IMG/VR virus record: IMGVR_UViG_3300027541_000229
Source of the DNA: an uncultured virus (IMG/VR IMGVR_UViG_3300027541_000229)
Taxonomy: Duplodnaviria; Heunggongvirae; Uroviricota; Caudoviricetes
DNA: 64,000 bases
Strand: one strand, 5' to 3'
Part shown: positions 1 through 64,000 of the stretch, piece by piece
Layout: each line of letters starts with the position of its first letter
How positions within the stretch are numbered: position 1 is the first letter of the stretch
Program-made: the position numbers and the translations under genes
Notes under the pieces: generated by a model
Told to the model about the DNA's origin: nothing
Seen by the model: only the letters and a program-made list of their open reading frames with translations
The model's database searches: none

Positions 1-2
1 AT

Positions 3-629
3 CCGCATGATAATCATGTCATTATTTCTACAGACAGCGATTTTGAACAACTTATCGCCCCTAATGTCAAGCAATACAATGGCATCACTGAAACAACCAT
101 AACACACGAGGGCTATTTTGATTCCAAAGGTAGTAAGGTCAAGGATAAAAAGACAGGCCAAGACAAGGCCGCTCCTGATCCGCAATGGTTACTTTTCGAG
201 AAGTGTATACGAGGTGACACATCCGACAATGTGTTTAGTGCTTACCCAGGTGTGCGTACAAAGGGGACCAAAAATAAAGTTGGTCTCATGGAAGCGTTTG
301 AAGACCGTAAGGCCAAGGGATTCGCTTGGAACAACCTTATGCTCCAACGATGGACCGACCACGAAGGCAAAGAACACAGAGTCTTAGAAGACTATGAGCG
401 TAATCGTCGTCTGATCGACTTGAGTTATCAACCAGAAGACATTAAAGAGATTATCAATGAGACAATCCATAATGCTGTAACTGCAAATAAGAATGTCAGC
501 CAGGTTGGTATTAGGCTGATGAAGTTTTGCAGTCTATATGATTTAAAAAAGATCGCAGATCAGGCACAGAGCTACGCCGATCCGTTAAATGCGAGGTACA
601 ACTATGAAACTAATGCCATGCCAGTATGA
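3..629 (+). CDS. rnh: T4 RNase H-like 5'-3' exonuclease (FEN/PIN family), 5'-truncated by window edge
   Basis: Frame is open from position 3 (PHDNHVIISTDSDFEQL...). Motifs STDSDFxQL, RGDTSDNV..YPGV (H3TH) and YERNRRLIDL are typical of T4 RNase H and PolI 5' nuclease. Confidence 0.85.
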   Translation, partial: PHDNHVIISTDSDFEQLIAPNVKQYNGITETTITHEGYFDSKGSKVKDKKTGQDKAAPDPQWLLFEKCIRGDTSDNVFSAYPGVRTKGTKNKVGLMEAFEDRKAKGFAWNNLMLQRWTDHEGKEHRVLEDYERNRRLIDLSYQPEDIKEIINETIHNAVTANKNVSQVGIRLMKFCSLYDLKKIADQAQSYADPLNARYNYETNAMPV

Positions 630-669
630 TAACACATGCCAGGATAGCAAAACTTGTGGAGGACCGACT

Positions 670-1146
670 GTGAAAGATTTATATGCAAAACCAATCATTA
701 AAGATAAATTCTGGATCATCGAGAAAGATGGAAGTCGTTATGCCACTCTAAGAAAGAACGAAGACAATCGTTTTGTTATGAGTAACGAAACAGGTGTTCA
801 AATCTACGACAATAAAGAAAGTCTAACACGCCAGTTCGGTAAAAACTTTTTTGTGGCGAAGATAGTTAAGGAATCCGAGACTGCCAAGCCATTAGAGGTG
901 CATGGCTATCCTAGTAGCACATCACCTCACAATGCCATGTTCGATATTAAAAAGAAACTTCCTTTGTTTACCAAGAGCGAAGACAGTAAAAGTCTTTACT
1001 GTGCCGGCTATTATGTGATTCGATTCGACAAAGGATGGGTTAAGAGCTTCTGTCCTAAAATGATTACCTTACAAAGGTACGAGTTCCGAGGACCTTATAA
1101 AACCGACATTGAAATGAAACAGGTACTGTCAAGTGTCTCAAAATAA
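670..1146 (+). CDS. Hypothetical phage protein
   Basis: ORF 589..1146. GTG at 670 follows GGAGG; ATG at 604 is an alternative start. Overlaps the next gene. Confidence 0.7.
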   Translation: MKDLYAKPIIKDKFWIIEKDGSRYATLRKNEDNRFVMSNETGVQIYDNKESLTRQFGKNFFVAKIVKESETAKPLEVHGYPSSTSPHNAMFDIKKKLPLFTKSEDSKSLYCAGYYVIRFDKGWVKSFCPKMITLQRYEFRGPYKTDIEMKQVLSSVSK

Positions 1147-1381
1147 ACTACCAACTACTCTTCCTACTATAGAAAAGCTAATACAGCGTGTAGTATCTGC
1201 TGAAAAGACACAACAAAAAGACATACGCATATCTATAGATGAGGCTAGACTACTAACAGCTGAATTGGCTATACTAACCTCTAGATTAGGTTCTACTGTT
1301 ACCGAAATACACCAAATATTAGGTGAAATAAAAGAAACTACCGCATTAATCGACGTAAAGTTCGACGGCGGTAGCTTCTAA
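1133..1381 (+). CDS. Hypothetical small helical protein
   Basis: 82-aa ORF tiling the + strand operon. Confidence 0.65.
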   Translation: MSQNKLPTTLPTIEKLIQRVVSAEKTQQKDIRISIDEARLLTAELAILTSRLGSTVTEIHQILGEIKETTALIDVKFDGGSF

Positions 1382-1385
1382 AAGG

Positions 1386-1393
1386 TATAAATA
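1386..1393 (+). promoter_or_regulatory. T4-type late promoter TATAAATA
   Basis: Exact T4 late consensus in a short intergenic gap. A gp55-like sigma factor is encoded in the window. Confidence 0.7.
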
Positions 1394-1423
1394 TATACGT
1401 GGTTTATTAGGAACACGTATATT

Positions 1424-1708
1424 ATGAGCAGACCAAAACCTAAGATACTCTTAGAGTACGCTAACAAGGAAACATATAAAATAGAGCAGATCCTTGACAG
1501 CGAAGCTATCTGGGCAGTATTCTATAAAGGCCAACCATTCAACCTTAAGAGTGGTAGCTTGGTCGCAAGTTATCCCGGACCCAAATATAAAAAGGTTTCA
1601 TTTAGTAATCCAGGACATGCGATCAACTTGGCTAAAAAACTTAATCGACTTTTTAAGACTAAAGATTTCGAAGTCTTTAAGTTAACATCTGGTGAAAAGG
1701 TAGGATAA
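1424..1708 (+). CDS. Hypothetical basic phage protein
   Basis: 94-aa ORF (MSRPKPK...) with AGGA upstream. Confidence 0.75.
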   Translation: MSRPKPKILLEYANKETYKIEQILDSEAIWAVFYKGQPFNLKSGSLVASYPGPKYKKVSFSNPGHAINLAKKLNRLFKTKDFEVFKLTSGEKVG

Positions 1709-1709
1709 G

Positions 1710-2111
1710 ATGGATCTCAAGGATGCCTACACCAAGGTGTTCTTACAGGCAGCAGATCAAGAGGCTACAGAAGAAAAAATAAAAGCCTTCAAACCCATTT
1801 GGTGGTGGAACATCCGACAAAAAAATCAAGGCGGACTACGTCTAACAGATCAGGCCTTGCATTTCATTGAAGAAGAAGCTAAAATAAAAACATACAGTAT
1901 AGAACTTCCCAAGGATTTTTCAGTAACTCCGCAAGTTCTAGTTTGGCTGGACAAGTTTATCGATTCACCGTTTTACATAACTAAAAGGAAGATCATAGTG
2001 TTAAAAGAAAAAGCAGCATTTGAGCTTTATCTCTTTAGTGGTGATATAAGAAAAATGGGCTACAATAAAGCACTATCATCTCGTCTAAGCCAAGATTCAG
2101 TACCTCAATAA
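1710..2111 (+). CDS. Hypothetical phage protein
   Basis: 133-aa ORF starting 1 nt after the previous stop. Confidence 0.75.
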   Translation: MDLKDAYTKVFLQAADQEATEEKIKAFKPIWWWNIRQKNQGGLRLTDQALHFIEEEAKIKTYSIELPKDFSVTPQVLVWLDKFIDSPFYITKRKIIVLKEKAAFELYLFSGDIRKMGYNKALSSRLSQDSVPQ

Positions 2112-2119
2112 ACTGACCA

Positions 2120-2127
2120 TATAAATA
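2120..2127 (+). promoter_or_regulatory. T4-type late promoter TATAAATA
   Basis: Exact consensus in a 24-nt intergenic gap. Confidence 0.65.
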
Positions 2128-2135
2128 TTCACGTT

Positions 2136-2411
2136 ATGTTCGATCTTAATCCTATCGATGTGTTAAAGAAAAGAAAGCTAAACTTTCTTCCACTCCATTT
2201 TTCTAAACTAAAGATCAATGAAGGTGACCTGTTTGAAGGAAACATTCAAGAATGGATCCAAAACAAACTAAAAGGAAGATACGCTATCACTAGAACACCA
2301 TCATTAGATAAAGATGGAAATATGAAAACAGCCACTTTTGTGGCGTTTGAAGACCAGAAAGAGCTAACATACTTTATGTTGGCATGCCCACACTTAAGGA
2401 GAAACCAATGA
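2136..2411 (+). CDS. Hypothetical phage protein
   Basis: 91-aa ORF tiling the operon. Confidence 0.7.
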   Translation: MFDLNPIDVLKKRKLNFLPLHFSKLKINEGDLFEGNIQEWIQNKLKGRYAITRTPSLDKDGNMKTATFVAFEDQKELTYFMLACPHLRRNQ

Positions 2412-2635
2412 CAGAAGAAGTACAAAACCCAGAAGTTCCTGCAGGCTCACAGCCCGAGGCACCTCAACAACCAGCTGGTCCTGACCTTAACGTCAGCGAT
2501 CTAGTAGCAGTAAAGAGTATCATCGAAATAGCATCACAAAGAGGAGCGTTCAAAGCAAATGAACTAGAAGCAGTCGGTAAAACTTTCAATAAGCTGAATA
2601 CCTTTCTAGAATCAGTTGCTAAAAAGGAGGCTTAA
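2408..2635 (+). CDS. Hypothetical phage protein
   Basis: ATG at 2408 follows AAGGAG and overlaps the previous stop (ATGA). Confidence 0.75.
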   Translation: MTEEVQNPEVPAGSQPEAPQQPAGPDLNVSDLVAVKSIIEIASQRGAFKANELEAVGKTFNKLNTFLESVAKKEA

Positions 2636-2636
2636 A

Positions 2637-3278
2637 ATGGCTGCAAGTTTAAAACACATCGGAAAGATCAAGAACACAGGAATGAAAGTTCTTGTTGCTT
2701 TCCGTACTATCCCAGGTGATTCTCACATGTCCCTGGTTATTCCTACAGCAACGTTACCTGATGCCTATCATGACAGCATCATGACTCTTGTCGAAACAGA
2801 TCAAGCACAAGAATCGTTCGAGTTTGGTGAAATCTTACACATCCGTAGATTTCCAGACGGGCGTCCTATGTTGCAGGCTCTGAGTCAAGACGGTCGTATG
2901 CAACGTGTCACTACTGATAATGTTATTATGACCCCTACTATCAATGCCGAAGTAGCATTGGACGAATTAAACAATCTTATCGCAGAGCAGAAAAACTGTA
3001 CTATCGATGACTTGTGTAACTTTGTCGCAGGAGCTCCTAACGCCAAAGCTAAAGAAGAAGTTCAAGAAGTAGCAAAGGTCAAGGATATGTCGGAGCCAAC
3101 GACATCGGCTCCATTAAAGGCCAAGGATAATGAAGTATTGTCAGACGGTGATCTAGCTAAGAGTTATCGCAGCCAAGCTGATGCACTATACAAAGAAGCA
3201 GCTCGACTACGTAAGCAAGCAGATGAACTTGATCCGCCAAAGAAAAAAGTTAAAGCAGCTGAAGTAGAAAGTGCCTAA
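2637..3278 (+). CDS. Hypothetical phage protein with C-terminal coiled coil
   Basis: ATG at 2637 follows AAGGAGG. Confidence 0.8.
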   Translation: MAASLKHIGKIKNTGMKVLVAFRTIPGDSHMSLVIPTATLPDAYHDSIMTLVETDQAQESFEFGEILHIRRFPDGRPMLQALSQDGRMQRVTTDNVIMTPTINAEVALDELNNLIAEQKNCTIDDLCNFVAGAPNAKAKEEVQEVAKVKDMSEPTTSAPLKAKDNEVLSDGDLAKSYRSQADALYKEAARLRKQADELDPPKKKVKAAEVESA

Positions 3279-3576
3279 ACCTTTGTTTAAACCGCCAAGA
3301 CATCTCGTTAAAGAGTGGCCGGAGGTATTCGAAGACCTTTATATGAATACTATGCCGGTTGCATATCTAGAAATGATGCACATCGAGTTCCACGATGGAC
3401 GGATATGGCGTATAGATATAAAAGAACAGCTCAGGGACAGTGATGCCGATTCTATAGCTTCTCAACTTCTCGAAACCATGCAAGAATATAAAGATGATAT
3501 CAAGAAGTTAGATTTTAAAATCGATGTCACAAAACTAAAAGAAGATATTAGGAATTCTACTAAAGATATTTTCTAG
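3271..3576 (+). CDS. Hypothetical phage protein
   Basis: 101-aa ORF with GTG start overlapping the previous gene; converges on ugd. Confidence 0.65.
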   Translation: MPKPLFKPPRHLVKEWPEVFEDLYMNTMPVAYLEMMHIEFHDGRIWRIDIKEQLRDSDADSIASQLLETMQEYKDDIKKLDFKIDVTKLKEDIRNSTKDIF

Positions 3577-4783
3577 TATTTCCGTAATGTATCACTGTGT
3601 GGGCCGGTGACTCATACGTTCTCCAAGGATCGATAACAATCGATCCTTTTTCTATTTTACAATAGAGATTTTGATTTTCTTCGAAACCTCTATAGTCATA
3701 GGTAATCTTTCTATTATGTGCTAATAGCACAACACCATAACAGCCTTGTATGTCATCGCCTGTTAGAGGATCGATGTACGTAGGCTTATGCCCCAGTTCT
3801 TCGCAGTAGTGACCAATCAATAAACTATAGCTTCCATCACAATACGGAACATCTGGCTTATAGGCCTTACCGTGTATAAAGATGCTCATCTTATTTTTTT
3901 CAGCATGTCTCACAAGCTCTTGGGCTAGATTTTTAGCCTGTATTTCTCTAGCATTCATTATGGCATCAAATAAATCGTATCCTAAATCTAGGTTCTTTGC
4001 CATATATCTTAGAGCTATATTATCTCTCGGATGACAGGCACCGCCGTCTCCCATGCCTGCCTTCATATATTGTGGTCCCATGATACGCATAGTGCTCTTT
4101 GCCAATGCGTCAGTTACTACATCTACATTGATATTTCCCTGCTTGACGGCAACATCTTGTATCATGTTGACTAGGCCAATCTTGGCACTAATAAATGTGT
4201 TATAGAATACTTTGATACATTCACATTCATCCCATGTACCGATAACATACCGAGGATCATTTTCCATGACTGTTTTGTAAAACTCGACCAACTCTTTTGC
4301 ATCTCCTGTTTCGGTACCGTCCTCGGTTCCAATCATGACCATTTCAGGATTAACCATATCCCATGCTACACTGCCCATAGCGATTAGATATGGGTTATAA
4401 ACAAACCGTGTATTGGTAATATGTTGGATGAACTCTCTACGTGTGGTGCCCGGAAGTACCGTAGATATAAGAACCAACAACTGATTTTTATTCATGTACT
4501 TGTTGGCTTCTTTAAGACATTCTATAACTGTGTCATATCTAAAATCTTTTGGTTCGAGATGCGCTGTAGGACTACGGCCATCATAGTCAGGATCATGCGG
4601 AGTAGGAACTGCGATAAAAACTATATCTGCATTTTTAACACATTCTTCAATACTAGGTACTACCTTGATTAACTCACTAGATCTTTCAGATATATCATAG
4701 CCAAAAACTGTATAACCTTTTTTGGCAACTTCCTCTGCGCAAGGCAAACCTAACTTGCCTATACCAATAAAACCAATTTGCAT
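3560..4783 (-). CDS. ugd: UDP-glucose/GDP-mannose 6-dehydrogenase family
   Basis: Rossmann motif IGFIGIGKLG, plus FIAVPTP, STVLPGTT, YNPY, K.FYN and catalytic Cys in GMGDGGACHPRD. True start is ATG 4783 after GAGGTG, not 4960. Confidence 0.9.
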   Translation of the reverse strand: MQIGFIGIGKLGLPCAEEVAKKGYTVFGYDISERSSELIKVVPSIEECVKNADIVFIAVPTPHDPDYDGRSPTAHLEPKDFRYDTVIECLKEANKYMNKNQLLVLISTVLPGTTRREFIQHITNTRFVYNPYLIAMGSVAWDMVNPEMVMIGTEDGTETGDAKELVEFYKTVMENDPRYVIGTWDECECIKVFYNTFISAKIGLVNMIQDVAVKQGNINVDVVTDALAKSTMRIMGPQYMKAGMGDGGACHPRDNIALRYMAKNLDLGYDLFDAIMNAREIQAKNLAQELVRHAEKNKMSIFIHGKAYKPDVPYCDGSYSLLIGHYCEELGHKPTYIDPLTGDDIQGCYGVVLLAHNRKITYDYRGFEENQNLYCKIEKGSIVIDPWRTYESPAHTVIHYGNTRKYL

Positions 4784-4794
4784 TTTCACCTCGA

Positions 4795-4818
4795 TAAATA
4801 ATAGCAGCACATTATTTA
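4795..4818. promoter_or_regulatory. Pair of inverted late-promoter cores (TAAATA on + at 4795-4800, on - at 4813-4818)
   Basis: TAAATAAT-N8-ATTATTTA inverted repeat in the 48-nt gap between divergent genes. Confidence 0.5.
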
Positions 4819-4831
4819 GTGGAGTATTTTT

Positions 4832-5335
4832 TTGTATAAGCAAGGTTTGATAGAACCGTTTTGGGGTACGCATCATAGATATTTGGATTATCAAAGAGAA
4901 CCATTTAACTGCTATGAAGACATCCAACTGTGGCGTTCTCAAGGATATTCTCAAAATCATTTCACTGGTCTTTTGTATGACATGAAATCAGTCATGCCTA
5001 CATGGACTGAAAAGTTTTTAACACTATTCGAAGGACAGAATCAAGGCTTGAGTTTCTACAAGATGGAGACCTGCAATGTACTTCCAACACATAAAGATAC
5101 CTATAGCCTATACAAAAAAATATTCAACATAACAGATAATAACTCAATATGGCGAGCAATAATTTTCTTAGAGGACTGGAAACCAGGCCATGTATTTGAG
5201 ATTGAAGGTGATCCTATTACCAAATGGAAAGCAGGAGAATATGTCTTATGGCAATACGATGCAGCACATATGGCTGCTAATCTCGGATTAGAACCTCGAT
5301 ACACAGCACAGATAACATTCACTCATGTTCAATAA
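4832..5335 (+). CDS. 2OG-Fe(II) dioxygenase/cupin-fold hydroxylase
   Basis: HxD (PTHKD), distal His (AAHMAAN) and R.TAQIT. TTG start after GGAG. Confidence 0.7.
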   Translation: MYKQGLIEPFWGTHHRYLDYQREPFNCYEDIQLWRSQGYSQNHFTGLLYDMKSVMPTWTEKFLTLFEGQNQGLSFYKMETCNVLPTHKDTYSLYKKIFNITDNNSIWRAIIFLEDWKPGHVFEIEGDPITKWKAGEYVLWQYDAAHMAANLGLEPRYTAQITFTHVQ

Positions 5336-5915
5336 GATCGCAGACTTTGAAAACGCTTTATCGGAGTTTACTGGTGCTCCGTTTGTAATCACTACTGATT
5401 GCTGTACACATGCTATCGAACTATGCTTTAGATATAAAAAAGTAAAAACGACCGAGTTTACCTGTTTTACATATCTCTCTATACCTATGACCATGAAAAA
5501 ACTTAATATAGAGTATAAACAGATTCCAGAAAAATGGGCAGGCGAATATAGATTTTATGGTACAGACATATGGGATAGTGCCAGAAGGTTGCAACCCGGA
5601 ATGTACATGCCTGGTATGATGCAATGCCTTAGTTTTGGTTACTCTAAACCTTTAGACATCGGCAGAGGCGGAGCGATATTATTAGACAACTATGATGATT
5701 ATAAGTCATTGTCTATGATGAGATATGATGGGAGAGATTTATCTATCTCTCCATGGCAGTCACAAAAAGAGTTTACTTTAGGATTTCATTATAAACTCAA
5801 TCCAGAAGAATGCATAAAAGGTATTGAAAAACTGGAAGAATATAAGAATAATAAAAACTTCAACATAGCATTTGTAGAATATCCAGATTGCAGAGATATA
5901 AAAATAAATGATTAG
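5325..5915 (+). CDS. DegT/DnrJ/EryC1/StrS-family PLP aminotransferase, unusually short
   Basis: FE..L..F.GA...., CTHAIEL, DSAR and the PLP-lysine motif SFGYSKPLDIGRGGAIL. Confidence 0.8.
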   Translation: MFNKIADFENALSEFTGAPFVITTDCCTHAIELCFRYKKVKTTEFTCFTYLSIPMTMKKLNIEYKQIPEKWAGEYRFYGTDIWDSARRLQPGMYMPGMMQCLSFGYSKPLDIGRGGAILLDNYDDYKSLSMMRYDGRDLSISPWQSQKEFTLGFHYKLNPEECIKGIEKLEEYKNNKNFNIAFVEYPDCRDIKIND

Positions 5916-6816
5916 ATCTTACAACGAATGGGACCCGTTACAGGAAGTAATACTTGGAACGGCAACAAATGCACACTGGCCAGTAAGTTGTCCTGCATTT
6001 AGAAATCTAGAAAATATCACTGCATGGAAAGAAACTCCCGTTCCGTCTGGTTGTGTAGAACAAAGAATAGTAGACGAAACTAACGAAGATCTAGAAAATT
6101 TTAAACAAACATTAGAGTCTCTTTCTGTGAAAGTACATAGGCCCAAGGATTTAGATTTCCAATCATTTGACGGTATGTATAACTATTGCCCAAGAGACAG
6201 AGTGTTAATAATAGGCGATAAAGCAATAGATGCTCCAATGTTATATCCCACGAGAACAAAAGAAATAGATGCCATTGATCATTTGTTAGATAACGTTTTA
6301 CATGTAGATGATGATACCGCAAAGTTTGATGCAGCTAACATATGTAGACTAAACGATGATATTTTATATCTAATCAGTGAAAGCGGTAATAGAAATGGTG
6401 CTGTATGGTTAGAAAAAATATTTCCAACTCATAGAATACATATACTAGATAACATATACAGCGGAGTACACATCGACAGTACCATATCTCCTATAAGAGA
6501 AGGACTAGTCGTCCTTAATGCTGATCGAATAAATGAAAGTAATCTTCCGTCAGTTTTTAAATCCTGGGATAAAATATGGGTCAGCGGAGATGATATAGTT
6601 CCGCAAGGATTTGAAGGTTATCCTTACGCCAGCAAATACATAGCTTTAAATTTTTTAACTATAAATCCTTATTTGATAATCTGCGATCCTAAACAGAGTT
6701 ATCTCAGAAGACTGCTTTCTAAATATAATGTTGAAAGCATAGGTGTCGAACTTAGACACAGTCGTACACTAGGGGGAGGTCATCATTGTGTTACACTTGA
6801 TTTGGTCCGAGGATGA
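5908..6816 (+). CDS. Amidinotransferase (glycine / inosamine-phosphate amidinotransferase family)
   Basis: SYNEWDPL.EVI.G, YCPRD, FDAAN, HIDST and GGGHHCVT give an intact Asp-His-Cys triad. Confidence 0.9.
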   Translation: MIRSYNEWDPLQEVILGTATNAHWPVSCPAFRNLENITAWKETPVPSGCVEQRIVDETNEDLENFKQTLESLSVKVHRPKDLDFQSFDGMYNYCPRDRVLIIGDKAIDAPMLYPTRTKEIDAIDHLLDNVLHVDDDTAKFDAANICRLNDDILYLISESGNRNGAVWLEKIFPTHRIHILDNIYSGVHIDSTISPIREGLVVLNADRINESNLPSVFKSWDKIWVSGDDIVPQGFEGYPYASKYIALNFLTINPYLIICDPKQSYLRRLLSKYNVESIGVELRHSRTLGGGHHCVTLDLVRG

Positions 6817-8002
6817 TTCCTACAAACACGATATCTTTTGGAATAACATTCCTGGATACCAAAAAAGATTAGGATATCTAAAAGAAAATCTCGTAGACGA
6901 ATCTTTTCTTAGAAACATAAAGAATCCTTATTTTATATACACAGGCAATGGAAGGATCAAATCTTTAGAATCTATTATATTAGATAAAGATACTGTCGAT
7001 AAACTTAACTCAACAGAACTGTATTTTTATCTATACGAACCTAGTTGTTTTAGGATAGGGGAACATAATAGAAGTTTTTATAGCGAAATGCGATCAGACG
7101 AAAATATCAAAGATATCATAGTCGATGAGCTAGAAAGTATAAAAATATTTGTTCATCAAAATAATCTAAAAAGATTTCGTGTATTCACATCCGATTATAG
7201 GATACAGATACTACAAGACAACTATCCAGATATAAAAATAGATTGTTTAGATTTATTCCTAAGAGAAATAGCAAAATGCTATAAATCATTTCCAAAATAT
7301 TTTGTAAAACATAAAATAGAAAAAAAGTTTTGGTGTGGTAACTGGCGATACACTACCCACAGACATCTAATGACCAGTTATCTTTCTCAACTCAATGGAA
7401 CTTATACATGGAATCTAAAATGTTCTTACAACGAACTTAAAAATAATAACTGGTTTGATCTAGATCAGTTTCAAAAAGAAAGACCACAACAACATGAACA
7501 ACTCAGAAAAGGTGTAGATTTTCTAGAAAAAAATATACTGGCTATAGATCAAAAAATAGATTCAGTTAATGTTGTCAACTCCGATCAAGTATACATACCT
7601 GGACACAAGGCACCCGAATGGACTCAAGAGTTTTTAAAGAGCTACGAATCTAACTTCTGTGCTATCATCAATGAAACAAGATATGCACAACCGTTCGGTT
7701 ACTTCAGCGAAAAAACTTTAACAGCTATTGGTAGCAGTATGCCAATAATACTAGTAGCTCCGCCACGCAGTTTAGAATATCTCAAAACTTTTGGATTTAC
7801 AACATTCGGTAAATGGTGGAATGAAAGTTATGATCAAGAAGAGGATCATTATAAAAGAATGATTATGATTTTTGATATTATAGATTCTATCAACTCTAAA
7901 TCTCTAGAAGAGTTACAGAAAATATATCAAGACATGCGACCTGTATTAAAGCACAATAGAAGAATACTAGACACTATTACCTTTAACGATAAAATTGTAT
8001 AG
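6788..8002 (+). CDS. Glycosyltransferase-like protein (paralog A)
   Basis: C-terminal NET..SEKT...P.I......SLEYL..FGF.TF..WWNESYD...D..KR domain shared with 10090..11262 and 12007..13287. GTG start after GGAGG. Confidence 0.55.
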   Translation: MLHLIWSEDDSYKHDIFWNNIPGYQKRLGYLKENLVDESFLRNIKNPYFIYTGNGRIKSLESIILDKDTVDKLNSTELYFYLYEPSCFRIGEHNRSFYSEMRSDENIKDIIVDELESIKIFVHQNNLKRFRVFTSDYRIQILQDNYPDIKIDCLDLFLREIAKCYKSFPKYFVKHKIEKKFWCGNWRYTTHRHLMTSYLSQLNGTYTWNLKCSYNELKNNNWFDLDQFQKERPQQHEQLRKGVDFLEKNILAIDQKIDSVNVVNSDQVYIPGHKAPEWTQEFLKSYESNFCAIINETRYAQPFGYFSEKTLTAIGSSMPIILVAPPRSLEYLKTFGFTTFGKWWNESYDQEEDHYKRMIMIFDIIDSINSKSLEELQKIYQDMRPVLKHNRRILDTITFNDKIV

Positions 8003-10088
8003 GTTGTTCTATTACAATCTGATTAGAAACTTCTGTAGAGTAATCAGAGTAATCGCTCCAGTCCCCGGTACCGGTCCAGGAATGATCAAAGGACCAATCG
8101 ATATTGTTATTGAGATGTTTTTCTTCTTCGATCATAGCTACATATTCCGGCCAGTCTCTACCATCTATACCCCACCAAGGTTTAGCCAAACGCCTTGCTC
8201 TCACAGCAGCATTGCTGGTCATTCGACTAAAGTCTTGTGCAAAGAACGGTCCTTGTCTTTCTGGCTCAGCATATTCGTTGTATTCATAGGTTTGTTTAAA
8301 CTTCCATTTGAAATCAGCTGACCATTTTCCGTCTTCTGTTATTTCAAACTTAAAGTCAGCATGATACGTACCTGAGCCATACTGATTACCAAACTCAGCA
8401 GAATCTAGATCGGGACTAAATCGAAGATTAAATCTATAACCACCCTTTGCCCTCCATAGAGTTCTTAGCAATGGCCAGATCTCATTAACCAGACCATCGG
8501 CATAAGGATTGATGGTTGTTTTTATGATGTTATAATCAAACTGCTCATAACTGACTTCTCTGTCCTGCTCATTATCATAGATAATATCATAATGATATTT
8601 CTTAAGATTTGGCCTTACAGGATAGGTGATTTTCTTGCTGCCAATGATTTGATCTAGATATATGCTAATACATTTTACACGCATCAAAGTGTGTGTTCCG
8701 CCTAATCTAAAATCTTTTGTGATCCAATGTCCGAGATATTTGTGATAAGAAAGATTAAACTTATCAGGATTTTGACCTGTAATAGTTTCAGGACCCTGCC
8801 CAAATCCTATACCTGTACTCATGTTCCTAATATTCATGTCTCTGTTACGCCAGAGAAACGTCATAGTGTCTGCATAGTCTTGATATGACTCTGTCGGAAA
8901 TGCCACTATCCAGTTAGTGGCTGCTTCAATACCAACAGTCTTTCCGTCTCTAAAGTTTTGTTCCATTTCTGCAATAGTGACACCTTTGGCCATATCATCT
9001 AGAACTTTTTGACTGCCAGATTCACAACCATAGTTTAGATAAACACAGCCGCTATCAGCTAGATCCTTCATATACTCTAGATCCATACGACCGTCACATC
9101 TCGCATATCCTGTCCACTTAATGTCAAGTCCTTTAGCAATAACTCCTTTAGCGAACGCCCGAAGCTCTTTTAAGTTGCCGTTGACAAGGCTGTCAATAAA
9201 CCAAAAGACTCTAGTTCCTTTTTCGTGATAGAGGTAATCTACTTCTTCAAGAGCATCAATGGCCATGCGTTGGCGATATTTCCAAAAATGTGTTTCTTCA
9301 CAGAATGTGCATTTAGCTATACAACCTCGACTAAGTTCTGTAGTAACGCCATTTGGAATCCTATAGAGATTAAAATCAATATTAGAATAATCTGGCATAG
9401 GAAACTTGTTAAGATTTAATCGTTGATCTTCGGGCTGAACTATGTACTGTTGTTCAGGATGTTCGATGCTATGTTCTATCTCGTCTAGTATTTTTAATAT
9501 AGCTTCTTCGCCTTCGCCGTTTACTACATAATCATAGTATTCTTCTTTGACAAAAAATCCCTTCTGTACATTAGGACCACCAACTGCGATCTTAACTGTT
9601 GGTAACTTCTTTTTTAACTCTTGAATCATCCATTTAGTAGGTTCTTCATTCATCTGGTAGACGCTGAAGCCAACAAGAGTAGGATTGTAATCAACTATTT
9701 CATCTAATACAGTTTTAAGATAAGGTTCTAGATATTGATGTATCTCTTGGTAGTTATCGCCGCACCAGCGCCATATGGTTGTAGGATCCCAAAGTTTATA
9801 ATCTAGTTTAGATTTGATTTCTTTTTCATAGAATCTAAAAGATTTAATGTTGGCATCTAATACCTTGCTTGCATAACCTGCTTGCCGAGAAACTGCCGAT
9901 AGCCTGCACAGATTAAAAGGAGGAAACTCTGCTGCCCACTGTGGTAGCAGTACTAACATCAGCTTAGTCTTGCGCTCAGCCTGCTGTATAACAACCGTAG
10001 TCGTATTTCTTTGTTCTACAGGTTTAGCATATTGAGCTATAGCCTTGAGAGTCGTTATATGTTTATCATTGCCTTCTTCGTAGGGCAT
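7983..10088 (-). CDS. B12-binding radical SAM enzyme (class B methyltransferase-like)
   Basis: N-terminal cobalamin-binding-like domain (PPFNL..L, VGFS, AVGGP, GEGE), then SRGCIAKCTFC (CxxxCxxC) and GCESGSQKVLDDMAKG. Confidence 0.9.
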   Translation of the reverse strand: MPYEEGNDKHITTLKAIAQYAKPVEQRNTTTVVIQQAERKTKLMLVLLPQWAAEFPPFNLCRLSAVSRQAGYASKVLDANIKSFRFYEKEIKSKLDYKLWDPTTIWRWCGDNYQEIHQYLEPYLKTVLDEIVDYNPTLVGFSVYQMNEEPTKWMIQELKKKLPTVKIAVGGPNVQKGFFVKEEYYDYVVNGEGEEAILKILDEIEHSIEHPEQQYIVQPEDQRLNLNKFPMPDYSNIDFNLYRIPNGVTTELSRGCIAKCTFCEETHFWKYRQRMAIDALEEVDYLYHEKGTRVFWFIDSLVNGNLKELRAFAKGVIAKGLDIKWTGYARCDGRMDLEYMKDLADSGCVYLNYGCESGSQKVLDDMAKGVTIAEMEQNFRDGKTVGIEAATNWIVAFPTESYQDYADTMTFLWRNRDMNIRNMSTGIGFGQGPETITGQNPDKFNLSYHKYLGHWITKDFRLGGTHTLMRVKCISIYLDQIIGSKKITYPVRPNLKKYHYDIIYDNEQDREVSYEQFDYNIIKTTINPYADGLVNEIWPLLRTLWRAKGGYRFNLRFSPDLDSAEFGNQYGSGTYHADFKFEITEDGKWSADFKWKFKQTYEYNEYAEPERQGPFFAQDFSRMTSNAAVRARRLAKPWWGIDGRDWPEYVAMIEEEKHLNNNIDWSFDHSWTGTGDWSDYSDYSTEVSNQIVIEQPIQFYR

Positions 10089-10089
10089 A

Positions 10090-11262
10090 TCACAACTCCG
10101 TAATAAATCGTTTCTTAGACATCAACATGTTATAGTTATAATCACATATTTCACGAGCAGATTTAAGAAAGTTTTCTAGTTCTGTTTCTGAAAGATTACA
10201 TAGTCTTTCAATCTCGTCTAAAATCTTTAGCATACGTTTTCCGTCGTCTGTTTCAAGATCATAACTCTCATCGATAATAGAGGAAAAGGTTTTGTAACCC
10301 ATTATTCTGTATATGTCTAAACTGTTAGGCACAGATACTAGAATAAATGGATGCTTCATAGCGATTGGCTTCCATGCTTTCTCACTTAAAAATCTCGCAC
10401 TGTGGTACCACTCTTTTGTAAAATAAGTAGTTTCAGCTACAACACTAAAATAGGTATCTTCATAATATCTATTAGTGTCTATAGTCGACTCAGCCCTGTT
10501 AATATGTAGCTCTTCGGTATCTAGATACATAGGAGGCAGATTCTTTACTCCCTCAGCACGTTTAAGAATATCTAATATATCCTTGTCGTTGCGGAAGTAA
10601 TGCATGAGCTCTGGCCATTTATGGTTCCATGTATCTCTCTGATCACATGGTCCGAAGCTGATGAACGCTTGTTCGATCAGATTCTTTCCATAGAGCAATG
10701 CTGTTAGAAAAGGTCTATGCAATCTCCAACGTCTATTAAGGTTTAGAAACTTTTTGTTATACTTTTTATTTTCTAATGTTCTTGGAAGTTGTTTTTTGTA
10801 AAGATGCAGTACGGCATTCTGCAGATCCTGTTCAAAAACTGTATACCAGAATATTCTTATAGGATCTAGATTTAATTTCTTAGCGATATAACGACTGTAT
10901 TCGCCAGCGTCATACATATTAGTCAACAATATTATCTGAGATGCCGGAATACCATCTCTCATGACTATATTTTGATATATCGAATCTATAGCCCTCTCAA
11001 ACGGCTCTAAGGTATTGTCTAATATCAAGAACGCTTGCTTGTTTACGATCCTACCTAACGACTCTTTGTCGATTAGATCTTTCATGTTATAGATTTTAAA
11101 ACTATTCTCGCACGAGAATAAAGCATACCATGCTTCAAAATCAAAACCCGGTTGCTGCGAAAGTGTATCGATCGCTGCTGTTTTATTATCAGTCCATGTG
11201 ATTTTAGGATCACTAGGATTATAGGTATTGATAAGAGGAATAGATTTATTGAGTAAGATCAT
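10090..11262 (-). CDS. Glycosyltransferase-like protein (paralog B)
   Basis: FLNLNRR.R.HR and VVAET..FLSEKAWKPI..KHPFI..GYKTF..IDESYD. Confidence 0.55.
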   Translation of the reverse strand: MILLNKSIPLINTYNPSDPKITWTDNKTAAIDTLSQQPGFDFEAWYALFSCENSFKIYNMKDLIDKESLGRIVNKQAFLILDNTLEPFERAIDSIYQNIVMRDGIPASQIILLTNMYDAGEYSRYIAKKLNLDPIRIFWYTVFEQDLQNAVLHLYKKQLPRTLENKKYNKKFLNLNRRWRLHRPFLTALLYGKNLIEQAFISFGPCDQRDTWNHKWPELMHYFRNDKDILDILKRAEGVKNLPPMYLDTEELHINRAESTIDTNRYYEDTYFSVVAETTYFTKEWYHSARFLSEKAWKPIAMKHPFILVSVPNSLDIYRIMGYKTFSSIIDESYDLETDDGKRMLKILDEIERLCNLSETELENFLKSAREICDYNYNMLMSKKRFITEL

Positions 11263-12014
11263 AATCGATCATTCGGAGGTTGTCGAAAATGCATATCATC
11301 AAAGTTACGCAGAGCTTCCATTTTAGTTTGCTGTACATTTAACCAAGAGAATGTGTTAATGGACCATTCTTGATCAGGAAATAGTTTACTGAGATATCCA
11401 AAATGCTGCTTAGGGCTTGGATGATAGTCTGCACTTTGATGTCCTTCTTTGCTTATAGGATGTTGTGGCCAAACACCGTTACATTCTAAAGTTAAAATGT
11501 CAGGAAGTATAGCATCTAAGGTATCCTTATAATATTGTCTTAGCTGCGTTAGTTTATTTCTTTCTGTTGTTGTCTTGGCCTCTATCGTCAACGGAGACAT
11601 GTTTAACATATAGTAATCGATTCCCAGATTATCTAAAAGATTTTTACTGAGTGTTATCATATTGATATCACGTAACAAATAACCGAAATCATCTGAAAAC
11701 TTCATCACAAACTGTTCATCGTAATAGTTTTGTGTATAGATATTTCCGGGGGTAAGCCATGTACCATTAATATACCTATCTTCTCTAGATACTGAACTCC
11801 ACATTACCATTACGAGATCGTCTTTGTTAAACTTATGTCTCTGATGTGCTTCTGTAAGCTGGCAAGCTATAAAAAGATTACCGCCACCGCTCTGTGCATA
11901 GTTTCTGTATTCAGGTATCTCTCTTCCTATAATGTCTGCCCAAGTCGGCCAGCCATAAGCAGTCATACTACATCCAAAAGCAAAAAATCTCTTATACTTT
12001 TTAAAATCAATCAT
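11259..12014 (-). CDS. SGNH/GDSL-like hydrolase or acyltransferase
   Basis: Block I FAFGCSMT, block II N.AQSGGGN and C-terminal DYHP...H. Confidence 0.7.
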   Translation of the reverse strand: MIDFKKYKRFFAFGCSMTAYGWPTWADIIGREIPEYRNYAQSGGGNLFIACQLTEAHQRHKFNKDDLVMVMWSSVSREDRYINGTWLTPGNIYTQNYYDEQFVMKFSDDFGYLLRDINMITLSKNLLDNLGIDYYMLNMSPLTIEAKTTTERNKLTQLRQYYKDTLDAILPDILTLECNGVWPQHPISKEGHQSADYHPSPKQHFGYLSKLFPDQEWSINTFSWLNVQQTKMEALRNFDDMHFRQPPNDRL

Positions 12015-13287
12015 TAAAATATTTTCCTGCGATATTTATGGTATCTACTAGATCTTCATGATAGAAATCTCTGCTGGCAGAAAGTTTAAGATTATGTTCT
12101 ATAATAGGCATAGAATCGATAATGCGTCTTATTTTTTCTTCTCTAGGTAATGATATCCAATCTTGCAACACTTGGTGTGTAGCATAAAATCTTTCTGTAT
12201 GATCTTCAATATCATTATATGAGGGATCGATACCATTGAAATGTATATTAAAACCAAGCTCCTCGAGAGCTCGAAGAGTTCCTGCAGCAGCAAGTACAAT
12301 CATCGGATGACCGTACGCCAAAGCCTTATATACTTTTTCTGTAAGAAACACAACATCTTCGTCAAACTTAGTTTCTGTAATAAAACTCATGAGACTATTT
12401 TTAAAAATGTCAGGGTTCACAGAGTTTGCGGCATTGTTTACAGACCAATCACCATCAACAAATATAGGATAGTTCTTTGATAATACCCTTTCAAAGGATT
12501 TCAAGTCTACAGAATCACCTAATATTTTAAGAGGTTGGTGTTCTTTAAATTTTATCTCATTGGCACTAACTATGCCGCTTGACAGCATTCCGGACACTGC
12601 TAAATGATATAGATGCGCACTGCGATGATGTTTATATGTTCTGTTAAGACTATTGTAATCTTTAGCCAATGGGTTATGTATTGACTCGTATACTATTGGA
12701 ACCGCAGGAGGTTGATGACCTCTATCTATGAAAATCCTACTGAAATGATTTGAATATTTTACATCAAATATTTTCGGAAGCCCCGTGTCTATCAACCATG
12801 ATTCATATTGTTGTTCAATCTTTTTATTTCCCTGTATTATCATTACAGAACCTGCAGGCAAACCTTGTTTTTTCATAGCCTTGTAGGTAGAGAGAAATCC
12901 ATCTTTTTTTGCAAAAAATGACCCGTCGTTAACAAACATGGATCCGCCTTCTCTATCTGCTGATATGATTATCTTAATCTGTTTTGTTCTAGCTAAATCT
13001 AAAATATTTTGTGGCAGGCATCTCAGGACATGTTTCTTTGGAACATCCGGGCCTTGAGCCATACCTGCCCACCAAACTGGATCACCGTTGACTTCTATAA
13101 AATACAGTCCGGGTTCTCTGATATGATTGATACCGAAATATGGTATCCTAAGATTTCCCAGTTCTGTTTTAAGTCTAGATCCAGGTGATGTCAACCAAAA
13201 ATCGTTATCGCCGTTCTTTGAAAGGCTAACACAGTTAGGACTTGTAGGATGAAAGACATCGTCAAAATATATTTTCATAGAATCCAC
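12007..13287 (-). CDS. Glycosyltransferase-like protein (paralog C)
   Basis: SLNRT.K.HR and ITET..FLTEKVYKAL..GHPMI...L..L...GF.....SYND. Confidence 0.55.
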   Translation of the reverse strand: MDSMKIYFDDVFHPTSPNCVSLSKNGDNDFWLTSPGSRLKTELGNLRIPYFGINHIREPGLYFIEVNGDPVWWAGMAQGPDVPKKHVLRCLPQNILDLARTKQIKIIISADREGGSMFVNDGSFFAKKDGFLSTYKAMKKQGLPAGSVMIIQGNKKIEQQYESWLIDTGLPKIFDVKYSNHFSRIFIDRGHQPPAVPIVYESIHNPLAKDYNSLNRTYKHHRSAHLYHLAVSGMLSSGIVSANEIKFKEHQPLKILGDSVDLKSFERVLSKNYPIFVDGDWSVNNAANSVNPDIFKNSLMSFITETKFDEDVVFLTEKVYKALAYGHPMIVLAAAGTLRALEELGFNIHFNGIDPSYNDIEDHTERFYATHQVLQDWISLPREEKIRRIIDSMPIIEHNLKLSASRDFYHEDLVDTINIAGKYFND

Positions 13288-14452
13288 TTAACTCAGGAAA
13301 TGTTTCTACAAACTTCCTATTCCTAATGGAATCATAGTAATCTGTATGATGCTTAAACTGTTTCTGTAGATCAACATTTACCACAGAAGATTTTAAGTGT
13401 CTAATAACATTTTCTATCTGAGACTTTATATGCCCATTATACTGTCTATCTGAAAGTTTTTCAATAGCCAGCATCCTAGTTTTATCATCAAAAATGCTGA
13501 AACTATAGAAATCTGGATTGATCAAAGAATAAAAGCTGGCTGTGGTTTTTGAATCTACAAGTTTATTTTGAAATAGGTAATCAATAAACTCCGGTAATGT
13601 CAATACATTAAAAATAGAAACTACTGATGCTATACCAAAATAAATGTGAGGACATTCAGATTTGACTGTTAAAATATTTTCTTCTATCTTCTTCCAGTCT
13701 GTTCCTTCCCTAATATATTCTGCTCTATCACTCCAGCTGTCTAAGCTAACATTGAGATGTACATTAGAAAACTTCTTCCACATTTCTAACACTGATTTAT
13801 TTTTAAAATGCAATGAACTTAGATTTGTGTTGTATCTTATTTTTATGTCAGTATTATTTGTTTCAATGAGATACTCTAGCATATCATAATGCTTATCCAT
13901 CAACAAAGGTTCGCCACCTGCAAAATATATTTCCTTAACTCCGGTTATATGAGGTTTAAGTTCTTCATAAAGTTTATCGTTGTTATCTCCTCCGGCAAAG
14001 ATATAAACTGGTTTTTTGTTTCCATTCTTGTTATCTTCTGTGGCCCAACTAGAACTATAGGTGCTAGAACAGCTTCTGCATTTAAAGTTGCAGATATTAC
14101 TCCACCGTATATCCAAATATTTTAAATCCATTTCGTCAAGAGATCCGTCTACATTAGTCTTATTAACCAACGGTATGTATTCTGCATAATCTCTATTGAC
14201 TGATTGTCTAAAACTATTAACTCCTGAATCTTCTGCATGATAACAAGACTGACACTCGTCACATCTTTTACCAGATAGCATATTCAACCGCATGGTTCGA
14301 TATTTTTCACTATTCCAAACATTCAGAATAGATTCTTTTTGCACATTGCCTAAAGGCTTTCTATGATTACCGATGCAGCAAGGCAAAACGTTTCCATCAG
14401 GGTTGGCATAAAAATGTATCCACGGCAATATGCAGAATGTATTAGAGGTCAT
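13262..14452 (-). CDS. Radical SAM protein with N-terminal SPASM/twitch-like Cys cluster
   Basis: FCILPW..DGNVLPCC...C..C..C followed by CNFKCRSC, FAGGEPLL and YNTN. Confidence 0.9.
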   Translation of the reverse strand: MTSNTFCILPWIHFYANPDGNVLPCCIGNHRKPLGNVQKESILNVWNSEKYRTMRLNMLSGKRCDECQSCYHAEDSGVNSFRQSVNRDYAEYIPLVNKTNVDGSLDEMDLKYLDIRWSNICNFKCRSCSSTYSSSWATEDNKNGNKKPVYIFAGGDNNDKLYEELKPHITGVKEIYFAGGEPLLMDKHYDMLEYLIETNNTDIKIRYNTNLSSLHFKNKSVLEMWKKFSNVHLNVSLDSWSDRAEYIREGTDWKKIEENILTVKSECPHIYFGIASVVSIFNVLTLPEFIDYLFQNKLVDSKTTASFYSLINPDFYSFSIFDDKTRMLAIEKLSDRQYNGHIKSQIENVIRHLKSSVVNVDLQKQFKHHTDYYDSIRNRKFVETFPELSGFYENIF

Positions 14453-15389
14453 TTATCCACTCCGCTTTGCGTAAAATATATTGAGACCACATTAAATGCG
14501 CATACTCATTAGGATGATGTGAATGTAAAAAGTTTCCGTGAATAAAATTATTAGATTTTTCTATTAGATCAACTTCTCTCTTTATATAAGGAAGCTCAAA
14601 CTTAATGAACTTATACAAAGATGATTTCATAATATCGTCTAACCATCCTATAGAATAAAATGACGGAGAAAAAATTCGATTTCCTAATATCTTAGATGAA
14701 TACTCTATCCAAGTAGTATCAATAATCTTAAACTTATTATTCTTGAAGGTCGTGTTTATCCTACAGAAGTTTTTCCAAAGAACGGCATCGATATATACAT
14801 TCTTATATTTTGACAATATATCATTGTATTGAGTAAAAAATATTTCATCATATTTTTCTAACCAACACTCAAAAGTCATGGTCTTATCTGATTTCATTAA
14901 GTATTTTAAAGGATGATCGGTTTGCTGAACTTTATTATTGATGGCGTTTTCTCTAGAGGGCTCAGTCATCTGCATAGAAACATATATCTTAGAATAACCG
15001 AGCGTAGTTACATAATCCATGACCCTTTCTAGCTCAGAAAACATATAAAAGTTGCAGTTGCCCGGAACCGCATATTGATAAAGATCACAGTTAAGAGCGA
15101 TGGCCATCCTAGGACCATAACAGTATTTTAGTTGAGCAGGAAGATTATATCTTTCTATACCTGTGGCAATTCCTTTCAATGTTTCACCATAGGTCCAACT
15201 TTCACCTATTACAACCAACAGTTCGGTTTTATTTCTTTTAATAAAAAACTCTGTATTTTTAGCAGGCTTTTCGACCCAGTCAGGTTTTAAATTTTCATCA
15301 TTATAGATGATAGAATCAACCCCATCTAATATATCGCAGTCACTTTTAAAAGATAGGTCGTCATGTATGTATTTTTTTCTAAGCTGCAC
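14442..15389 (-). CDS. SGNH-like hydrolase or acyltransferase
   Basis: VVIGESWTYG, A.PG..N and C-terminal HHPNEYAH. Confidence 0.6.
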   Translation of the reverse strand: MQLRKKYIHDDLSFKSDCDILDGVDSIIYNDENLKPDWVEKPAKNTEFFIKRNKTELLVVIGESWTYGETLKGIATGIERYNLPAQLKYCYGPRMAIALNCDLYQYAVPGNCNFYMFSELERVMDYVTTLGYSKIYVSMQMTEPSRENAINNKVQQTDHPLKYLMKSDKTMTFECWLEKYDEIFFTQYNDILSKYKNVYIDAVLWKNFCRINTTFKNNKFKIIDTTWIEYSSKILGNRIFSPSFYSIGWLDDIMKSSLYKFIKFELPYIKREVDLIEKSNNFIHGNFLHSHHPNEYAHLMWSQYILRKAEWINDL

Positions 15390-16746
15390 TACATAACTCC
15401 ATAAAATCTATAAGCAAAGGAAATGTAGATCTAAAATCTGTTCCTCTGCGCAGATCGTATTCTTTAAACCAGTTGTAAAAGTCTCTACGACCTTCGTTAA
15501 TTTTTTCTTCGCTATATTTTGCAGTTTCCATGTAATGGACCACACGCTTAAACTTTTCTAGTTCATAATCGCTAAACTTAGTACGATCATTATTATCTAG
15601 ATTATTTTCGATAAACTTTAAATGATTGTACATAAAAGGCATAAACTGATCTTTGGGCAATATATTCATGTCATATTGTAAAGGTTCTTTTAAGAACGGT
15701 GTATCAAATCTAACACGTTGCCATTTATTTTGATCTGTTCCATTATACTTAATGCGCCATTCAATGATCTTTTCTAACAACGATTGAAAGTTTGTAACTG
15801 TTAGTATGTTAAAAGTTATCATGAAAGTGATAGGCAAAGAAGTTCTAGTTAGATATTCATTTAGATTTCTTTCCCAAACAGTTAGATCTAGACCAGTACG
15901 TATATATTCGGCCTGAGGTCCCCATGTATCAATGCTTGTGAATATTTTAAAATCTTTGATTTTTTTATTTTCAACTAGGTTGTTAACTTTTTCTATTAAA
16001 CGATCTATCAAAATAGGTTTGACACCAAAGTTGGTGTTGATGTTTAGTTCCAGATTAGGCAAAGGATTTTTTTCAAGATCCTCTAACAACCTCCATGTAC
16101 TCTGCTGTATTAGAGGTTCGCCGCCTGTGATACGCAAGATAGTTAATGTCTTGCGTACTTCGGGCCACCAACGCCACCATGCTTCCACATAAGGATTATC
16201 CTCTTCTTCATAGATCTTAAACCAATCAATGTCATTTCTATGATTCTTTACCATAGTATAAGGACCGTGATCTTTGATCTCTTTATAATAACTACTACTG
16301 TGTTTAGGATGGCAATACCCGCATTTAAAGTTACATTCGTTGCCAAATGATATTTCAATATACTGTGGATTTATATTTTGATCCCAATCCCCGTCCTTGA
16401 TTTGTGCAAATCTTTCGGGCGTGTAGATAGTAGAGTTTCGTTCTTTACGATCACTAATATAGTCCTCGCCCATTGCTTCGATATTCCAGCAATAGTTACA
16501 ACCGCTAGGTTTTCCTCCATTGAGCATTTCAAGACGTTCATGTTTCTTTTGATTTGTGTTATGCAGAGCACCTGGATCTATAATGATTTCTTCTAAAGAG
16601 ATCTTGTGTGGCGGCGGATGATAACAACTATGGGTTTCTCCGGTCTGCAAATAGATAGTGGTATGGTGCCATTTAGCTAGACAAAAGGTAGGCGATATTT
16701 CATTCATTATAGGAATGAATTTTTTAATCCTCGATATGTCGTTCAT
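15379..16746 (-). CDS. Radical SAM protein with N-terminal twitch-like Cys cluster
   Basis: FCLAKW..SCYH..C.YC, CNFKCGYC, ITGGEP and INTN. Confidence 0.9.
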   Translation of the reverse strand: MNDISRIKKFIPIMNEISPTFCLAKWHHTTIYLQTGETHSCYHPPPHKISLEEIIIDPGALHNTNQKKHERLEMLNGGKPSGCNYCWNIEAMGEDYISDRKERNSTIYTPERFAQIKDGDWDQNINPQYIEISFGNECNFKCGYCHPKHSSSYYKEIKDHGPYTMVKNHRNDIDWFKIYEEEDNPYVEAWWRWWPEVRKTLTILRITGGEPLIQQSTWRLLEDLEKNPLPNLELNINTNFGVKPILIDRLIEKVNNLVENKKIKDFKIFTSIDTWGPQAEYIRTGLDLTVWERNLNEYLTRTSLPITFMITFNILTVTNFQSLLEKIIEWRIKYNGTDQNKWQRVRFDTPFLKEPLQYDMNILPKDQFMPFMYNHLKFIENNLDNNDRTKFSDYELEKFKRVVHYMETAKYSEEKINEGRRDFYNWFKEYDLRRGTDFRSTFPLLIDFMELCSAA

Positions 16747-18337
16747 TGAACTTTTCCTCTAGCCATGCAAAATCATTTATCTTTTTAAGAGCTTCTATAT
16801 TATTTCTATTTTCATAACCATAGTCTCGGCCTTGTCTAGCACCGTCTAAAGCATATTTGTCTATGGTTTCTGTGCACCATACATCTAATCTCTGTTGTGT
16901 TTCTTCGTCAACTTGTCCTGTAATAATCCTGCTCGATAACTTAGAACATTCTCTAAATGCCGATTTCCAACTATTGAATGGATCTGTATTAAACTTGTTG
17001 ATGTTTGATACTTCTGGCATGGCTCTAAACCTACCAGAAATACTAGTGGTCATATCTGGATTGTCAACCTTCATATCTAGTGTTAACTTCGTCGGGAGGA
17101 GTTTGACACCACCGTTTCCGTATTCAAGACCGTTGACTTCGTTACGACTACGCCATACAAAAACAATATCTTGATCTACTTTTAAGGGTCGATGATCAAA
17201 GTTAAAAGATTCTAATACCTCTGCATCAGCATCAACTACCCAAAACATAGGTGTAGAAACCTGCTTCGCAGCTTCTATGTGTGCGTTGTGTATCCCTTTA
17301 ACACCGTCAATACGTTTTATATCTCTCTTAACTTTTTCCTGCAGCTTCTGATAATGTTTATCGGCATACGGTTCGTGATATGAGATAAAAACTATATCAA
17401 AGTCTTTAGGTTGACTGGCAACTATGTCTACTTCTTTCTTTGTATGAAAGAATCGTTTTTCAATCTCTCGACGTGCATACACATTCCTTTTAGGAAACAA
17501 ACATATTCCATCAAAGTTATTTCCGTTTTTGAAAATATGTACTATCGTTTGATTATACTTGGGTACCTGATAGCTAAAATCAAAGTCGTTAGGTTTGACA
17601 TCATTCCATACAGCATAAAACATGTCTGTCTCAGAAGTTTTTAATGCATTCTGATAATCTTCGTAACTTGAAATATTAAAAACTTCAAAAGACCTCGGAG
17701 TGCTGGCTAAGATGTCTACTTCTTTTTTATTTGTGAAAAATCTATTATCAAACTCACGCTTGGTTATCTTTTCATTCCTAGAAAATAAACATATGCCGTC
17801 ATAATACTCTCCGTTCTTAAAAACATGAGTAATGTTTCTGTGAAAGCTATCGTAAGCAGGAACATAATAATCAAAATCAAAATCTACATCGATGTCATTC
17901 CAAACCGCCCAAAACATTTCAAGATTTGAATGTTCGACAGCATACAGATAATCATCGTATGACTTAATATAGAAAACTTCAAAAGGAATAGGATTACTGG
18001 CCACAATATCTATTTCTTTTTTATTCATAAAGAATCTGTTTTTAAACTCTCTATTAGAAATGGATATTGTTTTGTTTATAAGACATATACCATCATAGGT
18101 ATTTTTATTTTTAAAAACATGGGTGTATTCTTCATCCCATTTTGTTGCTCGATAACTGTTCAGATTAAAATCAGAAAGTATAAGATCATCCCATATTAAC
18201 CAAAACATCTTAGTAAAAGATTTTTTCTGTATCTGATCTATAGACATATTTTTGTCAAGGCGTTGAGCATTAGGATATCTCCTCTTTAGAGTTTCCCATT
18301 GTTCACCCAGACCACCAAAGAAAAATATATCATACAT
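16724..18337 (-). CDS. GT-A-like glycosyltransferase with three N-terminal ~97-aa repeats
   Basis: C-terminal FDIVFISY.EP..., GVKG..AH, WVVDAD domain paralogous to 18330..19241; repeats MFWxxWxD..HVFKN..DGICL..KKE.DI.AS.P. Confidence 0.65.
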   Translation of the reverse strand: MYDIFFFGGLGEQWETLKRRYPNAQRLDKNMSIDQIQKKSFTKMFWLIWDDLILSDFNLNSYRATKWDEEYTHVFKNKNTYDGICLINKTISISNREFKNRFFMNKKEIDIVASNPIPFEVFYIKSYDDYLYAVEHSNLEMFWAVWNDIDVDFDFDYYVPAYDSFHRNITHVFKNGEYYDGICLFSRNEKITKREFDNRFFTNKKEVDILASTPRSFEVFNISSYEDYQNALKTSETDMFYAVWNDVKPNDFDFSYQVPKYNQTIVHIFKNGNNFDGICLFPKRNVYARREIEKRFFHTKKEVDIVASQPKDFDIVFISYHEPYADKHYQKLQEKVKRDIKRIDGVKGIHNAHIEAAKQVSTPMFWVVDADAEVLESFNFDHRPLKVDQDIVFVWRSRNEVNGLEYGNGGVKLLPTKLTLDMKVDNPDMTTSISGRFRAMPEVSNINKFNTDPFNSWKSAFRECSKLSSRIITGQVDEETQQRLDVWCTETIDKYALDGARQGRDYGYENRNNIEALKKINDFAWLEEKFNERHIED

Positions 18338-19241
18338 TTTCGTTCATCTGATAATATGTTAGACCCAGATTAATAGTTTCGTCATATAGATCTAGCGTAT
18401 ATTTGCTCTGCGCCGCATCAAGCCAAGGCCAATCGAGACCAAGTTCATGCTTGATTTGTTCTCCTAAATCTTTGATAGCTTCTACGAGACCTTCACCATT
18501 TACTTCTTCATATGGTCGGCCATACTGATTCCATATTCCTCTTAGTATTTCAAAATCTCTAACATCTACATAGTTCCACTGAGTGCAGTTGGTCATCCAT
18601 GTTCCCAATCTAGCTCCATAGACTGCATAGATACCATTTTCTTCATGTGCTCCTACGGTTGACCACATACGGAGTCTATGTATGTTATGCCACCATATCT
18701 GCTGCTTGATTTCCTGTGGAGGAACTTTTACTCCATCGAGCAAGGTCATCTTGACACCTTCACGAAATCCTGCTCGCCAGGCTTGAAAAGGTGAACCTGT
18801 AATAACGCTTTCAGAATACACTCTAGGAAAATTACGATATCCATCTTCCCAACAAAAATCTACCTGTGCTCGTTCGCTTTCTGCGTTTTCATGAGTACGC
18901 ATGTTTAGAACAAAATCTTTACGCCAGATTTTTAAACCACCATTGCCATATCGTAGTCCATTGATAGAGTTCCTTCCGCACCAGCCGTAGACCTGTATCT
19001 TAGGATCATCCATCTTAAGATCGAGATTGAAGAAGTCAGGATTTACGATGTTATCTGCATCTACAGTTATAAACCAATCAGTTTCTGATAACTCTGCTGC
19101 GGCTTTATGTGCATGATCACTGCCTTTCACACCATGTATTCTTTTTGCCCAGGGCACTTTATTACACAAATCTGCATAATGAAGATCTGCATTCGGTTCG
19201 TCATAACTTAGAAACACTACGTCAAACTCAATGACTTTCAT
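18330..19241 (-). CDS. GT-A-like glycosyltransferase
   Basis: FDVVFLSYDEP, GVKG..AH, DxD motif (VDAD) and NGL.YGNGG.K. Confidence 0.65.
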   Translation of the reverse strand: MKVIEFDVVFLSYDEPNADLHYADLCNKVPWAKRIHGVKGSDHAHKAAAELSETDWFITVDADNIVNPDFFNLDLKMDDPKIQVYGWCGRNSINGLRYGNGGLKIWRKDFVLNMRTHENAESERAQVDFCWEDGYRNFPRVYSESVITGSPFQAWRAGFREGVKMTLLDGVKVPPQEIKQQIWWHNIHRLRMWSTVGAHEENGIYAVYGARLGTWMTNCTQWNYVDVRDFEILRGIWNQYGRPYEEVNGEGLVEAIKDLGEQIKHELGLDWPWLDAAQSKYTLDLYDETINLGLTYYQMNENV

Positions 19242-19867
19242 AATATCTCCAATACATAACTCTTAAATATTCTTCTAGTATACACACTGAACTTTTCAGG
19301 AAGATTAATATTTTCAAATATCTTTGCCTGACCTACTAGTTCATCTAATCTCACAGACAGCATCTTGATTAATACATTAGGATCGTTATAATCAGTCAAT
19401 AAGAAATTCATCAATGTGTCTCCGCCCCAATGTACTGAACGCTTTGGTCGTGGTTGGAACTCTTCAGCCTGTATATACGTTCCATTTAAATCTTCAGTCA
19501 ACTCAATCTTTAATGTTTTAGAAGTAGTATCATAGGTAATATAGATATCGGGTATTTCTACACCAGACCATCTTTTATCTATTACTCTATGGACAACATC
19601 GTCTATCTTGAAAACAGATTTCATTTCTGTTATTTCAAGACTATCACCCATCGGATCAACAAAACAAGAATGTATGCTAATAGTACCCTTTAAGATTAAC
19701 TCAGCGATTTCTGTGTCAACAAATACTTTAAACTTCTCATCTGGAAATGCAGACTTAGGCCCAACGCTGATAACTTTGCCAGTATCCTTGTCATAGACTG
19801 CGACATATCTTACTTCAGGAACTTCGTATTCTGAAAGCCATTTATCAAAATCGATCATTTCTTCCAT
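19238..19867 (-). CDS. Hypothetical protein
   Basis: 209-aa ORF overlapping both neighbours. Confidence 0.75.
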   Translation of the reverse strand: MEEMIDFDKWLSEYEVPEVRYVAVYDKDTGKVISVGPKSAFPDEKFKVFVDTEIAELILKGTISIHSCFVDPMGDSLEITEMKSVFKIDDVVHRVIDKRWSGVEIPDIYITYDTTSKTLKIELTEDLNGTYIQAEEFQPRPKRSVHWGGDTLMNFLLTDYNDPNVLIKMLSVRLDELVGQAKIFENINLPEKFSVYTRRIFKSYVLEIL

Positions 19868-20694
19868 GCTATTTCCTCAAGTATATTGATAAGCTCAGGA
19901 GTAATAGTATCCTTTTCAACATAGTGAACTATATCGTGCTGTTGATAGTTTCCTATTTTTAACTGTCCTTTTCTATTAAGATAAAACCCTACATGGTCTG
20001 TTACTGTGTCAGCAGGCCAAGGCCAGTTTTGTACCATCGGTTTCATATGCACTACTCTAGGAAACTCTAGGTCATAGGCGATCTCATCCGCAATATCTAG
20101 TATCTTAGCTGCCAATGAGAAAGCTTCATCTGTTCCTAAAACTTTAGGTTTTAGTTTTGATAGATATACATTTGAAAATTGTAAAGGATTTTTTATGATA
20201 TGTCTACCTAAAGAAAAGAATTCTTTAGCCATCTCACTATCACGTTTAAAAAAAGTATAAAAGCTATAAAGATTTGGCAGTTCGTTTTTTGTAAAAGTTC
20301 TTCTATACTCATCAGAAGTTATTTTTTCACCTCTATAAGTAAACCCTTTATTGGCTACATATAACTCAGTGTTTTCTAAAAAATAATCAATCCAATGACT
20401 GTAATCTCTTAAAAATAACATATCAGCGTCTAGACAAACCGTTGCGTCAAAAGGACTTAATCGATCCATCCAAGAACGCCCATCCCAAAATGTTTCTTCA
20501 TTCCATTCAATAATATGATCAAAAACCCATTTAGATTCGAATCTATCGAGATACATCTTGTCATCGATCACCAGTGCTACTTTATCATACCCTTCTTTTT
20601 GAGTGTTCTTTATACTCAGGGCAAGAGCATATGCCATCTGAGAATAATCTGCTTTATCTGACGTTGACACGATTATAAGATAACCAAAGTTCAT
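19855..20694 (-). CDS. GT8-like (GT-A) glycosyltransferase
   Basis: G.LI....Y..MA..LA.S, SPFD.T..LDAD (DxD) and TD.AFS.A. Confidence 0.65.
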   Translation of the reverse strand: MNFGYLIIVSTSDKADYSQMAYALALSIKNTQKEGYDKVALVIDDKMYLDRFESKWVFDHIIEWNEETFWDGRSWMDRLSPFDATVCLDADMLFLRDYSHWIDYFLENTELYVANKGFTYRGEKITSDEYRRTFTKNELPNLYSFYTFFKRDSEMAKEFFSLGRHIIKNPLQFSNVYLSKLKPKVLGTDEAFSLAAKILDIADEIAYDLEFPRVVHMKPMVQNWPWPADTVTDHVGFYLNRKGQLKIGNYQQHDIVHYVEKDTITPELINILEEIAWKK

Positions 20695-21554
20695 ATCAAC
20701 CTCATAAGATTTTCTGCATTTCTAACTATACTTTTTTTATTCATTACATGCACATCTGTATCTTTTATAGTCGCAGGGCAATAGTTAGCATCTACTTTAC
20801 CGGACAATAAAAAAGTTAGTTTTCCGTTATCATCTACAGAATGTAGTATATCCTTATCTATGGTCGTTAGTACCGGAGGCAATGACATTACCGGTTCCTC
20901 AAAGCCATACAATAAATGATTTGCTACACTAAAGCTGATATCATTTCTGTATTGCCTCGGATCAAATCTAAAAAGATCTCCATAATAAGAATAATGAGTC
21001 CTAACAAAATCTACTGTTTCAAAAAACATTTTTGAGACATCGTCTTTAGTAAACATTACTGTTGTTGCCCAGAACAGTTTTACTCCTGTATCAGAAATGT
21101 AGTTGTCATGATATCCGTTCCTAGAAGGAACAACCATATCATTCATAGAATCAGAAACTAATATAGATTCGTCTACATCCCAATATTCAGACAATCTATC
21201 AGAAAAAATTAAAAAATCGCTGTCTATTAATAATGTTCTATCGTAGGGAGTTAGATCCCAAGCACTTGCTCTGTTAGCATTAACAAACGGAACTAATACA
21301 TCAGAAAATTTTCCATCATGTAATCGACGTTGATTATCAGTTAAAGGTTTTTCAACGATAATAAACGCTTCAAAGACTTCTTTGGCTTTTTCTACTATTT
21401 CCGATTTTGCCATCCATTCTAATGTAGAAGCATCTGTCACTAGTGTTGCAGGAACATTAAGATGTTTACGTGCTAGACCCCCGGCTATCACTGCCATAAG
21501 GGCATAGTCTATTTCTCTATTGTTATGAGCAAATATTAGAATACCGTTGGTCAT
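20691..21554 (-). CDS. GT8-like (GT-A) glycosyltransferase
   Basis: GILIFA.N...DY..MA, TPYDRTLLIDSD (DxD) and RND..FS.A; paralog of the downstream neighbour. Confidence 0.65.
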   Translation of the reverse strand: MTNGILIFAHNNREIDYALMAVIAGGLARKHLNVPATLVTDASTLEWMAKSEIVEKAKEVFEAFIIVEKPLTDNQRRLHDGKFSDVLVPFVNANRASAWDLTPYDRTLLIDSDFLIFSDRLSEYWDVDESILVSDSMNDMVVPSRNGYHDNYISDTGVKLFWATTVMFTKDDVSKMFFETVDFVRTHYSYYGDLFRFDPRQYRNDISFSVANHLLYGFEEPVMSLPPVLTTIDKDILHSVDDNGKLTFLLSGKVDANYCPATIKDTDVHVMNKKSIVRNAENLMRLI

Positions 21555-21901
21555 AGGTCTAATAACTTTTCTACAGATCTACTCTTTCTAAGATTTTGAT
21601 ATTGCTCGTGATATTCGTAGACCGATGTGAAATATCTATCTAATATTTCATTCATAAAAATATTAAGGTCGGGGATTAAGACAGGATTTCCGTTAGCGTC
21701 GATCAACGGAACATTTTGCGTTCTTTCTTGGTCGATCAAAAACTTAACAAATGCTATGAGTGTTTGATCAATCTTAAAGATTCCACCAGATGCGCCATAG
21801 GTGAGTTTGGCTTCGATCTTTTCTTTGAGGGTTTTTCTTTGGATAGAAAAGCTCTGACGATAGTTCGAAAAGTCAAGAGCCTGCTTGAGTTGTTCTTCCA
21901 T
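21551..21901 (-). CDS. Hypothetical protein
   Basis: 116-aa ORF with AGGAG RBS; first gene of the minus-strand enzyme operon. Confidence 0.75.
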   Translation of the reverse strand: MEEQLKQALDFSNYRQSFSIQRKTLKEKIEAKLTYGASGGIFKIDQTLIAFVKFLIDQERTQNVPLIDANGNPVLIPDLNIFMNEILDRYFTSVYEYHEQYQNLRKSRSVEKLLDL

Positions 21902-21927
21902 TGTTTCTCCTGATTAACATAGCAGTT

Positions 21928-21933
21928 TATTTA
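21928..21933 (-). promoter_or_regulatory. Late-promoter core TAAATA heading the enzyme operon
   Basis: AATAAATA on the - strand in an intergenic gap, inside the loop of a CATAGCA/TGCTATG inverted repeat. Confidence 0.5.
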
Positions 21934-21957
21934 TTATGCTATGATAACCAGGAAAAT

Positions 21958-22911
21958 TTATGTTGTTATAGCGTTGATTGTTATAACTGGAGTCGAAACA
22001 GTGAAGTTACCTGCACCAACAGGAACTAATGTTCCCGAGGCAGCTAGTGTCGAAACGTTTAGACTAAAAGTTCCATCAACAAAGTCAGGACCTCCAGAAT
22101 CGCCTACGTGAGCATCGTTCCAGGTAATCTGAAACTCAATGCTGCTGGCTGTTCCTGAGCTATTGTTGGCTATTCCAGGAGTCCTAGCTGCCAGAATATA
22201 AGAGTTAGAACCATAGGGAGTGCTTGCACTCGCCGAATAGAAGTTGCTAAAAATATTACTGCATCTATAATAGTTTAGATTATCGTTAGGAGATGTTCCA
22301 GTACCGGGCTTGTTTCCGCCCCAAGCGACTGTGCCCACCGAACTTAATAGATTAGTCCAAGATGTATTTTGCGGAATATTTTGACCTCCGCTGCGACTAG
22401 AGGTAAATCTTATTTCTCCGCCAGAGTTGAAGAAGTATCTAGCTTGATCTGCATTGGAAAATGTAACTGTGACTGTACACTGAATACGCACTGACCAAGT
22501 ATTTCCGTATACCCCCGGCCATGTTTGTGTAACCGTGCCAACATTGGTCGTATAAGACTGGCTAGGGGCTATCGTAAACTTATTTGAAACAACGGTGTTA
22601 GCCCACGAATCAAGCTGTGTAACTGGAGAGTCGGTGGCAGCTGGAGTAAATGTAGTGCTGTAACGTATTGTATTTCCTTCAGCCACGACCGCTACTGCAG
22701 GATTGGTTCCTTGTTGATGTTTATAACAGTTTATGATGTCATATCCAAGCTTCATCCAATCGTTGTATGAAACTTTCTGCCCTTCTGCGACAGCAGAACT
22801 GACAACAAACTGACCATACCCAGAGTTACTAGAACCTGTTCCTATTATAGGAACTACTTTGTTTCGGATGCTATTGTAGTCTGCTTGACTGATTTTATCA
22901 TTAACTGCCAT
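21958..22911 (-). CDS. Virion structural protein (tail/baseplate-associated, paralog of next gene)
   Basis: S/T/G/N-rich. Shares DY.SIR.K....GTG....GYGQ and TVTF.NA.Q.RYFFNSGG.IR.TS.R.GG with 22928..23842. Confidence 0.65.
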   Translation of the reverse strand: MAVNDKISQADYNSIRNKVVPIIGTGSSNSGYGQFVVSSAVAEGQKVSYNDWMKLGYDIINCYKHQQGTNPAVAVVAEGNTIRYSTTFTPAATDSPVTQLDSWANTVVSNKFTIAPSQSYTTNVGTVTQTWPGVYGNTWSVRIQCTVTVTFSNADQARYFFNSGGEIRFTSSRSGGQNIPQNTSWTNLLSSVGTVAWGGNKPGTGTSPNDNLNYYRCSNIFSNFYSASASTPYGSNSYILAARTPGIANNSSGTASSIEFQITWNDAHVGDSGGPDFVDGTFSLNVSTLAASGTLVPVGAGNFTVSTPVITINAITT

Positions 22912-22927
22912 GGTAATATTTACTTTA

Positions 22928-23842
22928 TCAGGTAGCGGTAATCGAAGATAGCGAATATGTAGGACTTACGATACTAAATGTTCCTGTAGGAAATAGTGTT
23001 CCAGCAGCTTTGGCTTCCTCTACTGTTAAAGATAGTGTACCATCTACACCATCGCCCGGAGGATTCACATAACCAGTGAGCACGTCAGGATCGACGTATG
23101 CATCAACCCACCTGATTTTGAATATTATCTGTGTGGCAGTTCCGTTGATATTATTAGCAACATCACATTTTGCCTCTACCTGATAATAGCTATTAGAATA
23201 AGGAGCACTAGAAGCTAGATATTTAAACAGCTGATAGTTATTTGTTAAAGTATAATAGCTTAGTTGTTTTGTTTTGTCTGCATCAAAAGCTATCGTTCCT
23301 ACTGAAGAAAGTATGCTAGTCCATGCTGCATTTTGTAGTGTTGCTACACCGCCGGTCCTTGTTGATGTTAAACGTATACTTCCGCCGCTATTGAAAAAAT
23401 ATCTTCCTTGATTTGCATTGGCAAATGTCACTGTTAGCGTTGCTGTTGCCTCAATCGACCATAAACTTGTATAAGTGGCATTGGCTTTGCTAGTTACCGC
23501 GAACTGTCCAAGTCCGACATTGAATCTAGTAAGTGTGGCCTGATCTGCGAGATTATCATAATCAGTATTTGGATTACCTGCACCGTATCTTATTGGATCA
23601 GTCTTCTGTATTTCCACTATAGATGGCATCACACCATCTTGGTGAAACTTGATAGACATGAGATCATATCTTAAGGCATCCCACTGTGCTTTGGTTGCGG
23701 TTTGGCCGCTGGTTACATCAGCACTGTAAACAGTCTGTCCATACCCTTTATCTGCTGATCCGGTGCCTAAAAGAGCTATAATCTTAGCACGAATGCTAGT
23801 ATAGTCTACCGCAGCAATCTGTGATCCAACTGCTCCGCTCAT
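22928..23842 (-). CDS. Virion structural protein (tail/baseplate-associated)
   Basis: Paralog of 21958..22911, located in the tail module. Confidence 0.65.
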   Translation of the reverse strand: MSGAVGSQIAAVDYTSIRAKIIALLGTGSADKGYGQTVYSADVTSGQTATKAQWDALRYDLMSIKFHQDGVMPSIVEIQKTDPIRYGAGNPNTDYDNLADQATLTRFNVGLGQFAVTSKANATYTSLWSIEATATLTVTFANANQGRYFFNSGGSIRLTSTRTGGVATLQNAAWTSILSSVGTIAFDADKTKQLSYYTLTNNYQLFKYLASSAPYSNSYYQVEAKCDVANNINGTATQIIFKIRWVDAYVDPDVLTGYVNPPGDGVDGTLSLTVEEAKAAGTLFPTGTFSIVSPTYSLSSITAT

Positions 23843-25626
23843 TATAACACCAATACTTCAATGATTTTTTCGCCTTCATCATCGCTCGATTCTAAGGCGA
23901 CCCCAAACACTTTTTTATCTCCAAATCTATCTGAAACTGCTACACCATTTGGTCCCGGGCACATGTCATCGCCCTTGGAAACTGGGCCTAACACTCTGCA
24001 AGGTACACGACCTTTTAGTGCGACATAAACACCACCCTCGAGGTCTTTATTCATCATATAGGCTGGGTTTGTACTAATAACACCAATGGCTCTATCCCCA
24101 CCGCTGGCTTGTGTAATCTCTGCATCGCCGCCGATTGTAACTACTGTGCCAGGTGCATATTCTTGGTCTGGCAAATATTTTTCTGCAAGGTCAGCGTAAC
24201 GTGCTGCTGTTGCAGTACCATCAAATAACACAGCTACTAGATTACCGCCGGATGTTCTAGCTGCAATGGTACTTCCTGTTGCTGTTGTTTTTGCTGTTTT
24301 GTAGTTAGGATCAGAATCGATAGCTGTGTCATCGATCTTGATACGATCTGCTTTATCAGCAGTTCCAACAAACTGATTAGCTATGATATTTCCGCTGCTA
24401 TTTCTAACAGGAATCGATGTTTTATCAATACTACTAGGTAACGAAGTGCTAGGAACAAAGTTTGTAAGAGTTGTTGCGTTAGTAGCTGTACCTGTAACGT
24501 TACCAGATACAGTTCCAACAAGATTACCACGTATAGTAGCACCGGTATATCCTATTTCTTTAGTAGAACCATTAACTAAAATAGTCGCGTCAACAGCCGC
24601 TACTGTTCCTGTATGTGTTCCAGTACTATTGCCTGTGACATTTCCTGTTAGATTGCCATGGAAAGTAGTGGCATAAACATCGGACCATCTATACCCAGTA
24701 TTACCGATTGTATAAGCATTATCTGCACCTGGAATCATTCCAGTATTATCAAAGATAGCAACGTCTTCTGCAGAGTTGTTATAGTTGATACGAATAGTTA
24801 CTGGATTTCCATTATTGATACTTTCTAGTAGCGAACTGGTATTACCTTGTACGTTAGTACCAATATGTACATATAGGTCTTTACTGTTACCTACATAGTA
24901 TCCGGCATTCTGAAAAGTAACATCTTGATCAAATGTAATGCTACCTTTTCTAATATATTCTGTCGCTTCAACACCACCTAAGCTAACTGCATTACTAGCG
25001 GTACCCCAGAAATATGCTGTACCGGTTGTAGTAATACCATTAGAGTTAGTATTAACTAAAGTAATGCCTTTCTTGATTAGAGAAAATCCTGTAATCGGAT
25101 TAACATTGTTTAACACAAACTCAGATTCGCTAACGACGGCCATTACTTTGCCGCCTGCAATGATCTTTAATATCGTTTGGTTAGCGTTTGTGTCGTCTTT
25201 GACAACCTGAGAAGTTACTGAGCTTGTTCCTAGTTCTGGACTAGCCTGCGGACCAATCAATACATATTCAGTTCCGGACCATGTGTATAGCTGTTTAGCA
25301 CTAGTATCAAACCAAAACTCGCCTGTTGCTAGTCCGGATGGAGCAGATGATCCGGTTTCAGCACCGCCGGCAACTTTAAACTTGCTACCGTCATAGTACT
25401 TCAGCTTCTTATTTCCGCTGTCATACCATATTTGTCCAGTTAGTGCCTTTGGAGGGGGACTGGTGTTTGAAAAGTTTTCTAGAAGATAAACAAGATTTTC
25501 GTTTTCAATAGCACCGTAACCGGCGTAGTTTTTACCTACGAGATTAAGATCTGTGCTAGTATCTACGGTTCCGTCTTGTACGGTTACTAAAAAAGAACCG
25601 TTAAATTTGTTAATTGTATATGCCAT
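23842..25626 (-). CDS. Tail fibre/spike with C-terminal intramolecular chaperone (peptidase G2/S74-like)
   Basis: Shared baseplate-attachment N-terminus; C-terminal RYADLAEKY..PGTVV..GVIST.P..VAL.GRVP...G.V.KGD. Confidence 0.7.
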   Translation of the reverse strand: MAYTINKFNGSFLVTVQDGTVDTSTDLNLVGKNYAGYGAIENENLVYLLENFSNTSPPPKALTGQIWYDSGNKKLKYYDGSKFKVAGGAETGSSAPSGLATGEFWFDTSAKQLYTWSGTEYVLIGPQASPELGTSSVTSQVVKDDTNANQTILKIIAGGKVMAVVSESEFVLNNVNPITGFSLIKKGITLVNTNSNGITTTGTAYFWGTASNAVSLGGVEATEYIRKGSITFDQDVTFQNAGYYVGNSKDLYVHIGTNVQGNTSSLLESINNGNPVTIRINYNNSAEDVAIFDNTGMIPGADNAYTIGNTGYRWSDVYATTFHGNLTGNVTGNSTGTHTGTVAAVDATILVNGSTKEIGYTGATIRGNLVGTVSGNVTGTATNATTLTNFVPSTSLPSSIDKTSIPVRNSSGNIIANQFVGTADKADRIKIDDTAIDSDPNYKTAKTTATGSTIAARTSGGNLVAVLFDGTATAARYADLAEKYLPDQEYAPGTVVTIGGDAEITQASGGDRAIGVISTNPAYMMNKDLEGGVYVALKGRVPCRVLGPVSKGDDMCPGPNGVAVSDRFGDKKVFGVALESSDDEGEKIIEVLVL

Positions 25627-25657
25627 TGGGCTGCTCCACCTTTATTCGTTATATTTA

Positions 25658-27874
25658 TTAGAGTTTCATTATGTAAAACAATGCTACATAGGGCGGTAAT
25701 GTTTGTACCACAATATCTCCGCTGTTTGCTGTTACTGTTATACTGTGATTGTGATTTCCGTCAGTGCTAAGGCTGTGATTGTGCGGAGCTCCTGTTGGCC
25801 CGCCACCTGCTGTATCAGTTCTGCTTGGAAACCCATAATATCCGTTGTCTCGATCTCCGTCACTAGCGTTTCCAGCGTAAAAGCTAGGATAGATGTATGT
25901 TCCATTTCTATCATATGCCGAGGCTGTACTGCCTCCAAGACCGTAGTCACCGACGATCGCGTAAACGTCTGTAAAGTTATGATAGTGTTCGGGCATCATA
26001 GCAGCACTTAGCGCAGTACTGCCAGTAGAACCACCGTGACTGTGAGCTCCTGCTGCCGATGTTGTACCTGTAAAAGTAAGATTTACATTGTTAGTTGATG
26101 ATGTAGAACCACCTGTAGTACCCATTGTATAAGTGCTTCCTGCACCAACAACAAACTTGTTTCGTAAATCTGGGGTTCCGTTTGTACCATCGCACAAGCC
26201 CCATCCACTAGGTACGGCATTAGATGCTCCATACCATTGCATGATCATACCACGAACAAAAGCTGCTCCCCAAAATGGAGGATTTCCTGTACCTGCGGTC
26301 TGCAATACCTGACCCGGTTGTCCTGGCGGCAGCATCGTTGTGGTGCCTGGTCCAGACTGATATGGCAATGAACCGATTTGGCCGCTATCAAGATTCGTTG
26401 CGTTTATAGCGTGATCAGCTGTAGGAGCATTTCCTGTAATATCACCATGGAAAACTGTACCGTATACATCGGCAGTGTACAAGTCTCCAAACTTTTTATT
26501 AGGTGTTCCTAGCAACCAACCACCATCTGTATCAGGAATAATCGCAGGTAAAGATGCACCCCCTTCGGTAATAGTCACTGCACTAGGAGTTAATCTCAAT
26601 GTAGGATAGCTGCCTGAAATCGTTATGTCTTGTATCGATAGATTAAACTCTGTGTTTGCTTTAATTTTACCAATAGATCCATCAACTAATAGGCTAAAGT
26701 TGGTTGTGCTGCCGTTACCTAGTTTAATGCCCCCAAATCCCTGAACTGACAACTCATTTAGATACCCAACCTTGGTAAGATTTGAGTTGATTATGCCTGT
26801 ATTTAGATCAGTACCGATTAAATTTTCTGCATCAACAGTTACATCAATATTAGCTGAACCGTCAAAGAGGACTCCGTTTATAGTCCTCGCGGTTTGTAAT
26901 CTAGTTGCAGTATAGCTATTACCAGTTAATACTGCACCTCTAAACTCATTGGCTGTAATGATATTAAAATCGCTGATGCCGGTTGATGTAACATCACCAG
27001 TGACGTTACCTGTTAAATCTGCTGTGATTCTGTTTGCAGAAAAGTTTCCTGCGGTATCACGTGCAACAACTTTGCCTATAACATTATTTGGACTAGCATC
27101 TACACCCCAGGTAATATCAGTACTACCATTAAAGTTGCTACCTGTAATATAACTACCTTTCTTTAGTATGCCAGGTGTTGATGCTGTAATAGTTATATCA
27201 GACTGCCCGTCAAAAAATACTCCGTTGATTTTTCTTGGTGTTTCTAATCTTGAAGCTCTGTCGGCAAGACCTACTATATCCCCTTTAAGTTTAACAAACT
27301 CTGCTAGATTGATACCTTTAATGAGATTGTTAAAACCTAAAATACCAACATCAGGTCTAATAGTAAAGGCCGCACCGGATACTATAGCAATAACTTCGCC
27401 CGCTATTAACAGCTCTATTACAGGATGAGGGTTATTATTAGAGTCAAATAATACTGTAGATATGGCTCTGGTCATTGCGCCAAAGCCTTCAACGTTTTCA
27501 GGACCTATTAATGCCCATTCATCGCCGTTGAATACATAAAGTTGATTGATAGGAGTCTTTAACCATAGAGCTCCTGGAGCTGGATTTTCTGGTTCTGTAT
27601 CCTGCACTGACCCGCCAATAGGGTGCCATTCAGTACCATTGTACACATTCATGGTATTATTTGATGTATCAAACCATGTTTGTCCGCTAATAGGTCTCAG
27701 TGGCGGTTTATCATTGGCAAAGTTTTCTAACAGATATAAGAAGTTTTCATTCTGTTGTGTGCCATAGCCAATATAATTTTTACCTACTAGCCCAATGCTA
27801 GTAGTTGTATCTAACGTTCCATCTTGTAGAACAACAAGCTGCTGGCCGTTATATCTGTTAATAATGTAAGACAT
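25658..27874 (-). CDS. Tail fibre with collar domain and HxH-rich tip
   Basis: Shared N-terminus; A.RL.T.R.INGV.FDG repeats; collar GMI..W.G...PSGW.LCDG.NGTPDLR.KF; four HxH motifs; ends PPY.AL.YIMK. Confidence 0.8.
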   Translation of the reverse strand: MSYIINRYNGQQLVVLQDGTLDTTTSIGLVGKNYIGYGTQQNENFLYLLENFANDKPPLRPISGQTWFDTSNNTMNVYNGTEWHPIGGSVQDTEPENPAPGALWLKTPINQLYVFNGDEWALIGPENVEGFGAMTRAISTVLFDSNNNPHPVIELLIAGEVIAIVSGAAFTIRPDVGILGFNNLIKGINLAEFVKLKGDIVGLADRASRLETPRKINGVFFDGQSDITITASTPGILKKGSYITGSNFNGSTDITWGVDASPNNVIGKVVARDTAGNFSANRITADLTGNVTGDVTSTGISDFNIITANEFRGAVLTGNSYTATRLQTARTINGVLFDGSANIDVTVDAENLIGTDLNTGIINSNLTKVGYLNELSVQGFGGIKLGNGSTTNFSLLVDGSIGKIKANTEFNLSIQDITISGSYPTLRLTPSAVTITEGGASLPAIIPDTDGGWLLGTPNKKFGDLYTADVYGTVFHGDITGNAPTADHAINATNLDSGQIGSLPYQSGPGTTTMLPPGQPGQVLQTAGTGNPPFWGAAFVRGMIMQWYGASNAVPSGWGLCDGTNGTPDLRNKFVVGAGSTYTMGTTGGSTSSTNNVNLTFTGTTSAAGAHSHGGSTGSTALSAAMMPEHYHNFTDVYAIVGDYGLGGSTASAYDRNGTYIYPSFYAGNASDGDRDNGYYGFPSRTDTAGGGPTGAPHNHSLSTDGNHNHSITVTANSGDIVVQTLPPYVALFYIMKL

Positions 27875-27895
27875 GTTCTATGCGCTCCGATCTCA

Positions 27896-29779
27896 TTATG
27901 GTGGTAATACTGTGTCGCCTACAAACTGCCAGTTATTTGCGATAATCTGGAATATCTTAACGATACGTGTAACTGAAATTGTGCTAGGCGGAATGATTGC
28001 TGTGTTAATAGCAACGTTTGTAACTGCTGGAGCTGTACCTGTCGGAGTATTAAATGTAGCCGTACTCTGATTGAGCAAGGGATTTATATCTAATGTAGTA
28101 GACTGAGGACTTAGAATATTACATAAGACTCTAGCAACGGCTCCATTTCTAAAATCAGCAGGTGGCGCAACGTTATTCAAAATATTTGTGATGATGTAAG
28201 AGTTATCTTTACCATCTGAAAGATCAATACTTAATGCTACCGGACGTGTTTCTAATCTATTATCTGTATATTCTTTAGTCGCAGCATCTTGGGCACTGAC
28301 CGGATCTCCCATACCTGTGATTCTTGGATAACCTTGAAGGGCTATATTTCCATTCCCATTAGGTGCTATCTCTAAATCTTGGTCGGTTTGAAGTGTAGAA
28401 ATCCTATTATCTTCCAACTTCATATAAGGTACAGGTGGAACACCTGGGCCAATATTAACTACAGACTGTGTACCAAATGATGTAACCCCAGGAATACTAG
28501 TAATATTAGCTCCCAACGAGTTTCCTGTTAAAACTGGAACTCCGTCGATAGCAAAATATTTTCCTGCTGCGAGATTGATATGTTCTGAACTATTCCATGC
28601 TTTACTGTATAAAGCAGGCAACGCATCAATATATCCTCCAGCAATAGCTTCTGAACTATTTGAACCCGCGGCTGCTCCGCCATCTGACCAAACAAAGACA
28701 TGTGCTGTAGCACCTTGTACTATCATGCCACCTGTATCAGCATTTGCATCAGTAGGTAAGACTCCCGTAGTTTTTGCCAATACAATATTTTTATCTTCAA
28801 CCGTTACTGTGGAAACGTTGACTGTAGTAGTGTCACCATTTACTGTTAGATTGCCAGCGATAGTTAGATTACCTGCAAGATTAACTTGGCTTTCTGGTTG
28901 ATTAGGATATATGTCAATCGTCCTTGTCGATCCTGATATCCTAATGCCTGTTTCGGCTGTAATGTCTTTACGTACATTAATAAACAAATCTCTATTAGAT
29001 GCAGAGTTAGCTAATATCACATCACCATTGGTAACTCGCAATGTCGCTTGGTCAGCACTACCGATAATAATACCAAGGTCTGTGGTAATCTTCAACTGCC
29101 CTTGCATCGAGTTCGCAGTATCTGTTCGAACATAGTTAGCGGCTGGAACTGCATTTAAGTTTTCAGCATTAGTGGCCGTTACATTAAACTTTAATCCGGT
29201 TAGTGTACCTGCATTGAAACCAGGAATAATGCTGCCTGAAAACCCTGTGATAGCATTCTTTGGAGTAAATGAATCTTTAGCAAATATTCCAAGTAAAATT
29301 CCGTTATTATACAATGATGTAATAACTCTAGTTTGATTTAATGTATCTAATATACTTTCAATCTTTAGACCACTTACACCTTGAGTCACTGAATAAGCAG
29401 GCGCTAACAATATCGTGCTAGTACCGTCATAGAAAAATAGTTGTTTGTCTACATCATTGAACCAAAGATCACCAACACCCAACGTCGAAGGTTGGGTACT
29501 CGAAATAGTAGCAGAGCTCACGGGAACAAAACTAGTTCCTGTATAAACCTTTAGTTTTCCTTCTGCGGTATCAAACCATATCTGTCCTCGTATAGGATGT
29601 GATGGTTTTGTACTTCCTGAAAAATGTTCTAGAAGTTTTATTAAATTTTCATTAAGGGCTTCTCCAAAGCCGCTGTAGTTTTTTCCGATCAAAGTAAGAT
29701 CAGTCGATAATGTATCGATTTGACCGTCTGCAACTACAGCTACTATTGATCCGTCTGTTCTGTTAACTTGATACGCCAT
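27896..29779 (-). CDS. Tail fibre/baseplate protein
   Basis: Shared N-terminus; GNLTV.G.TTTVN...V.D motif and DAATK.Y.D. Confidence 0.7.
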   Translation of the reverse strand: MAYQVNRTDGSIVAVVADGQIDTLSTDLTLIGKNYSGFGEALNENLIKLLEHFSGSTKPSHPIRGQIWFDTAEGKLKVYTGTSFVPVSSATISSTQPSTLGVGDLWFNDVDKQLFFYDGTSTILLAPAYSVTQGVSGLKIESILDTLNQTRVITSLYNNGILLGIFAKDSFTPKNAITGFSGSIIPGFNAGTLTGLKFNVTATNAENLNAVPAANYVRTDTANSMQGQLKITTDLGIIIGSADQATLRVTNGDVILANSASNRDLFINVRKDITAETGIRISGSTRTIDIYPNQPESQVNLAGNLTIAGNLTVNGDTTTVNVSTVTVEDKNIVLAKTTGVLPTDANADTGGMIVQGATAHVFVWSDGGAAAGSNSSEAIAGGYIDALPALYSKAWNSSEHINLAAGKYFAIDGVPVLTGNSLGANITSIPGVTSFGTQSVVNIGPGVPPVPYMKLEDNRISTLQTDQDLEIAPNGNGNIALQGYPRITGMGDPVSAQDAATKEYTDNRLETRPVALSIDLSDGKDNSYIITNILNNVAPPADFRNGAVARVLCNILSPQSTTLDINPLLNQSTATFNTPTGTAPAVTNVAINTAIIPPSTISVTRIVKIFQIIANNWQFVGDTVLPP

Positions 29780-29791
29780 GTTCTTGCCCTA

Positions 29792-31936
29792 TTAGGTTGT
29801 AGTTGTTGTAAATGCCGGAGGACCAGATCTAATAATGTAGTTCACGGTTAGATATGGATTCATTATACCAACTGCCTGTTTTAATGTATAATCAACTGTT
29901 GGTTTCTTAATGCCTCCTGTAGTATTAAGATACTGTGCGCCACCAGGTACGTTCGGTCCAAGGCCAGTTGTTGCAGGAGAGTTAATAGCAGTATCCACTC
30001 TGACTGCAGAATATTGTATTCCATTTACTAACATAGAATGTTCGTGATCTGGAAGATTTGACAGGTCTAATGTAACTGAACTCTGACCAGCAGAGCCGCC
30101 GATGCTTTGTGCCTTGATGTCAGGTACTCGACCAGCCGTGCCGCCGCCTGCATCAGTAAACCCGCCCAATGAGTTTGGAACACTCTGAGCATTATCCATA
30201 TTGTCTCTGCCAAGAGCAAAGCGTCCTCGCATATCCGGAAGTCTAAATGTTCCTACACCAACTAGTGCTGTGGATCCATTATAAGTCGTTCCAATGATGT
30301 CATAAAGATCTGGATATTTTACACGCTCTACTTCTGATCCATCGCAGAACAAATATCCGTATGGTGGAAGTTGTCCTGCATAAGGGAACATAGTCCCTAT
30401 AGGAACACCTAGATCTCCGATAAAAGTATTTCTAGTCTGTTTGAGAAGACCGCTAGCTCCACCTTGTCCTGCCAAGCTAGGTCTATAGGTTAATACTAAA
30501 TCCTCAGCGTTAGAATAGTTAGGATTAGGAAAATCTTTACTACTGATAATATTTGATGTCAGCGATGTAACAAATATTTTTGTAGAACCCCCCACTTGCC
30601 CATCAAAAGAGATCGAAGGACTAATGACGTCTCCTTCAAGTTTAAAAGTTGTTGCTGTTCTCAAACTGGTTGCTGTGTTGGCGTTACCACTAATGTTACC
30701 ATTCAAGATACCTTGTATTTCATCAGCAACGATAGTTTTTGCTCTCACAGTTTTCCAACGCTTGCTTGTCGAGCCCAGGTCAAATGTTTCTGTTGCCGAT
30801 GGAACTACTCCACCTAACTGGGATGTTCCTGATACTGTTAGATCAGTACCGATCAGTACATTCTTTGTAACAGAAATGCCACCAAGTGTTCTTAAACTTC
30901 CGTTTGAAAGATTAGTACTCTGTGTGGTATTATTAATAATAACTGAACCGGTTATTTGTAGGTTACCGTCAATATCAAGAGCTTCTTCTGGCGCTAAAAC
31001 ATTAACACCTACAGACGTTCCTTTAACTCGAAGGACTGTGTTTGGTATTCCGTCTTTGTTAGTTTGTAAATCTAAAGAGCTTCCCGATTTAGAGTTGTAA
31101 ATCGATGCTGATGTATTGTCATTAGATATACGGAAATCACTGTTAACACCTAGAGTTAAACCTTCATTGCTTCGAATAATGATCCCATAATCTGTTGTAT
31201 TAGAAATATCCGATCTTAAAAACTTACCGGCGGCAACTTCTGTACCACCGACATTTAGTGCGTCCGCATTTTTTGCTGTTCCAAAAAGTTTAGGAATGTA
31301 CCCGCCTTGAAATTTATCTTGTGTTGTTGCATCTGGGATATGGATGTTGATACCAGAATGTATAGGTACGGGATTTATTGCTGTCGGACTAAACCCTGGA
31401 ATGTTTACTTTTGGTGTAAAACTATCTTTACTTACAATGATGATAGGTACATCAGCGATATAGAAAACTAAAATATTTCTTGTTACGTTGTCGCTATCTG
31501 ATATAGCTTCTACAGCCGGTCCGTATCTTAGACCATCAACTGAACTTTCTGCAGGACCTACAAGAATCCATCTAGCACCTGTGAAGATTCTTAACTGTTG
31601 ATTGGTTGTGTCAATCCATAACTCACCAACTTTGGCTGTTTCTACACTTGGTTCAGAAGGACCTTTTTGTATTCCTGAAGCTGCTTTCCAATCACCATCG
31701 TAAAGTTTGAGCTGTGCATTTACTGTATCGTACCAAACCTGACCCACTGTAGGGTTAACTGGTTCGGTTCCAGCGGCAAAATTTTCTAGTAGATGTAGAA
31801 AGTTTTCTGCTATAGTTTGACCGTATCCTGTTACATTTCTACCAGGAAATGTTAGACTGGTGCTAGAAGTGTCTGACGTATTGTCATAGACAGTGATAAT
31901 CTTTGTTTTATCAGTACTGGTTACATTATATGGCAT
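29792..31936 (-). CDS. Short tail fibre-like protein with collar domain
   Basis: Shared N-terminus; collar PIGT..PYAG..PP.GYL.CDG......YPDL...IG.TY...F.LPD.RGRF; LP.H.H; PYL..NYII. Confidence 0.8.
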   Translation of the reverse strand: MPYNVTSTDKTKIITVYDNTSDTSSTSLTFPGRNVTGYGQTIAENFLHLLENFAAGTEPVNPTVGQVWYDTVNAQLKLYDGDWKAASGIQKGPSEPSVETAKVGELWIDTTNQQLRIFTGARWILVGPAESSVDGLRYGPAVEAISDSDNVTRNILVFYIADVPIIIVSKDSFTPKVNIPGFSPTAINPVPIHSGINIHIPDATTQDKFQGGYIPKLFGTAKNADALNVGGTEVAAGKFLRSDISNTTDYGIIIRSNEGLTLGVNSDFRISNDNTSASIYNSKSGSSLDLQTNKDGIPNTVLRVKGTSVGVNVLAPEEALDIDGNLQITGSVIINNTTQSTNLSNGSLRTLGGISVTKNVLIGTDLTVSGTSQLGGVVPSATETFDLGSTSKRWKTVRAKTIVADEIQGILNGNISGNANTATSLRTATTFKLEGDVISPSISFDGQVGGSTKIFVTSLTSNIISSKDFPNPNYSNAEDLVLTYRPSLAGQGGASGLLKQTRNTFIGDLGVPIGTMFPYAGQLPPYGYLFCDGSEVERVKYPDLYDIIGTTYNGSTALVGVGTFRLPDMRGRFALGRDNMDNAQSVPNSLGGFTDAGGGTAGRVPDIKAQSIGGSAGQSSVTLDLSNLPDHEHSMLVNGIQYSAVRVDTAINSPATTGLGPNVPGGAQYLNTTGGIKKPTVDYTLKQAVGIMNPYLTVNYIIRSGPPAFTTTTT

Positions 31937-31939
31937 TTA

Positions 31940-32599
31940 TTAAGCTCCAGTGAATCCAGTTAGACTCTGAATACGTATTGTATAATCAATCTGTAATAAC
32001 CTATTCAAAGATTTTTGTACGGGGTGAAATACCACGTGTGTAAGAAGTTTACCTGTTCCGCTAGGATCGTAACTTCTTAGACCAAGTTCGTCAAAAACAA
32101 AGTTTCCGCTTAAATCCACAGAGTTGTCAAATGCTTCCTGATCAGTAGGTTCGCCGTAATCTAATAAACAACTAACAACAATATCCGAGTAAGTGGCTCC
32201 ACTAATATGACGTATTTCCATCTTATTACGAACAGGATCTGAGTTGATTGCTGCTTGCTGATCTACTATTTTTTGATAGGTTTTGCTGTATAAACTAGAG
32301 TTTACACCGATAGTATTCGGAGTAAGATAAGTTATGAGTCCTGTAGGATCGACGGTTGTTCCGCCGTTACCAAAATCCATTTGATAGATAGTACCCAATC
32401 CCTGGTTTGATAAACTCTGTACCATCGCTACAGACATATTTTCATAATGAATAGCATTACGCTTATCTACGAATATCTCGCCGTTTTGCGGATCATAGAT
32501 CTTGATATGCCCTTCAAAATGGAAACCTCCAATTTCGTTGGGCTGAGCATCAGTTTTTTGCTGTTGGTTTTCGGTCATGTTAGTCTCTTGTGGTTCCAT
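31940..32599 (-). CDS. Putative baseplate/tail structural protein
   Basis: 219-aa ORF between the giant wedge gene and the fibre genes. Confidence 0.55.
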   Translation of the reverse strand: MEPQETNMTENQQQKTDAQPNEIGGFHFEGHIKIYDPQNGEIFVDKRNAIHYENMSVAMVQSLSNQGLGTIYQMDFGNGGTTVDPTGLITYLTPNTIGVNSSLYSKTYQKIVDQQAAINSDPVRNKMEIRHISGATYSDIVVSCLLDYGEPTDQEAFDNSVDLSGNFVFDELGLRSYDPSGTGKLLTHVVFHPVQKSLNRLLQIDYTIRIQSLTGFTGA

Positions 32600-32607
32600 A
32601 TCAGTAT

Positions 32608-35600
32608 TTATTCAGGTATTTTAGTAGTCTTTTCTGCTATGAATCTAGCGATCGGAGTTGTGTTTTCTAGCAGCGTAACGCCTCTAGTAACGGTATTTTC
32701 GCCTCGATCATACCAAGTTCTACCTAGTTTCCTGATGACAGTTATCAGCGTATTTGCTGGAACTGTTTCGGTTAGTCTTATGTAAGGGGTGGTTCCGTCA
32801 ACACTAAACTCTGCTTCAAGAGTCTTGTATTTTCCGGATCCTTCGGCTCCTAGAGTTTCATCAAATACCTGTAAGGGATCTTTACGCAGTCTGCGGCCGC
32901 CTACAAATACTTCTATCTGATCACAAGGCCCAAAATCTGATGGGATGGTATTTTTATACCATATTGATCTAGTTCCTTTGCTAGGTGTAAACTCTAACGG
33001 TCCGATTGTTTGAGCTGTTCCTATAGTAGAATCGTCTGATTTCCCATCGCTGGTAAAATCTGTACGATCTTGCGTTTCGTTATAAGGAACTGTTTCCTTG
33101 ATACCTACATCAACGACATAGCTGCCCTTGGCATGCAATGTAGCTATCGATGTTCCTAGGCTTCCTCTTCTGAGTTTAGAAAGAACATTTCCAACCTTAG
33201 ATAGATACTCAATACGCTCGTTGTTTATGGTTATTATTCCAGGAATATTTCTAGAAGGAATAGGATCTGAAAGTTCAGTAGAATCTGTAACTTCTAGTGA
33301 GGTGTCAAAATAGTTCAAATCTTTTGCCAGTACAACATCCATTCCTTGTGAATACCTCTTGAAGTGGTAGACATTTAACATGTCTTTATAGATTTCATAT
33401 CCACTAGGTAATCTATAGATCTGAGACCCAAATAAAAGAATTTTTATATTATCATCTTCAGTAGTCTTGTTCTTGAGATATATCAATGATCGATCTTGAT
33501 CTACATAATAATCAACATCTTGTGACAATCTATCTCCATTTTTATAAACCCATACATAGCTTACTGATATAGGGCTGTGAGAGAGTCGGTATTGTACCTT
33601 ACCACCAGTATATTCGTCTGAGATTAGATCCATCGAAGTATATTCGTTGAACCATGTAACACCAATAGTGTCACCGTCAACTAATGATATTGTATCTAAT
33701 AAAACTAGACTATTGTTTTCTATTTTATAATCAGATATAAAATTTGTTTCTATTTTAATAACATCACCTTTAGTCAATGATTTTGTGATAGTAATAGTTT
33801 TAGAAGTACCATCATAGACATAATCTTGAATAAAAGTCTTAAGTTCATCGTTAATATAAACAGAAATGTTGCTAGTTAGTACAGCACCCGGGCCGGTGTA
33901 AGGATCTTCTCCTAGAACAAAATCTTTAGTTACTCCATCATAGACAAAATAAACACTATCGGGTCCCTTTAATGCTTTTCCGTTAACTTCGACTATCATC
34001 GATGACGCGGCCGATGCGTTAAGAACATTATTAAAGTTGGCACCGATCTGAGATACTAGTTTAGGATCTTCAGTTACAGAATGATTTAAACTAAAGGTTC
34101 TTGTACTTCCTTCATAGTTAAACACTTGTTGATTGATCCTTACTACACCGTATCCGTCTAATACATTACCGTTTTCAGAACCTAAAACAAGTATAGATAT
34201 TACATCACCTAGAGTTGGTTTTATACCAAACTGGACCAATGTTCTATTTTGAGAATCAACAACTCCTGTACTGTTGACGAATGCTGTTTCCTTATAGATT
34301 CCATTTACTGTTACAAATATTGAAGTAGTATCTGTATAGTTTGCATCAGTTAAAAATAAACTAGTATCACCATCAGCTACAAACTCTTGATAATCTAAAA
34401 GATTGTGGCCGCCAATACCTAAAGAAATAATTTCAATAATATTTCCCGCAGGTGCTAGGCTGTTTAAAGTTATTTCTTGATCTTTATAATCGATAGAATA
34501 ATCTATAGTTTCTGTTTTCTTAATCTTATTGATATAGACTAACAAAGAGCTATTTTCGATTATTTTTTGTCCTATCTTATAAGTTAAAGTTATTCCATCT
34601 GAATAGATAGTCCTGTGGTTAAGAGGAGTGGCTCCCGACCTTGTGTTATTAAACACTTTTATAGAAAGACTATCTAGTACCTGTCCAGGAACATTTTCTT
34701 CAGGTGCAGGAACTTGTTCAGGACTTATAAATTTACCACCCTCTAGAACTATTTCTTCTGCGGCAGTACCTGAAGCAGTTGAATATGCTCCGCTCATAGC
34801 AGCTAATGTGCCACCACTTATCTTTGTGTCTAAAATGTTGGAATCATTAATAGTAACAGAACCATCACTTTCGATTTGTCTGAATACCAATGTATCACCT
34901 GCATTTAAACTCAAATAAGGAGTTAGCATTATCACAGAAGTCGATCCATCCCCTATAAAGGTAGGTATTTCTGCATGAGGATTAGTCTGCATAGAACTAT
35001 CTTGCGCAGGGTTAAAATATGGATCGTCTATTCTTATAAACTGTGTGTCACCATTTCTCTTAATATAGATGTTATAAATTTGGCCAGCAGCAGGAGGTGC
35101 ATCAAAAGTATACGATGCCGTACTTCCATCTGCCCTAAAATAAATGTCATTTGATGATTCTACACTGTCCCAGCTGTCAGAAAACCAAGGTAGAGCATCC
35201 CAACCACCAGTGACTTCAAATGTTGTTCCTTGTACTTGGACGCCACCAAAGTCTAGACCGGTCATTAACTGATTAAGTTCTTTTCCTAGCATTCCAGAAG
35301 CAGTAGGCGATGATGATTCTGTTAGATAATATTTGTTTATCCTGTCAACAGCATACAATAACTCATCGTTCTTTTCGTAGGTAATAACGATATTGTCACC
35401 TTTGTTTGGAGCTGAAACAAAGATTACCGATCCTTTTAATAAAGAGTAGTTGTCTATACCTTCTTTATAAATCTTTACAGAATATTCATCTTTATAAACA
35501 ACATTACCATTTCTTAAAATGTTGATCTTATTCTTATTGTTAGATGGTGCATAGCTGAGTTTAAAAACAGCATTGTTTCCTTCAGCAACAAAAGTATCTG

Positions 35601-38600
35601 TCTTTGTAAAAGTAGAATAAGAAGATTCTTTATTAACTCGATCAAATCTCAATGAAAGATTAAATGTCCTAGTTTTAGAATCACCAAGTACCGGTATTGC
35701 TGTTGCTATATCGGTGCTGTTTCCGTTGCCGCCAACTAGTTTTATAGAAGCTCTTGTGTATCCTGAGCCAGCAGTTAACAACTCAACACCAGACACAGAT
35801 CCGTTTGAGATGTAGGCTTTTGCAGTTGCGCCGGTTCCGTCGCCGTCAATAATAACTGTAGGCGGTGAATTATATTCTGATCCCGGATTAGACAACCTAA
35901 TCTCAGTTATAGAATATCTATGATTATCGAGCCACCATTTCCATGGATATCTCTGAATCGTTTCTTGGGTTTCTGTTACTGATGTTATTTTTCCTTCAGA
36001 TACATTATATGCAGGTGGAAGGTCAAAATCAGAAGTAGATAGTCCTGTTGTTTCTAGGGTATTATACCTACTAATGTATTCTCTCACTGTTGTTCTATAT
36101 GGTTTAACTTCGTTGATATAATCTTGGAAGCTCGCAAGGTTATCATTTTTATAGTTTAACTTCTGCTCAAAAGCTCCAACATTATGTGTGGCAGTAACAA
36201 GACTAGTCTTGAACATCCAATCAACATATTTCTGTTCTGTTAATACATATCGAACTGCTACAAAGAACAAACTACTCCATTGGTCGCCGAAACCTAGATT
36301 ATAGGCATTATCTTTTACTGCACGTAGAATATTTCTTAGTTCTTTAGCGTTTTCAAGATCATAAAATGCAGTATCGTATGACTTGTTATTATCATAACCT
36401 ATTCCGCCAACTGTTGGATCGTATAGAGAAGGTTCTAATAAAACTGTTCCTTTTTCTCTTCCTACTAGCATCCAGTCATCTGACGGATTCGAGCTACCTT
36501 CAGAAGTTTTTAACAATACAGCCCAACCGCCAGATGCGTATTCTTTTATACGTACCATATCGCCTACATAGGTGGTAACAAACCCTAGATATGAAATATT
36601 AGGAATCTCTTTGACTATTCTGTCAACTGATGAATAACCGGTCAACCACCAGTCTTGTAAACTCCAATATCTAGTTGTATCATAAGCCTGAGTTCTTGTG
36701 CGATAGAATGTCTTCTTATCACTGTTGTAGGCATATATGCCCCAGAAGTTATTGGCTGTAGCATCTTTGTTAACCAACACTGAGAAAGGTCTAATGGATG
36801 CAGAAGCATAACTGTACTTTCTACCTTTAGTTGTAACCGTAACAGATATTATTCTGCCTTGTGAATCTATAGTTGCTTCGGCTGCTGCTAGTTCACCATC
36901 TCCGTCAATGATTACTGGTGGAACTACTTTGTAACCAAAACCTTTGCTTACTATATCAATAGTATCTACCTGTCCGTTTATGATATTCACTTGCAAAATC
37001 GCAGGTTCTACACGAGTAGTGCTTACGGTTTCAAGATCGATATCTGTGTCAACTGCTACATCATAGAGATTTAGTTGGCTGTTAGGGGCAGGATCGACTA
37101 GATTTAGGTACGTAAAGTCCAATGAATCTGTCAACGGATACGTTGACAAGAATGCATTCAGATTATCGACTGTTAATCTTAGTGCAGTTAATCGGTTAAT
37201 AAACATACCTTGTCTAGGTCTAAACTCGATTCCGTATCTTAATTTCGCAGGCAGTCCCGGATCAGGAACTCTATTACCAACAGAATCGTATCCTACAAGA
37301 CTGTCGATCCATTTGGTTTCAAGTTTATAAGACGGAACACCTTGAGTTGACCCTTCTCTAATCAACTGGTATTCGTTGTGTACAGGGTTTAACGAACTAG
37401 TATCTTTCTTATACTCTATATTCAACAAAGCATAATCAGTTGAAATAATCGATTTGAAGTTATACAACAAAAGAGTATTTTCTGCTGCTATGCCTACAAA
37501 TGCTGTTCCCGAACCAATAGGGTTATTAATATATGAAGCCACTGTTGATGCTGATATATTTCTGCCTATAACATTAGTAGGTAAAATAGTTTTATTTTTT
37601 ACCCAGTAATAGTAGTACGTTTCTGTTGCCGCACCAGTCGACGCATTATATAGAATACGTTGAGAATAGACATCGTCGTTAGGATATAAAGGTTGTCCTG
37701 AGATACCGTTGGCTATTCCGTTGTTTGTATCTGCTAATGCGGCCCACTCACTAGGCAACAGTTTGGTCTTTACCCATTCATAAACATCGATGCTAGAACC
37801 AGGAACTTGTCTACTCCAGTTTCCTACTCTATAAGATGTATCACCTTGTTCGTAGTACATCCACTTAGCTGTAGATGTATTCCACCATAGTTTTCCTACA
37901 TGATGATCAGTCCATTCTTGCGATGGTATAACTGTTTGTAAGTCTGTACCAATAGAATACACAGCAGGATCGTAAGGAACTTTGAAAGTTAACTCTTGTT
38001 CTGCTTCGTTTAATATTTTACCCTTAGCTGGATCGATTATATCCAGATCTTGTATTTTTTTATTGTTTACATCATCGTAAAGAGAAATGCTCTTTAACTT
38101 TTCTATATCAACGACTAAGCTTCTTTGCGATAGGATCTCCCAAGAATTTACATTTTCTAGTTTCTTGAACAGTCTCACATGACCGGTCTTTTGATTTAAT
38201 ACGTTAGAATAATAATCAGGAGAACCAACTAAAATGTTATCTGGTGTACAATACACGCTGTAACCAAAAGATTCGTTCGATGACAGATCAGCAGATAGTT
38301 TTTCAGCTAAGAAATAAACATCTGCTTTTCTCTCGAATACGTAAACTGCTCCGGCAAAACCATAATCTTTACTAAATCTTGTAGCTCCGTGATCGAAGGT
38401 AGTAGTTCCTTCATCCTTGCTAAAGAATGTAACCGACTCATGATAAGGAGTATTCTTTGCTCCAATAACAATTTTTTCTGTATTTCCACTTATACAGATG
38501 CTCTGTCCAAAATATTCATTAGGATAATCTTCAAAACTTTCTAGTTTTTGTTTTACTCTAAAAATATTGTTTGTTAATCTTAATACATAGGCCGAACCTT

Positions 38601-41600
38601 GATTCTGTAGATTTATATCTCCCAGCGGACTAGCGATAACCAATGTAGTTCCTGACCAATCTAAATCCAATGATGCACCGAACTGATCGCCTACATTTAT
38701 TGTTTCTACTTTAGAAAGATCGCTGTACTCAGAAAGATTATCTGCACCAATAGTCTGCACTAATCTGTAACCGGTTGATTCTTTTTTGTAAACAAAAACT
38801 TTTCCAGATGGATTCATCGTACTATCGCCAATAGACACCCACGGCAATGTTGTCGGATTGGTTCCGGTATTAGTATATGTGGAATCTGATGTGTCTGGAG
38901 CTAACTTATAGTACAATCCTTCATACTGTACTACTTCACCTTCGAAGTATTCTGTAGTAGAATTCCACACACCTCTGTACTGATCAAAAACCTGTCCATC
39001 ACTAAACGGAGCGCCAACTGCAATAATATCACCTGTATAGCTCATGGCTATCGCCGAGCCATACTGGTCTCCTATCTTTAGCATTTCAACATCACTGTTA
39101 AGTATACCGTGAGCCATAGTAGATCTATCTTGAACTAGTGAGTTGTTCAATGCTAGTTCAGATGGAAGAATCTCGCCAATCTCCCATCCAGTTCCGTTAT
39201 GACTGTATACGTAAACTCGACCGATGCCATCTAAAGATCCAGGAGCTGACACTATCATCGAATATGATGTACCGCTCTTGGCCATCTTAATAGATGAACC
39301 AAATAGTTCCCCGGCTGCCGGTCTTGGGCTTGCAAAAGTTTTATAATAATCCCAACCTTGAGATGTCCTTGTATAAAGAACAATCATTCCCTGTTCTGAG
39401 AATCCATCTCCCCTGGCTTCTCCATAGGCTTCAATGTTTGTTGCTCGGTCCCAATCTTCTGTGTTAAATGTTAAAGTGCTGCCATCAGGTGACACAAACT
39501 TGTTAGGTGTCCATAAAATATCATCATAAAGGACAACATCCTCAAGAGCATAACTCTTTGTAGAACTAAATGGTCCTAGATATGTATTTTTAACACCACT
39601 GGCTAAGGGAACGCCAATAGCCAACCATTGACCGTCTGGACTTACTGTAATGGCCTGACCGAATGATCCTATTGATAATGTTCTAAACTCGATCAGCGGT
39701 GATAATATCTGCTTAGGAGTCAATGCACCGTTAATATCAGAATAAACAACGGCATAGCCCGATCCCGGAATACCAACTATAGATTCTTTTGATCTATTAT
39801 CATAAAAGACTGCTGCACCAGTTCTCAGTGGTGATGTTAAACCATATTCACTGATTTCTCCAAAAGAATATTGTTTGGTTTTTCTAATAACTTCCCACAG
39901 CCCGCTACCATTATCGTCAACCCATAGAGTAGATCCTTCTTTCCACAAAGCTACTTTTTCAGGATCAACCATGTCGTAGGTATCAAATCTAACTTCAGTA
40001 AACAATCCTACATTGGTAACTGTGCTGCCGTCAATAACCGGATCCTGTGCTGCAGGAGTAACAGTAACGCTAATAGTCATATCACTGACTTCAGTAATCT
40101 TATAAAATCCTGTTAGGTTAGGAATCGATCTAAAGCCTACAATGTCGCCCACAGTCAACCCATGGCGGCGATTCATTGTAACAGTAACAGTTAACCCAGA
40201 TTTTACAGCATCAACGACCTTGAGGTTTGCAGCTTCTGAGAATCTCCATACGGTCCAATCAGGTGAATAAAATGTAAGCCAAAAATGTGCGCCTTCAGAA
40301 ACTGTAGAAATGTCTATACCTAATATAGCGTCTGCATTATATAGAGCAAAATCAACTTGAGATGTTGCTACATATCCTGCTGTGTTTTCAGGTTCTGCCT
40401 CTAGACTTAAAGGATTTATGTTTGTAGTATAAGGTGTTGGGGAGATAGTAAAATCACTGCCAATAACTCTATAATAACGATCGCTAGAAACAGACGGAAT
40501 AGAATTTACAAACAGCAGAGGCTGAGGATTTAATGGAAACTCGGATTTTTCTATCTTTATTTCATATTCTTTAAGTTGATCAACACCACCAAAGCGTCCA
40601 ACTCTAAATGCCCACTCTTCATCAAGAACTAATGCCGATTCCGATGAGCGACTTATTTTATCAAAAACTTTCTTGACAGAGTTTATAGTTCCTTTTTCTC
40701 TAATGAATCCTTGATACAACTGGAACTGGGTCACTGGATCTTCTGCGAGATTCTGTAGATATTCTCTAGACTGATATCCCACAGTATGACGTGCAAGCTC
40801 TCGCTGAGTTTCTCCAATGCCTTGTGATTCAACATTAAAATAATCATCAAACTGTTTGATCTTGTAATCAAAGTTTGATAACAGTTGTTTTTCTGGAACT
40901 GTATCTAGTTTAGTCCATAGATTAGTATTGAAAGATTCTGATCCTTCTTGATTAACTTGGCTTACCCAATAGTATTGCTGATAAGCAACAATATCCCCTA
41001 GTCTATAATCTACAAATGGTTGCCATACAGCGATATCAACGTTGTCAAATAAGAAACCCGGACTTGTATAATCGCCGTACCAGTCAGTGGTACGGAATCC
41101 TAGACTCTTGATTCGTTGCTGTCTATATCCGGTTGGTTTATCATAGATGATGTCACTGAACACCGTTTTATCACTGAACACTGTTACGTGTTCTTTTAGA
41201 ACATAATATAATCTAATATAATATATGCCCTCTGTAGTATTGGTAGTTTCAACAGTTATTTCTTGGAACTGTCGATCCACGTTGATATATTGTGGCTGTA
41301 AAGGTTTACCATCACTCTTTAATACCTGATAATCATAAAAGCCATCTAACAGGTTGTCTGCTACTCCAACAGGAGTCTTTATATAGACTTTCTGAGAGGC
41401 TGGACTTAATGTGATAATCGATCCTATAGCCCAGTTATGTCTGGTCCAGAACATGAACTCTTTACAACTAGTGGTCCAGTCTTGGCTTACTTGATTATCA
41501 GGATCATAATTTTCAAATACAAATCCTCTAGATTTGAGATAGGCTTCGTATCCTAGTAGGAAGTTAACTATGTCTTGGATTTCATTTATCTCTGTTCCAT

Positions 41601-44600
41601 AGCTCATTTTGCTAACTGCCGAGAAGTTGAAGTTTCTTCTCTTGAATGCTTCAACTGCTCCAACTAAAGGAAGTTTAGGAAGTTTCTTCCATATAGTCTT
41701 GTTGTTTAGATCATCCGCAGATGAATCTGTATGAGTGATCAAACTCCTATAATAAGTGTTGTTGTTTCTAACGATCACACCGTTAGCATAAGAAGTTCCT
41801 AGCGTCCAATCTGAAAATGTTTCGCTCACTCCGCCAACAGAGATTAATGGATCACCTTGACTAGCCAACGGTTCGTAATAAGGAAAGTATGGATGAAGAT
41901 CATCATATCCTGTAACATACCAACCGTTTAATGTTTTTTCTATGATCACACCACTGTATGATATAGTGGAAATAGGAGCACTTACATTAAAAATAATGTC
42001 GTAGTTTTCTGCAGGAATATAAACTCCTGTAGAAGTAGATTTTGGATTCTTGCTGTCTAACAGATATTTCTGCTGAGCTTTATCAACAAAACCGCCTAGT
42101 CGAGTTGTAAGATTTACATCAATATTTTTTATTTTATTTTCGACTAGATCTAAAGAAACACCTCTAGATTTAGCATAGTCTATCAAGTAGACAACTAATC
42201 CTGCTCCTTGCTGTATACCTGTCTTAGGAACTTTTATATCATTTAAAGTTACAGGAAGATTTGTATTAACATTAACAGTCTGACCGAGATTGTTTAACTT
42301 AACCTGAGAGCGATCAAAGCTGTCTCCTATAAACTCGAAAGGTTTTAATAGGCATAGAGCAATAGTGATAGCAAACGGAAACTCTGAGCTTGACCTCCAT
42401 GCATACTCAACTGGAGATATATCTCCTAACTTAAATGGTCCTCTATTATTGATAAGAACAAAGTCGTTGGCTAGCCCAGACTCAAGCGGGCTTAGAAGCT
42501 TACCTTCTACATCAACAGGAAGATGACTTAGTATTGTTGGTCGAGCATATCTTAGATATGTTCCAGCACGGTCTCCTTCTCGAATGATACCATCTCGTAT
42601 GTCTTCCCACAAAATCAGATTGCCGCTGGTGTATGGAGCAGGTCCATAATATTTTTCCCACCAGATTGGTTTTTGGCTAAATCCTAAGATTTCCCAAGGA
42701 CATCTGTGTGGGCGATCGGTGTCATAGAACCAGTTATACACTCCTCTCCACCATCCAGGTAAGTTTTGCTTACCTGTAGGATCAGTCATATTGGTATAAC
42801 TGTAAGTAAATGTTTCATATTCTGTAAAATAGGTATTGTTGGTGTAATCAATATTTGTATTATTGATCCATTTTAAAAATTCCTGTTCTACAATATTATC
42901 TAAATCATCTTTATTAAAAATAGCATTACCATAATATCCGCCCAAGACAGCATCGATATCAAAAATAGTATGATCATACTCTTGTTTAATATTATTGTAA
43001 ATCCTGTATTCTATCTCTAATAGAAGATCATCTCTGAAATCGCCGTAGGCGACAGTTATACTACCATCGTGCCCTTGTATAACTTCGGTAGGTGTTTTGT
43101 AAGTATCATCTAAAAACTTGCTCGGAGTATATTTCTTGTAAAGACCAAGACTTGTAGGAGTTGGTGGCACAAAGCAATGTGCTGTTGAAACATACTCTCT
43201 TATCTCTACTAGATCATTTTCATTCAGATCTAGAGATATATTAACAAAACCAAAAGTATCGTTGAATGTATAGTCTCGTCCGTGTAGCAACTGATTATCA
43301 TTTAGATATACATAAACTGCTTTCCTAGACAGGGTAGTTAAACTAAATGGCGCAGACAATGCAAAAGTTTTTATTCCAGTATCTTCTACAGTATAAGAAA
43401 TAGTAGAATATGCACCGGAACCGATCATATCAGAATCAGAGAACGGCGAATCACCGTTCTTAGTTCTTGATAGTTCGTTGATAATGTCATCGACAAAATC
43501 TGGAATACTTTCGTTGTATTCTATTTCCAACGCCTTGGTAATAAAGTTACTTTTCCATTCTGTGTATGATCTCTTAGCGTACTGCAGAGATTTAATGATG
43601 TTATTAGTCTTATCACAGAGCAATGCGATCGCAACTGGAGTCAAACCAGAATGTGTTAAAAATCTCTTGGCGTTATCTTGATATCCATCAAGATCTCTAA
43701 GATTAGATTTGCCTGGGATGTTTCCTTGAAACTCAGTATCAAACTCTACAGCAGAAACAATATGATCAATCGCTTGACCATACGTAAATGTAGTCAATGG
43801 AGAGTTTAACGGATTCCTTTCTAGCCCAACGGGTATTTCATAGTAACCTGTTACTGGTTCTAAATCTGTAACAATTTTTACAGATATAATATCATTAACA
43901 GAAAAAGAATCTTGGAAAGTAAAAGTATCTTTATTTCTTGTCCATGGATTATCTGTCAGCTTATCTCCATTGAGATAAAAGTTAATAACTGGTTCAGTCG
44001 TGACCTGCGCCCAATCTATAGTGGTCAACTTTATGGTGTTAGTGGCTTCTTGTATAGTAACACTATCAATTAACGGTTGGATATAGGTCAGGTCTGTAAG
44101 TGTCCAGCCGTTATCGTACCCTCCTGTTGAGTTATCTTTAAAATAACCTACAGCAACTTTTTTAGAAAGAGCTTGTCTATCGATTGTATAGTTTACTGTT
44201 TCAGAACCAAAGTCCCAGTTAAACTGAATATCTCCAACATTATCAATATTGAGATAACTTAAACTGAATCCTAGCTGACTATCTGTCAGACCGTTGCCTA
44301 TCTTGTAGCTAACTAAAGGATTGCCGTTAAAAGAACTAATAGGATATGTTTCCGGATCCGAAAAACTAACATAGTTTTCATCATAGACATCAAACAATGG
44401 AGATTGATTTACAGTAGTCTTGGCCTGACTCTTGACCCAACTCTCTCCGGTAAAATGATACATCAATCCAGAGTTTGATTTGCCGCGGCGAACCAATACA
44501 CCCTGGCCAACTACAGATTGAGAATCTGTAGCTTCTTTGAGTGTAATCTGCGTGTTGTTGCCAAACTTTATAAAATGAACAGTATAGATCTTGTTGTTAG

Positions 44601-46185
44601 CTAAAGAATCAGTATCTGCTACCACTAGTACTCTTGCACCTTCAAACAAAAACTCGCCGTCGACGTTATATCCGGAACTACCTTCTATTTTACTAAAGAT
44701 ATCATCTGTAAAGGTATCGATATAATCAACCTGAGTCTTTGCAATAGAACAGTGGTTGTACAACTGTATATTTGATCTAAACTCTATGATAGGTCGTTTT
44801 GCTCTGAGATTTTCATCAGCAGGAAAATCTTGTCCTCGCTGTGTATAAGCATATTCTAAAACAGATCGATGGAACCAACGATTATACCGTGACCACGGAT
44901 TTGAATCTTGGCTGTTTTTTGATATTGTGATATAATCAAGTTGTCCTGGATATGCAGATGCATCATCAAATGGTTCAGCATCAAACGGTGCATTGTCAAA
45001 CAAAACTTCAGGAACATCTGTAGACAATACCGGAACGATAAGATCAGAAAATCTAGTTAATGTTATAGCTTTTCCAACTCCCTCAACTAACCAAGTATCC
45101 GTTGCATATTTTTCAGGGCTGACCTTGCCCATAAACTCAACAACTAGTCCATTAGTAAACTCTATGCCGTTGCTGCTCTTGTATTGAGATTTACCTAGAA
45201 CATCTTTAGTTACATCGATGTAGGTATTTTCAACTATTGACTGTATTACGAACTGACCCTGTCTATCAAGATTTACTACACTCTGATAAAACAATACATC
45301 AGGTGAATCATAGGGAACTGTAAATGTTAAAGTTCCGTTCTCTATCTTGTTATTTTTTATACCATCGTTGTAATCAAAGATTGAGTTATAGTCGTTGATA
45401 CTGATAAGCTCCCAGTCTTGACTATCAACATTGATAGTGCTGCCGTCTGGTAACACATCAACTTTAGCTCTCCAAAGTTGATCATTGTAAAGAACTACTG
45501 ATCCAGCCTTATATCCAAGATTTGGATTGTAGACCAATGAACCTAGATCAGGGTTGGTCCTGATCACAAATGCTTCACTAGGAGCATTGATCTTAAACTT
45601 ATAGGTTTGACCTCTGTACAGTGTTATCTTAGGATTGTTTGTAACACCATCAGGACTGAAAACCCAAGATGATCCTAACCCTAGTTCTACCTTATAAGTG
45701 CTGGTTATTTTTGCCGACTGTCCGTAGATCTGCAACGGAGGCGGACCACTTGGTTGCCAATAGTATTCTCTAAAGTTAATAAACTTGTCCCAATCAATAG
45801 GGGGATTCCAACTATAGTGTTCTTGGCTAGTAGTTAGATAATCTCTATCAACTTCGTTTCCAAAGAACTTTATCTGATTCTTTACATCTAAATAATCATA
45901 AAAATTCTGTATGGTTTCATTTTCTCTAAAAATGACTCCTGGCTCGACTTGATATCTACTACGTAATGTATTGTCTGTATCAAGATATATGTCGCTACCA
46001 CGATAAGTTTTTCCATATCTTCGACCGACATAACCGGCAGTTTTTTGTAAGACTCCTGGCTGTACCAAAGGATCGACCACGGCGGCCATGAACTTATTAT
46101 TTGCCGGTGTTTGGAAAACATTCGGCAATAGATCTTTAGTCTTTCTTATTGGAAGTTGACTTTGTGGATAAATTTTATCTGCCAT
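32608..46185 (-). CDS. Giant (4525 aa) baseplate wedge-like structural protein (gp7 position)
   Basis: Uninterrupted 13.6 kb ORF directly after gp6. Contains FG-GAP-like propeller repeats, aromatic CBM-like modules and GxGY..P.V...G.G repeats. Confidence 0.75.
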   Translation of the reverse strand: MADKIYPQSQLPIRKTKDLLPNVFQTPANNKFMAAVVDPLVQPGVLQKTAGYVGRRYGKTYRGSDIYLDTDNTLRSRYQVEPGVIFRENETIQNFYDYLDVKNQIKFFGNEVDRDYLTTSQEHYSWNPPIDWDKFINFREYYWQPSGPPPLQIYGQSAKITSTYKVELGLGSSWVFSPDGVTNNPKITLYRGQTYKFKINAPSEAFVIRTNPDLGSLVYNPNLGYKAGSVVLYNDQLWRAKVDVLPDGSTINVDSQDWELISINDYNSIFDYNDGIKNNKIENGTLTFTVPYDSPDVLFYQSVVNLDRQGQFVIQSIVENTYIDVTKDVLGKSQYKSSNGIEFTNGLVVEFMGKVSPEKYATDTWLVEGVGKAITLTRFSDLIVPVLSTDVPEVLFDNAPFDAEPFDDASAYPGQLDYITISKNSQDSNPWSRYNRWFHRSVLEYAYTQRGQDFPADENLRAKRPIIEFRSNIQLYNHCSIAKTQVDYIDTFTDDIFSKIEGSSGYNVDGEFLFEGARVLVVADTDSLANNKIYTVHFIKFGNNTQITLKEATDSQSVVGQGVLVRRGKSNSGLMYHFTGESWVKSQAKTTVNQSPLFDVYDENYVSFSDPETYPISSFNGNPLVSYKIGNGLTDSQLGFSLSYLNIDNVGDIQFNWDFGSETVNYTIDRQALSKKVAVGYFKDNSTGGYDNGWTLTDLTYIQPLIDSVTIQEATNTIKLTTIDWAQVTTEPVINFYLNGDKLTDNPWTRNKDTFTFQDSFSVNDIISVKIVTDLEPVTGYYEIPVGLERNPLNSPLTTFTYGQAIDHIVSAVEFDTEFQGNIPGKSNLRDLDGYQDNAKRFLTHSGLTPVAIALLCDKTNNIIKSLQYAKRSYTEWKSNFITKALEIEYNESIPDFVDDIINELSRTKNGDSPFSDSDMIGSGAYSTISYTVEDTGIKTFALSAPFSLTTLSRKAVYVYLNDNQLLHGRDYTFNDTFGFVNISLDLNENDLVEIREYVSTAHCFVPPTPTSLGLYKKYTPSKFLDDTYKTPTEVIQGHDGSITVAYGDFRDDLLLEIEYRIYNNIKQEYDHTIFDIDAVLGGYYGNAIFNKDDLDNIVEQEFLKWINNTNIDYTNNTYFTEYETFTYSYTNMTDPTGKQNLPGWWRGVYNWFYDTDRPHRCPWEILGFSQKPIWWEKYYGPAPYTSGNLILWEDIRDGIIREGDRAGTYLRYARPTILSHLPVDVEGKLLSPLESGLANDFVLINNRGPFKLGDISPVEYAWRSSSEFPFAITIALCLLKPFEFIGDSFDRSQVKLNNLGQTVNVNTNLPVTLNDIKVPKTGIQQGAGLVVYLIDYAKSRGVSLDLVENKIKNIDVNLTTRLGGFVDKAQQKYLLDSKNPKSTSTGVYIPAENYDIIFNVSAPISTISYSGVIIEKTLNGWYVTGYDDLHPYFPYYEPLASQGDPLISVGGVSETFSDWTLGTSYANGVIVRNNNTYYRSLITHTDSSADDLNNKTIWKKLPKLPLVGAVEAFKRRNFNFSAVSKMSYGTEINEIQDIVNFLLGYEAYLKSRGFVFENYDPDNQVSQDWTTSCKEFMFWTRHNWAIGSIITLSPASQKVYIKTPVGVADNLLDGFYDYQVLKSDGKPLQPQYINVDRQFQEITVETTNTTEGIYYIRLYYVLKEHVTVFSDKTVFSDIIYDKPTGYRQQRIKSLGFRTTDWYGDYTSPGFLFDNVDIAVWQPFVDYRLGDIVAYQQYYWVSQVNQEGSESFNTNLWTKLDTVPEKQLLSNFDYKIKQFDDYFNVESQGIGETQRELARHTVGYQSREYLQNLAEDPVTQFQLYQGFIREKGTINSVKKVFDKISRSSESALVLDEEWAFRVGRFGGVDQLKEYEIKIEKSEFPLNPQPLLFVNSIPSVSSDRYYRVIGSDFTISPTPYTTNINPLSLEAEPENTAGYVATSQVDFALYNADAILGIDISTVSEGAHFWLTFYSPDWTVWRFSEAANLKVVDAVKSGLTVTVTMNRRHGLTVGDIVGFRSIPNLTGFYKITEVSDMTISVTVTPAAQDPVIDGSTVTNVGLFTEVRFDTYDMVDPEKVALWKEGSTLWVDDNGSGLWEVIRKTKQYSFGEISEYGLTSPLRTGAAVFYDNRSKESIVGIPGSGYAVVYSDINGALTPKQILSPLIEFRTLSIGSFGQAITVSPDGQWLAIGVPLASGVKNTYLGPFSSTKSYALEDVVLYDDILWTPNKFVSPDGSTLTFNTEDWDRATNIEAYGEARGDGFSEQGMIVLYTRTSQGWDYYKTFASPRPAAGELFGSSIKMAKSGTSYSMIVSAPGSLDGIGRVYVYSHNGTGWEIGEILPSELALNNSLVQDRSTMAHGILNSDVEMLKIGDQYGSAIAMSYTGDIIAVGAPFSDGQVFDQYRGVWNSTTEYFEGEVVQYEGLYYKLAPDTSDSTYTNTGTNPTTLPWVSIGDSTMNPSGKVFVYKKESTGYRLVQTIGADNLSEYSDLSKVETINVGDQFGASLDLDWSGTTLVIASPLGDINLQNQGSAYVLRLTNNIFRVKQKLESFEDYPNEYFGQSICISGNTEKIVIGAKNTPYHESVTFFSKDEGTTTFDHGATRFSKDYGFAGAVYVFERKADVYFLAEKLSADLSSNESFGYSVYCTPDNILVGSPDYYSNVLNQKTGHVRLFKKLENVNSWEILSQRSLVVDIEKLKSISLYDDVNNKKIQDLDIIDPAKGKILNEAEQELTFKVPYDPAVYSIGTDLQTVIPSQEWTDHHVGKLWWNTSTAKWMYYEQGDTSYRVGNWSRQVPGSSIDVYEWVKTKLLPSEWAALADTNNGIANGISGQPLYPNDDVYSQRILYNASTGAATETYYYYWVKNKTILPTNVIGRNISASTVASYINNPIGSGTAFVGIAAENTLLLYNFKSIISTDYALLNIEYKKDTSSLNPVHNEYQLIREGSTQGVPSYKLETKWIDSLVGYDSVGNRVPDPGLPAKLRYGIEFRPRQGMFINRLTALRLTVDNLNAFLSTYPLTDSLDFTYLNLVDPAPNSQLNLYDVAVDTDIDLETVSTTRVEPAILQVNIINGQVDTIDIVSKGFGYKVVPPVIIDGDGELAAAEATIDSQGRIISVTVTTKGRKYSYASASIRPFSVLVNKDATANNFWGIYAYNSDKKTFYRTRTQAYDTTRYWSLQDWWLTGYSSVDRIVKEIPNISYLGFVTTYVGDMVRIKEYASGGWAVLLKTSEGSSNPSDDWMLVGREKGTVLLEPSLYDPTVGGIGYDNNKSYDTAFYDLENAKELRNILRAVKDNAYNLGFGDQWSSLFFVAVRYVLTEQKYVDWMFKTSLVTATHNVGAFEQKLNYKNDNLASFQDYINEVKPYRTTVREYISRYNTLETTGLSTSDFDLPPAYNVSEGKITSVTETQETIQRYPWKWWLDNHRYSITEIRLSNPGSEYNSPPTVIIDGDGTGATAKAYISNGSVSGVELLTAGSGYTRASIKLVGGNGNSTDIATAIPVLGDSKTRTFNLSLRFDRVNKESSYSTFTKTDTFVAEGNNAVFKLSYAPSNNKNKINILRNGNVVYKDEYSVKIYKEGIDNYSLLKGSVIFVSAPNKGDNIVITYEKNDELLYAVDRINKYYLTESSSPTASGMLGKELNQLMTGLDFGGVQVQGTTFEVTGGWDALPWFSDSWDSVESSNDIYFRADGSTASYTFDAPPAAGQIYNIYIKRNGDTQFIRIDDPYFNPAQDSSMQTNPHAEIPTFIGDGSTSVIMLTPYLSLNAGDTLVFRQIESDGSVTINDSNILDTKISGGTLAAMSGAYSTASGTAAEEIVLEGGKFISPEQVPAPEENVPGQVLDSLSIKVFNNTRSGATPLNHRTIYSDGITLTYKIGQKIIENSSLLVYINKIKKTETIDYSIDYKDQEITLNSLAPAGNIIEIISLGIGGHNLLDYQEFVADGDTSLFLTDANYTDTTSIFVTVNGIYKETAFVNSTGVVDSQNRTLVQFGIKPTLGDVISILVLGSENGNVLDGYGVVRINQQVFNYEGSTRTFSLNHSVTEDPKLVSQIGANFNNVLNASAASSMIVEVNGKALKGPDSVYFVYDGVTKDFVLGEDPYTGPGAVLTSNISVYINDELKTFIQDYVYDGTSKTITITKSLTKGDVIKIETNFISDYKIENNSLVLLDTISLVDGDTIGVTWFNEYTSMDLISDEYTGGKVQYRLSHSPISVSYVWVYKNGDRLSQDVDYYVDQDRSLIYLKNKTTEDDNIKILLFGSQIYRLPSGYEIYKDMLNVYHFKRYSQGMDVVLAKDLNYFDTSLEVTDSTELSDPIPSRNIPGIITINNERIEYLSKVGNVLSKLRRGSLGTSIATLHAKGSYVVDVGIKETVPYNETQDRTDFTSDGKSDDSTIGTAQTIGPLEFTPSKGTRSIWYKNTIPSDFGPCDQIEVFVGGRRLRKDPLQVFDETLGAEGSGKYKTLEAEFSVDGTTPYIRLTETVPANTLITVIRKLGRTWYDRGENTVTRGVTLLENTTPIARFIAEKTTKIPE

Positions 46186-46192
46186 TACTTAC

Positions 46193-49100
46193 TCACGCTG
46201 TTGTATTAACTATTGTTGATGGGTTTGCGCCGATTTCTGCGGCTGTGATAGCTGTTACTATTTCTATATCGTCAACCGTAGCACCGTTAACAAATATTTC
46301 ATCCGGTGCTGCTTGTATCTCAAACAAACTACCAAATGATTGGTCTGCTTGCTTGGGTACGATAACCAAGTTGCTAATATCCGGAGCAGTGGCTGTCAAA
46401 ATATAAGTTATCAACTCACTGAGATAAAAACGATCACCAAAGTCCCAGTTGTTAACACTAAAGAAATCATTTATAGCTGACACTACTCTTACTTTTATAT
46501 CGTTATCGTTAACTGTCTTGTTTGAGTTCTTAACTATTTTAAAAACTGCCTGTAACTTTGAGTTTGCCTTGGCGCCAAACAATACCTTGTACTTTACCGG
46601 ATGATATATAATCTCATCACTGATTGATTTGATTAAATCTAAGTTAACACCAAATGTGTCTCTTAGAGAATCATTGTTAGGTGGTGTTGGTTCTGTAGAA
46701 ATATAACCTGCAAGATAGTTTCTGTATGATGTGTCATACGCTCTAGTCAATATGAATAAATCTATTATGTTACTAGAACTAGGATCTATCCTTCTTTCGC
46801 TGTTAGCATTATGAAGATATTGGAACTTGAGTCTATCACGACCGACCGCAGCCTTATAAGAACTTTCTAGAACAAATGTATTGGTTGTTTTATCAACACG
46901 CTTAACTACATCTTCTGCAGAATCATAAAAATAAACCAACTGACCGTTGTTATAGTTTGAAATAACTGCGGTAGTTTCTTTAGGCCAAATCATTATAAGC
47001 TCATCAGAGTTATCGATAATGTCATAGTATGTTGCACCTGATGCATCGGTGGTCTTCTTAAAAAACAAAAAGTTATGTAGACTATCAAGCCCTACTATCT
47101 TTTCAAATGCATCCGGATTGTCGATAACACCATTATTATCAGAATCTGCAAATGCTATTTTTATTTCTTTGGTGCTTTCGTACCCATCATCAAACTTAAT
47201 CGTTTCGTCGATTTCAAAATCGATATCTTGTTTGATAGATGTCAACAGGTCACCGCCGGTGTTGATACCCAGTATCTTAACCTTATCTTTTATTACAGTA
47301 CCTGTTTCACTATTATAGACTTTTTGCTGTCCATCAAAATAAAATCTATTTTGTTGCACACTGCCAAATATATAATGCATAACTCTAATGCGTATAAAAT
47401 ATTGATCCGCTTGTCTAACAAAAGCTATGTACCAAGATGCATCTAAACCTGCATTCGTTGTATCGCCTGCCTTACCTGAGTTATAAACATCTGATAGATT
47501 AAGGTTGCCAGCAGTAATAACTTTCCAAGATGCTGTATCAATGTCATATCTTAAACCAAAGTTAAAGTTTTGAGATATTTGATTTATCATTTCAAGTTCA
47601 AGAGCATCAGTTAGAGATGTACTAAATCTAGGAACAAATCTATCTGCTATGGCACCGCTAGGAATAGTTGTATTAAATGTAACCGGTCCGAGACCTGATG
47701 TAAGGACACCACGACCTGCATTAGTTCCATCGCCTACGATTGAAACTACTTCAGACCAAATATAAGATGTTTGCAAAGGATCCGATGTATTAGTTGTAAC
47801 TAACTTTCCTTTCCTAAATGATTTACCTGCAGGTGCAACAAATCTTAATAGTGCTCCCGGGGCGGCGCTCTTTAGTACGCTGGTTGTATAAGTTCCAACT
47901 TTTAAAAGACTACCATCGATTCCGCTGACAAAGTAACCTGTGGTTTTATTACCTGTTGATGTGACCTGTTTCCATATATAGTTGCTATCTGTAAAAGTAT
48001 AAGGTGTTCTATCAAACTTTGTGAGATAGAAGTTATAAACATCTGTACTAGCAAAAGTAGGTTCTATGGTATTTCGTATAAAGTTGATAATATCGATAGT
48101 ACTGGCATATTTGAAAAGTATATTCTTTTCTGAAGTTTCTTTATAGATATAACCGTCGTCAGCAAAAACATTGACGCTGCTGTATTTTCCTGAAGCATCA
48201 ATAACTTCAAAGTTTCTGCTAATACCGCTAGAAGTTCTGTTGATCGATTTGATCTTAAGAATATTTTGACTGGTTGCTAACGGAGCAAGATTATAATCTT
48301 CTCCAGTTATCATTCTATTCTGTGTATAGAATAGAGCAGGAGCATTTGCTCGTATGCTGTCTGTACTTTCTGACGATGCAGAAGAAGTGACAGTATACTG
48401 TAGGCCAAGATTTACAGTGATTGTATGTCTAACACCTTGCTTGTTGTAATAAGGAATAGCAATGCTGATTCCTTTCATCTCGTTTGGATAGATTGTATAC
48501 GACAAACCATTACTGACTCTATAATAGAAACGGAAACTTCCTTGTGGTAGATTTCCATACACTCCATCTGAAAACTCTAGATCAACCTGATCATTTTCTT
48601 TAGTAACGACTGAGTAGATGTTACGTATATTTTTATCGATACTATTATAGATAATATTGTTGCCTAATAGATCTGAAACCTTAGTCCATTGATTTTGTTG
48701 TACTCCTGCCGAACTTAAAGAAAATAACCAAACATCATCATTATTGATGTTCTGTGCTCCAACGCTGATAGTTTCGTTAGTGGTAGGAATGTCAACAGTG
48801 AAATCTGCAAACTCGAGACTTCCCTGTTTAAACATTAAAAAGAATCCTGTATTAGGACTTGCTGGACCTTTACCGTCATTCTTATAAATGAATCCTAGTT
48901 GGTTAGCAGGAACTGGAGCTTCTTCATAGAATACTGTGCTATTTGAAAAACTTGTAGACACGATTTCAAAACTCATACCTCGACCACTAACTGTTTTAGA
49001 ATAAGAATAGATAGGAACGTCTGCTGATGTGGTTTTAAAACGATATTGTTCAGTAGGAATACCTTGTATGGTGCTTGTTCCTTGGCTACGACCAAACTGT

Positions 49101-49603
49101 GTGTTATCAGCCATCGCAGCGTTTAATACAACAATAAACTGTTCTAACCAGTTGGTGTTGGTTGGATCATTCCATTGGATGATCTGATTAGCAAGATTCT
49201 TACCATTGCCGTCAAGCAAGGATTCAGTAGTACTGACTGAAGTAAACTTTAAAAGTCCTTGTGCAGGAACGTTTCTTTTAGCATTATAAGAAAGCATACG
49301 AGCTAGTCTTAAAACACTGTCTCTTCGTTCTGCTAGATCAATAAAGTTTTCACGACTGGCCAGATCAACCCTAAACGCTAGGCTCTGTCCCAAGAACGCA
49401 ACAGCGTCAATGAGGGCCATGTATTCAGAACTTTCAATATAGTCATTGAAATCTTCTGGGTAGTTCTGCCTTAGATATGTGATGATAACCCTACGTAAGT
49501 TTTCAAAATCGTAGGATTTGAAATCAGCATTTTTAAATGTCTGATAAATCCTTTTCCAATCTTGATTTAAAATCAGGTTATTCTGTCTAGAAGTCGTGGT
49601 CAT
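46193..49603 (-). CDS. gp6: Baseplate wedge protein, T4 gp6-like
   Basis: DFE.LR..I..YL......F.DY..SS, E.F...A.RRDSV..LA..L.Y, F.DG..G..P, ES..SIR.NAP.....QNR..T..DY. Confidence 0.85.
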   Translation of the reverse strand: MTTTSRQNNLILNQDWKRIYQTFKNADFKSYDFENLRRVIITYLRQNYPEDFNDYIESSEYMALIDAVAFLGQSLAFRVDLASRENFIDLAERRDSVLRLARMLSYNAKRNVPAQGLLKFTSVSTTESLLDGNGKNLANQIIQWNDPTNTNWLEQFIVVLNAAMADNTQFGRSQGTSTIQGIPTEQYRFKTTSADVPIYSYSKTVSGRGMSFEIVSTSFSNSTVFYEEAPVPANQLGFIYKNDGKGPASPNTGFFLMFKQGSLEFADFTVDIPTTNETISVGAQNINNDDVWLFSLSSAGVQQNQWTKVSDLLGNNIIYNSIDKNIRNIYSVVTKENDQVDLEFSDGVYGNLPQGSFRFYYRVSNGLSYTIYPNEMKGISIAIPYYNKQGVRHTITVNLGLQYTVTSSASSESTDSIRANAPALFYTQNRMITGEDYNLAPLATSQNILKIKSINRTSSGISRNFEVIDASGKYSSVNVFADDGYIYKETSEKNILFKYASTIDIINFIRNTIEPTFASTDVYNFYLTKFDRTPYTFTDSNYIWKQVTSTGNKTTGYFVSGIDGSLLKVGTYTTSVLKSAAPGALLRFVAPAGKSFRKGKLVTTNTSDPLQTSYIWSEVVSIVGDGTNAGRGVLTSGLGPVTFNTTIPSGAIADRFVPRFSTSLTDALELEMINQISQNFNFGLRYDIDTASWKVITAGNLNLSDVYNSGKAGDTTNAGLDASWYIAFVRQADQYFIRIRVMHYIFGSVQQNRFYFDGQQKVYNSETGTVIKDKVKILGINTGGDLLTSIKQDIDFEIDETIKFDDGYESTKEIKIAFADSDNNGVIDNPDAFEKIVGLDSLHNFLFFKKTTDASGATYYDIIDNSDELIMIWPKETTAVISNYNNGQLVYFYDSAEDVVKRVDKTTNTFVLESSYKAAVGRDRLKFQYLHNANSERRIDPSSSNIIDLFILTRAYDTSYRNYLAGYISTEPTPPNNDSLRDTFGVNLDLIKSISDEIIYHPVKYKVLFGAKANSKLQAVFKIVKNSNKTVNDNDIKVRVVSAINDFFSVNNWDFGDRFYLSELITYILTATAPDISNLVIVPKQADQSFGSLFEIQAAPDEIFVNGATVDDIEIVTAITAAEIGANPSTIVNTTA

Positions 49604-49644
49604 TGTGTTTTCCTATATGATATTTACCTTAGAAAATTAAGTGG

Positions 49645-50094
49645 TCACTTTATTATCGCGTTCCTTCGGTCAAAGTCAAAGGTCATCCTTTCATTGATAT
49701 TGAAAGGAATATAAACAAGATCTGCTTCTATCCTTATTCCTTGATCTGTGCTGTCTACTGTTACTGCCGTGACAGAAATCCTAGGATCATAGTTGACGAT
49801 ATCCTCAACATCCTTGGCTATCAATCGTTTAACTTCTTGTGTAAAAGGTTCAAACAACAGATCCCAAATGATAGTTCCGAAATCAGGATTTTCTAATTTT
49901 TCTCCCTTACGAATATGGAAATGGTTGATTATATCTTGCTTGACTAAATCTATATCGTAGAGCTTATAGTTTCTAGCAGATTCCTGAGAGTTAAACCCTC
50001 TATAGGTAAAAGATCTAGATCCTTCGGATCCTACAGATGCCTTATTTGCTGCTACAACTTGATTGTTATAAAGTTTTTTAGTTGCTAATCCCAT
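49645..50094 (-). CDS. gp25: Baseplate wedge subunit, gp25-like
   Basis: D..LVKQ.I.N....RKGE....P.FG..I..LLFEP....DPR. Confidence 0.85.
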   Translation of the reverse strand: MGLATKKLYNNQVVAANKASVGSEGSRSFTYRGFNSQESARNYKLYDIDLVKQDIINHFHIRKGEKLENPDFGTIIWDLLFEPFTQEVKRLIAKDVEDIVNYDPRISVTAVTVDSTDQGIRIEADLVYIPFNINERMTFDFDRRNAIIK

Positions 50095-51683
50095 TAATCT
50101 GTCTCCCTATCCAACTTATCGGAATCTAGTAAAGTCGGAGCAAAATGCTCATGCAATGGCCAAGGTTCGTGTTGAGGAACTCGTTTTAGAATACTCTTGA
50201 ACTCTCCTGCCTGATATTTTTTAGGATTCCACCCCACTTCAGTACTTACACTTATATTTGATCTTAGTGCTAATGGTGTAACAAACGCTGCTGTTTCTGC
50301 AGGGGCAGCTACAACACTGCTATTCATATAGATCTTTTCTGCGCTTTCAATATGATTACTGCCGCTGCCTATATTAGTAGATCCTCCAGCGGTAAATTTA
50401 TTGTCTATATTTGTGTTAAGATTAAATGTTCCGTGAGTAGATATTTTATTATCTTTGCCTACAAGAAGATTGTAATCGTTACCAACTGTGATCTTAGCAT
50501 CGTTTGCTACTAAAAAATTTAAATCAGTCGCAACTTCAACCTGCCAGCGGCCGCTTTCTGCTTTCATATTAATATTGCGACCAGCTTCCATGTTTATATC
50601 TCTAGCTGCTTTAAGATTAAAATCTGCCTCAGTGTGTATACTGACGCAGTCAGAAGCATAGATATCTATCTTTCCCATGGATGTCATTTCTATCCATGTA
50701 GTACCTTGACTGTTGGCAATGTAGATTAAATCTTCGCTGTTATGCATCAACAACTGATGACCTGTTCTAGTTCTAATCCTAAAATATTCATTGTAAGGAA
50801 TGTCAGGTTGATAATCTTTGGTTGTCTTGGCTGTGGTAATATCTACATATTCAACAGGACCTTCATCGGCTGGTTTTTTTCTATGGTAACGATCATCTCC
50901 GTCATCCATGGTAATAGTAGTTCCACCAAGACGACTTACCGGAACTGGATTGGTTGTTTCATCTTGTATTCTACCAATCTTAGCCTTCTTGGCATTTTCT
51001 CTCCTATCTAACGGTCCTGGTGTACTGATTCCAAATACCGAACTCGGAGCTTCTCTTCTAGATGTTGAAGTCGTAACTCCTCTAACATCGTCTTCTAAAA
51101 GTCCTTGTTGTAAGAAGGCGTCAGCAATAGGGTGTACTGGTTTTTTTATCTTATCCGTATCGATCTGTGTTTCATCGCCTTCATTAGGATTACCGTTGAG
51201 ACGTTTGTTAACTTCACCAACTGGCAAAGGCATCTTGGTATTATATTTCTTTTTATCTTCTTCTGTGAGTTCTACTTCAGTAGTACCACCTATAGACGGA
51301 ACCATATTATTAGCAAAGCGTGGCGGTATGCATCCAAACCAATAACCTTGGCTAGGATCTCCATCAACAAAACAAACCATAACTGTTACACCAACATCTG
51401 GTGGAACAAACCACATTCCGTAAGATTTCTGTGTATCATTGAAATCTGCTTTGTTATTTCCCATGAACTCAAAGCCAGTATAACCAAAGAATGGACTACA
51501 ATACCTTACAGTGTATGTTTGATTTTCGTCGGCTACTGTATTACCTTGCTGTCTTAAGAGCGTGACTTCTAGATCACCCATAAAACTAGGGTCAAGATGA
51601 TCTACCACTCTAGCAAGATAAGGTCCTGCTCCGATGTCTTTTGACTGTTGTAAATCTTCTGTTGGTCTAGATAATGTTGCCAT
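50094..51683 (-). CDS. gp5: Baseplate hub/central spike, gp5-like (OB-fold plus beta-helix, no lysozyme)
   Basis: A.V....DP...G.L.V, GMW..PPD.G..V.V.F..GD....YW.G, RTRTGHQ..., beta-helix repeats and C-terminal HEPW..H. Confidence 0.7.
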   Translation of the reverse strand: MATLSRPTEDLQQSKDIGAGPYLARVVDHLDPSFMGDLEVTLLRQQGNTVADENQTYTVRYCSPFFGYTGFEFMGNNKADFNDTQKSYGMWFVPPDVGVTVMVCFVDGDPSQGYWFGCIPPRFANNMVPSIGGTTEVELTEEDKKKYNTKMPLPVGEVNKRLNGNPNEGDETQIDTDKIKKPVHPIADAFLQQGLLEDDVRGVTTSTSRREAPSSVFGISTPGPLDRRENAKKAKIGRIQDETTNPVPVSRLGGTTITMDDGDDRYHRKKPADEGPVEYVDITTAKTTKDYQPDIPYNEYFRIRTRTGHQLLMHNSEDLIYIANSQGTTWIEMTSMGKIDIYASDCVSIHTEADFNLKAARDINMEAGRNINMKAESGRWQVEVATDLNFLVANDAKITVGNDYNLLVGKDNKISTHGTFNLNTNIDNKFTAGGSTNIGSGSNHIESAEKIYMNSSVVAAPAETAAFVTPLALRSNISVSTEVGWNPKKYQAGEFKSILKRVPQHEPWPLHEHFAPTLLDSDKLDRETD

Positions 51684-51695
51684 GTTTTTCCTTTA

Positions 51696-54065
51696 TTATG
51701 CCACTTGTGTTTCGCCGTTTTCTGAAGGTTGATCCGCTACTTCACCTGCATCGCCAAGGTCTTTAGCTGGTTTGACTGGTTCTTTAGTTTCAATAGCAAA
51801 CTTACTACCGCCTGGAGCAGGTGTGTTAGGTTTGCCGTAATCTGATGCTTGTCCAGGCATCCTTACGCACTTTAATTTTTGTTTGAAAACACCATCATTA
51901 AAAATATTTTCACACATTATTACTCGATAGATTCCACCAAACGGACTGCTCGCAGTTTTGCCATTAGGAAAGTTATATAATCCATTACCATCTATCAGTC
52001 CTTCGTTAATATCAATAGGAGATCTAAAACCTATATGTATGTAAACATCATTTCCTTCATAGTGAGCCGTACCGTCTTTAGTAATCTGACTCACTCCGCC
52101 ACCGCCAACCGGCTGAGCAAAATAATTCCCCATTCCGCTGTCAATCATCCAATAAGGGTCGCCTAGAGTTTCTAGATCTATAGTGACCATGTCTGCGCTG
52201 CTGCCTTTAACGAATGCGCTATGGAAAGCTTCTGCAACTTCTTTTTCAGTCGAAGTTCCTGAAGAACCGCCTTTAAACTTACTGATCAAATCTGGATCTC
52301 TAAATGGTCTAGCTCTACCCGTATTAGCTGTCAACCCGGCTTTGTCTGCATCACCCGATCCAGTTTCTGTTTTCTTAGGAAGATTTTCAGCTGTTCCTTG
52401 CCCGTCTGGCGATGCCTGTTTGCCTGCTTTAGCTTCGGCACTAGGGTTCACACCTGCATAGAACAGATTGTTAATATTAATATCAAACTTGAGAATGTCT
52501 ACGTTCTTGCCAGTGTAGATATAGTTGTAGGACTTGCATATTTTTGTAGCTAAGTCTCCGTATCCTTCGGGACTAGCTGTTGCTGCACTGAAAACGCTTT
52601 CGTGAACTAAAAAAGGAACTACTCTAAAAATTATCTTTCTAGCATAGTCACCTGTTAATGAATCAAACTTGTCTTGTTGAAACATTATTTGTATATCAAG
52701 TTTAAACCATTTGATAAAACCGTTAGTGACATTTTCTTTTTTAAGAGCATTCATGCCATAGTCAGAGCTAACAATGACTTGATTGATAATAGATGTCAGC
52801 GATTGTGATTGAGAAAACTGGAAGGTCCTGCTCTTAGGATCTATCGCCATTTTATCTCGTTTCACTATACCAGTTTTTTCATCTCTCACATCACCATTGC
52901 GCTTTGGTACAAATGTTCCCCCAGAACTCTGAGAAAACCCAAAACTTGATTTTCCTATAGGATTGTTTCCATAGTTTCCTGCACCACCTAGGTTAGGAGC
53001 AAGGTTAGTTCCTAAGATAGTTTTTTTCTCAGCAGCATTAGGATTTACTGTGGCTTTCTTTTCTTCTAGGGGCGGATTCCCTGTAAACATCTCATAAGTG
53101 TTATCAGGAAACTGTATTTCATACACGTCCGGAAATAAAATCTTCTTTTCTTCTACTAGACGTTTTTCATTTTCATTGATAGTTCTACATAGACTCTTTT
53201 CACCGGTCACTAAAAGATCACCAACTGTTCCTGGTTCAAAGCCGCCTTCGGCTGTACCTTTACCTGTAGTTCCAGATATCGATATGTCTGTGTAGGTAAT
53301 GTTTGTAGCATCAGCAAACCCTTGATGGTTCCATGGGATTCCTTCTACTTTATATGTGCTGCCGCCTTCATTGACGCTAAACTTACAACTAACTAGTTTT
53401 AGTGTAAAGAATTTAGGTTTTACAGCGGTATAGATATTTCCAACATCATCATAACCTTGGATGTCTAATCTTAAAACAAATGGAGCATTTTGTAGATAGT
53501 TTACATAGCCTGCGTTGACTGCTGCTACCTGCATACTTTGTAACAGTAATCCCATACTGTAAGGTTCATAAATGTCAAAACTAAACTTAATAGCATTGCT
53601 GTTCCCTGTCTGCGTATTTGCAGAAATAACAGCATTCATAGAAAAGTTGTTGACAAAAAATTCAGGCGATCCGTATGCGGTTTTTACTCTGTTTGAATCA
53701 AATCTTCCTGCAGACGAAAATACAACATATTTTAAATCGTTGGGACTATTTCTGTAAGATGCAGGATTATTAAACTGTGCAGGGGTTAGACAAGCCAGTG
53801 TCCAAAGAGGAGCATATGATGCATATTTTTCCAAAGGGTTAGGTATAACATTTGTTAACTGAGCTTCTATATTTGCACTAGTCTTTGTGGTATCTTGTAG
53901 TAAACTGCTGGCTCCTCCTACTATAGAATCTATAGCTCTAGCAGGATTTAAAAATGTCGAACGTAGAGCCGAGCCTGCGTTGAGTGCATTTCCAACAACA
54001 TTCTGTACTATGTTAGTACCGTCGGGCTTACGAATAGCATCTGTAATAGAATCAAACCAGGCCAT
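51696..54065 (-). CDS. Putative baseplate hub/tail protein
   Basis: 789-aa ORF between gp53-like and gp5-like genes; C-terminal GDP.W and G.Y.V....N.F..G.F.Q.L resemble hub proteins. Confidence 0.55.
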   Translation of the reverse strand: MAWFDSITDAIRKPDGTNIVQNVVGNALNAGSALRSTFLNPARAIDSIVGGASSLLQDTTKTSANIEAQLTNVIPNPLEKYASYAPLWTLACLTPAQFNNPASYRNSPNDLKYVVFSSAGRFDSNRVKTAYGSPEFFVNNFSMNAVISANTQTGNSNAIKFSFDIYEPYSMGLLLQSMQVAAVNAGYVNYLQNAPFVLRLDIQGYDDVGNIYTAVKPKFFTLKLVSCKFSVNEGGSTYKVEGIPWNHQGFADATNITYTDISISGTTGKGTAEGGFEPGTVGDLLVTGEKSLCRTINENEKRLVEEKKILFPDVYEIQFPDNTYEMFTGNPPLEEKKATVNPNAAEKKTILGTNLAPNLGGAGNYGNNPIGKSSFGFSQSSGGTFVPKRNGDVRDEKTGIVKRDKMAIDPKSRTFQFSQSQSLTSIINQVIVSSDYGMNALKKENVTNGFIKWFKLDIQIMFQQDKFDSLTGDYARKIIFRVVPFLVHESVFSAATASPEGYGDLATKICKSYNYIYTGKNVDILKFDININNLFYAGVNPSAEAKAGKQASPDGQGTAENLPKKTETGSGDADKAGLTANTGRARPFRDPDLISKFKGGSSGTSTEKEVAEAFHSAFVKGSSADMVTIDLETLGDPYWMIDSGMGNYFAQPVGGGGVSQITKDGTAHYEGNDVYIHIGFRSPIDINEGLIDGNGLYNFPNGKTASSPFGGIYRVIMCENIFNDGVFKQKLKCVRMPGQASDYGKPNTPAPGGSKFAIETKEPVKPAKDLGDAGEVADQPSENGETQVA

Positions 54066-54066
54066 A

Positions 54067-54369
54067 TTAAACTCCTAGAAACTTTTGTAGATTACTTTTC
54101 TTAGGAATATAAATGGTCACTCCTGGTTCAAAGTCATAGATAGGATCTCTAATAACATTCATATTCCTTTGAACAAACACCCACCATAGTTTAGATGTTC
54201 CATAAAGATCATAGGCAAGAAGATCTGGCCTATGCTTATATTGATTTTCTATAGTATATTTGAAATCATCTGGTTCTGCAGGAACTGGACGAATAGTTAA
54301 CAACTCCATGTACAGGTTGTTAATATTTGTACTAGCCCACGGAGATGTTTCAGGATATAGTTCTGACAT
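54067..54369 (-). CDS. gp53: Baseplate wedge gp53-like (LysM-like) protein
   Basis: RPDLLAYDLYG...LWWV....N...DP..DF..G..I.IP. Confidence 0.75.
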   Translation of the reverse strand: MSELYPETSPWASTNINNLYMELLTIRPVPAEPDDFKYTIENQYKHRPDLLAYDLYGTSKLWWVFVQRNMNVIRDPIYDFEPGVTIYIPKKSNLQKFLGV

Positions 54370-54370
54370 A

Positions 54371-55492
54371 TTAAATGAATCCTACCGTAGAGTTACCAGC
54401 ACGACGACCTCTTGAATAATCTTCAAGACTGAACTGACGCAATCTCGATCTGTTGTAGATTGGTGATACTGTTACACTTATAGTGCTTAATACAGGAACC
54501 CACGTTCTTGTTCCAAAGCTATCACAAAGTATGTAGTTAACGTCATCTTTTAAATCAACAGTAAATGATTTTATAATAACCGGAACGTTGTCAAACACAC
54601 TAGCACCGTAGCCTGTTAGATTACAAATGATCGGTGGGTTCCCTGCGTTTTCGCCAGTACCAAAAAACATCTTTGTAGCTGTCTTAAAAAATGTAGTTGC
54701 CGCTATCCAATATGCGCCATCTGTTGCTGTTTCGCAGGTAAAGTCGCCTGAAATCTGTATATCTTCTATTGTACTATTCTTATAAGAATAAAACTTATAG
54801 TTGCTGTGTACGGGATCGATTTCTGTGTAGTTTGATTTAGTAGTAATGTTTATAGATGGGTTGTAAGGCCAGACAACACCACCTGTATTTTCTAAAAGAC
54901 CAAACATTGGCGATTTAAACATACTCCATTGTGCGTTTATCCTAACACGCCAATCATCAGGTGCTCCTGGATTCAACTTAATAGCTGTTCCTTGTTTTGC
55001 AAAAAGCTCTCCACCAGCAGGAAGATTGATGCCTCTTCCTAGACTAAGTAAGTTATTAAGCATACCTGCTGCAGAACTAATAGTACCCGCCAATCCCATT
55101 AAACCACCTGCTAGATTTCCACCTGTGAGCTTTCCTATCGCTCCTGAAATGTCAGCAGTAATATTACTTGTGTTTGCTGCAACAGACTGTAAAGAGTTAA
55201 CGGCGCCACCTACTTGAGACTGTATCTGTCCACCGATGCCTCCGAGAGCACCAAGACTCCCAGGTATTTGATTACCGAAGTTTCCGAGACCTTGTTTAAT
55301 ATTGCCTGTGAAACTGTTTAGACCGCTGCCAATACCACCACTCTGTTGGTTGACCACTGAGTCTAAGTTGGCCTTTGCCAAGGTATTACTGGCATTGCCC
55401 ATGGCACTGCTTGCTGCGTTAGAGGCCTCTGAGATCTTAGCACCAAGTTGTTGTACCAATAAGGCCTGCGGGTTTATAGATAATCCTGCCAT
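54371..55492 (-). CDS. Tail tube initiator/baseplate-tube junction protein (gp48/gp54-like)
   Basis: Gly/Ala-rich N-terminus; C-terminal domain with PY.P.I, I.ISG.F and PP.....GYG...F..VPV.I.SF. ATG 55492 or TTG 55501 start. Confidence 0.55.
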   Translation of the reverse strand: MAGLSINPQALLVQQLGAKISEASNAASSAMGNASNTLAKANLDSVVNQQSGGIGSGLNSFTGNIKQGLGNFGNQIPGSLGALGGIGGQIQSQVGGAVNSLQSVAANTSNITADISGAIGKLTGGNLAGGLMGLAGTISSAAGMLNNLLSLGRGINLPAGGELFAKQGTAIKLNPGAPDDWRVRINAQWSMFKSPMFGLLENTGGVVWPYNPSINITTKSNYTEIDPVHSNYKFYSYKNSTIEDIQISGDFTCETATDGAYWIAATTFFKTATKMFFGTGENAGNPPIICNLTGYGASVFDNVPVIIKSFTVDLKDDVNYILCDSFGTRTWVPVLSTISVTVSPIYNRSRLRQFSLEDYSRGRRAGNSTVGFI

Positions 55493-55518
55493 TTTGAACA
55501 AATTTCCTCTTTATACTC

Positions 55519-55524
55519 TATTTA
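55519..55524 (-). promoter_or_regulatory. Late-promoter core TAAATA heading the tail/baseplate module
   Basis: AATAAATA on the - strand in the divergent gap, upstream of a GAGG RBS. Confidence 0.55.
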
Positions 55525-55573
55525 TTCTTAATAAAATATGCTATTATTATAAGTACTAGGAGAATGACATCTA

Positions 55574-56419
55574 ATGACTATTCCAAAAATAAAATATCTA
55601 ACAAATAAAGATCTCCTCAGAGAGATACACCTTAGTAAAAATACATATTGCAGTTTCGATAAGCCTGAACATCACGAATATGATTTGATACTGCCCAGTC
55701 TAGACAAAATCAATATTAGAACTATAGCAGAAGCCAAGAGAAATAAGGCTTCTAAGCTCAGTAAGCGAGCCTATGAAGCTGCCCAAGCAGCAGGTGGCAA
55801 AAAACTAAGCCCAAAAGATTTTGAAGTAGATTACAAAAAAGTAGCTAAGGTCGATGTAGTGTTTAGGATCATGACTTTCGAGCATATCCCGTTAGCACCA
55901 GGAAGAAAAAAGACTCTTAAAAATACTGCCGACAGCCACGAAAAAATCAACTTTCCTCCATTCCAACATTGGAAGTTTGACGACAACGATAACCTTATCT
56001 GCGTAGGTAAAAGCCACTGGAAAGGTGGGCTTGTCAAAGGTGTTTACAGCAAGGACCACGGAAAGATGACTGACAATCTTGCCCGCATGTTCTTGAAGCT
56101 CTGTGATCGTTATGCTACTCGCGGCAACGTCCGTGGCTATACCTACAATGATGAAATGAAGGGCCAGGCCATTTTGCAGCTCACACAGATAGGACTACAG
56201 TTTGACGAATCTAAATCAGATAATCCGTTTGCTTACTATACTGCTGCTGTCACTAATAGTTTCGTTCGTATCATTAATATTGAGAAGCGGAATCAAAATA
56301 TCCGAGATGATATCTTAGAAATGAACGGAATGACTCCTAGTTGGACTCGACAAAATAGTGGCAGTTCTACAGCACCAGCAGCACCAGCAGCCCCTGTAAG
56401 CAGTGATGATTGGGATTGA
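55574..56419 (+). CDS. gp55: Late-transcription sigma factor, T4 gp55-like
   Basis: Y..NKDLL.EI, N.RGYTY.DEM...A, FD..KS.NPFAY.T....NSF.R.I..EK. Confidence 0.85.
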   Translation: MTIPKIKYLTNKDLLREIHLSKNTYCSFDKPEHHEYDLILPSLDKINIRTIAEAKRNKASKLSKRAYEAAQAAGGKKLSPKDFEVDYKKVAKVDVVFRIMTFEHIPLAPGRKKTLKNTADSHEKINFPPFQHWKFDDNDNLICVGKSHWKGGLVKGVYSKDHGKMTDNLARMFLKLCDRYATRGNVRGYTYNDEMKGQAILQLTQIGLQFDESKSDNPFAYYTAAVTNSFVRIINIEKRNQNIRDDILEMNGMTPSWTRQNSGSSTAPAAPAAPVSSDDWD

Positions 56420-56444
56420 CTTGATTCAAAAAGAATTGTACACT
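56416..56444 (+). promoter_or_regulatory. Sigma70-type promoter for gp47/gp46
   Basis: TTGACT (56416-21), 17-nt spacer, TACACT (56439-44), then a GGAG RBS. Confidence 0.65.
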
Positions 56445-56466
56445 ATTAGTGGAGTAGACAAAATCA

Positions 56467-57471
56467 ATGTTTAAAAAAGTTGCCTGTTTTACAGACATCC
56501 ATTTTGGATTAAAATCTGGTAGTAGGATCCACAATCAAGACTGCGAAGATTTCGTAGATTGGTTCTGCGAAACTGCCAAACAAGAAGGTGCAGAAACCTG
56601 TATCTTCCTTGGTGACTGGCATCATAATCGATCAACGACTGATGTTAGTACCATGAACTATACTGTTAGCAATCTAGAAAAACTAAACAACAGTTTTGAT
56701 CATGTATATCTGATCATGGGCAACCATGATGAATACTACAAGGACAAACGTGAAATACACAGCCTAGAGTTTGCTAGACTGTTTCCTAATATCACGGTAG
56801 TGAACCAAACCATAACTGATGGCGATGTAACTATCATGCCATGGCTTGTTGGTGACGAGTGGCAGAAGATTCCTAAGATCAAGAGCCGTTATATGTTTTC
56901 GCATCTTGAGCTTCCGCATTTTTATATGAACGCCATGGTGCAGATGCCAGACCACGGTCAGTTGCAGTCTACACACTTTGCTAATCAAGAATATGTGTTT
57001 ACAGGGCATTTCCATAAACGACAGACCAAAGGCAATATCGTTTACATCGGCAATGCGTTTCCGCACAACTATGCAGATTCGTTTGATGACGATCGAGGTA
57101 TGATGCTGCTTGAATGGGGTAAGGAGCCTGTTTATAAGACATGGCCTGGTCAACCCATTTATAGGACCTATAAGCTAAGTCAAATCATTGATACTCCCGA
57201 CAAGCTATTGCGTGAAAAGATGCATTGTCGTGTTACTATTGACTTGCCTATCACTTTTGAAGAAGCTAACTTTATCAAAGAACAGTTCATGCCACAATAT
57301 AATCTGCGTGAACTGATGCTTATTCCTGAAAAAGTAGAAGTTGAAAGTAATGCTGTAGCGATAGATCTTAAGTTTGAAAGCGTCGATACTATCGTCATGA
57401 ACCAAATCAATGCTATCGAAAGCGATACCTATGACAAAAAACTGTTACTGGAGATCTATAGAGACCTATGA
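56467..57471 (+). CDS. gp47: Recombination nuclease, Mre11/SbcD-like (T4 gp47)
   Basis: Metallophosphoesterase motifs DIHFG, FLGD, GNHD and GHFH. Confidence 0.92.
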   Translation: MFKKVACFTDIHFGLKSGSRIHNQDCEDFVDWFCETAKQEGAETCIFLGDWHHNRSTTDVSTMNYTVSNLEKLNNSFDHVYLIMGNHDEYYKDKREIHSLEFARLFPNITVVNQTITDGDVTIMPWLVGDEWQKIPKIKSRYMFSHLELPHFYMNAMVQMPDHGQLQSTHFANQEYVFTGHFHKRQTKGNIVYIGNAFPHNYADSFDDDRGMMLLEWGKEPVYKTWPGQPIYRTYKLSQIIDTPDKLLREKMHCRVTIDLPITFEEANFIKEQFMPQYNLRELMLIPEKVEVESNAVAIDLKFESVDTIVMNQINAIESDTYDKKLLLEIYRDL

Positions 57472-59249
57472 TAAAGATTAAAAATCTAACAGTTAGAAAC
57501 TTTATGAGCGTGGGCAACCAAACCCAAGCTATCGACTTTGACCGTGGACAGCTGACCTTAGTCTTAGGTGAAAATCTAGATCTAGGAGGTGATGACTCTG
57601 GCGCCCGTAACGGAACAGGCAAAACTACAATCATCAACGGACTGAGCTACGCTATCTATGGTCAAGCCCTAACTAACATCAAGCGTGATAATCTTATCAA
57701 TAAGATTAACAGCAAAGGTATGTTGGTTACAGTTACCTTTGAAAAAGATGGTGTTGAATATCATATCGAACGTGGACGAAAACCTAATCTTCTCAAGTTT
57801 AGTGTAAACGGAGAGGAGCAAGATCTTGAAAATGCCACTGACGAAAGTCAAGGCGACTCTCGAGAAACACAAAAAGCTATCGAAGAAATATTTCCAATGA
57901 CCCATGAGATGTTTAAACATCTTGTGGCGCTGAATACCTATACTGAACCGTTCCTTAGTATGAAGGCTGCTGATCAACGAGCCATCATTGAACAGCTATT
58001 AGGTATTACTCTGCTCAGTGAAAAAGCAGAAAATCTCAAAGAACAAGTTAAACTAACCAAAGATGCTATCAACAGTGAAAACACAAGGATTGAAACTGTT
58101 AAAGCATCTAACGATCGCATACAACAAAGCATCGAAGCACTAGAAAGAAAACAAAAACTGTGGGAAGAACAAAAGACCAAAGCAGTCACTGACCTACAGA
58201 AAAGCATCGATGTACTGTCAACTATTGATATTGAGCAAGAGATCTCAAATCAACGTGCTCTAGAAGAATGGAATAAGAATAAAAAGGAACGTGATAGAGT
58301 ACAGGCTCTGTTGGCTAAGTCTATAGCCACACTAGAAAAAGAACAAAAGACTCTTAAAAAACTAGAATCTGAGTTGGTCTTGTTAGCTGAACACAAGTGT
58401 CATAGCTGTGGTCAGGATCTGCATGACCACAAGCACGAAGAAATGATGACTAATAAGGTCAAACAGATCGATGACGCACAGTCCTTTATAGATAACCATG
58501 CCGATGATCTAATGAAACTGCAAGGCGAAATGGATCTACTAGGAGAACAAACTGATTGTCCTAAGGTTGTCTATGAAAATCTAGAAGAAGCACTTAATCA
58601 TAAGAACACTATCGAAGGCCTTACTAAAGATCTACAGACTAAAACTTCTGAAGTAAACCCCTATCAAGAACAGATCGAAGAACTTAAGAAAACTGCGGTA
58701 CAAGAGATTGATTGGGATCAACTAAATGAACTAGTACGAGTTAAAGAGCATCAAGAGTTTCTATACAAACTACTCACTAACAAAGATAGTTTTGTACGCA
58801 AACGCATCATTGATCAGAATCTAGCGTTCTTAAATCAGCGATTGACCTATTATCTCGATAAGATTGGTCTGCCTCATATCGTCGAGTTTCAAAATGACCT
58901 AAGTGTCATCATTACACAGCTAGGTCAAGATCTAGATTTTGATAATCTAAGCCGAGGAGAACGTAATAGGTTGATACTAAGTCTAAGTTGGGCGTTCCGT
59001 GATGTGTGGGAGAATCTATATCATAACATCAACTTGCTGTTTATTGACGAGTTAGTAGATAGCGGCATGGACGCCAGCGGTGTTGAATCTAGTATCGCTG
59101 TATTAAAACGCATGACTCGTGAACGCGATAAGAATGTGTTCTTGATCAGCCATAGAGATGATCTAACTAATCGTGTAAACCATGTGTTAAAAGTTATTAA
59201 AGAAAACGGTTTTACTAGTTATAGCAATGACGTGGAGATCGTAGCGTGA
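57468..59249 (+). CDS. gp46: Recombination ATPase, Rad50/SbcC-like (T4 gp46)
   Basis: Walker A NGTGKT, coiled coil with CHSC hook, LSRGE signature, Walker B FIDE and ISH. Confidence 0.92.
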   Translation: MIKIKNLTVRNFMSVGNQTQAIDFDRGQLTLVLGENLDLGGDDSGARNGTGKTTIINGLSYAIYGQALTNIKRDNLINKINSKGMLVTVTFEKDGVEYHIERGRKPNLLKFSVNGEEQDLENATDESQGDSRETQKAIEEIFPMTHEMFKHLVALNTYTEPFLSMKAADQRAIIEQLLGITLLSEKAENLKEQVKLTKDAINSENTRIETVKASNDRIQQSIEALERKQKLWEEQKTKAVTDLQKSIDVLSTIDIEQEISNQRALEEWNKNKKERDRVQALLAKSIATLEKEQKTLKKLESELVLLAEHKCHSCGQDLHDHKHEEMMTNKVKQIDDAQSFIDNHADDLMKLQGEMDLLGEQTDCPKVVYENLEEALNHKNTIEGLTKDLQTKTSEVNPYQEQIEELKKTAVQEIDWDQLNELVRVKEHQEFLYKLLTNKDSFVRKRIIDQNLAFLNQRLTYYLDKIGLPHIVEFQNDLSVIITQLGQDLDFDNLSRGERNRLILSLSWAFRDVWENLYHNINLLFIDELVDSGMDASGVESSIAVLKRMTRERDKNVFLISHRDDLTNRVNHVLKVIKENGFTSYSNDVEIVA

Positions 59250-59866
59250 ACATCAACAGTAGAATCATAGCTTTGTCAAACATGACCCTTCTTAGGGCAG
59301 AAGTTCCTGTCAATCTTTTAAGGATAATGTTAGATGAAATAGATCAAATAGAAAAAGACGAGGGGTCTGCAGAAGAAACTAAGTCTGGACTATCTTCTCC
59401 TGGCGTTCCTAAGCACTATAGATTTACCAAGTCTACAGAAGATCTACTAAAGGAGTATATTTTAGAATGTACTCAAATGTATAGAGAAAGTTGTCACTAT
59501 TTAAAGACCTTTGATTCTCCTAAAGTTGAACCGCAATATTATTGCGAACGTCCATGGATTAACTTTCAAAGAGCTGGAGAGTTTCTTCCTAATCATATGC
59601 ATGGCGGTGTACTAAGTTATACCATATGGCTAAGGATTCCGGAAGTCATTGACGATACTAAAGATCCATTCTCTGGACAACTAGAGTTTACCTACACAGA
59701 TATGCTAGGAAGAACTCAAGGTGCTACTATGGGTGTTAACAAATACAGCGTTGGACAGACTATGTTATTTCCTAGTCTACTAAGACACTGTGTATATCCA
59801 TTTAGCAACTCTGACGAAATACGAATATCTGTATCAGGTAATGTGTTTCTTGGACAAGAACCGTGA
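59246..59866 (+). CDS. Putative 2OG-Fe(II) oxygenase
   Basis: WIN....GE..P.H.H...LS...W, G.LEF, FPS.L.H.V.P and RISVSGN. Confidence 0.75.
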   Translation: MNINSRIIALSNMTLLRAEVPVNLLRIMLDEIDQIEKDEGSAEETKSGLSSPGVPKHYRFTKSTEDLLKEYILECTQMYRESCHYLKTFDSPKVEPQYYCERPWINFQRAGEFLPNHMHGGVLSYTIWLRIPEVIDDTKDPFSGQLEFTYTDMLGRTQGATMGVNKYSVGQTMLFPSLLRHCVYPFSNSDEIRISVSGNVFLGQEP

Positions 59867-60093
59867 GTACAGAATCACACGACAAGATGATTGCTGCTTT
59901 TCAAGAATATTTCAAGTGGCAAGAACGATTTGAATACAAGCACAGCGACGAAGCTGGCATTAAGGCACGATTTTGGCTATCAGAAATACGCAATGAGGCA
60001 TCAAAAAGGCGAGTAGAAATACAAGAAAAACGCAAGGAAAGGCGCAAAGCCAGAAAAGGCATGAGAGGCAAACCACTGTCTATAACTAAATGA
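59863..60093 (+). CDS. Small basic protein, possibly Hc1-like DNA-binding
   Basis: F......AG.KAR..L.EI...A..RR.EIQ pattern and a K/R-rich tail. Confidence 0.5.
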   Translation: MSTESHDKMIAAFQEYFKWQERFEYKHSDEAGIKARFWLSEIRNEASKRRVEIQEKRKERRKARKGMRGKPLSITK

Positions 60094-60528
60094 GTGCAGT
60101 GGACATATCAAAATCAACCCGTAGAAGAAATACCTGAAGGCTACATTGGCTTCGTTTATCTCATCACCAACACAACCACCGGACAGAAGTACATAGGCAA
60201 GAAACTAGCACAGTTTAAACGTACTAAACCACCACTCAAAGGCAAAAAACTTAAACGCAGAAGCACAGTAGAAAGCGATTGGCGCGATTACTGGGGTTCT
60301 AGCGATAGGTTAAACGCAGATGTCCAAGCATTAGGTCCGGAAAACTTCACCCGAGAAATACTCTACTACTGTAAATCTAAGGCAGAAATGGGCTATTTAG
60401 AGGCTAGAGAACAGTTTGAACGCAGAGTTTTAGAAACTGACGAGTATTATAATGGCATTATAAACGTCAGAGTAGGCGGTTCAAACATACTTAGGCAGCG
60501 TCTAGAAGAGCATAAAAAGGCCAAATAA
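60094..60528 (+). CDS. Stand-alone GIY-YIG-family endonuclease (Seg/EndoII-like), 144 aa
   Basis: GFVYLITN...G.KYIGKK, Y.GSS, F.REIL, conserved Glu (YLEA.EQ) and terminal YN. Confidence 0.8.
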   Translation: MQWTYQNQPVEEIPEGYIGFVYLITNTTTGQKYIGKKLAQFKRTKPPLKGKKLKRRSTVESDWRDYWGSSDRLNADVQALGPENFTREILYYCKSKAEMGYLEAREQFERRVLETDEYYNGIINVRVGGSNILRQRLEEHKKAK

Positions 60529-60539
60529 TCGCCAAAAAA

Positions 60540-61007
60540 ACCCGCACCGGTGACTGTTATGGTGCCCGAAATCCGCTCTGATGTGTGGCGGTAAGGAAGC
60601 TCTACCTTGGTGAAGAGCGACTCAACCACTATCCTTAACAGGACGTTGATAGCAAAGACCTTGCTGTTTGGTTGTTTTTGAGAGCGAAATAAGGCAAAAT
60701 GAGGGGAGAAAAACCCCACGTATACGTAAGTGATAGCAGATTTACGTATGCCGCCGTTGTATAAAGACGGAGCTCGAGGTACCGGACAACCGCCTCTGTA
60801 ATGCTCTACTGCTGTGTGACTTGCCGAACTCGGATAAAGCTCAAACTTTTAGCCCGGAAACGGGCTAAGTGTGACCATTAGAATCTGGATAATGCTAAAC
60901 TTTCCGCTTCGCGGAAAAAAGATTTTTAGATCATCTAGATAAAAATCTAAAAAAAGAAAAAATGCGCTGAGCGTAAGCGAAAGCGCAAACGAGCGTTAGC
61001 TCGTTTT
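60540..61007 (+). ncRNA. Candidate large structured non-coding RNA (or structured ssDNA element), family unassigned
   Basis: ~490-nt gene-free gap with more than 10 stems read by eye, GNRA loops, G-U pairs, a possible pseudoknot and a terminal hairpin plus T4. Confidence 0.55.
60987..61007 (+). terminator. Possible intrinsic terminator
   Basis: AAACGAGC-GTTA-GCTCGTTTT; the T-tract is short. Confidence 0.35.
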
Positions 61008-61012
61008 ACCGA

Positions 61013-61018
61013 TAAATA
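61013..61018 (+). promoter_or_regulatory. Late-promoter core TAAATA
   Basis: GATAAATA 5 nt before ATG 61024. Confidence 0.55.
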
Positions 61019-61023
61019 AACAT

Positions 61024-62508
61024 ATGAATACTTTTCTGCTTGAACAACATATGGCTGATTCTCGAGAAATACTAAGAGAATCCTGTTATTACCTAACTCT
61101 AGATCAAAGAAGGATTGTAGAAGGCTACTACCGCGACATGCTTCCACTGATCGAAGCATCATTAACCGCTGATCAGATCACACAGATATTTGGTGAGATC
61201 GAAAAGCAAAGTATCGCAGGTGGACAAAGCAGAACAGTCATTGGTGCTGGCAAAGATGCTATCAAGAAAGCAGATGAAATCATCAACAAAGCAGGACGTT
61301 GGCTACAGGACACTACTCCTGTTAAAGCATTTGATCAAAAGTTTGAGGACCTAAAAGCCAAGGTCGCTGAGAAGTTTCCAGATCTAGCAGAAAAAACCGC
61401 GGCCTTAGGTGAGTGGGTCAAGGCCAATCCTGGTAAATCAGCAGCAGTCATCGGCATACTCACAGCACTAGCTTCACTAGCAGGTGGTCCTGTAGGCGGT
61501 GCTATCGCTGGTCAGGTCTTGCGTGGTGCCAATGAACTGCTCAAAGGTGAGAAACTATCCACTGCTATTGGCAAAGGTATCAAGACAGCGGCTCTGGGTT
61601 ATCTATCTGGTAAAGCCTTTCAAATGTTGGGCAACTGGATGGCTGGATTCCGTGAGCAGTCTATACCATTTGGTCCTGAGGATGCAGGACTTGAACAGAT
61701 CAGTTGGGACGCTAGTAAAACACTAAGAGCTCCAGGCATGGAGTGGACACAGACCACTCAAGGATTCAATGCCTTAGTTAAACCTGAAGAAGCCAGTGCT
61801 ATCCGTGCTGCGATGAATCTAGTTAAATCCGGAGGTGATGGTGCTGCTGAAGGTTTTGATCAACTTAAAAATATAGCAGACATAGTTAGAAGCCAAGAAT
61901 ATACGTCTAGCATGGATCAACTAGTCCAAGGTGCATGGAAGGCTGCTAAGGATAATGACAGCCTACTACAGTTTATCAATGCTACCAAGACTGGCATGCA
62001 GGCTGCTTCGCAGGGTGCAGTGGCAGCAGCTGGAGCAGCAGCACCAGCTAAACAAGAAAGTTATTATCTACAGACTCGTCCACTCAGCGAAGGACAGGTC
62101 TATATGATCGTGAATCGTGTTCTTACTGAAGCAGGATTCTTGGACAAGGCCAAGGAGCTAGGTGGCAAGGCTCTAGGCGCAGTGACCAAAGGTGTTGCCT
62201 GGGCAGGCAAACAGGCCACTGAAAAGGTCACATCCGCCAAACTATTAGCTGCATGGAAGCTAGAAGGTTCGCCTACAGACTCTGAGCAGCTGAGAAAGTT
62301 CCTACAGAACTATGGCGGCATCGATCCTAAGATCGTGGATCAGGTCTACACAGACATGAAACTGCCTGTAGGACCTCAGGAACCTACGCTAGATCCTGTC
62401 AAAGCTACCAGTGCATACATGCAGATCAAAGACCAAGTATTAAAGTTAAATAAGAAACAGCAGAAGCGTATCATGGCATACCTGCAAAAAGACCTAGGAA
62501 CCGCATAA
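61024..62508 (+). CDS. Putative virion/internal head protein with Gly/Ala-rich hydrophobic segment
   Basis: 494-aa ORF with several L/I-x-E sites and the segment AAVIGILTALASLAGGPVGGAIAG. Confidence 0.6.
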   Translation: MNTFLLEQHMADSREILRESCYYLTLDQRRIVEGYYRDMLPLIEASLTADQITQIFGEIEKQSIAGGQSRTVIGAGKDAIKKADEIINKAGRWLQDTTPVKAFDQKFEDLKAKVAEKFPDLAEKTAALGEWVKANPGKSAAVIGILTALASLAGGPVGGAIAGQVLRGANELLKGEKLSTAIGKGIKTAALGYLSGKAFQMLGNWMAGFREQSIPFGPEDAGLEQISWDASKTLRAPGMEWTQTTQGFNALVKPEEASAIRAAMNLVKSGGDGAAEGFDQLKNIADIVRSQEYTSSMDQLVQGAWKAAKDNDSLLQFINATKTGMQAASQGAVAAAGAAAPAKQESYYLQTRPLSEGQVYMIVNRVLTEAGFLDKAKELGGKALGAVTKGVAWAGKQATEKVTSAKLLAAWKLEGSPTDSEQLRKFLQNYGGIDPKIVDQVYTDMKLPVGPQEPTLDPVKATSAYMQIKDQVLKLNKKQQKRIMAYLQKDLGTA

Positions 62509-62509
62509 A

Positions 62510-63679
62510 ATGAAATTAAATGAAATCATAACTGAATCAGAACAACAACATCTAGAATATCTTGAAGAAGGTCCTCTAGGAAGCCTAGGCACAGCAGTAG
62601 GCAAAGGGGTAGGCGGATTGGCCAAAGGTGTAGGAGCCGTAGCAGGCGGTGTTGCAGGTATTGGCAAAGCCTTCAAGAAAGGTTATGCCACTGGCAAAGC
62701 CACAGTAGCAGGCGATCCTGATCCTTATCCAGATGCTCCAGACGCAGCAGCACCCGCAAAAAGTGCGGCAGCAGCACCCGCAGGCGGAGAAGAACCAGCA
62801 GCGGCAGCACCTGCAGGTGGAGCAGCAGCAGCTCCAGCAAGTGGCGCTAGCGCACCCGCAGCAGGTGGCGCAGGTTCAGCTCCTGGAAATACAACAAATG
62901 TTAATGTATCAGGCGGTAATGCAGCCGGAGGCGCAGCAGCACCAGCTACTACCGCCGCAGATGCTAATGCACAAGGTCCTAAAGGTACAGCACCCGCAAA
63001 AGCACAGACAGGTGCAGCAGCACAAGCCATGAAGAAAACAGCAGATGCTACCGCAGGCGCAGGTGCAGAAAAAGCAGGACAGACAGTCTATGCACAGGTC
63101 AAAGCATCATTGAACCAGCTAGACAAGAAAGGCAAGCAACGTATCCTACAGCTACTACAAAAATCTCTAGCACAACCTGGACCAGCTGACCAAAAAGCAG
63201 CGGCAGGTGCAGCAGCACCAGCAGCAGGTGGTGCTCCAGCAGCAGAACCAGCAGCGGCAGCAACTCCTCCGGGAGCTCCTCCAGCACCAGCAGGTTCAGA
63301 ACCAGCAGCAGAACCAGCAGCCGCAACAGCAGCACCAGCAGCCGCAACAGCAGAACCAGTAGCAGGTGGCGCAGCAGCACCAGCACCAAAACGCACTGGT
63401 GGCAAAGTTGCCGGACAAGTTAGCCAAACACCTGGCGCTATCAGAAAACGTCAAGCTCGTGCCGCTAAGAAAGGTGCAGCAGAGCCAGCACCAGGCGCAG
63501 CACCTGATCAAGCTACTATCGATGCTGACCGTGAGCGTATCATGGGACCAACTAGCGACAGCATTATTCGCACAGGCAACAGTCTAAGCGAAGCACTAGC
63601 AGCTAAGATTGAATCTAAGAAGCGTGAGATATTTGAAGTTGAGTTAGTCAACGGTCGTGCGAGCTTGTTCAGAAAATGA
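62510..63679 (+). CDS. Ala/Pro/Gly-rich low-complexity protein, putative internal head protein
   Basis: Starts MKLNEIITE..LEE; long AP/AG tracts. Confidence 0.7.
   Translation: MKLNEIITESEQQHLEYLEEGPLGSLGTAVGKGVGGLAKGVGAVAGGVAGIGKAFKKGYATGKATVAGDPDPYPDAPDAAAPAKSAAAAPAGGEEPAAAAPAGGAAAAPASGASAPAAGGAGSAPGNTTNVNVSGGNAAGGAAAPATTAADANAQGPKGTAPAKAQTGAAAQAMKKTADATAGAGAEKAGQTVYAQVKASLNQLDKKGKQRILQLLQKSLAQPGPADQKAAAGAAAPAAGGAPAAEPAAAATPPGAPPAPAGSEPAAEPAAATAAPAAATAEPVAGGAAAPAPKRTGGKVAGQVSQTPGAIRKRQARAAKKGAAEPAPGAAPDQATIDADRERIMGPTSDSIIRTGNSLSEALAAKIESKKREIFEVELVNGRASLFRK
62740..63385 (+). repeat. Coding low-complexity GCAGCA/CCAGCA repeats
   Basis: Runs of gca/cca/ggt codons encoding AAAPAG-like units. 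Confidence 0.7.
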
Positions 63680-64000
63680 GAATCAGTGAACTGATCGAAA
63701 AAAATCTAGAAATAGATAATACAGATCCTTACGATAAAGGAAAAAAGTTTGGTCAAAAACTATTAAGTCCTTTATCGTGGATTAACACTGATTCTGATAA
63801 AGAAAAAGTTGATCCTAATCTTATACAGAATCCTGCCGCTTTTATGAGCAGTGGACAAAATAGTCTAGATCTAGTAATACGAGGTAAAGCTCTTTATTCA
63901 GCAGACAAAACATTTATACAACGTGTACTAGATCAGATAACCAGTGGGCAGATGAAACCCTCTAACGATATTGATGCTAAAGCATTGGTGTCAGGTTTAA
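63676..64000 (+). CDS. Hypothetical protein, 3'-truncated by window edge (missing from the ORF track)
   Basis: ATG overlaps the previous stop (ATGA). Frame MRISELIEKNLE... stays open to the end of the window. Confidence 0.7.
   Translation, partial: MRISELIEKNLEIDNTDPYDKGKKFGQKLLSPLSWINTDSDKEKVDPNLIQNPAAFMSSGQNSLDLVIRGKALYSADKTFIQRVLDQITSGQMKPSNDIDAKALVSGL

What the first reader, a model, noticed from the sequence alone, without database searches (positions are those of the whole stretch)
60081..61007. Compact GIY-YIG nuclease coupled to a ~480-nt highly structured non-coding region: candidate nuclease-RNA system
Seen: a 144-aa GIY-YIG protein consisting almost only of the catalytic domain is followed directly by the only large gene-free gap in the window. 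The gap is filled with stems: GCACC/GGTGC 60544-65; CCGC/GCGG 60573-91; GCTCT/AGAGC 60599-618; a multi-way junction closed by CAACCA/TGGTTG 60623-74 containing TCCT/AGGA and ATAGCAA/TTGCTGT; GGGG/CCCC 60703-17; a 12-bp GTATACGTAAGT/ATTTACGTATGC stem 60720-51; CCGT/ACGG; nested GAGC..GAGG..CGG-ACAA-CCG-CCTC..GCTC 60770-806; and TTAGCCCG-GAAA-CGGGCTAA 60849-68. G-U pairs read on the + strand. A late-promoter variant (TATAACTA, 60081-88) precedes the gene and a hairpin plus T4 ends the region, suggesting one transcription unit. Known: GIY-YIG homing endonucleases such as I-TevI carry extra C-terminal DNA-binding modules, and other small nucleases pair with adjacent ncRNAs (IscB/TnpB-omegaRNA, HEARO). 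Inference: the RNA may be a scaffold, guide or substrate for the nuclease, or an undescribed large phage ncRNA.
Basis: partly seen in the sequence, partly recalled or inferred. Interest (0 to 1): 0.85.

Follow-up and report, generated by a model that had tools for sequence, protein, structure and literature searches.

The report
Large phage RNA shared with satellites
The gap after this small nuclease gene of a giant T4-like freshwater phage encodes a real, heavily knotted RNA followed by DNA hairpins; the same unit sits without the nuclease in small bacterial mobile islands, where a replication-initiator gene can take its place, so it most likely serves as an RNA-primed start site for DNA copying rather than as a guide for the nuclease.

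Summary
The structure is real. The gap holds a + strand RNA of about 365 nt (60529-60895) with four pseudoknots supported by covariation and two 7-nt boxes that always change together. A cluster of DNA-type hairpins follows (60900-61007). The first 140 nt are Rfam Polynucleobacter-1 (function unknown); my searches found no description of the rest. In these ~350-kb T4-like phages the unit always follows the SegE-type GIY-YIG gene (74 of 74 loci). But 20 chromosomal copies in 17 of 151 Polynucleobacter genomes have no nuclease nearby, cultured phages carry the nuclease without it, and no nuclease residue tracks the boxes. The bacterial copies lie in small integrative islands with phage-type late promoters, phage-type virion-protein N-termini and a T4-type clamp loader: probable satellites. 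In related islands the same slot holds a rolling-circle Rep gene. Best reading (0.5, inferred, untested): an RNA-primed replication origin, ColE1/T4 R-loop-like, copied by satellites. A nuclease-RNA complex, with the nuclease supplied in trans to satellites, is not excluded (0.17). The scan noted this RNA family and an origin idea before on other DNA; the Rep swap and late-promoter link come from my calls.

The parts
59863..60093 (+). 76-aa basic ORF upstream of the nuclease; no family match
60083..60088 (+). Promoter-like box TAACTA (TANNTA class), 11 nt before the nuclease start; probable promoter of nuclease plus RNA (inferred)
   Evidence: 57 of 59 relatives vs 2.8% background
60094..60528 (+). 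144-aa SegE-type GIY-YIG nuclease: catalytic domain, basic beta-hairpin (residues 40-60), C-terminal helix
   Evidence: PF19835 E 5.5e-36; phrog_447; T4 SegE prob 96.6; model pLDDT 92; I-TevI domain Z 8.3, rmsd 2.7, 82 aligned
60529..60677 (+). RNA 5' domain: Rfam Polynucleobacter-1 (60539-60677) plus pseudoknots 60529-35/60607-13 and 60540-42/60549-51
60703..60815 (+). RNA core: hairpin 60703-17; long hairpin 60720-51 whose loop pairs with 60809-15; stems 60770-73/60803-06 and 60776-79/60793-96; pseudoknot 60756-60/60786-90
   Evidence: G-U far above A-C on the + strand
60827..60839 (+). Twin box 1 (ACTC + 7 variable nt)
   Evidence: same base as box 2 in 75 of 75 at three variable positions; 80 of 80
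60849..60868 (+). Hairpin between the boxes, variable length
   Evidence: 1115 WC, 55 G-U, 2 A-C
60882..60894 (+). Twin box 2 (ATCT + the same 7 nt)
60900..61007 (.). Hairpin tail with DNA-type loops (60901-17 with GAA loop on the - strand; 60963-86 GNNA; 60988-61005 GNA-type); candidate single-strand initiation site (inferred)
   Evidence: profile finds it in islands and the island profile finds it here, E 1.2e-7
61013..61018 (+). TAAATA late-type promoter of the next gene
61024..62508 (+). Variable downstream gene; relatives here start with a shared MK/R-I-x-E-I type N-terminus (virion-internal protein, inferred)
   Evidence: 40 of 51

Best explanation
The unit is a transcription-activated, RNA-primed replication origin. 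SHOWN: a conserved multi-pseudoknot RNA, two matched 7-nt boxes and a DNA-type hairpin tail travel together in the phages and, without nuclease, in small integrative islands, in a slot that related islands fill with a rolling-circle Rep gene. INFERRED: a phage promoter (the TANNTA box before the nuclease in the phage, TAAATA in the islands) makes the RNA; folding of the upstream part lets its 3' part stay annealed to the template as an R-loop; the two boxes must match because one RNA segment has to pair at either DNA copy (primer slippage or translocation) or both bind one factor; the 3' end primes leading-strand synthesis by the phage replisome; the displaced strand exposes the hairpin tail for helicase/primase loading. 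The islands are satellites that carry this origin behind a phage late promoter, so they copy themselves only in infected cells. The nuclease is most likely a co-transcribed neighbour of the gp55-gp47-gp46 block; a processing role at the origin is possible.
For: Slot swap: DUF6641 <- TAAATA slot -> small tyrosine recombinase holds the RNA, a small ORF plus another RNA, an unknown ORF, or an HUH Rep (L371, L372, L373, second island of L365; L369 has the same position next to DUF6641); L287 passes Pfam REP_ORF2-G2P at 27.9 bits, cut-off 27.8, L269 E 2.9e-4, L286 and L369 no Pfam hit but HUH and Tyr motifs align. RNA-bearing islands showed no Rep, primase or helicase hit among their core genes but carry a T4 gp44-type clamp loader (phrog_168 E 1.8e-22; matches the phages' own gene at E 6e-21). 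TAAATA precedes the RNA in 15 of 15 islands and precedes small ORFs with phage-type N-termini in 10 of 15. The tail has DNA-type features (39 of 102 GNNA loops with a pyrimidine at position 3; GNA triloops; almost no G-U) while the upstream part has RNA-type G-U excess. One copy per genome in 5 of 5 long phage records. T4 origins use promoter-made R-loops and lie near strand switches (PMC3016281, passages); the unit lies within about 5-10 kb of a divergent switch in the window and 3 long records (syntenic, so one observation).
Against: No replication was measured. GC skew follows gene direction and shows no origin. The tail profile finds nothing in 5 of 5 Rep-bearing regions, and those islands mostly lack the clamp-loader block, so the swap may only mark a payload slot. 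Two island core genes (c3, c4) and DUF6641 have no known function and could be the real initiator. T4 R-loop origins need no particular sequence or folded RNA. Homology of the island core to the phage core rests on shared topology read by eye: the phage covariance model and core profile did not find it (0 of the island loci; 0 of 12). In phages the RNA never lost its nuclease neighbour (74 of 74).
Confidence: 0.5

Rival explanations
1. Nuclease-RNA complex: the RNA is scaffold and the twin boxes direct or license cutting by the small GIY-YIG (a dimer, one box per subunit). Islands make the RNA late in infection to borrow or to titrate the phage enzyme.
For: 74 of 74 RNA-first phage loci have the nuclease within 1.4 kb upstream at 43-94% identity; 62 of 66 nuclease-first loci have the RNA by profile, 2 more by eye; the RNA starts at the stop codon and shares the promoter; the protein lacks SegE's C-terminal half and has a basic hairpin; Tyr, Tyr, Gly, Glu, Asn of the active site are invariant.
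Against: No SegE match in 9 of 9 RNA-bearing bacterial genomes, positive control rings; none in 124 island loci, 853 kb. The same compact nuclease lacks the RNA in cultured phages (gap 0-206 nt in 8 of 8). Cargo ORFs of 257-308 aa intervene (6 of 74 are 1.1-1.4 kb apart). Boxes change 29 times on the nuclease tree with no residue tracking them. No extra genomic copies of the box beyond chance (1-3 vs 0.6-1.2 expected).
Confidence: 0.17
2. Free-acting RNA (ribozyme, RNA-only assembly, or decoy/regulator of a phage or host protein); the islands use it against the phage; the tail is a separate DNA signal.
For: Four pseudoknots exceed what an R-loop needs; own promoter and no ORF in islands; weak, sub-threshold likeness of the core to Rfam cow-rumen-2 (16.8 bits, cut-off 66); two identical single-stranded boxes suit a dimeric RNA-binding protein (inference).
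Against: The tail stays attached across phage types and island types A and C (9 of 9, 12 of 12, 4 of 5); the Rep swap is unexplained; no RT or Nop gene in 4 records.
Confidence: 0.2
3. Packaging signal or packaging RNA: the locus marks DNA for the phage terminase and the islands copy it to be packaged.
For: Late-type promoters and virion-type N-termini in the islands; satellites need a packaging signal (established knowledge); jumbo phages do transduce integrase islands (PMC12595487, abstract and first part read).
Against: Rep-bearing islands would need it too but lack it; contig ends in the gap are scattered over 36-403 nt, not at one site; no DUF6641 relative was found in viral contigs.
Confidence: 0.13

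Closest known systems
Polynucleobacter-1 RNA motif (Rfam RF01718; Weinberg et al. 2010, PMC2864571: table row and supplement snippets seen)
   Same: 60539-60677 matches at 67.4 bits; island copies score 75-104 bits.
   Different: The motif is only the first 140 nt of a ~480-nt unit; the core, twin boxes, tail, phage context and islands are not in the passages I saw. The paper's table lists it as possibly cis-regulatory.
ColE1 RNA II preprimer with downstream primosome-assembly site (R-loop role seen in PMC5333043 passages; structural details recalled)
   Same: Long folded transcript with own promoter, no Rep needed, followed by ssDNA-type hairpins.
   Different: No sequence likeness tested; here pseudoknot-rich, with twin boxes, phage promoters; no antisense RNA I found or sought in depth.
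T4 R-loop origins oriF/oriG (PMC3016281, passages)
   Same: T4-like phage, promoter-driven RNA, near a transcription strand switch; T4 oriF's primer is a gene's transcript.
   Different: T4 needs only a promoter and an unwinding element; no conserved folded RNA.
HEARO / IscB-omegaRNA and TnpB systems (PMC9755519, passages)
   Same: Small nuclease next to a large structured RNA.
   Different: GIY-YIG, not RuvC/HNH; fixed core-genome locus; no variable spacer; each partner occurs alone.
Phage satellites: PICI, PLE (recalled; search listings only) and jumbo-phage-transduced integrase islands (PMC12595487)
   Same: Small tRNA-targeted tyrosine-integrase islands with cargo, no virion genes; that paper notes inovirus Gp2-like proteins in its islands.
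   Different: Different core (DUF6641, second recombinase, clamp loader), phage late promoters, and a phage-derived RNA in the Rep slot. Mobilisation not shown here.
T4 SegE and I-TevI GIY-YIG endonucleases
   Same: Catalytic domain; like T4 SegE it lacks the I-TevI helix after YIG.
   Different: 144 aa against 205 and 245; no C-terminal DNA-binding part; fixed position, not a mobile homing gene.

Membership tests
Polynucleobacter-1 RNA (RF01718) | Score above gathering threshold over the whole model | tested here: met
   67.4 vs 37 bits, model 1-141
SegE-type GIY-YIG (PF19835) | Profile match and conserved active-site residues | tested here: met
   124 bits vs 25; Y22, Y33, G35, K37, E103, N120 invariant in 29 sequences
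GIY-YIG homing endonuclease (I-TevI, SegE) | C-terminal DNA-binding module | tested here: not met
   Only a 13-residue helix follows the domain
OMEGA/HEARO RNA-guided nuclease | RuvC/HNH effector | tested here: not met
   GIY-YIG fold
OMEGA/HEARO RNA-guided nuclease | Obligate gene-RNA cassette with locus-dependent spacer | tested here: not met
   Each occurs alone; fixed locus; ends conserved
OMEGA/HEARO RNA-guided nuclease | RNA-dependent cleavage | not testable with these tools
   needs biochemistry
TIGR-Tas | Nop-domain protein and tandem array | tested here: not met
   PF01798 in 0 of 4 records, 2 near-complete, controls ring; one RNA copy per genome
Retron / DRT | Linked reverse transcriptase | tested here: not met
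   PF00078 in 0 of 4 records, controls ring; RT-14 match 24.5 vs 48.1 bits
ColE1-type RNA-primed origin | Promoter, long folded RNA, downstream ssDNA hairpins, no own Rep | tested here: met
   architecture only
ColE1-type RNA-primed origin | Persistent R-loop and RNA-to-DNA transition | not testable with these tools
   needs experiment
ColE1-type RNA-primed origin | Antisense copy-control RNA | not tested
   a sigma70-like site on the - strand lies inside the nuclease gene, at chance level
Phage satellite (the islands) | Integrase, att repeats, small size, no virion genes | tested here: met
   integrase in 13 of 15 regions; tRNA-Phe 3' repeats of 49 and 43 nt flank L236 and L238
Phage satellite (the islands) | Helper-dependent excision, replication, packaging | tested here: inconclusive
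   phage-type promoters and N-termini; not found in viral contigs
cow-rumen-2 RNA (RF02947) | Score above gathering threshold | tested here: not met
   16.8 vs 66 bits, E 4.2

The most novel reading that the evidence does not exclude
The RNA and the GIY-YIG together form an RNA-directed replication initiator: the twin boxes set where the nuclease nicks DNA or trims the primer, doing the job of a rolling-circle Rep. Satellites replaced their HUH Rep gene with the RNA alone and borrow the nuclease from the infecting jumbo phage. This would be the first RNA-directed GIY-YIG enzyme I know of and a new way to start replication.
Probability: 0.12. Interest if true: 0.95.

Novelty: new variant of a known kind. 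Interest (0 to 1): 0.72.

Why it matters
It gives a 2010 orphan RNA motif its full length, its setting and a testable job. Structured RNAs that start replication are known mainly from ColE1-type plasmids; one in abundant uncultured jumbo T4-like phages, copied by a family of islands in a cultivable freshwater genus, would extend that principle and define a satellite family of lytic jumbo phages. The islands are ~7-10 kb and lie in sequenced chromosomes, so RNA, boxes and tail can be tested without the phage isolate's genetics. The twin boxes, which change together dozens of times with no complementary partner in the RNA, are unexplained under any reading.

Tried and rejected
RNA-seq: 22 river metatranscriptome runs hold part of the region; 4 were laid, contigs only. 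One covers the whole locus including 60538-60817, with own-strain contigs at depth 5-13 on both gene and gap; three have no cover of the gap. This shows neither a discrete RNA, its strand nor its level. GC skew in three long records: follows gene direction, uninformative. Complementary partner for the boxes inside the RNA: none among top covarying pairs. Third genomic box copies: at chance level. Nuclease residues tracking the boxes: none; best normalised MI 0.3-0.66, explained by clade. Island-type RNA patterns in viral contigs: 0 hits in three exact-pattern scans; DUF6641 relatives in viral contigs: none. Covariance model R1 of the phage core does not reach island types and barely reaches phage type 2, so its silence on cultured phages is weak evidence. 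My impression by eye that L369 keeps the tail after its Rep gene was not supported by two profiles (the satellite-profile lines were void and redone in 132). RF01718 outside the genus: none new in 151 genomes of the family. TAAATA is not much enriched over whole islands (0.69-1.64 vs 0.31-0.99 per kb); only its fixed position counts. tRNA/tmRNA: none in the window. PDB sequence searches: no useful hit; Foldseek no match at E <= 0.001, top rows I-TevI. A histone-H1-like label for the 76-aa ORF and a likeness of the boxes to phiX174/pC194-type nick sites are recalled only; the first found no Pfam support, the second was not tested. Literature searches found no paper on the full RNA, on DUF6641 or on these islands; subscription journals are mostly missing, the 2017 motif paper's supplement (PMC5737381) could not be read and the text notes of the 2010 supplement gave no description passage; either may say more about gene context.

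Full report
SETTING. The window is part of a T4-like phage: late sigma gp55, gp47 and gp46 lie at 55574-59249, then a 2OG-Fe(II) oxygenase, a 76-aa basic ORF and the 144-aa ORF of the finding. Relatives with the same locus include near-complete records of 345 and 355 kb. No assembly is held for the window.

THE PROTEIN. It matches Pfam SegE_GIY-YIG (E 5.5e-36) and phrog_447, mislabelled 'NAD synthetase'. A model (pLDDT 92) is closest to the I-TevI catalytic domain (Z 8.3, rmsd 2.7, 82 aligned). It aligns with T4 SegE over residues 19-120 (probability 96.6), lacks SegE's C-terminal half and has a basic hairpin at 40-60. Active-site Tyr, Gly, Glu and Asn are invariant in 29 sequences. The family is in 499 records of cultured phages. 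In 8 of 8 annotated ones that I opened, at 39-67% identity, the next gene starts 0-206 nt after it (a ninth record has no annotation). So compactness does not imply an RNA partner.

THE RNA IS REAL. 60539-60677 is Rfam Polynucleobacter-1. In 80 relatives found by protein the gap is mostly 420-555 nt and the gene after it varies; 62 of 66 loci with enough DNA match a core, box or tail profile, two more carry a divergent form by eye, and two distant ones (51%, 43%) carry none. Mutual information on 75 non-redundant sequences (from 98 with the core motif; 5 of 103 dropped for lacking it) gives Watson-Crick covariation in nearly all stems. For the core on 40 sequences, 88.9% of cells pair against 71.4% shuffled (0 of 500) and 34-49% when slid; the two pseudoknots pair at 96.7% and 99.5%, and the figure includes one mis-registered hairpin at 60.9%. 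A further pseudoknot joins 60529-35 to 60607-13 (score 13.2 vs 10.5 +/- 0.3, 62 sequences), so the RNA starts at the stop codon. G-U exceeds A-C on the + strand from the 5' domain to the hairpin at 60849-68 (for example 138 vs 7). G-T is also tolerated in single-stranded DNA, so 'RNA' rests also on the promoter evidence below.

TWIN BOXES. ACTC plus 7 nt (60828-38) and ATCT plus 7 nt (60883-93) carry the same base at variable positions: 75 of 75 at three, 74 of 75 at a fourth (the window is an exception there). In a DNA-pattern scan that did not force identity, the variable dinucleotide matched in 80 of 80 loci (80 of 120 had long flanks). The box type changes 29 times on a tree of 84 nucleases, with no residue tracking it. 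The constant ACTC/ATCT difference argues against plain gene conversion (inference). No complementary partner or third copy was found.

THE TAIL LOOKS LIKE DNA. In 60900-61007 one hairpin favours the - strand (A-C 27, G-U 14; GAA loop there), one has GNNA loops with a pyrimidine at position 3 in 39 of 102, and the last is almost purely Watson-Crick with GNA triloops. That such loops are especially stable in DNA and typical of single-strand initiation sites is recalled, not tested.

LINKAGE IN PHAGES. RNA-first, 74 of 80 loci have the nuclease upstream; the other 6 are too short. In 6 of the 74 it lies 1.1-1.4 kb away; 257-308-aa cargo ORFs were seen between in four (output cut for part of the rest). 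RNA and nuclease identities correlate weakly (Spearman 0.25, 44 loci), and L109 has an RNA 79-83% like those of nucleases only 56-60% like its own. A TANNTA box lies 8-16 nt before the nuclease start in 57 of 59, so nuclease and RNA probably share a transcript.

THE RNA WITHOUT THE NUCLEASE. RF01718 passes its cut-off in 17 of 151 genomes of the genus of G002 (record title: Polynucleobacter), at 21 places, one being a phage contig. The others are full-length where the contig allows, with twin boxes and tail, and no nuclease within 1.5 kb. SegE is absent from 9 of 9 such genomes; the phage contig rings as control. In 15 wider regions the RNA lies divergent from DUF6641 (15 of 15), with a small tyrosine recombinase, two unknown genes, an ATPase and an integrase (13-14 of 15). 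The ATPase is a T4-type clamp loader that finds the phages' own gene. tRNA-Phe repeats flank two of the islands. TAAATA, the phage's late-promoter form, precedes the RNA in 15 of 15 and precedes small ORFs starting like the phage's variable downstream proteins in 10 of 15 (reading these as late promoter and head-targeting signal rests on T4 knowledge, recalled). Of 80 metagenomic DUF6641 loci, 61 were long enough: 38 carry this RNA type, 3 a second, 8 a third, 12 were unclassified; the boxes match over 5 nt in 38 of 41 (detection required 5 of 7 matches); no GIY-YIG in 124 island loci. Phage and island tails find each other by profile; the cores do not but share the same pairing scheme by eye, with compensatory changes between types.

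THE SLOT. Between DUF6641 and the small recombinase, behind the same TAAATA, some islands carry an HUH rolling-circle Rep instead; one passes Pfam REP_ORF2-G2P, one is at E 2.9e-4, two have no Pfam hit. Others carry an unknown ~150-aa gene. Rep islands lack the tail by profile (0 of 5) and mostly lack the clamp-loader block.

MECHANISM. An island with phage-triggered promoters, no initiator among its recognised genes, and a phage-derived RNA where relatives have Rep is most simply a satellite carrying its helper's origin. T4 origins are promoter-made R-loops (PMC3016281, passages) and ColE1 is the plasmid precedent (PMC5333043, passages). I put an RNA-primed origin at 0.5, a free-acting RNA at 0.2, a nuclease-RNA complex at 0.17, a packaging signal at 0.13. 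All steps after the comparative facts are inferred; skew gave no support and the transcript data are inconclusive.

EARLIER NOTES AND NOVELTY. Unchecked notes of this scan describe the same RNA family, its independence from the nuclease and a ColE1-like reading on other genomes, and a structured RNA with shared promoter boxes in a small mobile element. I saw the ColE1 suggestion before my origin tests; it is not independent support. Nine literature searches (listed under Tried and rejected) found only the 2010 motif table. I class it as a new variant of a known kind: known 5' motif, known principle if an origin, but undescribed architecture, twin boxes and satellite family.

Noticed in passing
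L236-L249, L215, L371-L381 (DUF6641 islands): A family of ~7-10 kb integrative islands (integrase, DUF6641, small recombinase, two unknown genes, clamp loader) with phage-type late promoters and virion-type N-termini: probable satellites of jumbo T4-like phages. No paper holds the term DUF6641.
   Followed up: yes
L262, L264, L266, L270, L276, L326, L334, L354, L370: Island type C: a ~100-125-aa basic ORF with no family match followed by a different structured RNA ending in the same tail; mirrors the phage's gene-RNA-tail layout. Candidate RNA-binding partner.
   Followed up: partly
L263, L265, L268, L274, L278, L284, L285, L289, L360, L365: Island type D: short repeats rich in GTAAC/GTTAC-like words after TAAATA, then an unknown ~150-180-aa gene; possibly a further initiator with iterons.
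   Followed up: partly
L368 upstream of DUF6641: An island RNA sharing a GAGCCCAGT motif with the marine phage RNA type (L051, L083, L085), suggesting repeated capture from different phage groups; by eye only.
   Followed up: no
window 60720-60814: Sub-threshold Rfam cow-rumen-2 match (16.8 bits) reproduces the loop, linker and inner stems of the core; that motif may be a distant fragment of this family.
   Followed up: partly
L001-L080, gap region: 20 of 80 contigs end in the gene's end or the gap against 2 within 500 nt upstream: a conserved-to-variable boundary that breaks assemblies, perhaps a recombination hot spot.
   Followed up: partly
L016: The RNA 5' domain appears deleted or rearranged while core, boxes and tail are kept.
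   Followed up: no
L078, L084: Short divergent version with different twin boxes and a reduced tail.
   Followed up: no
window 32608-46185: 4525-aa ORF on the - strand, probably a tail or baseplate protein; not examined.
   Followed up: no
L237, L241, L243, L245, L247, L248: 17-22-nt palindromes repeated several times in and around the islands.
   Followed up: no
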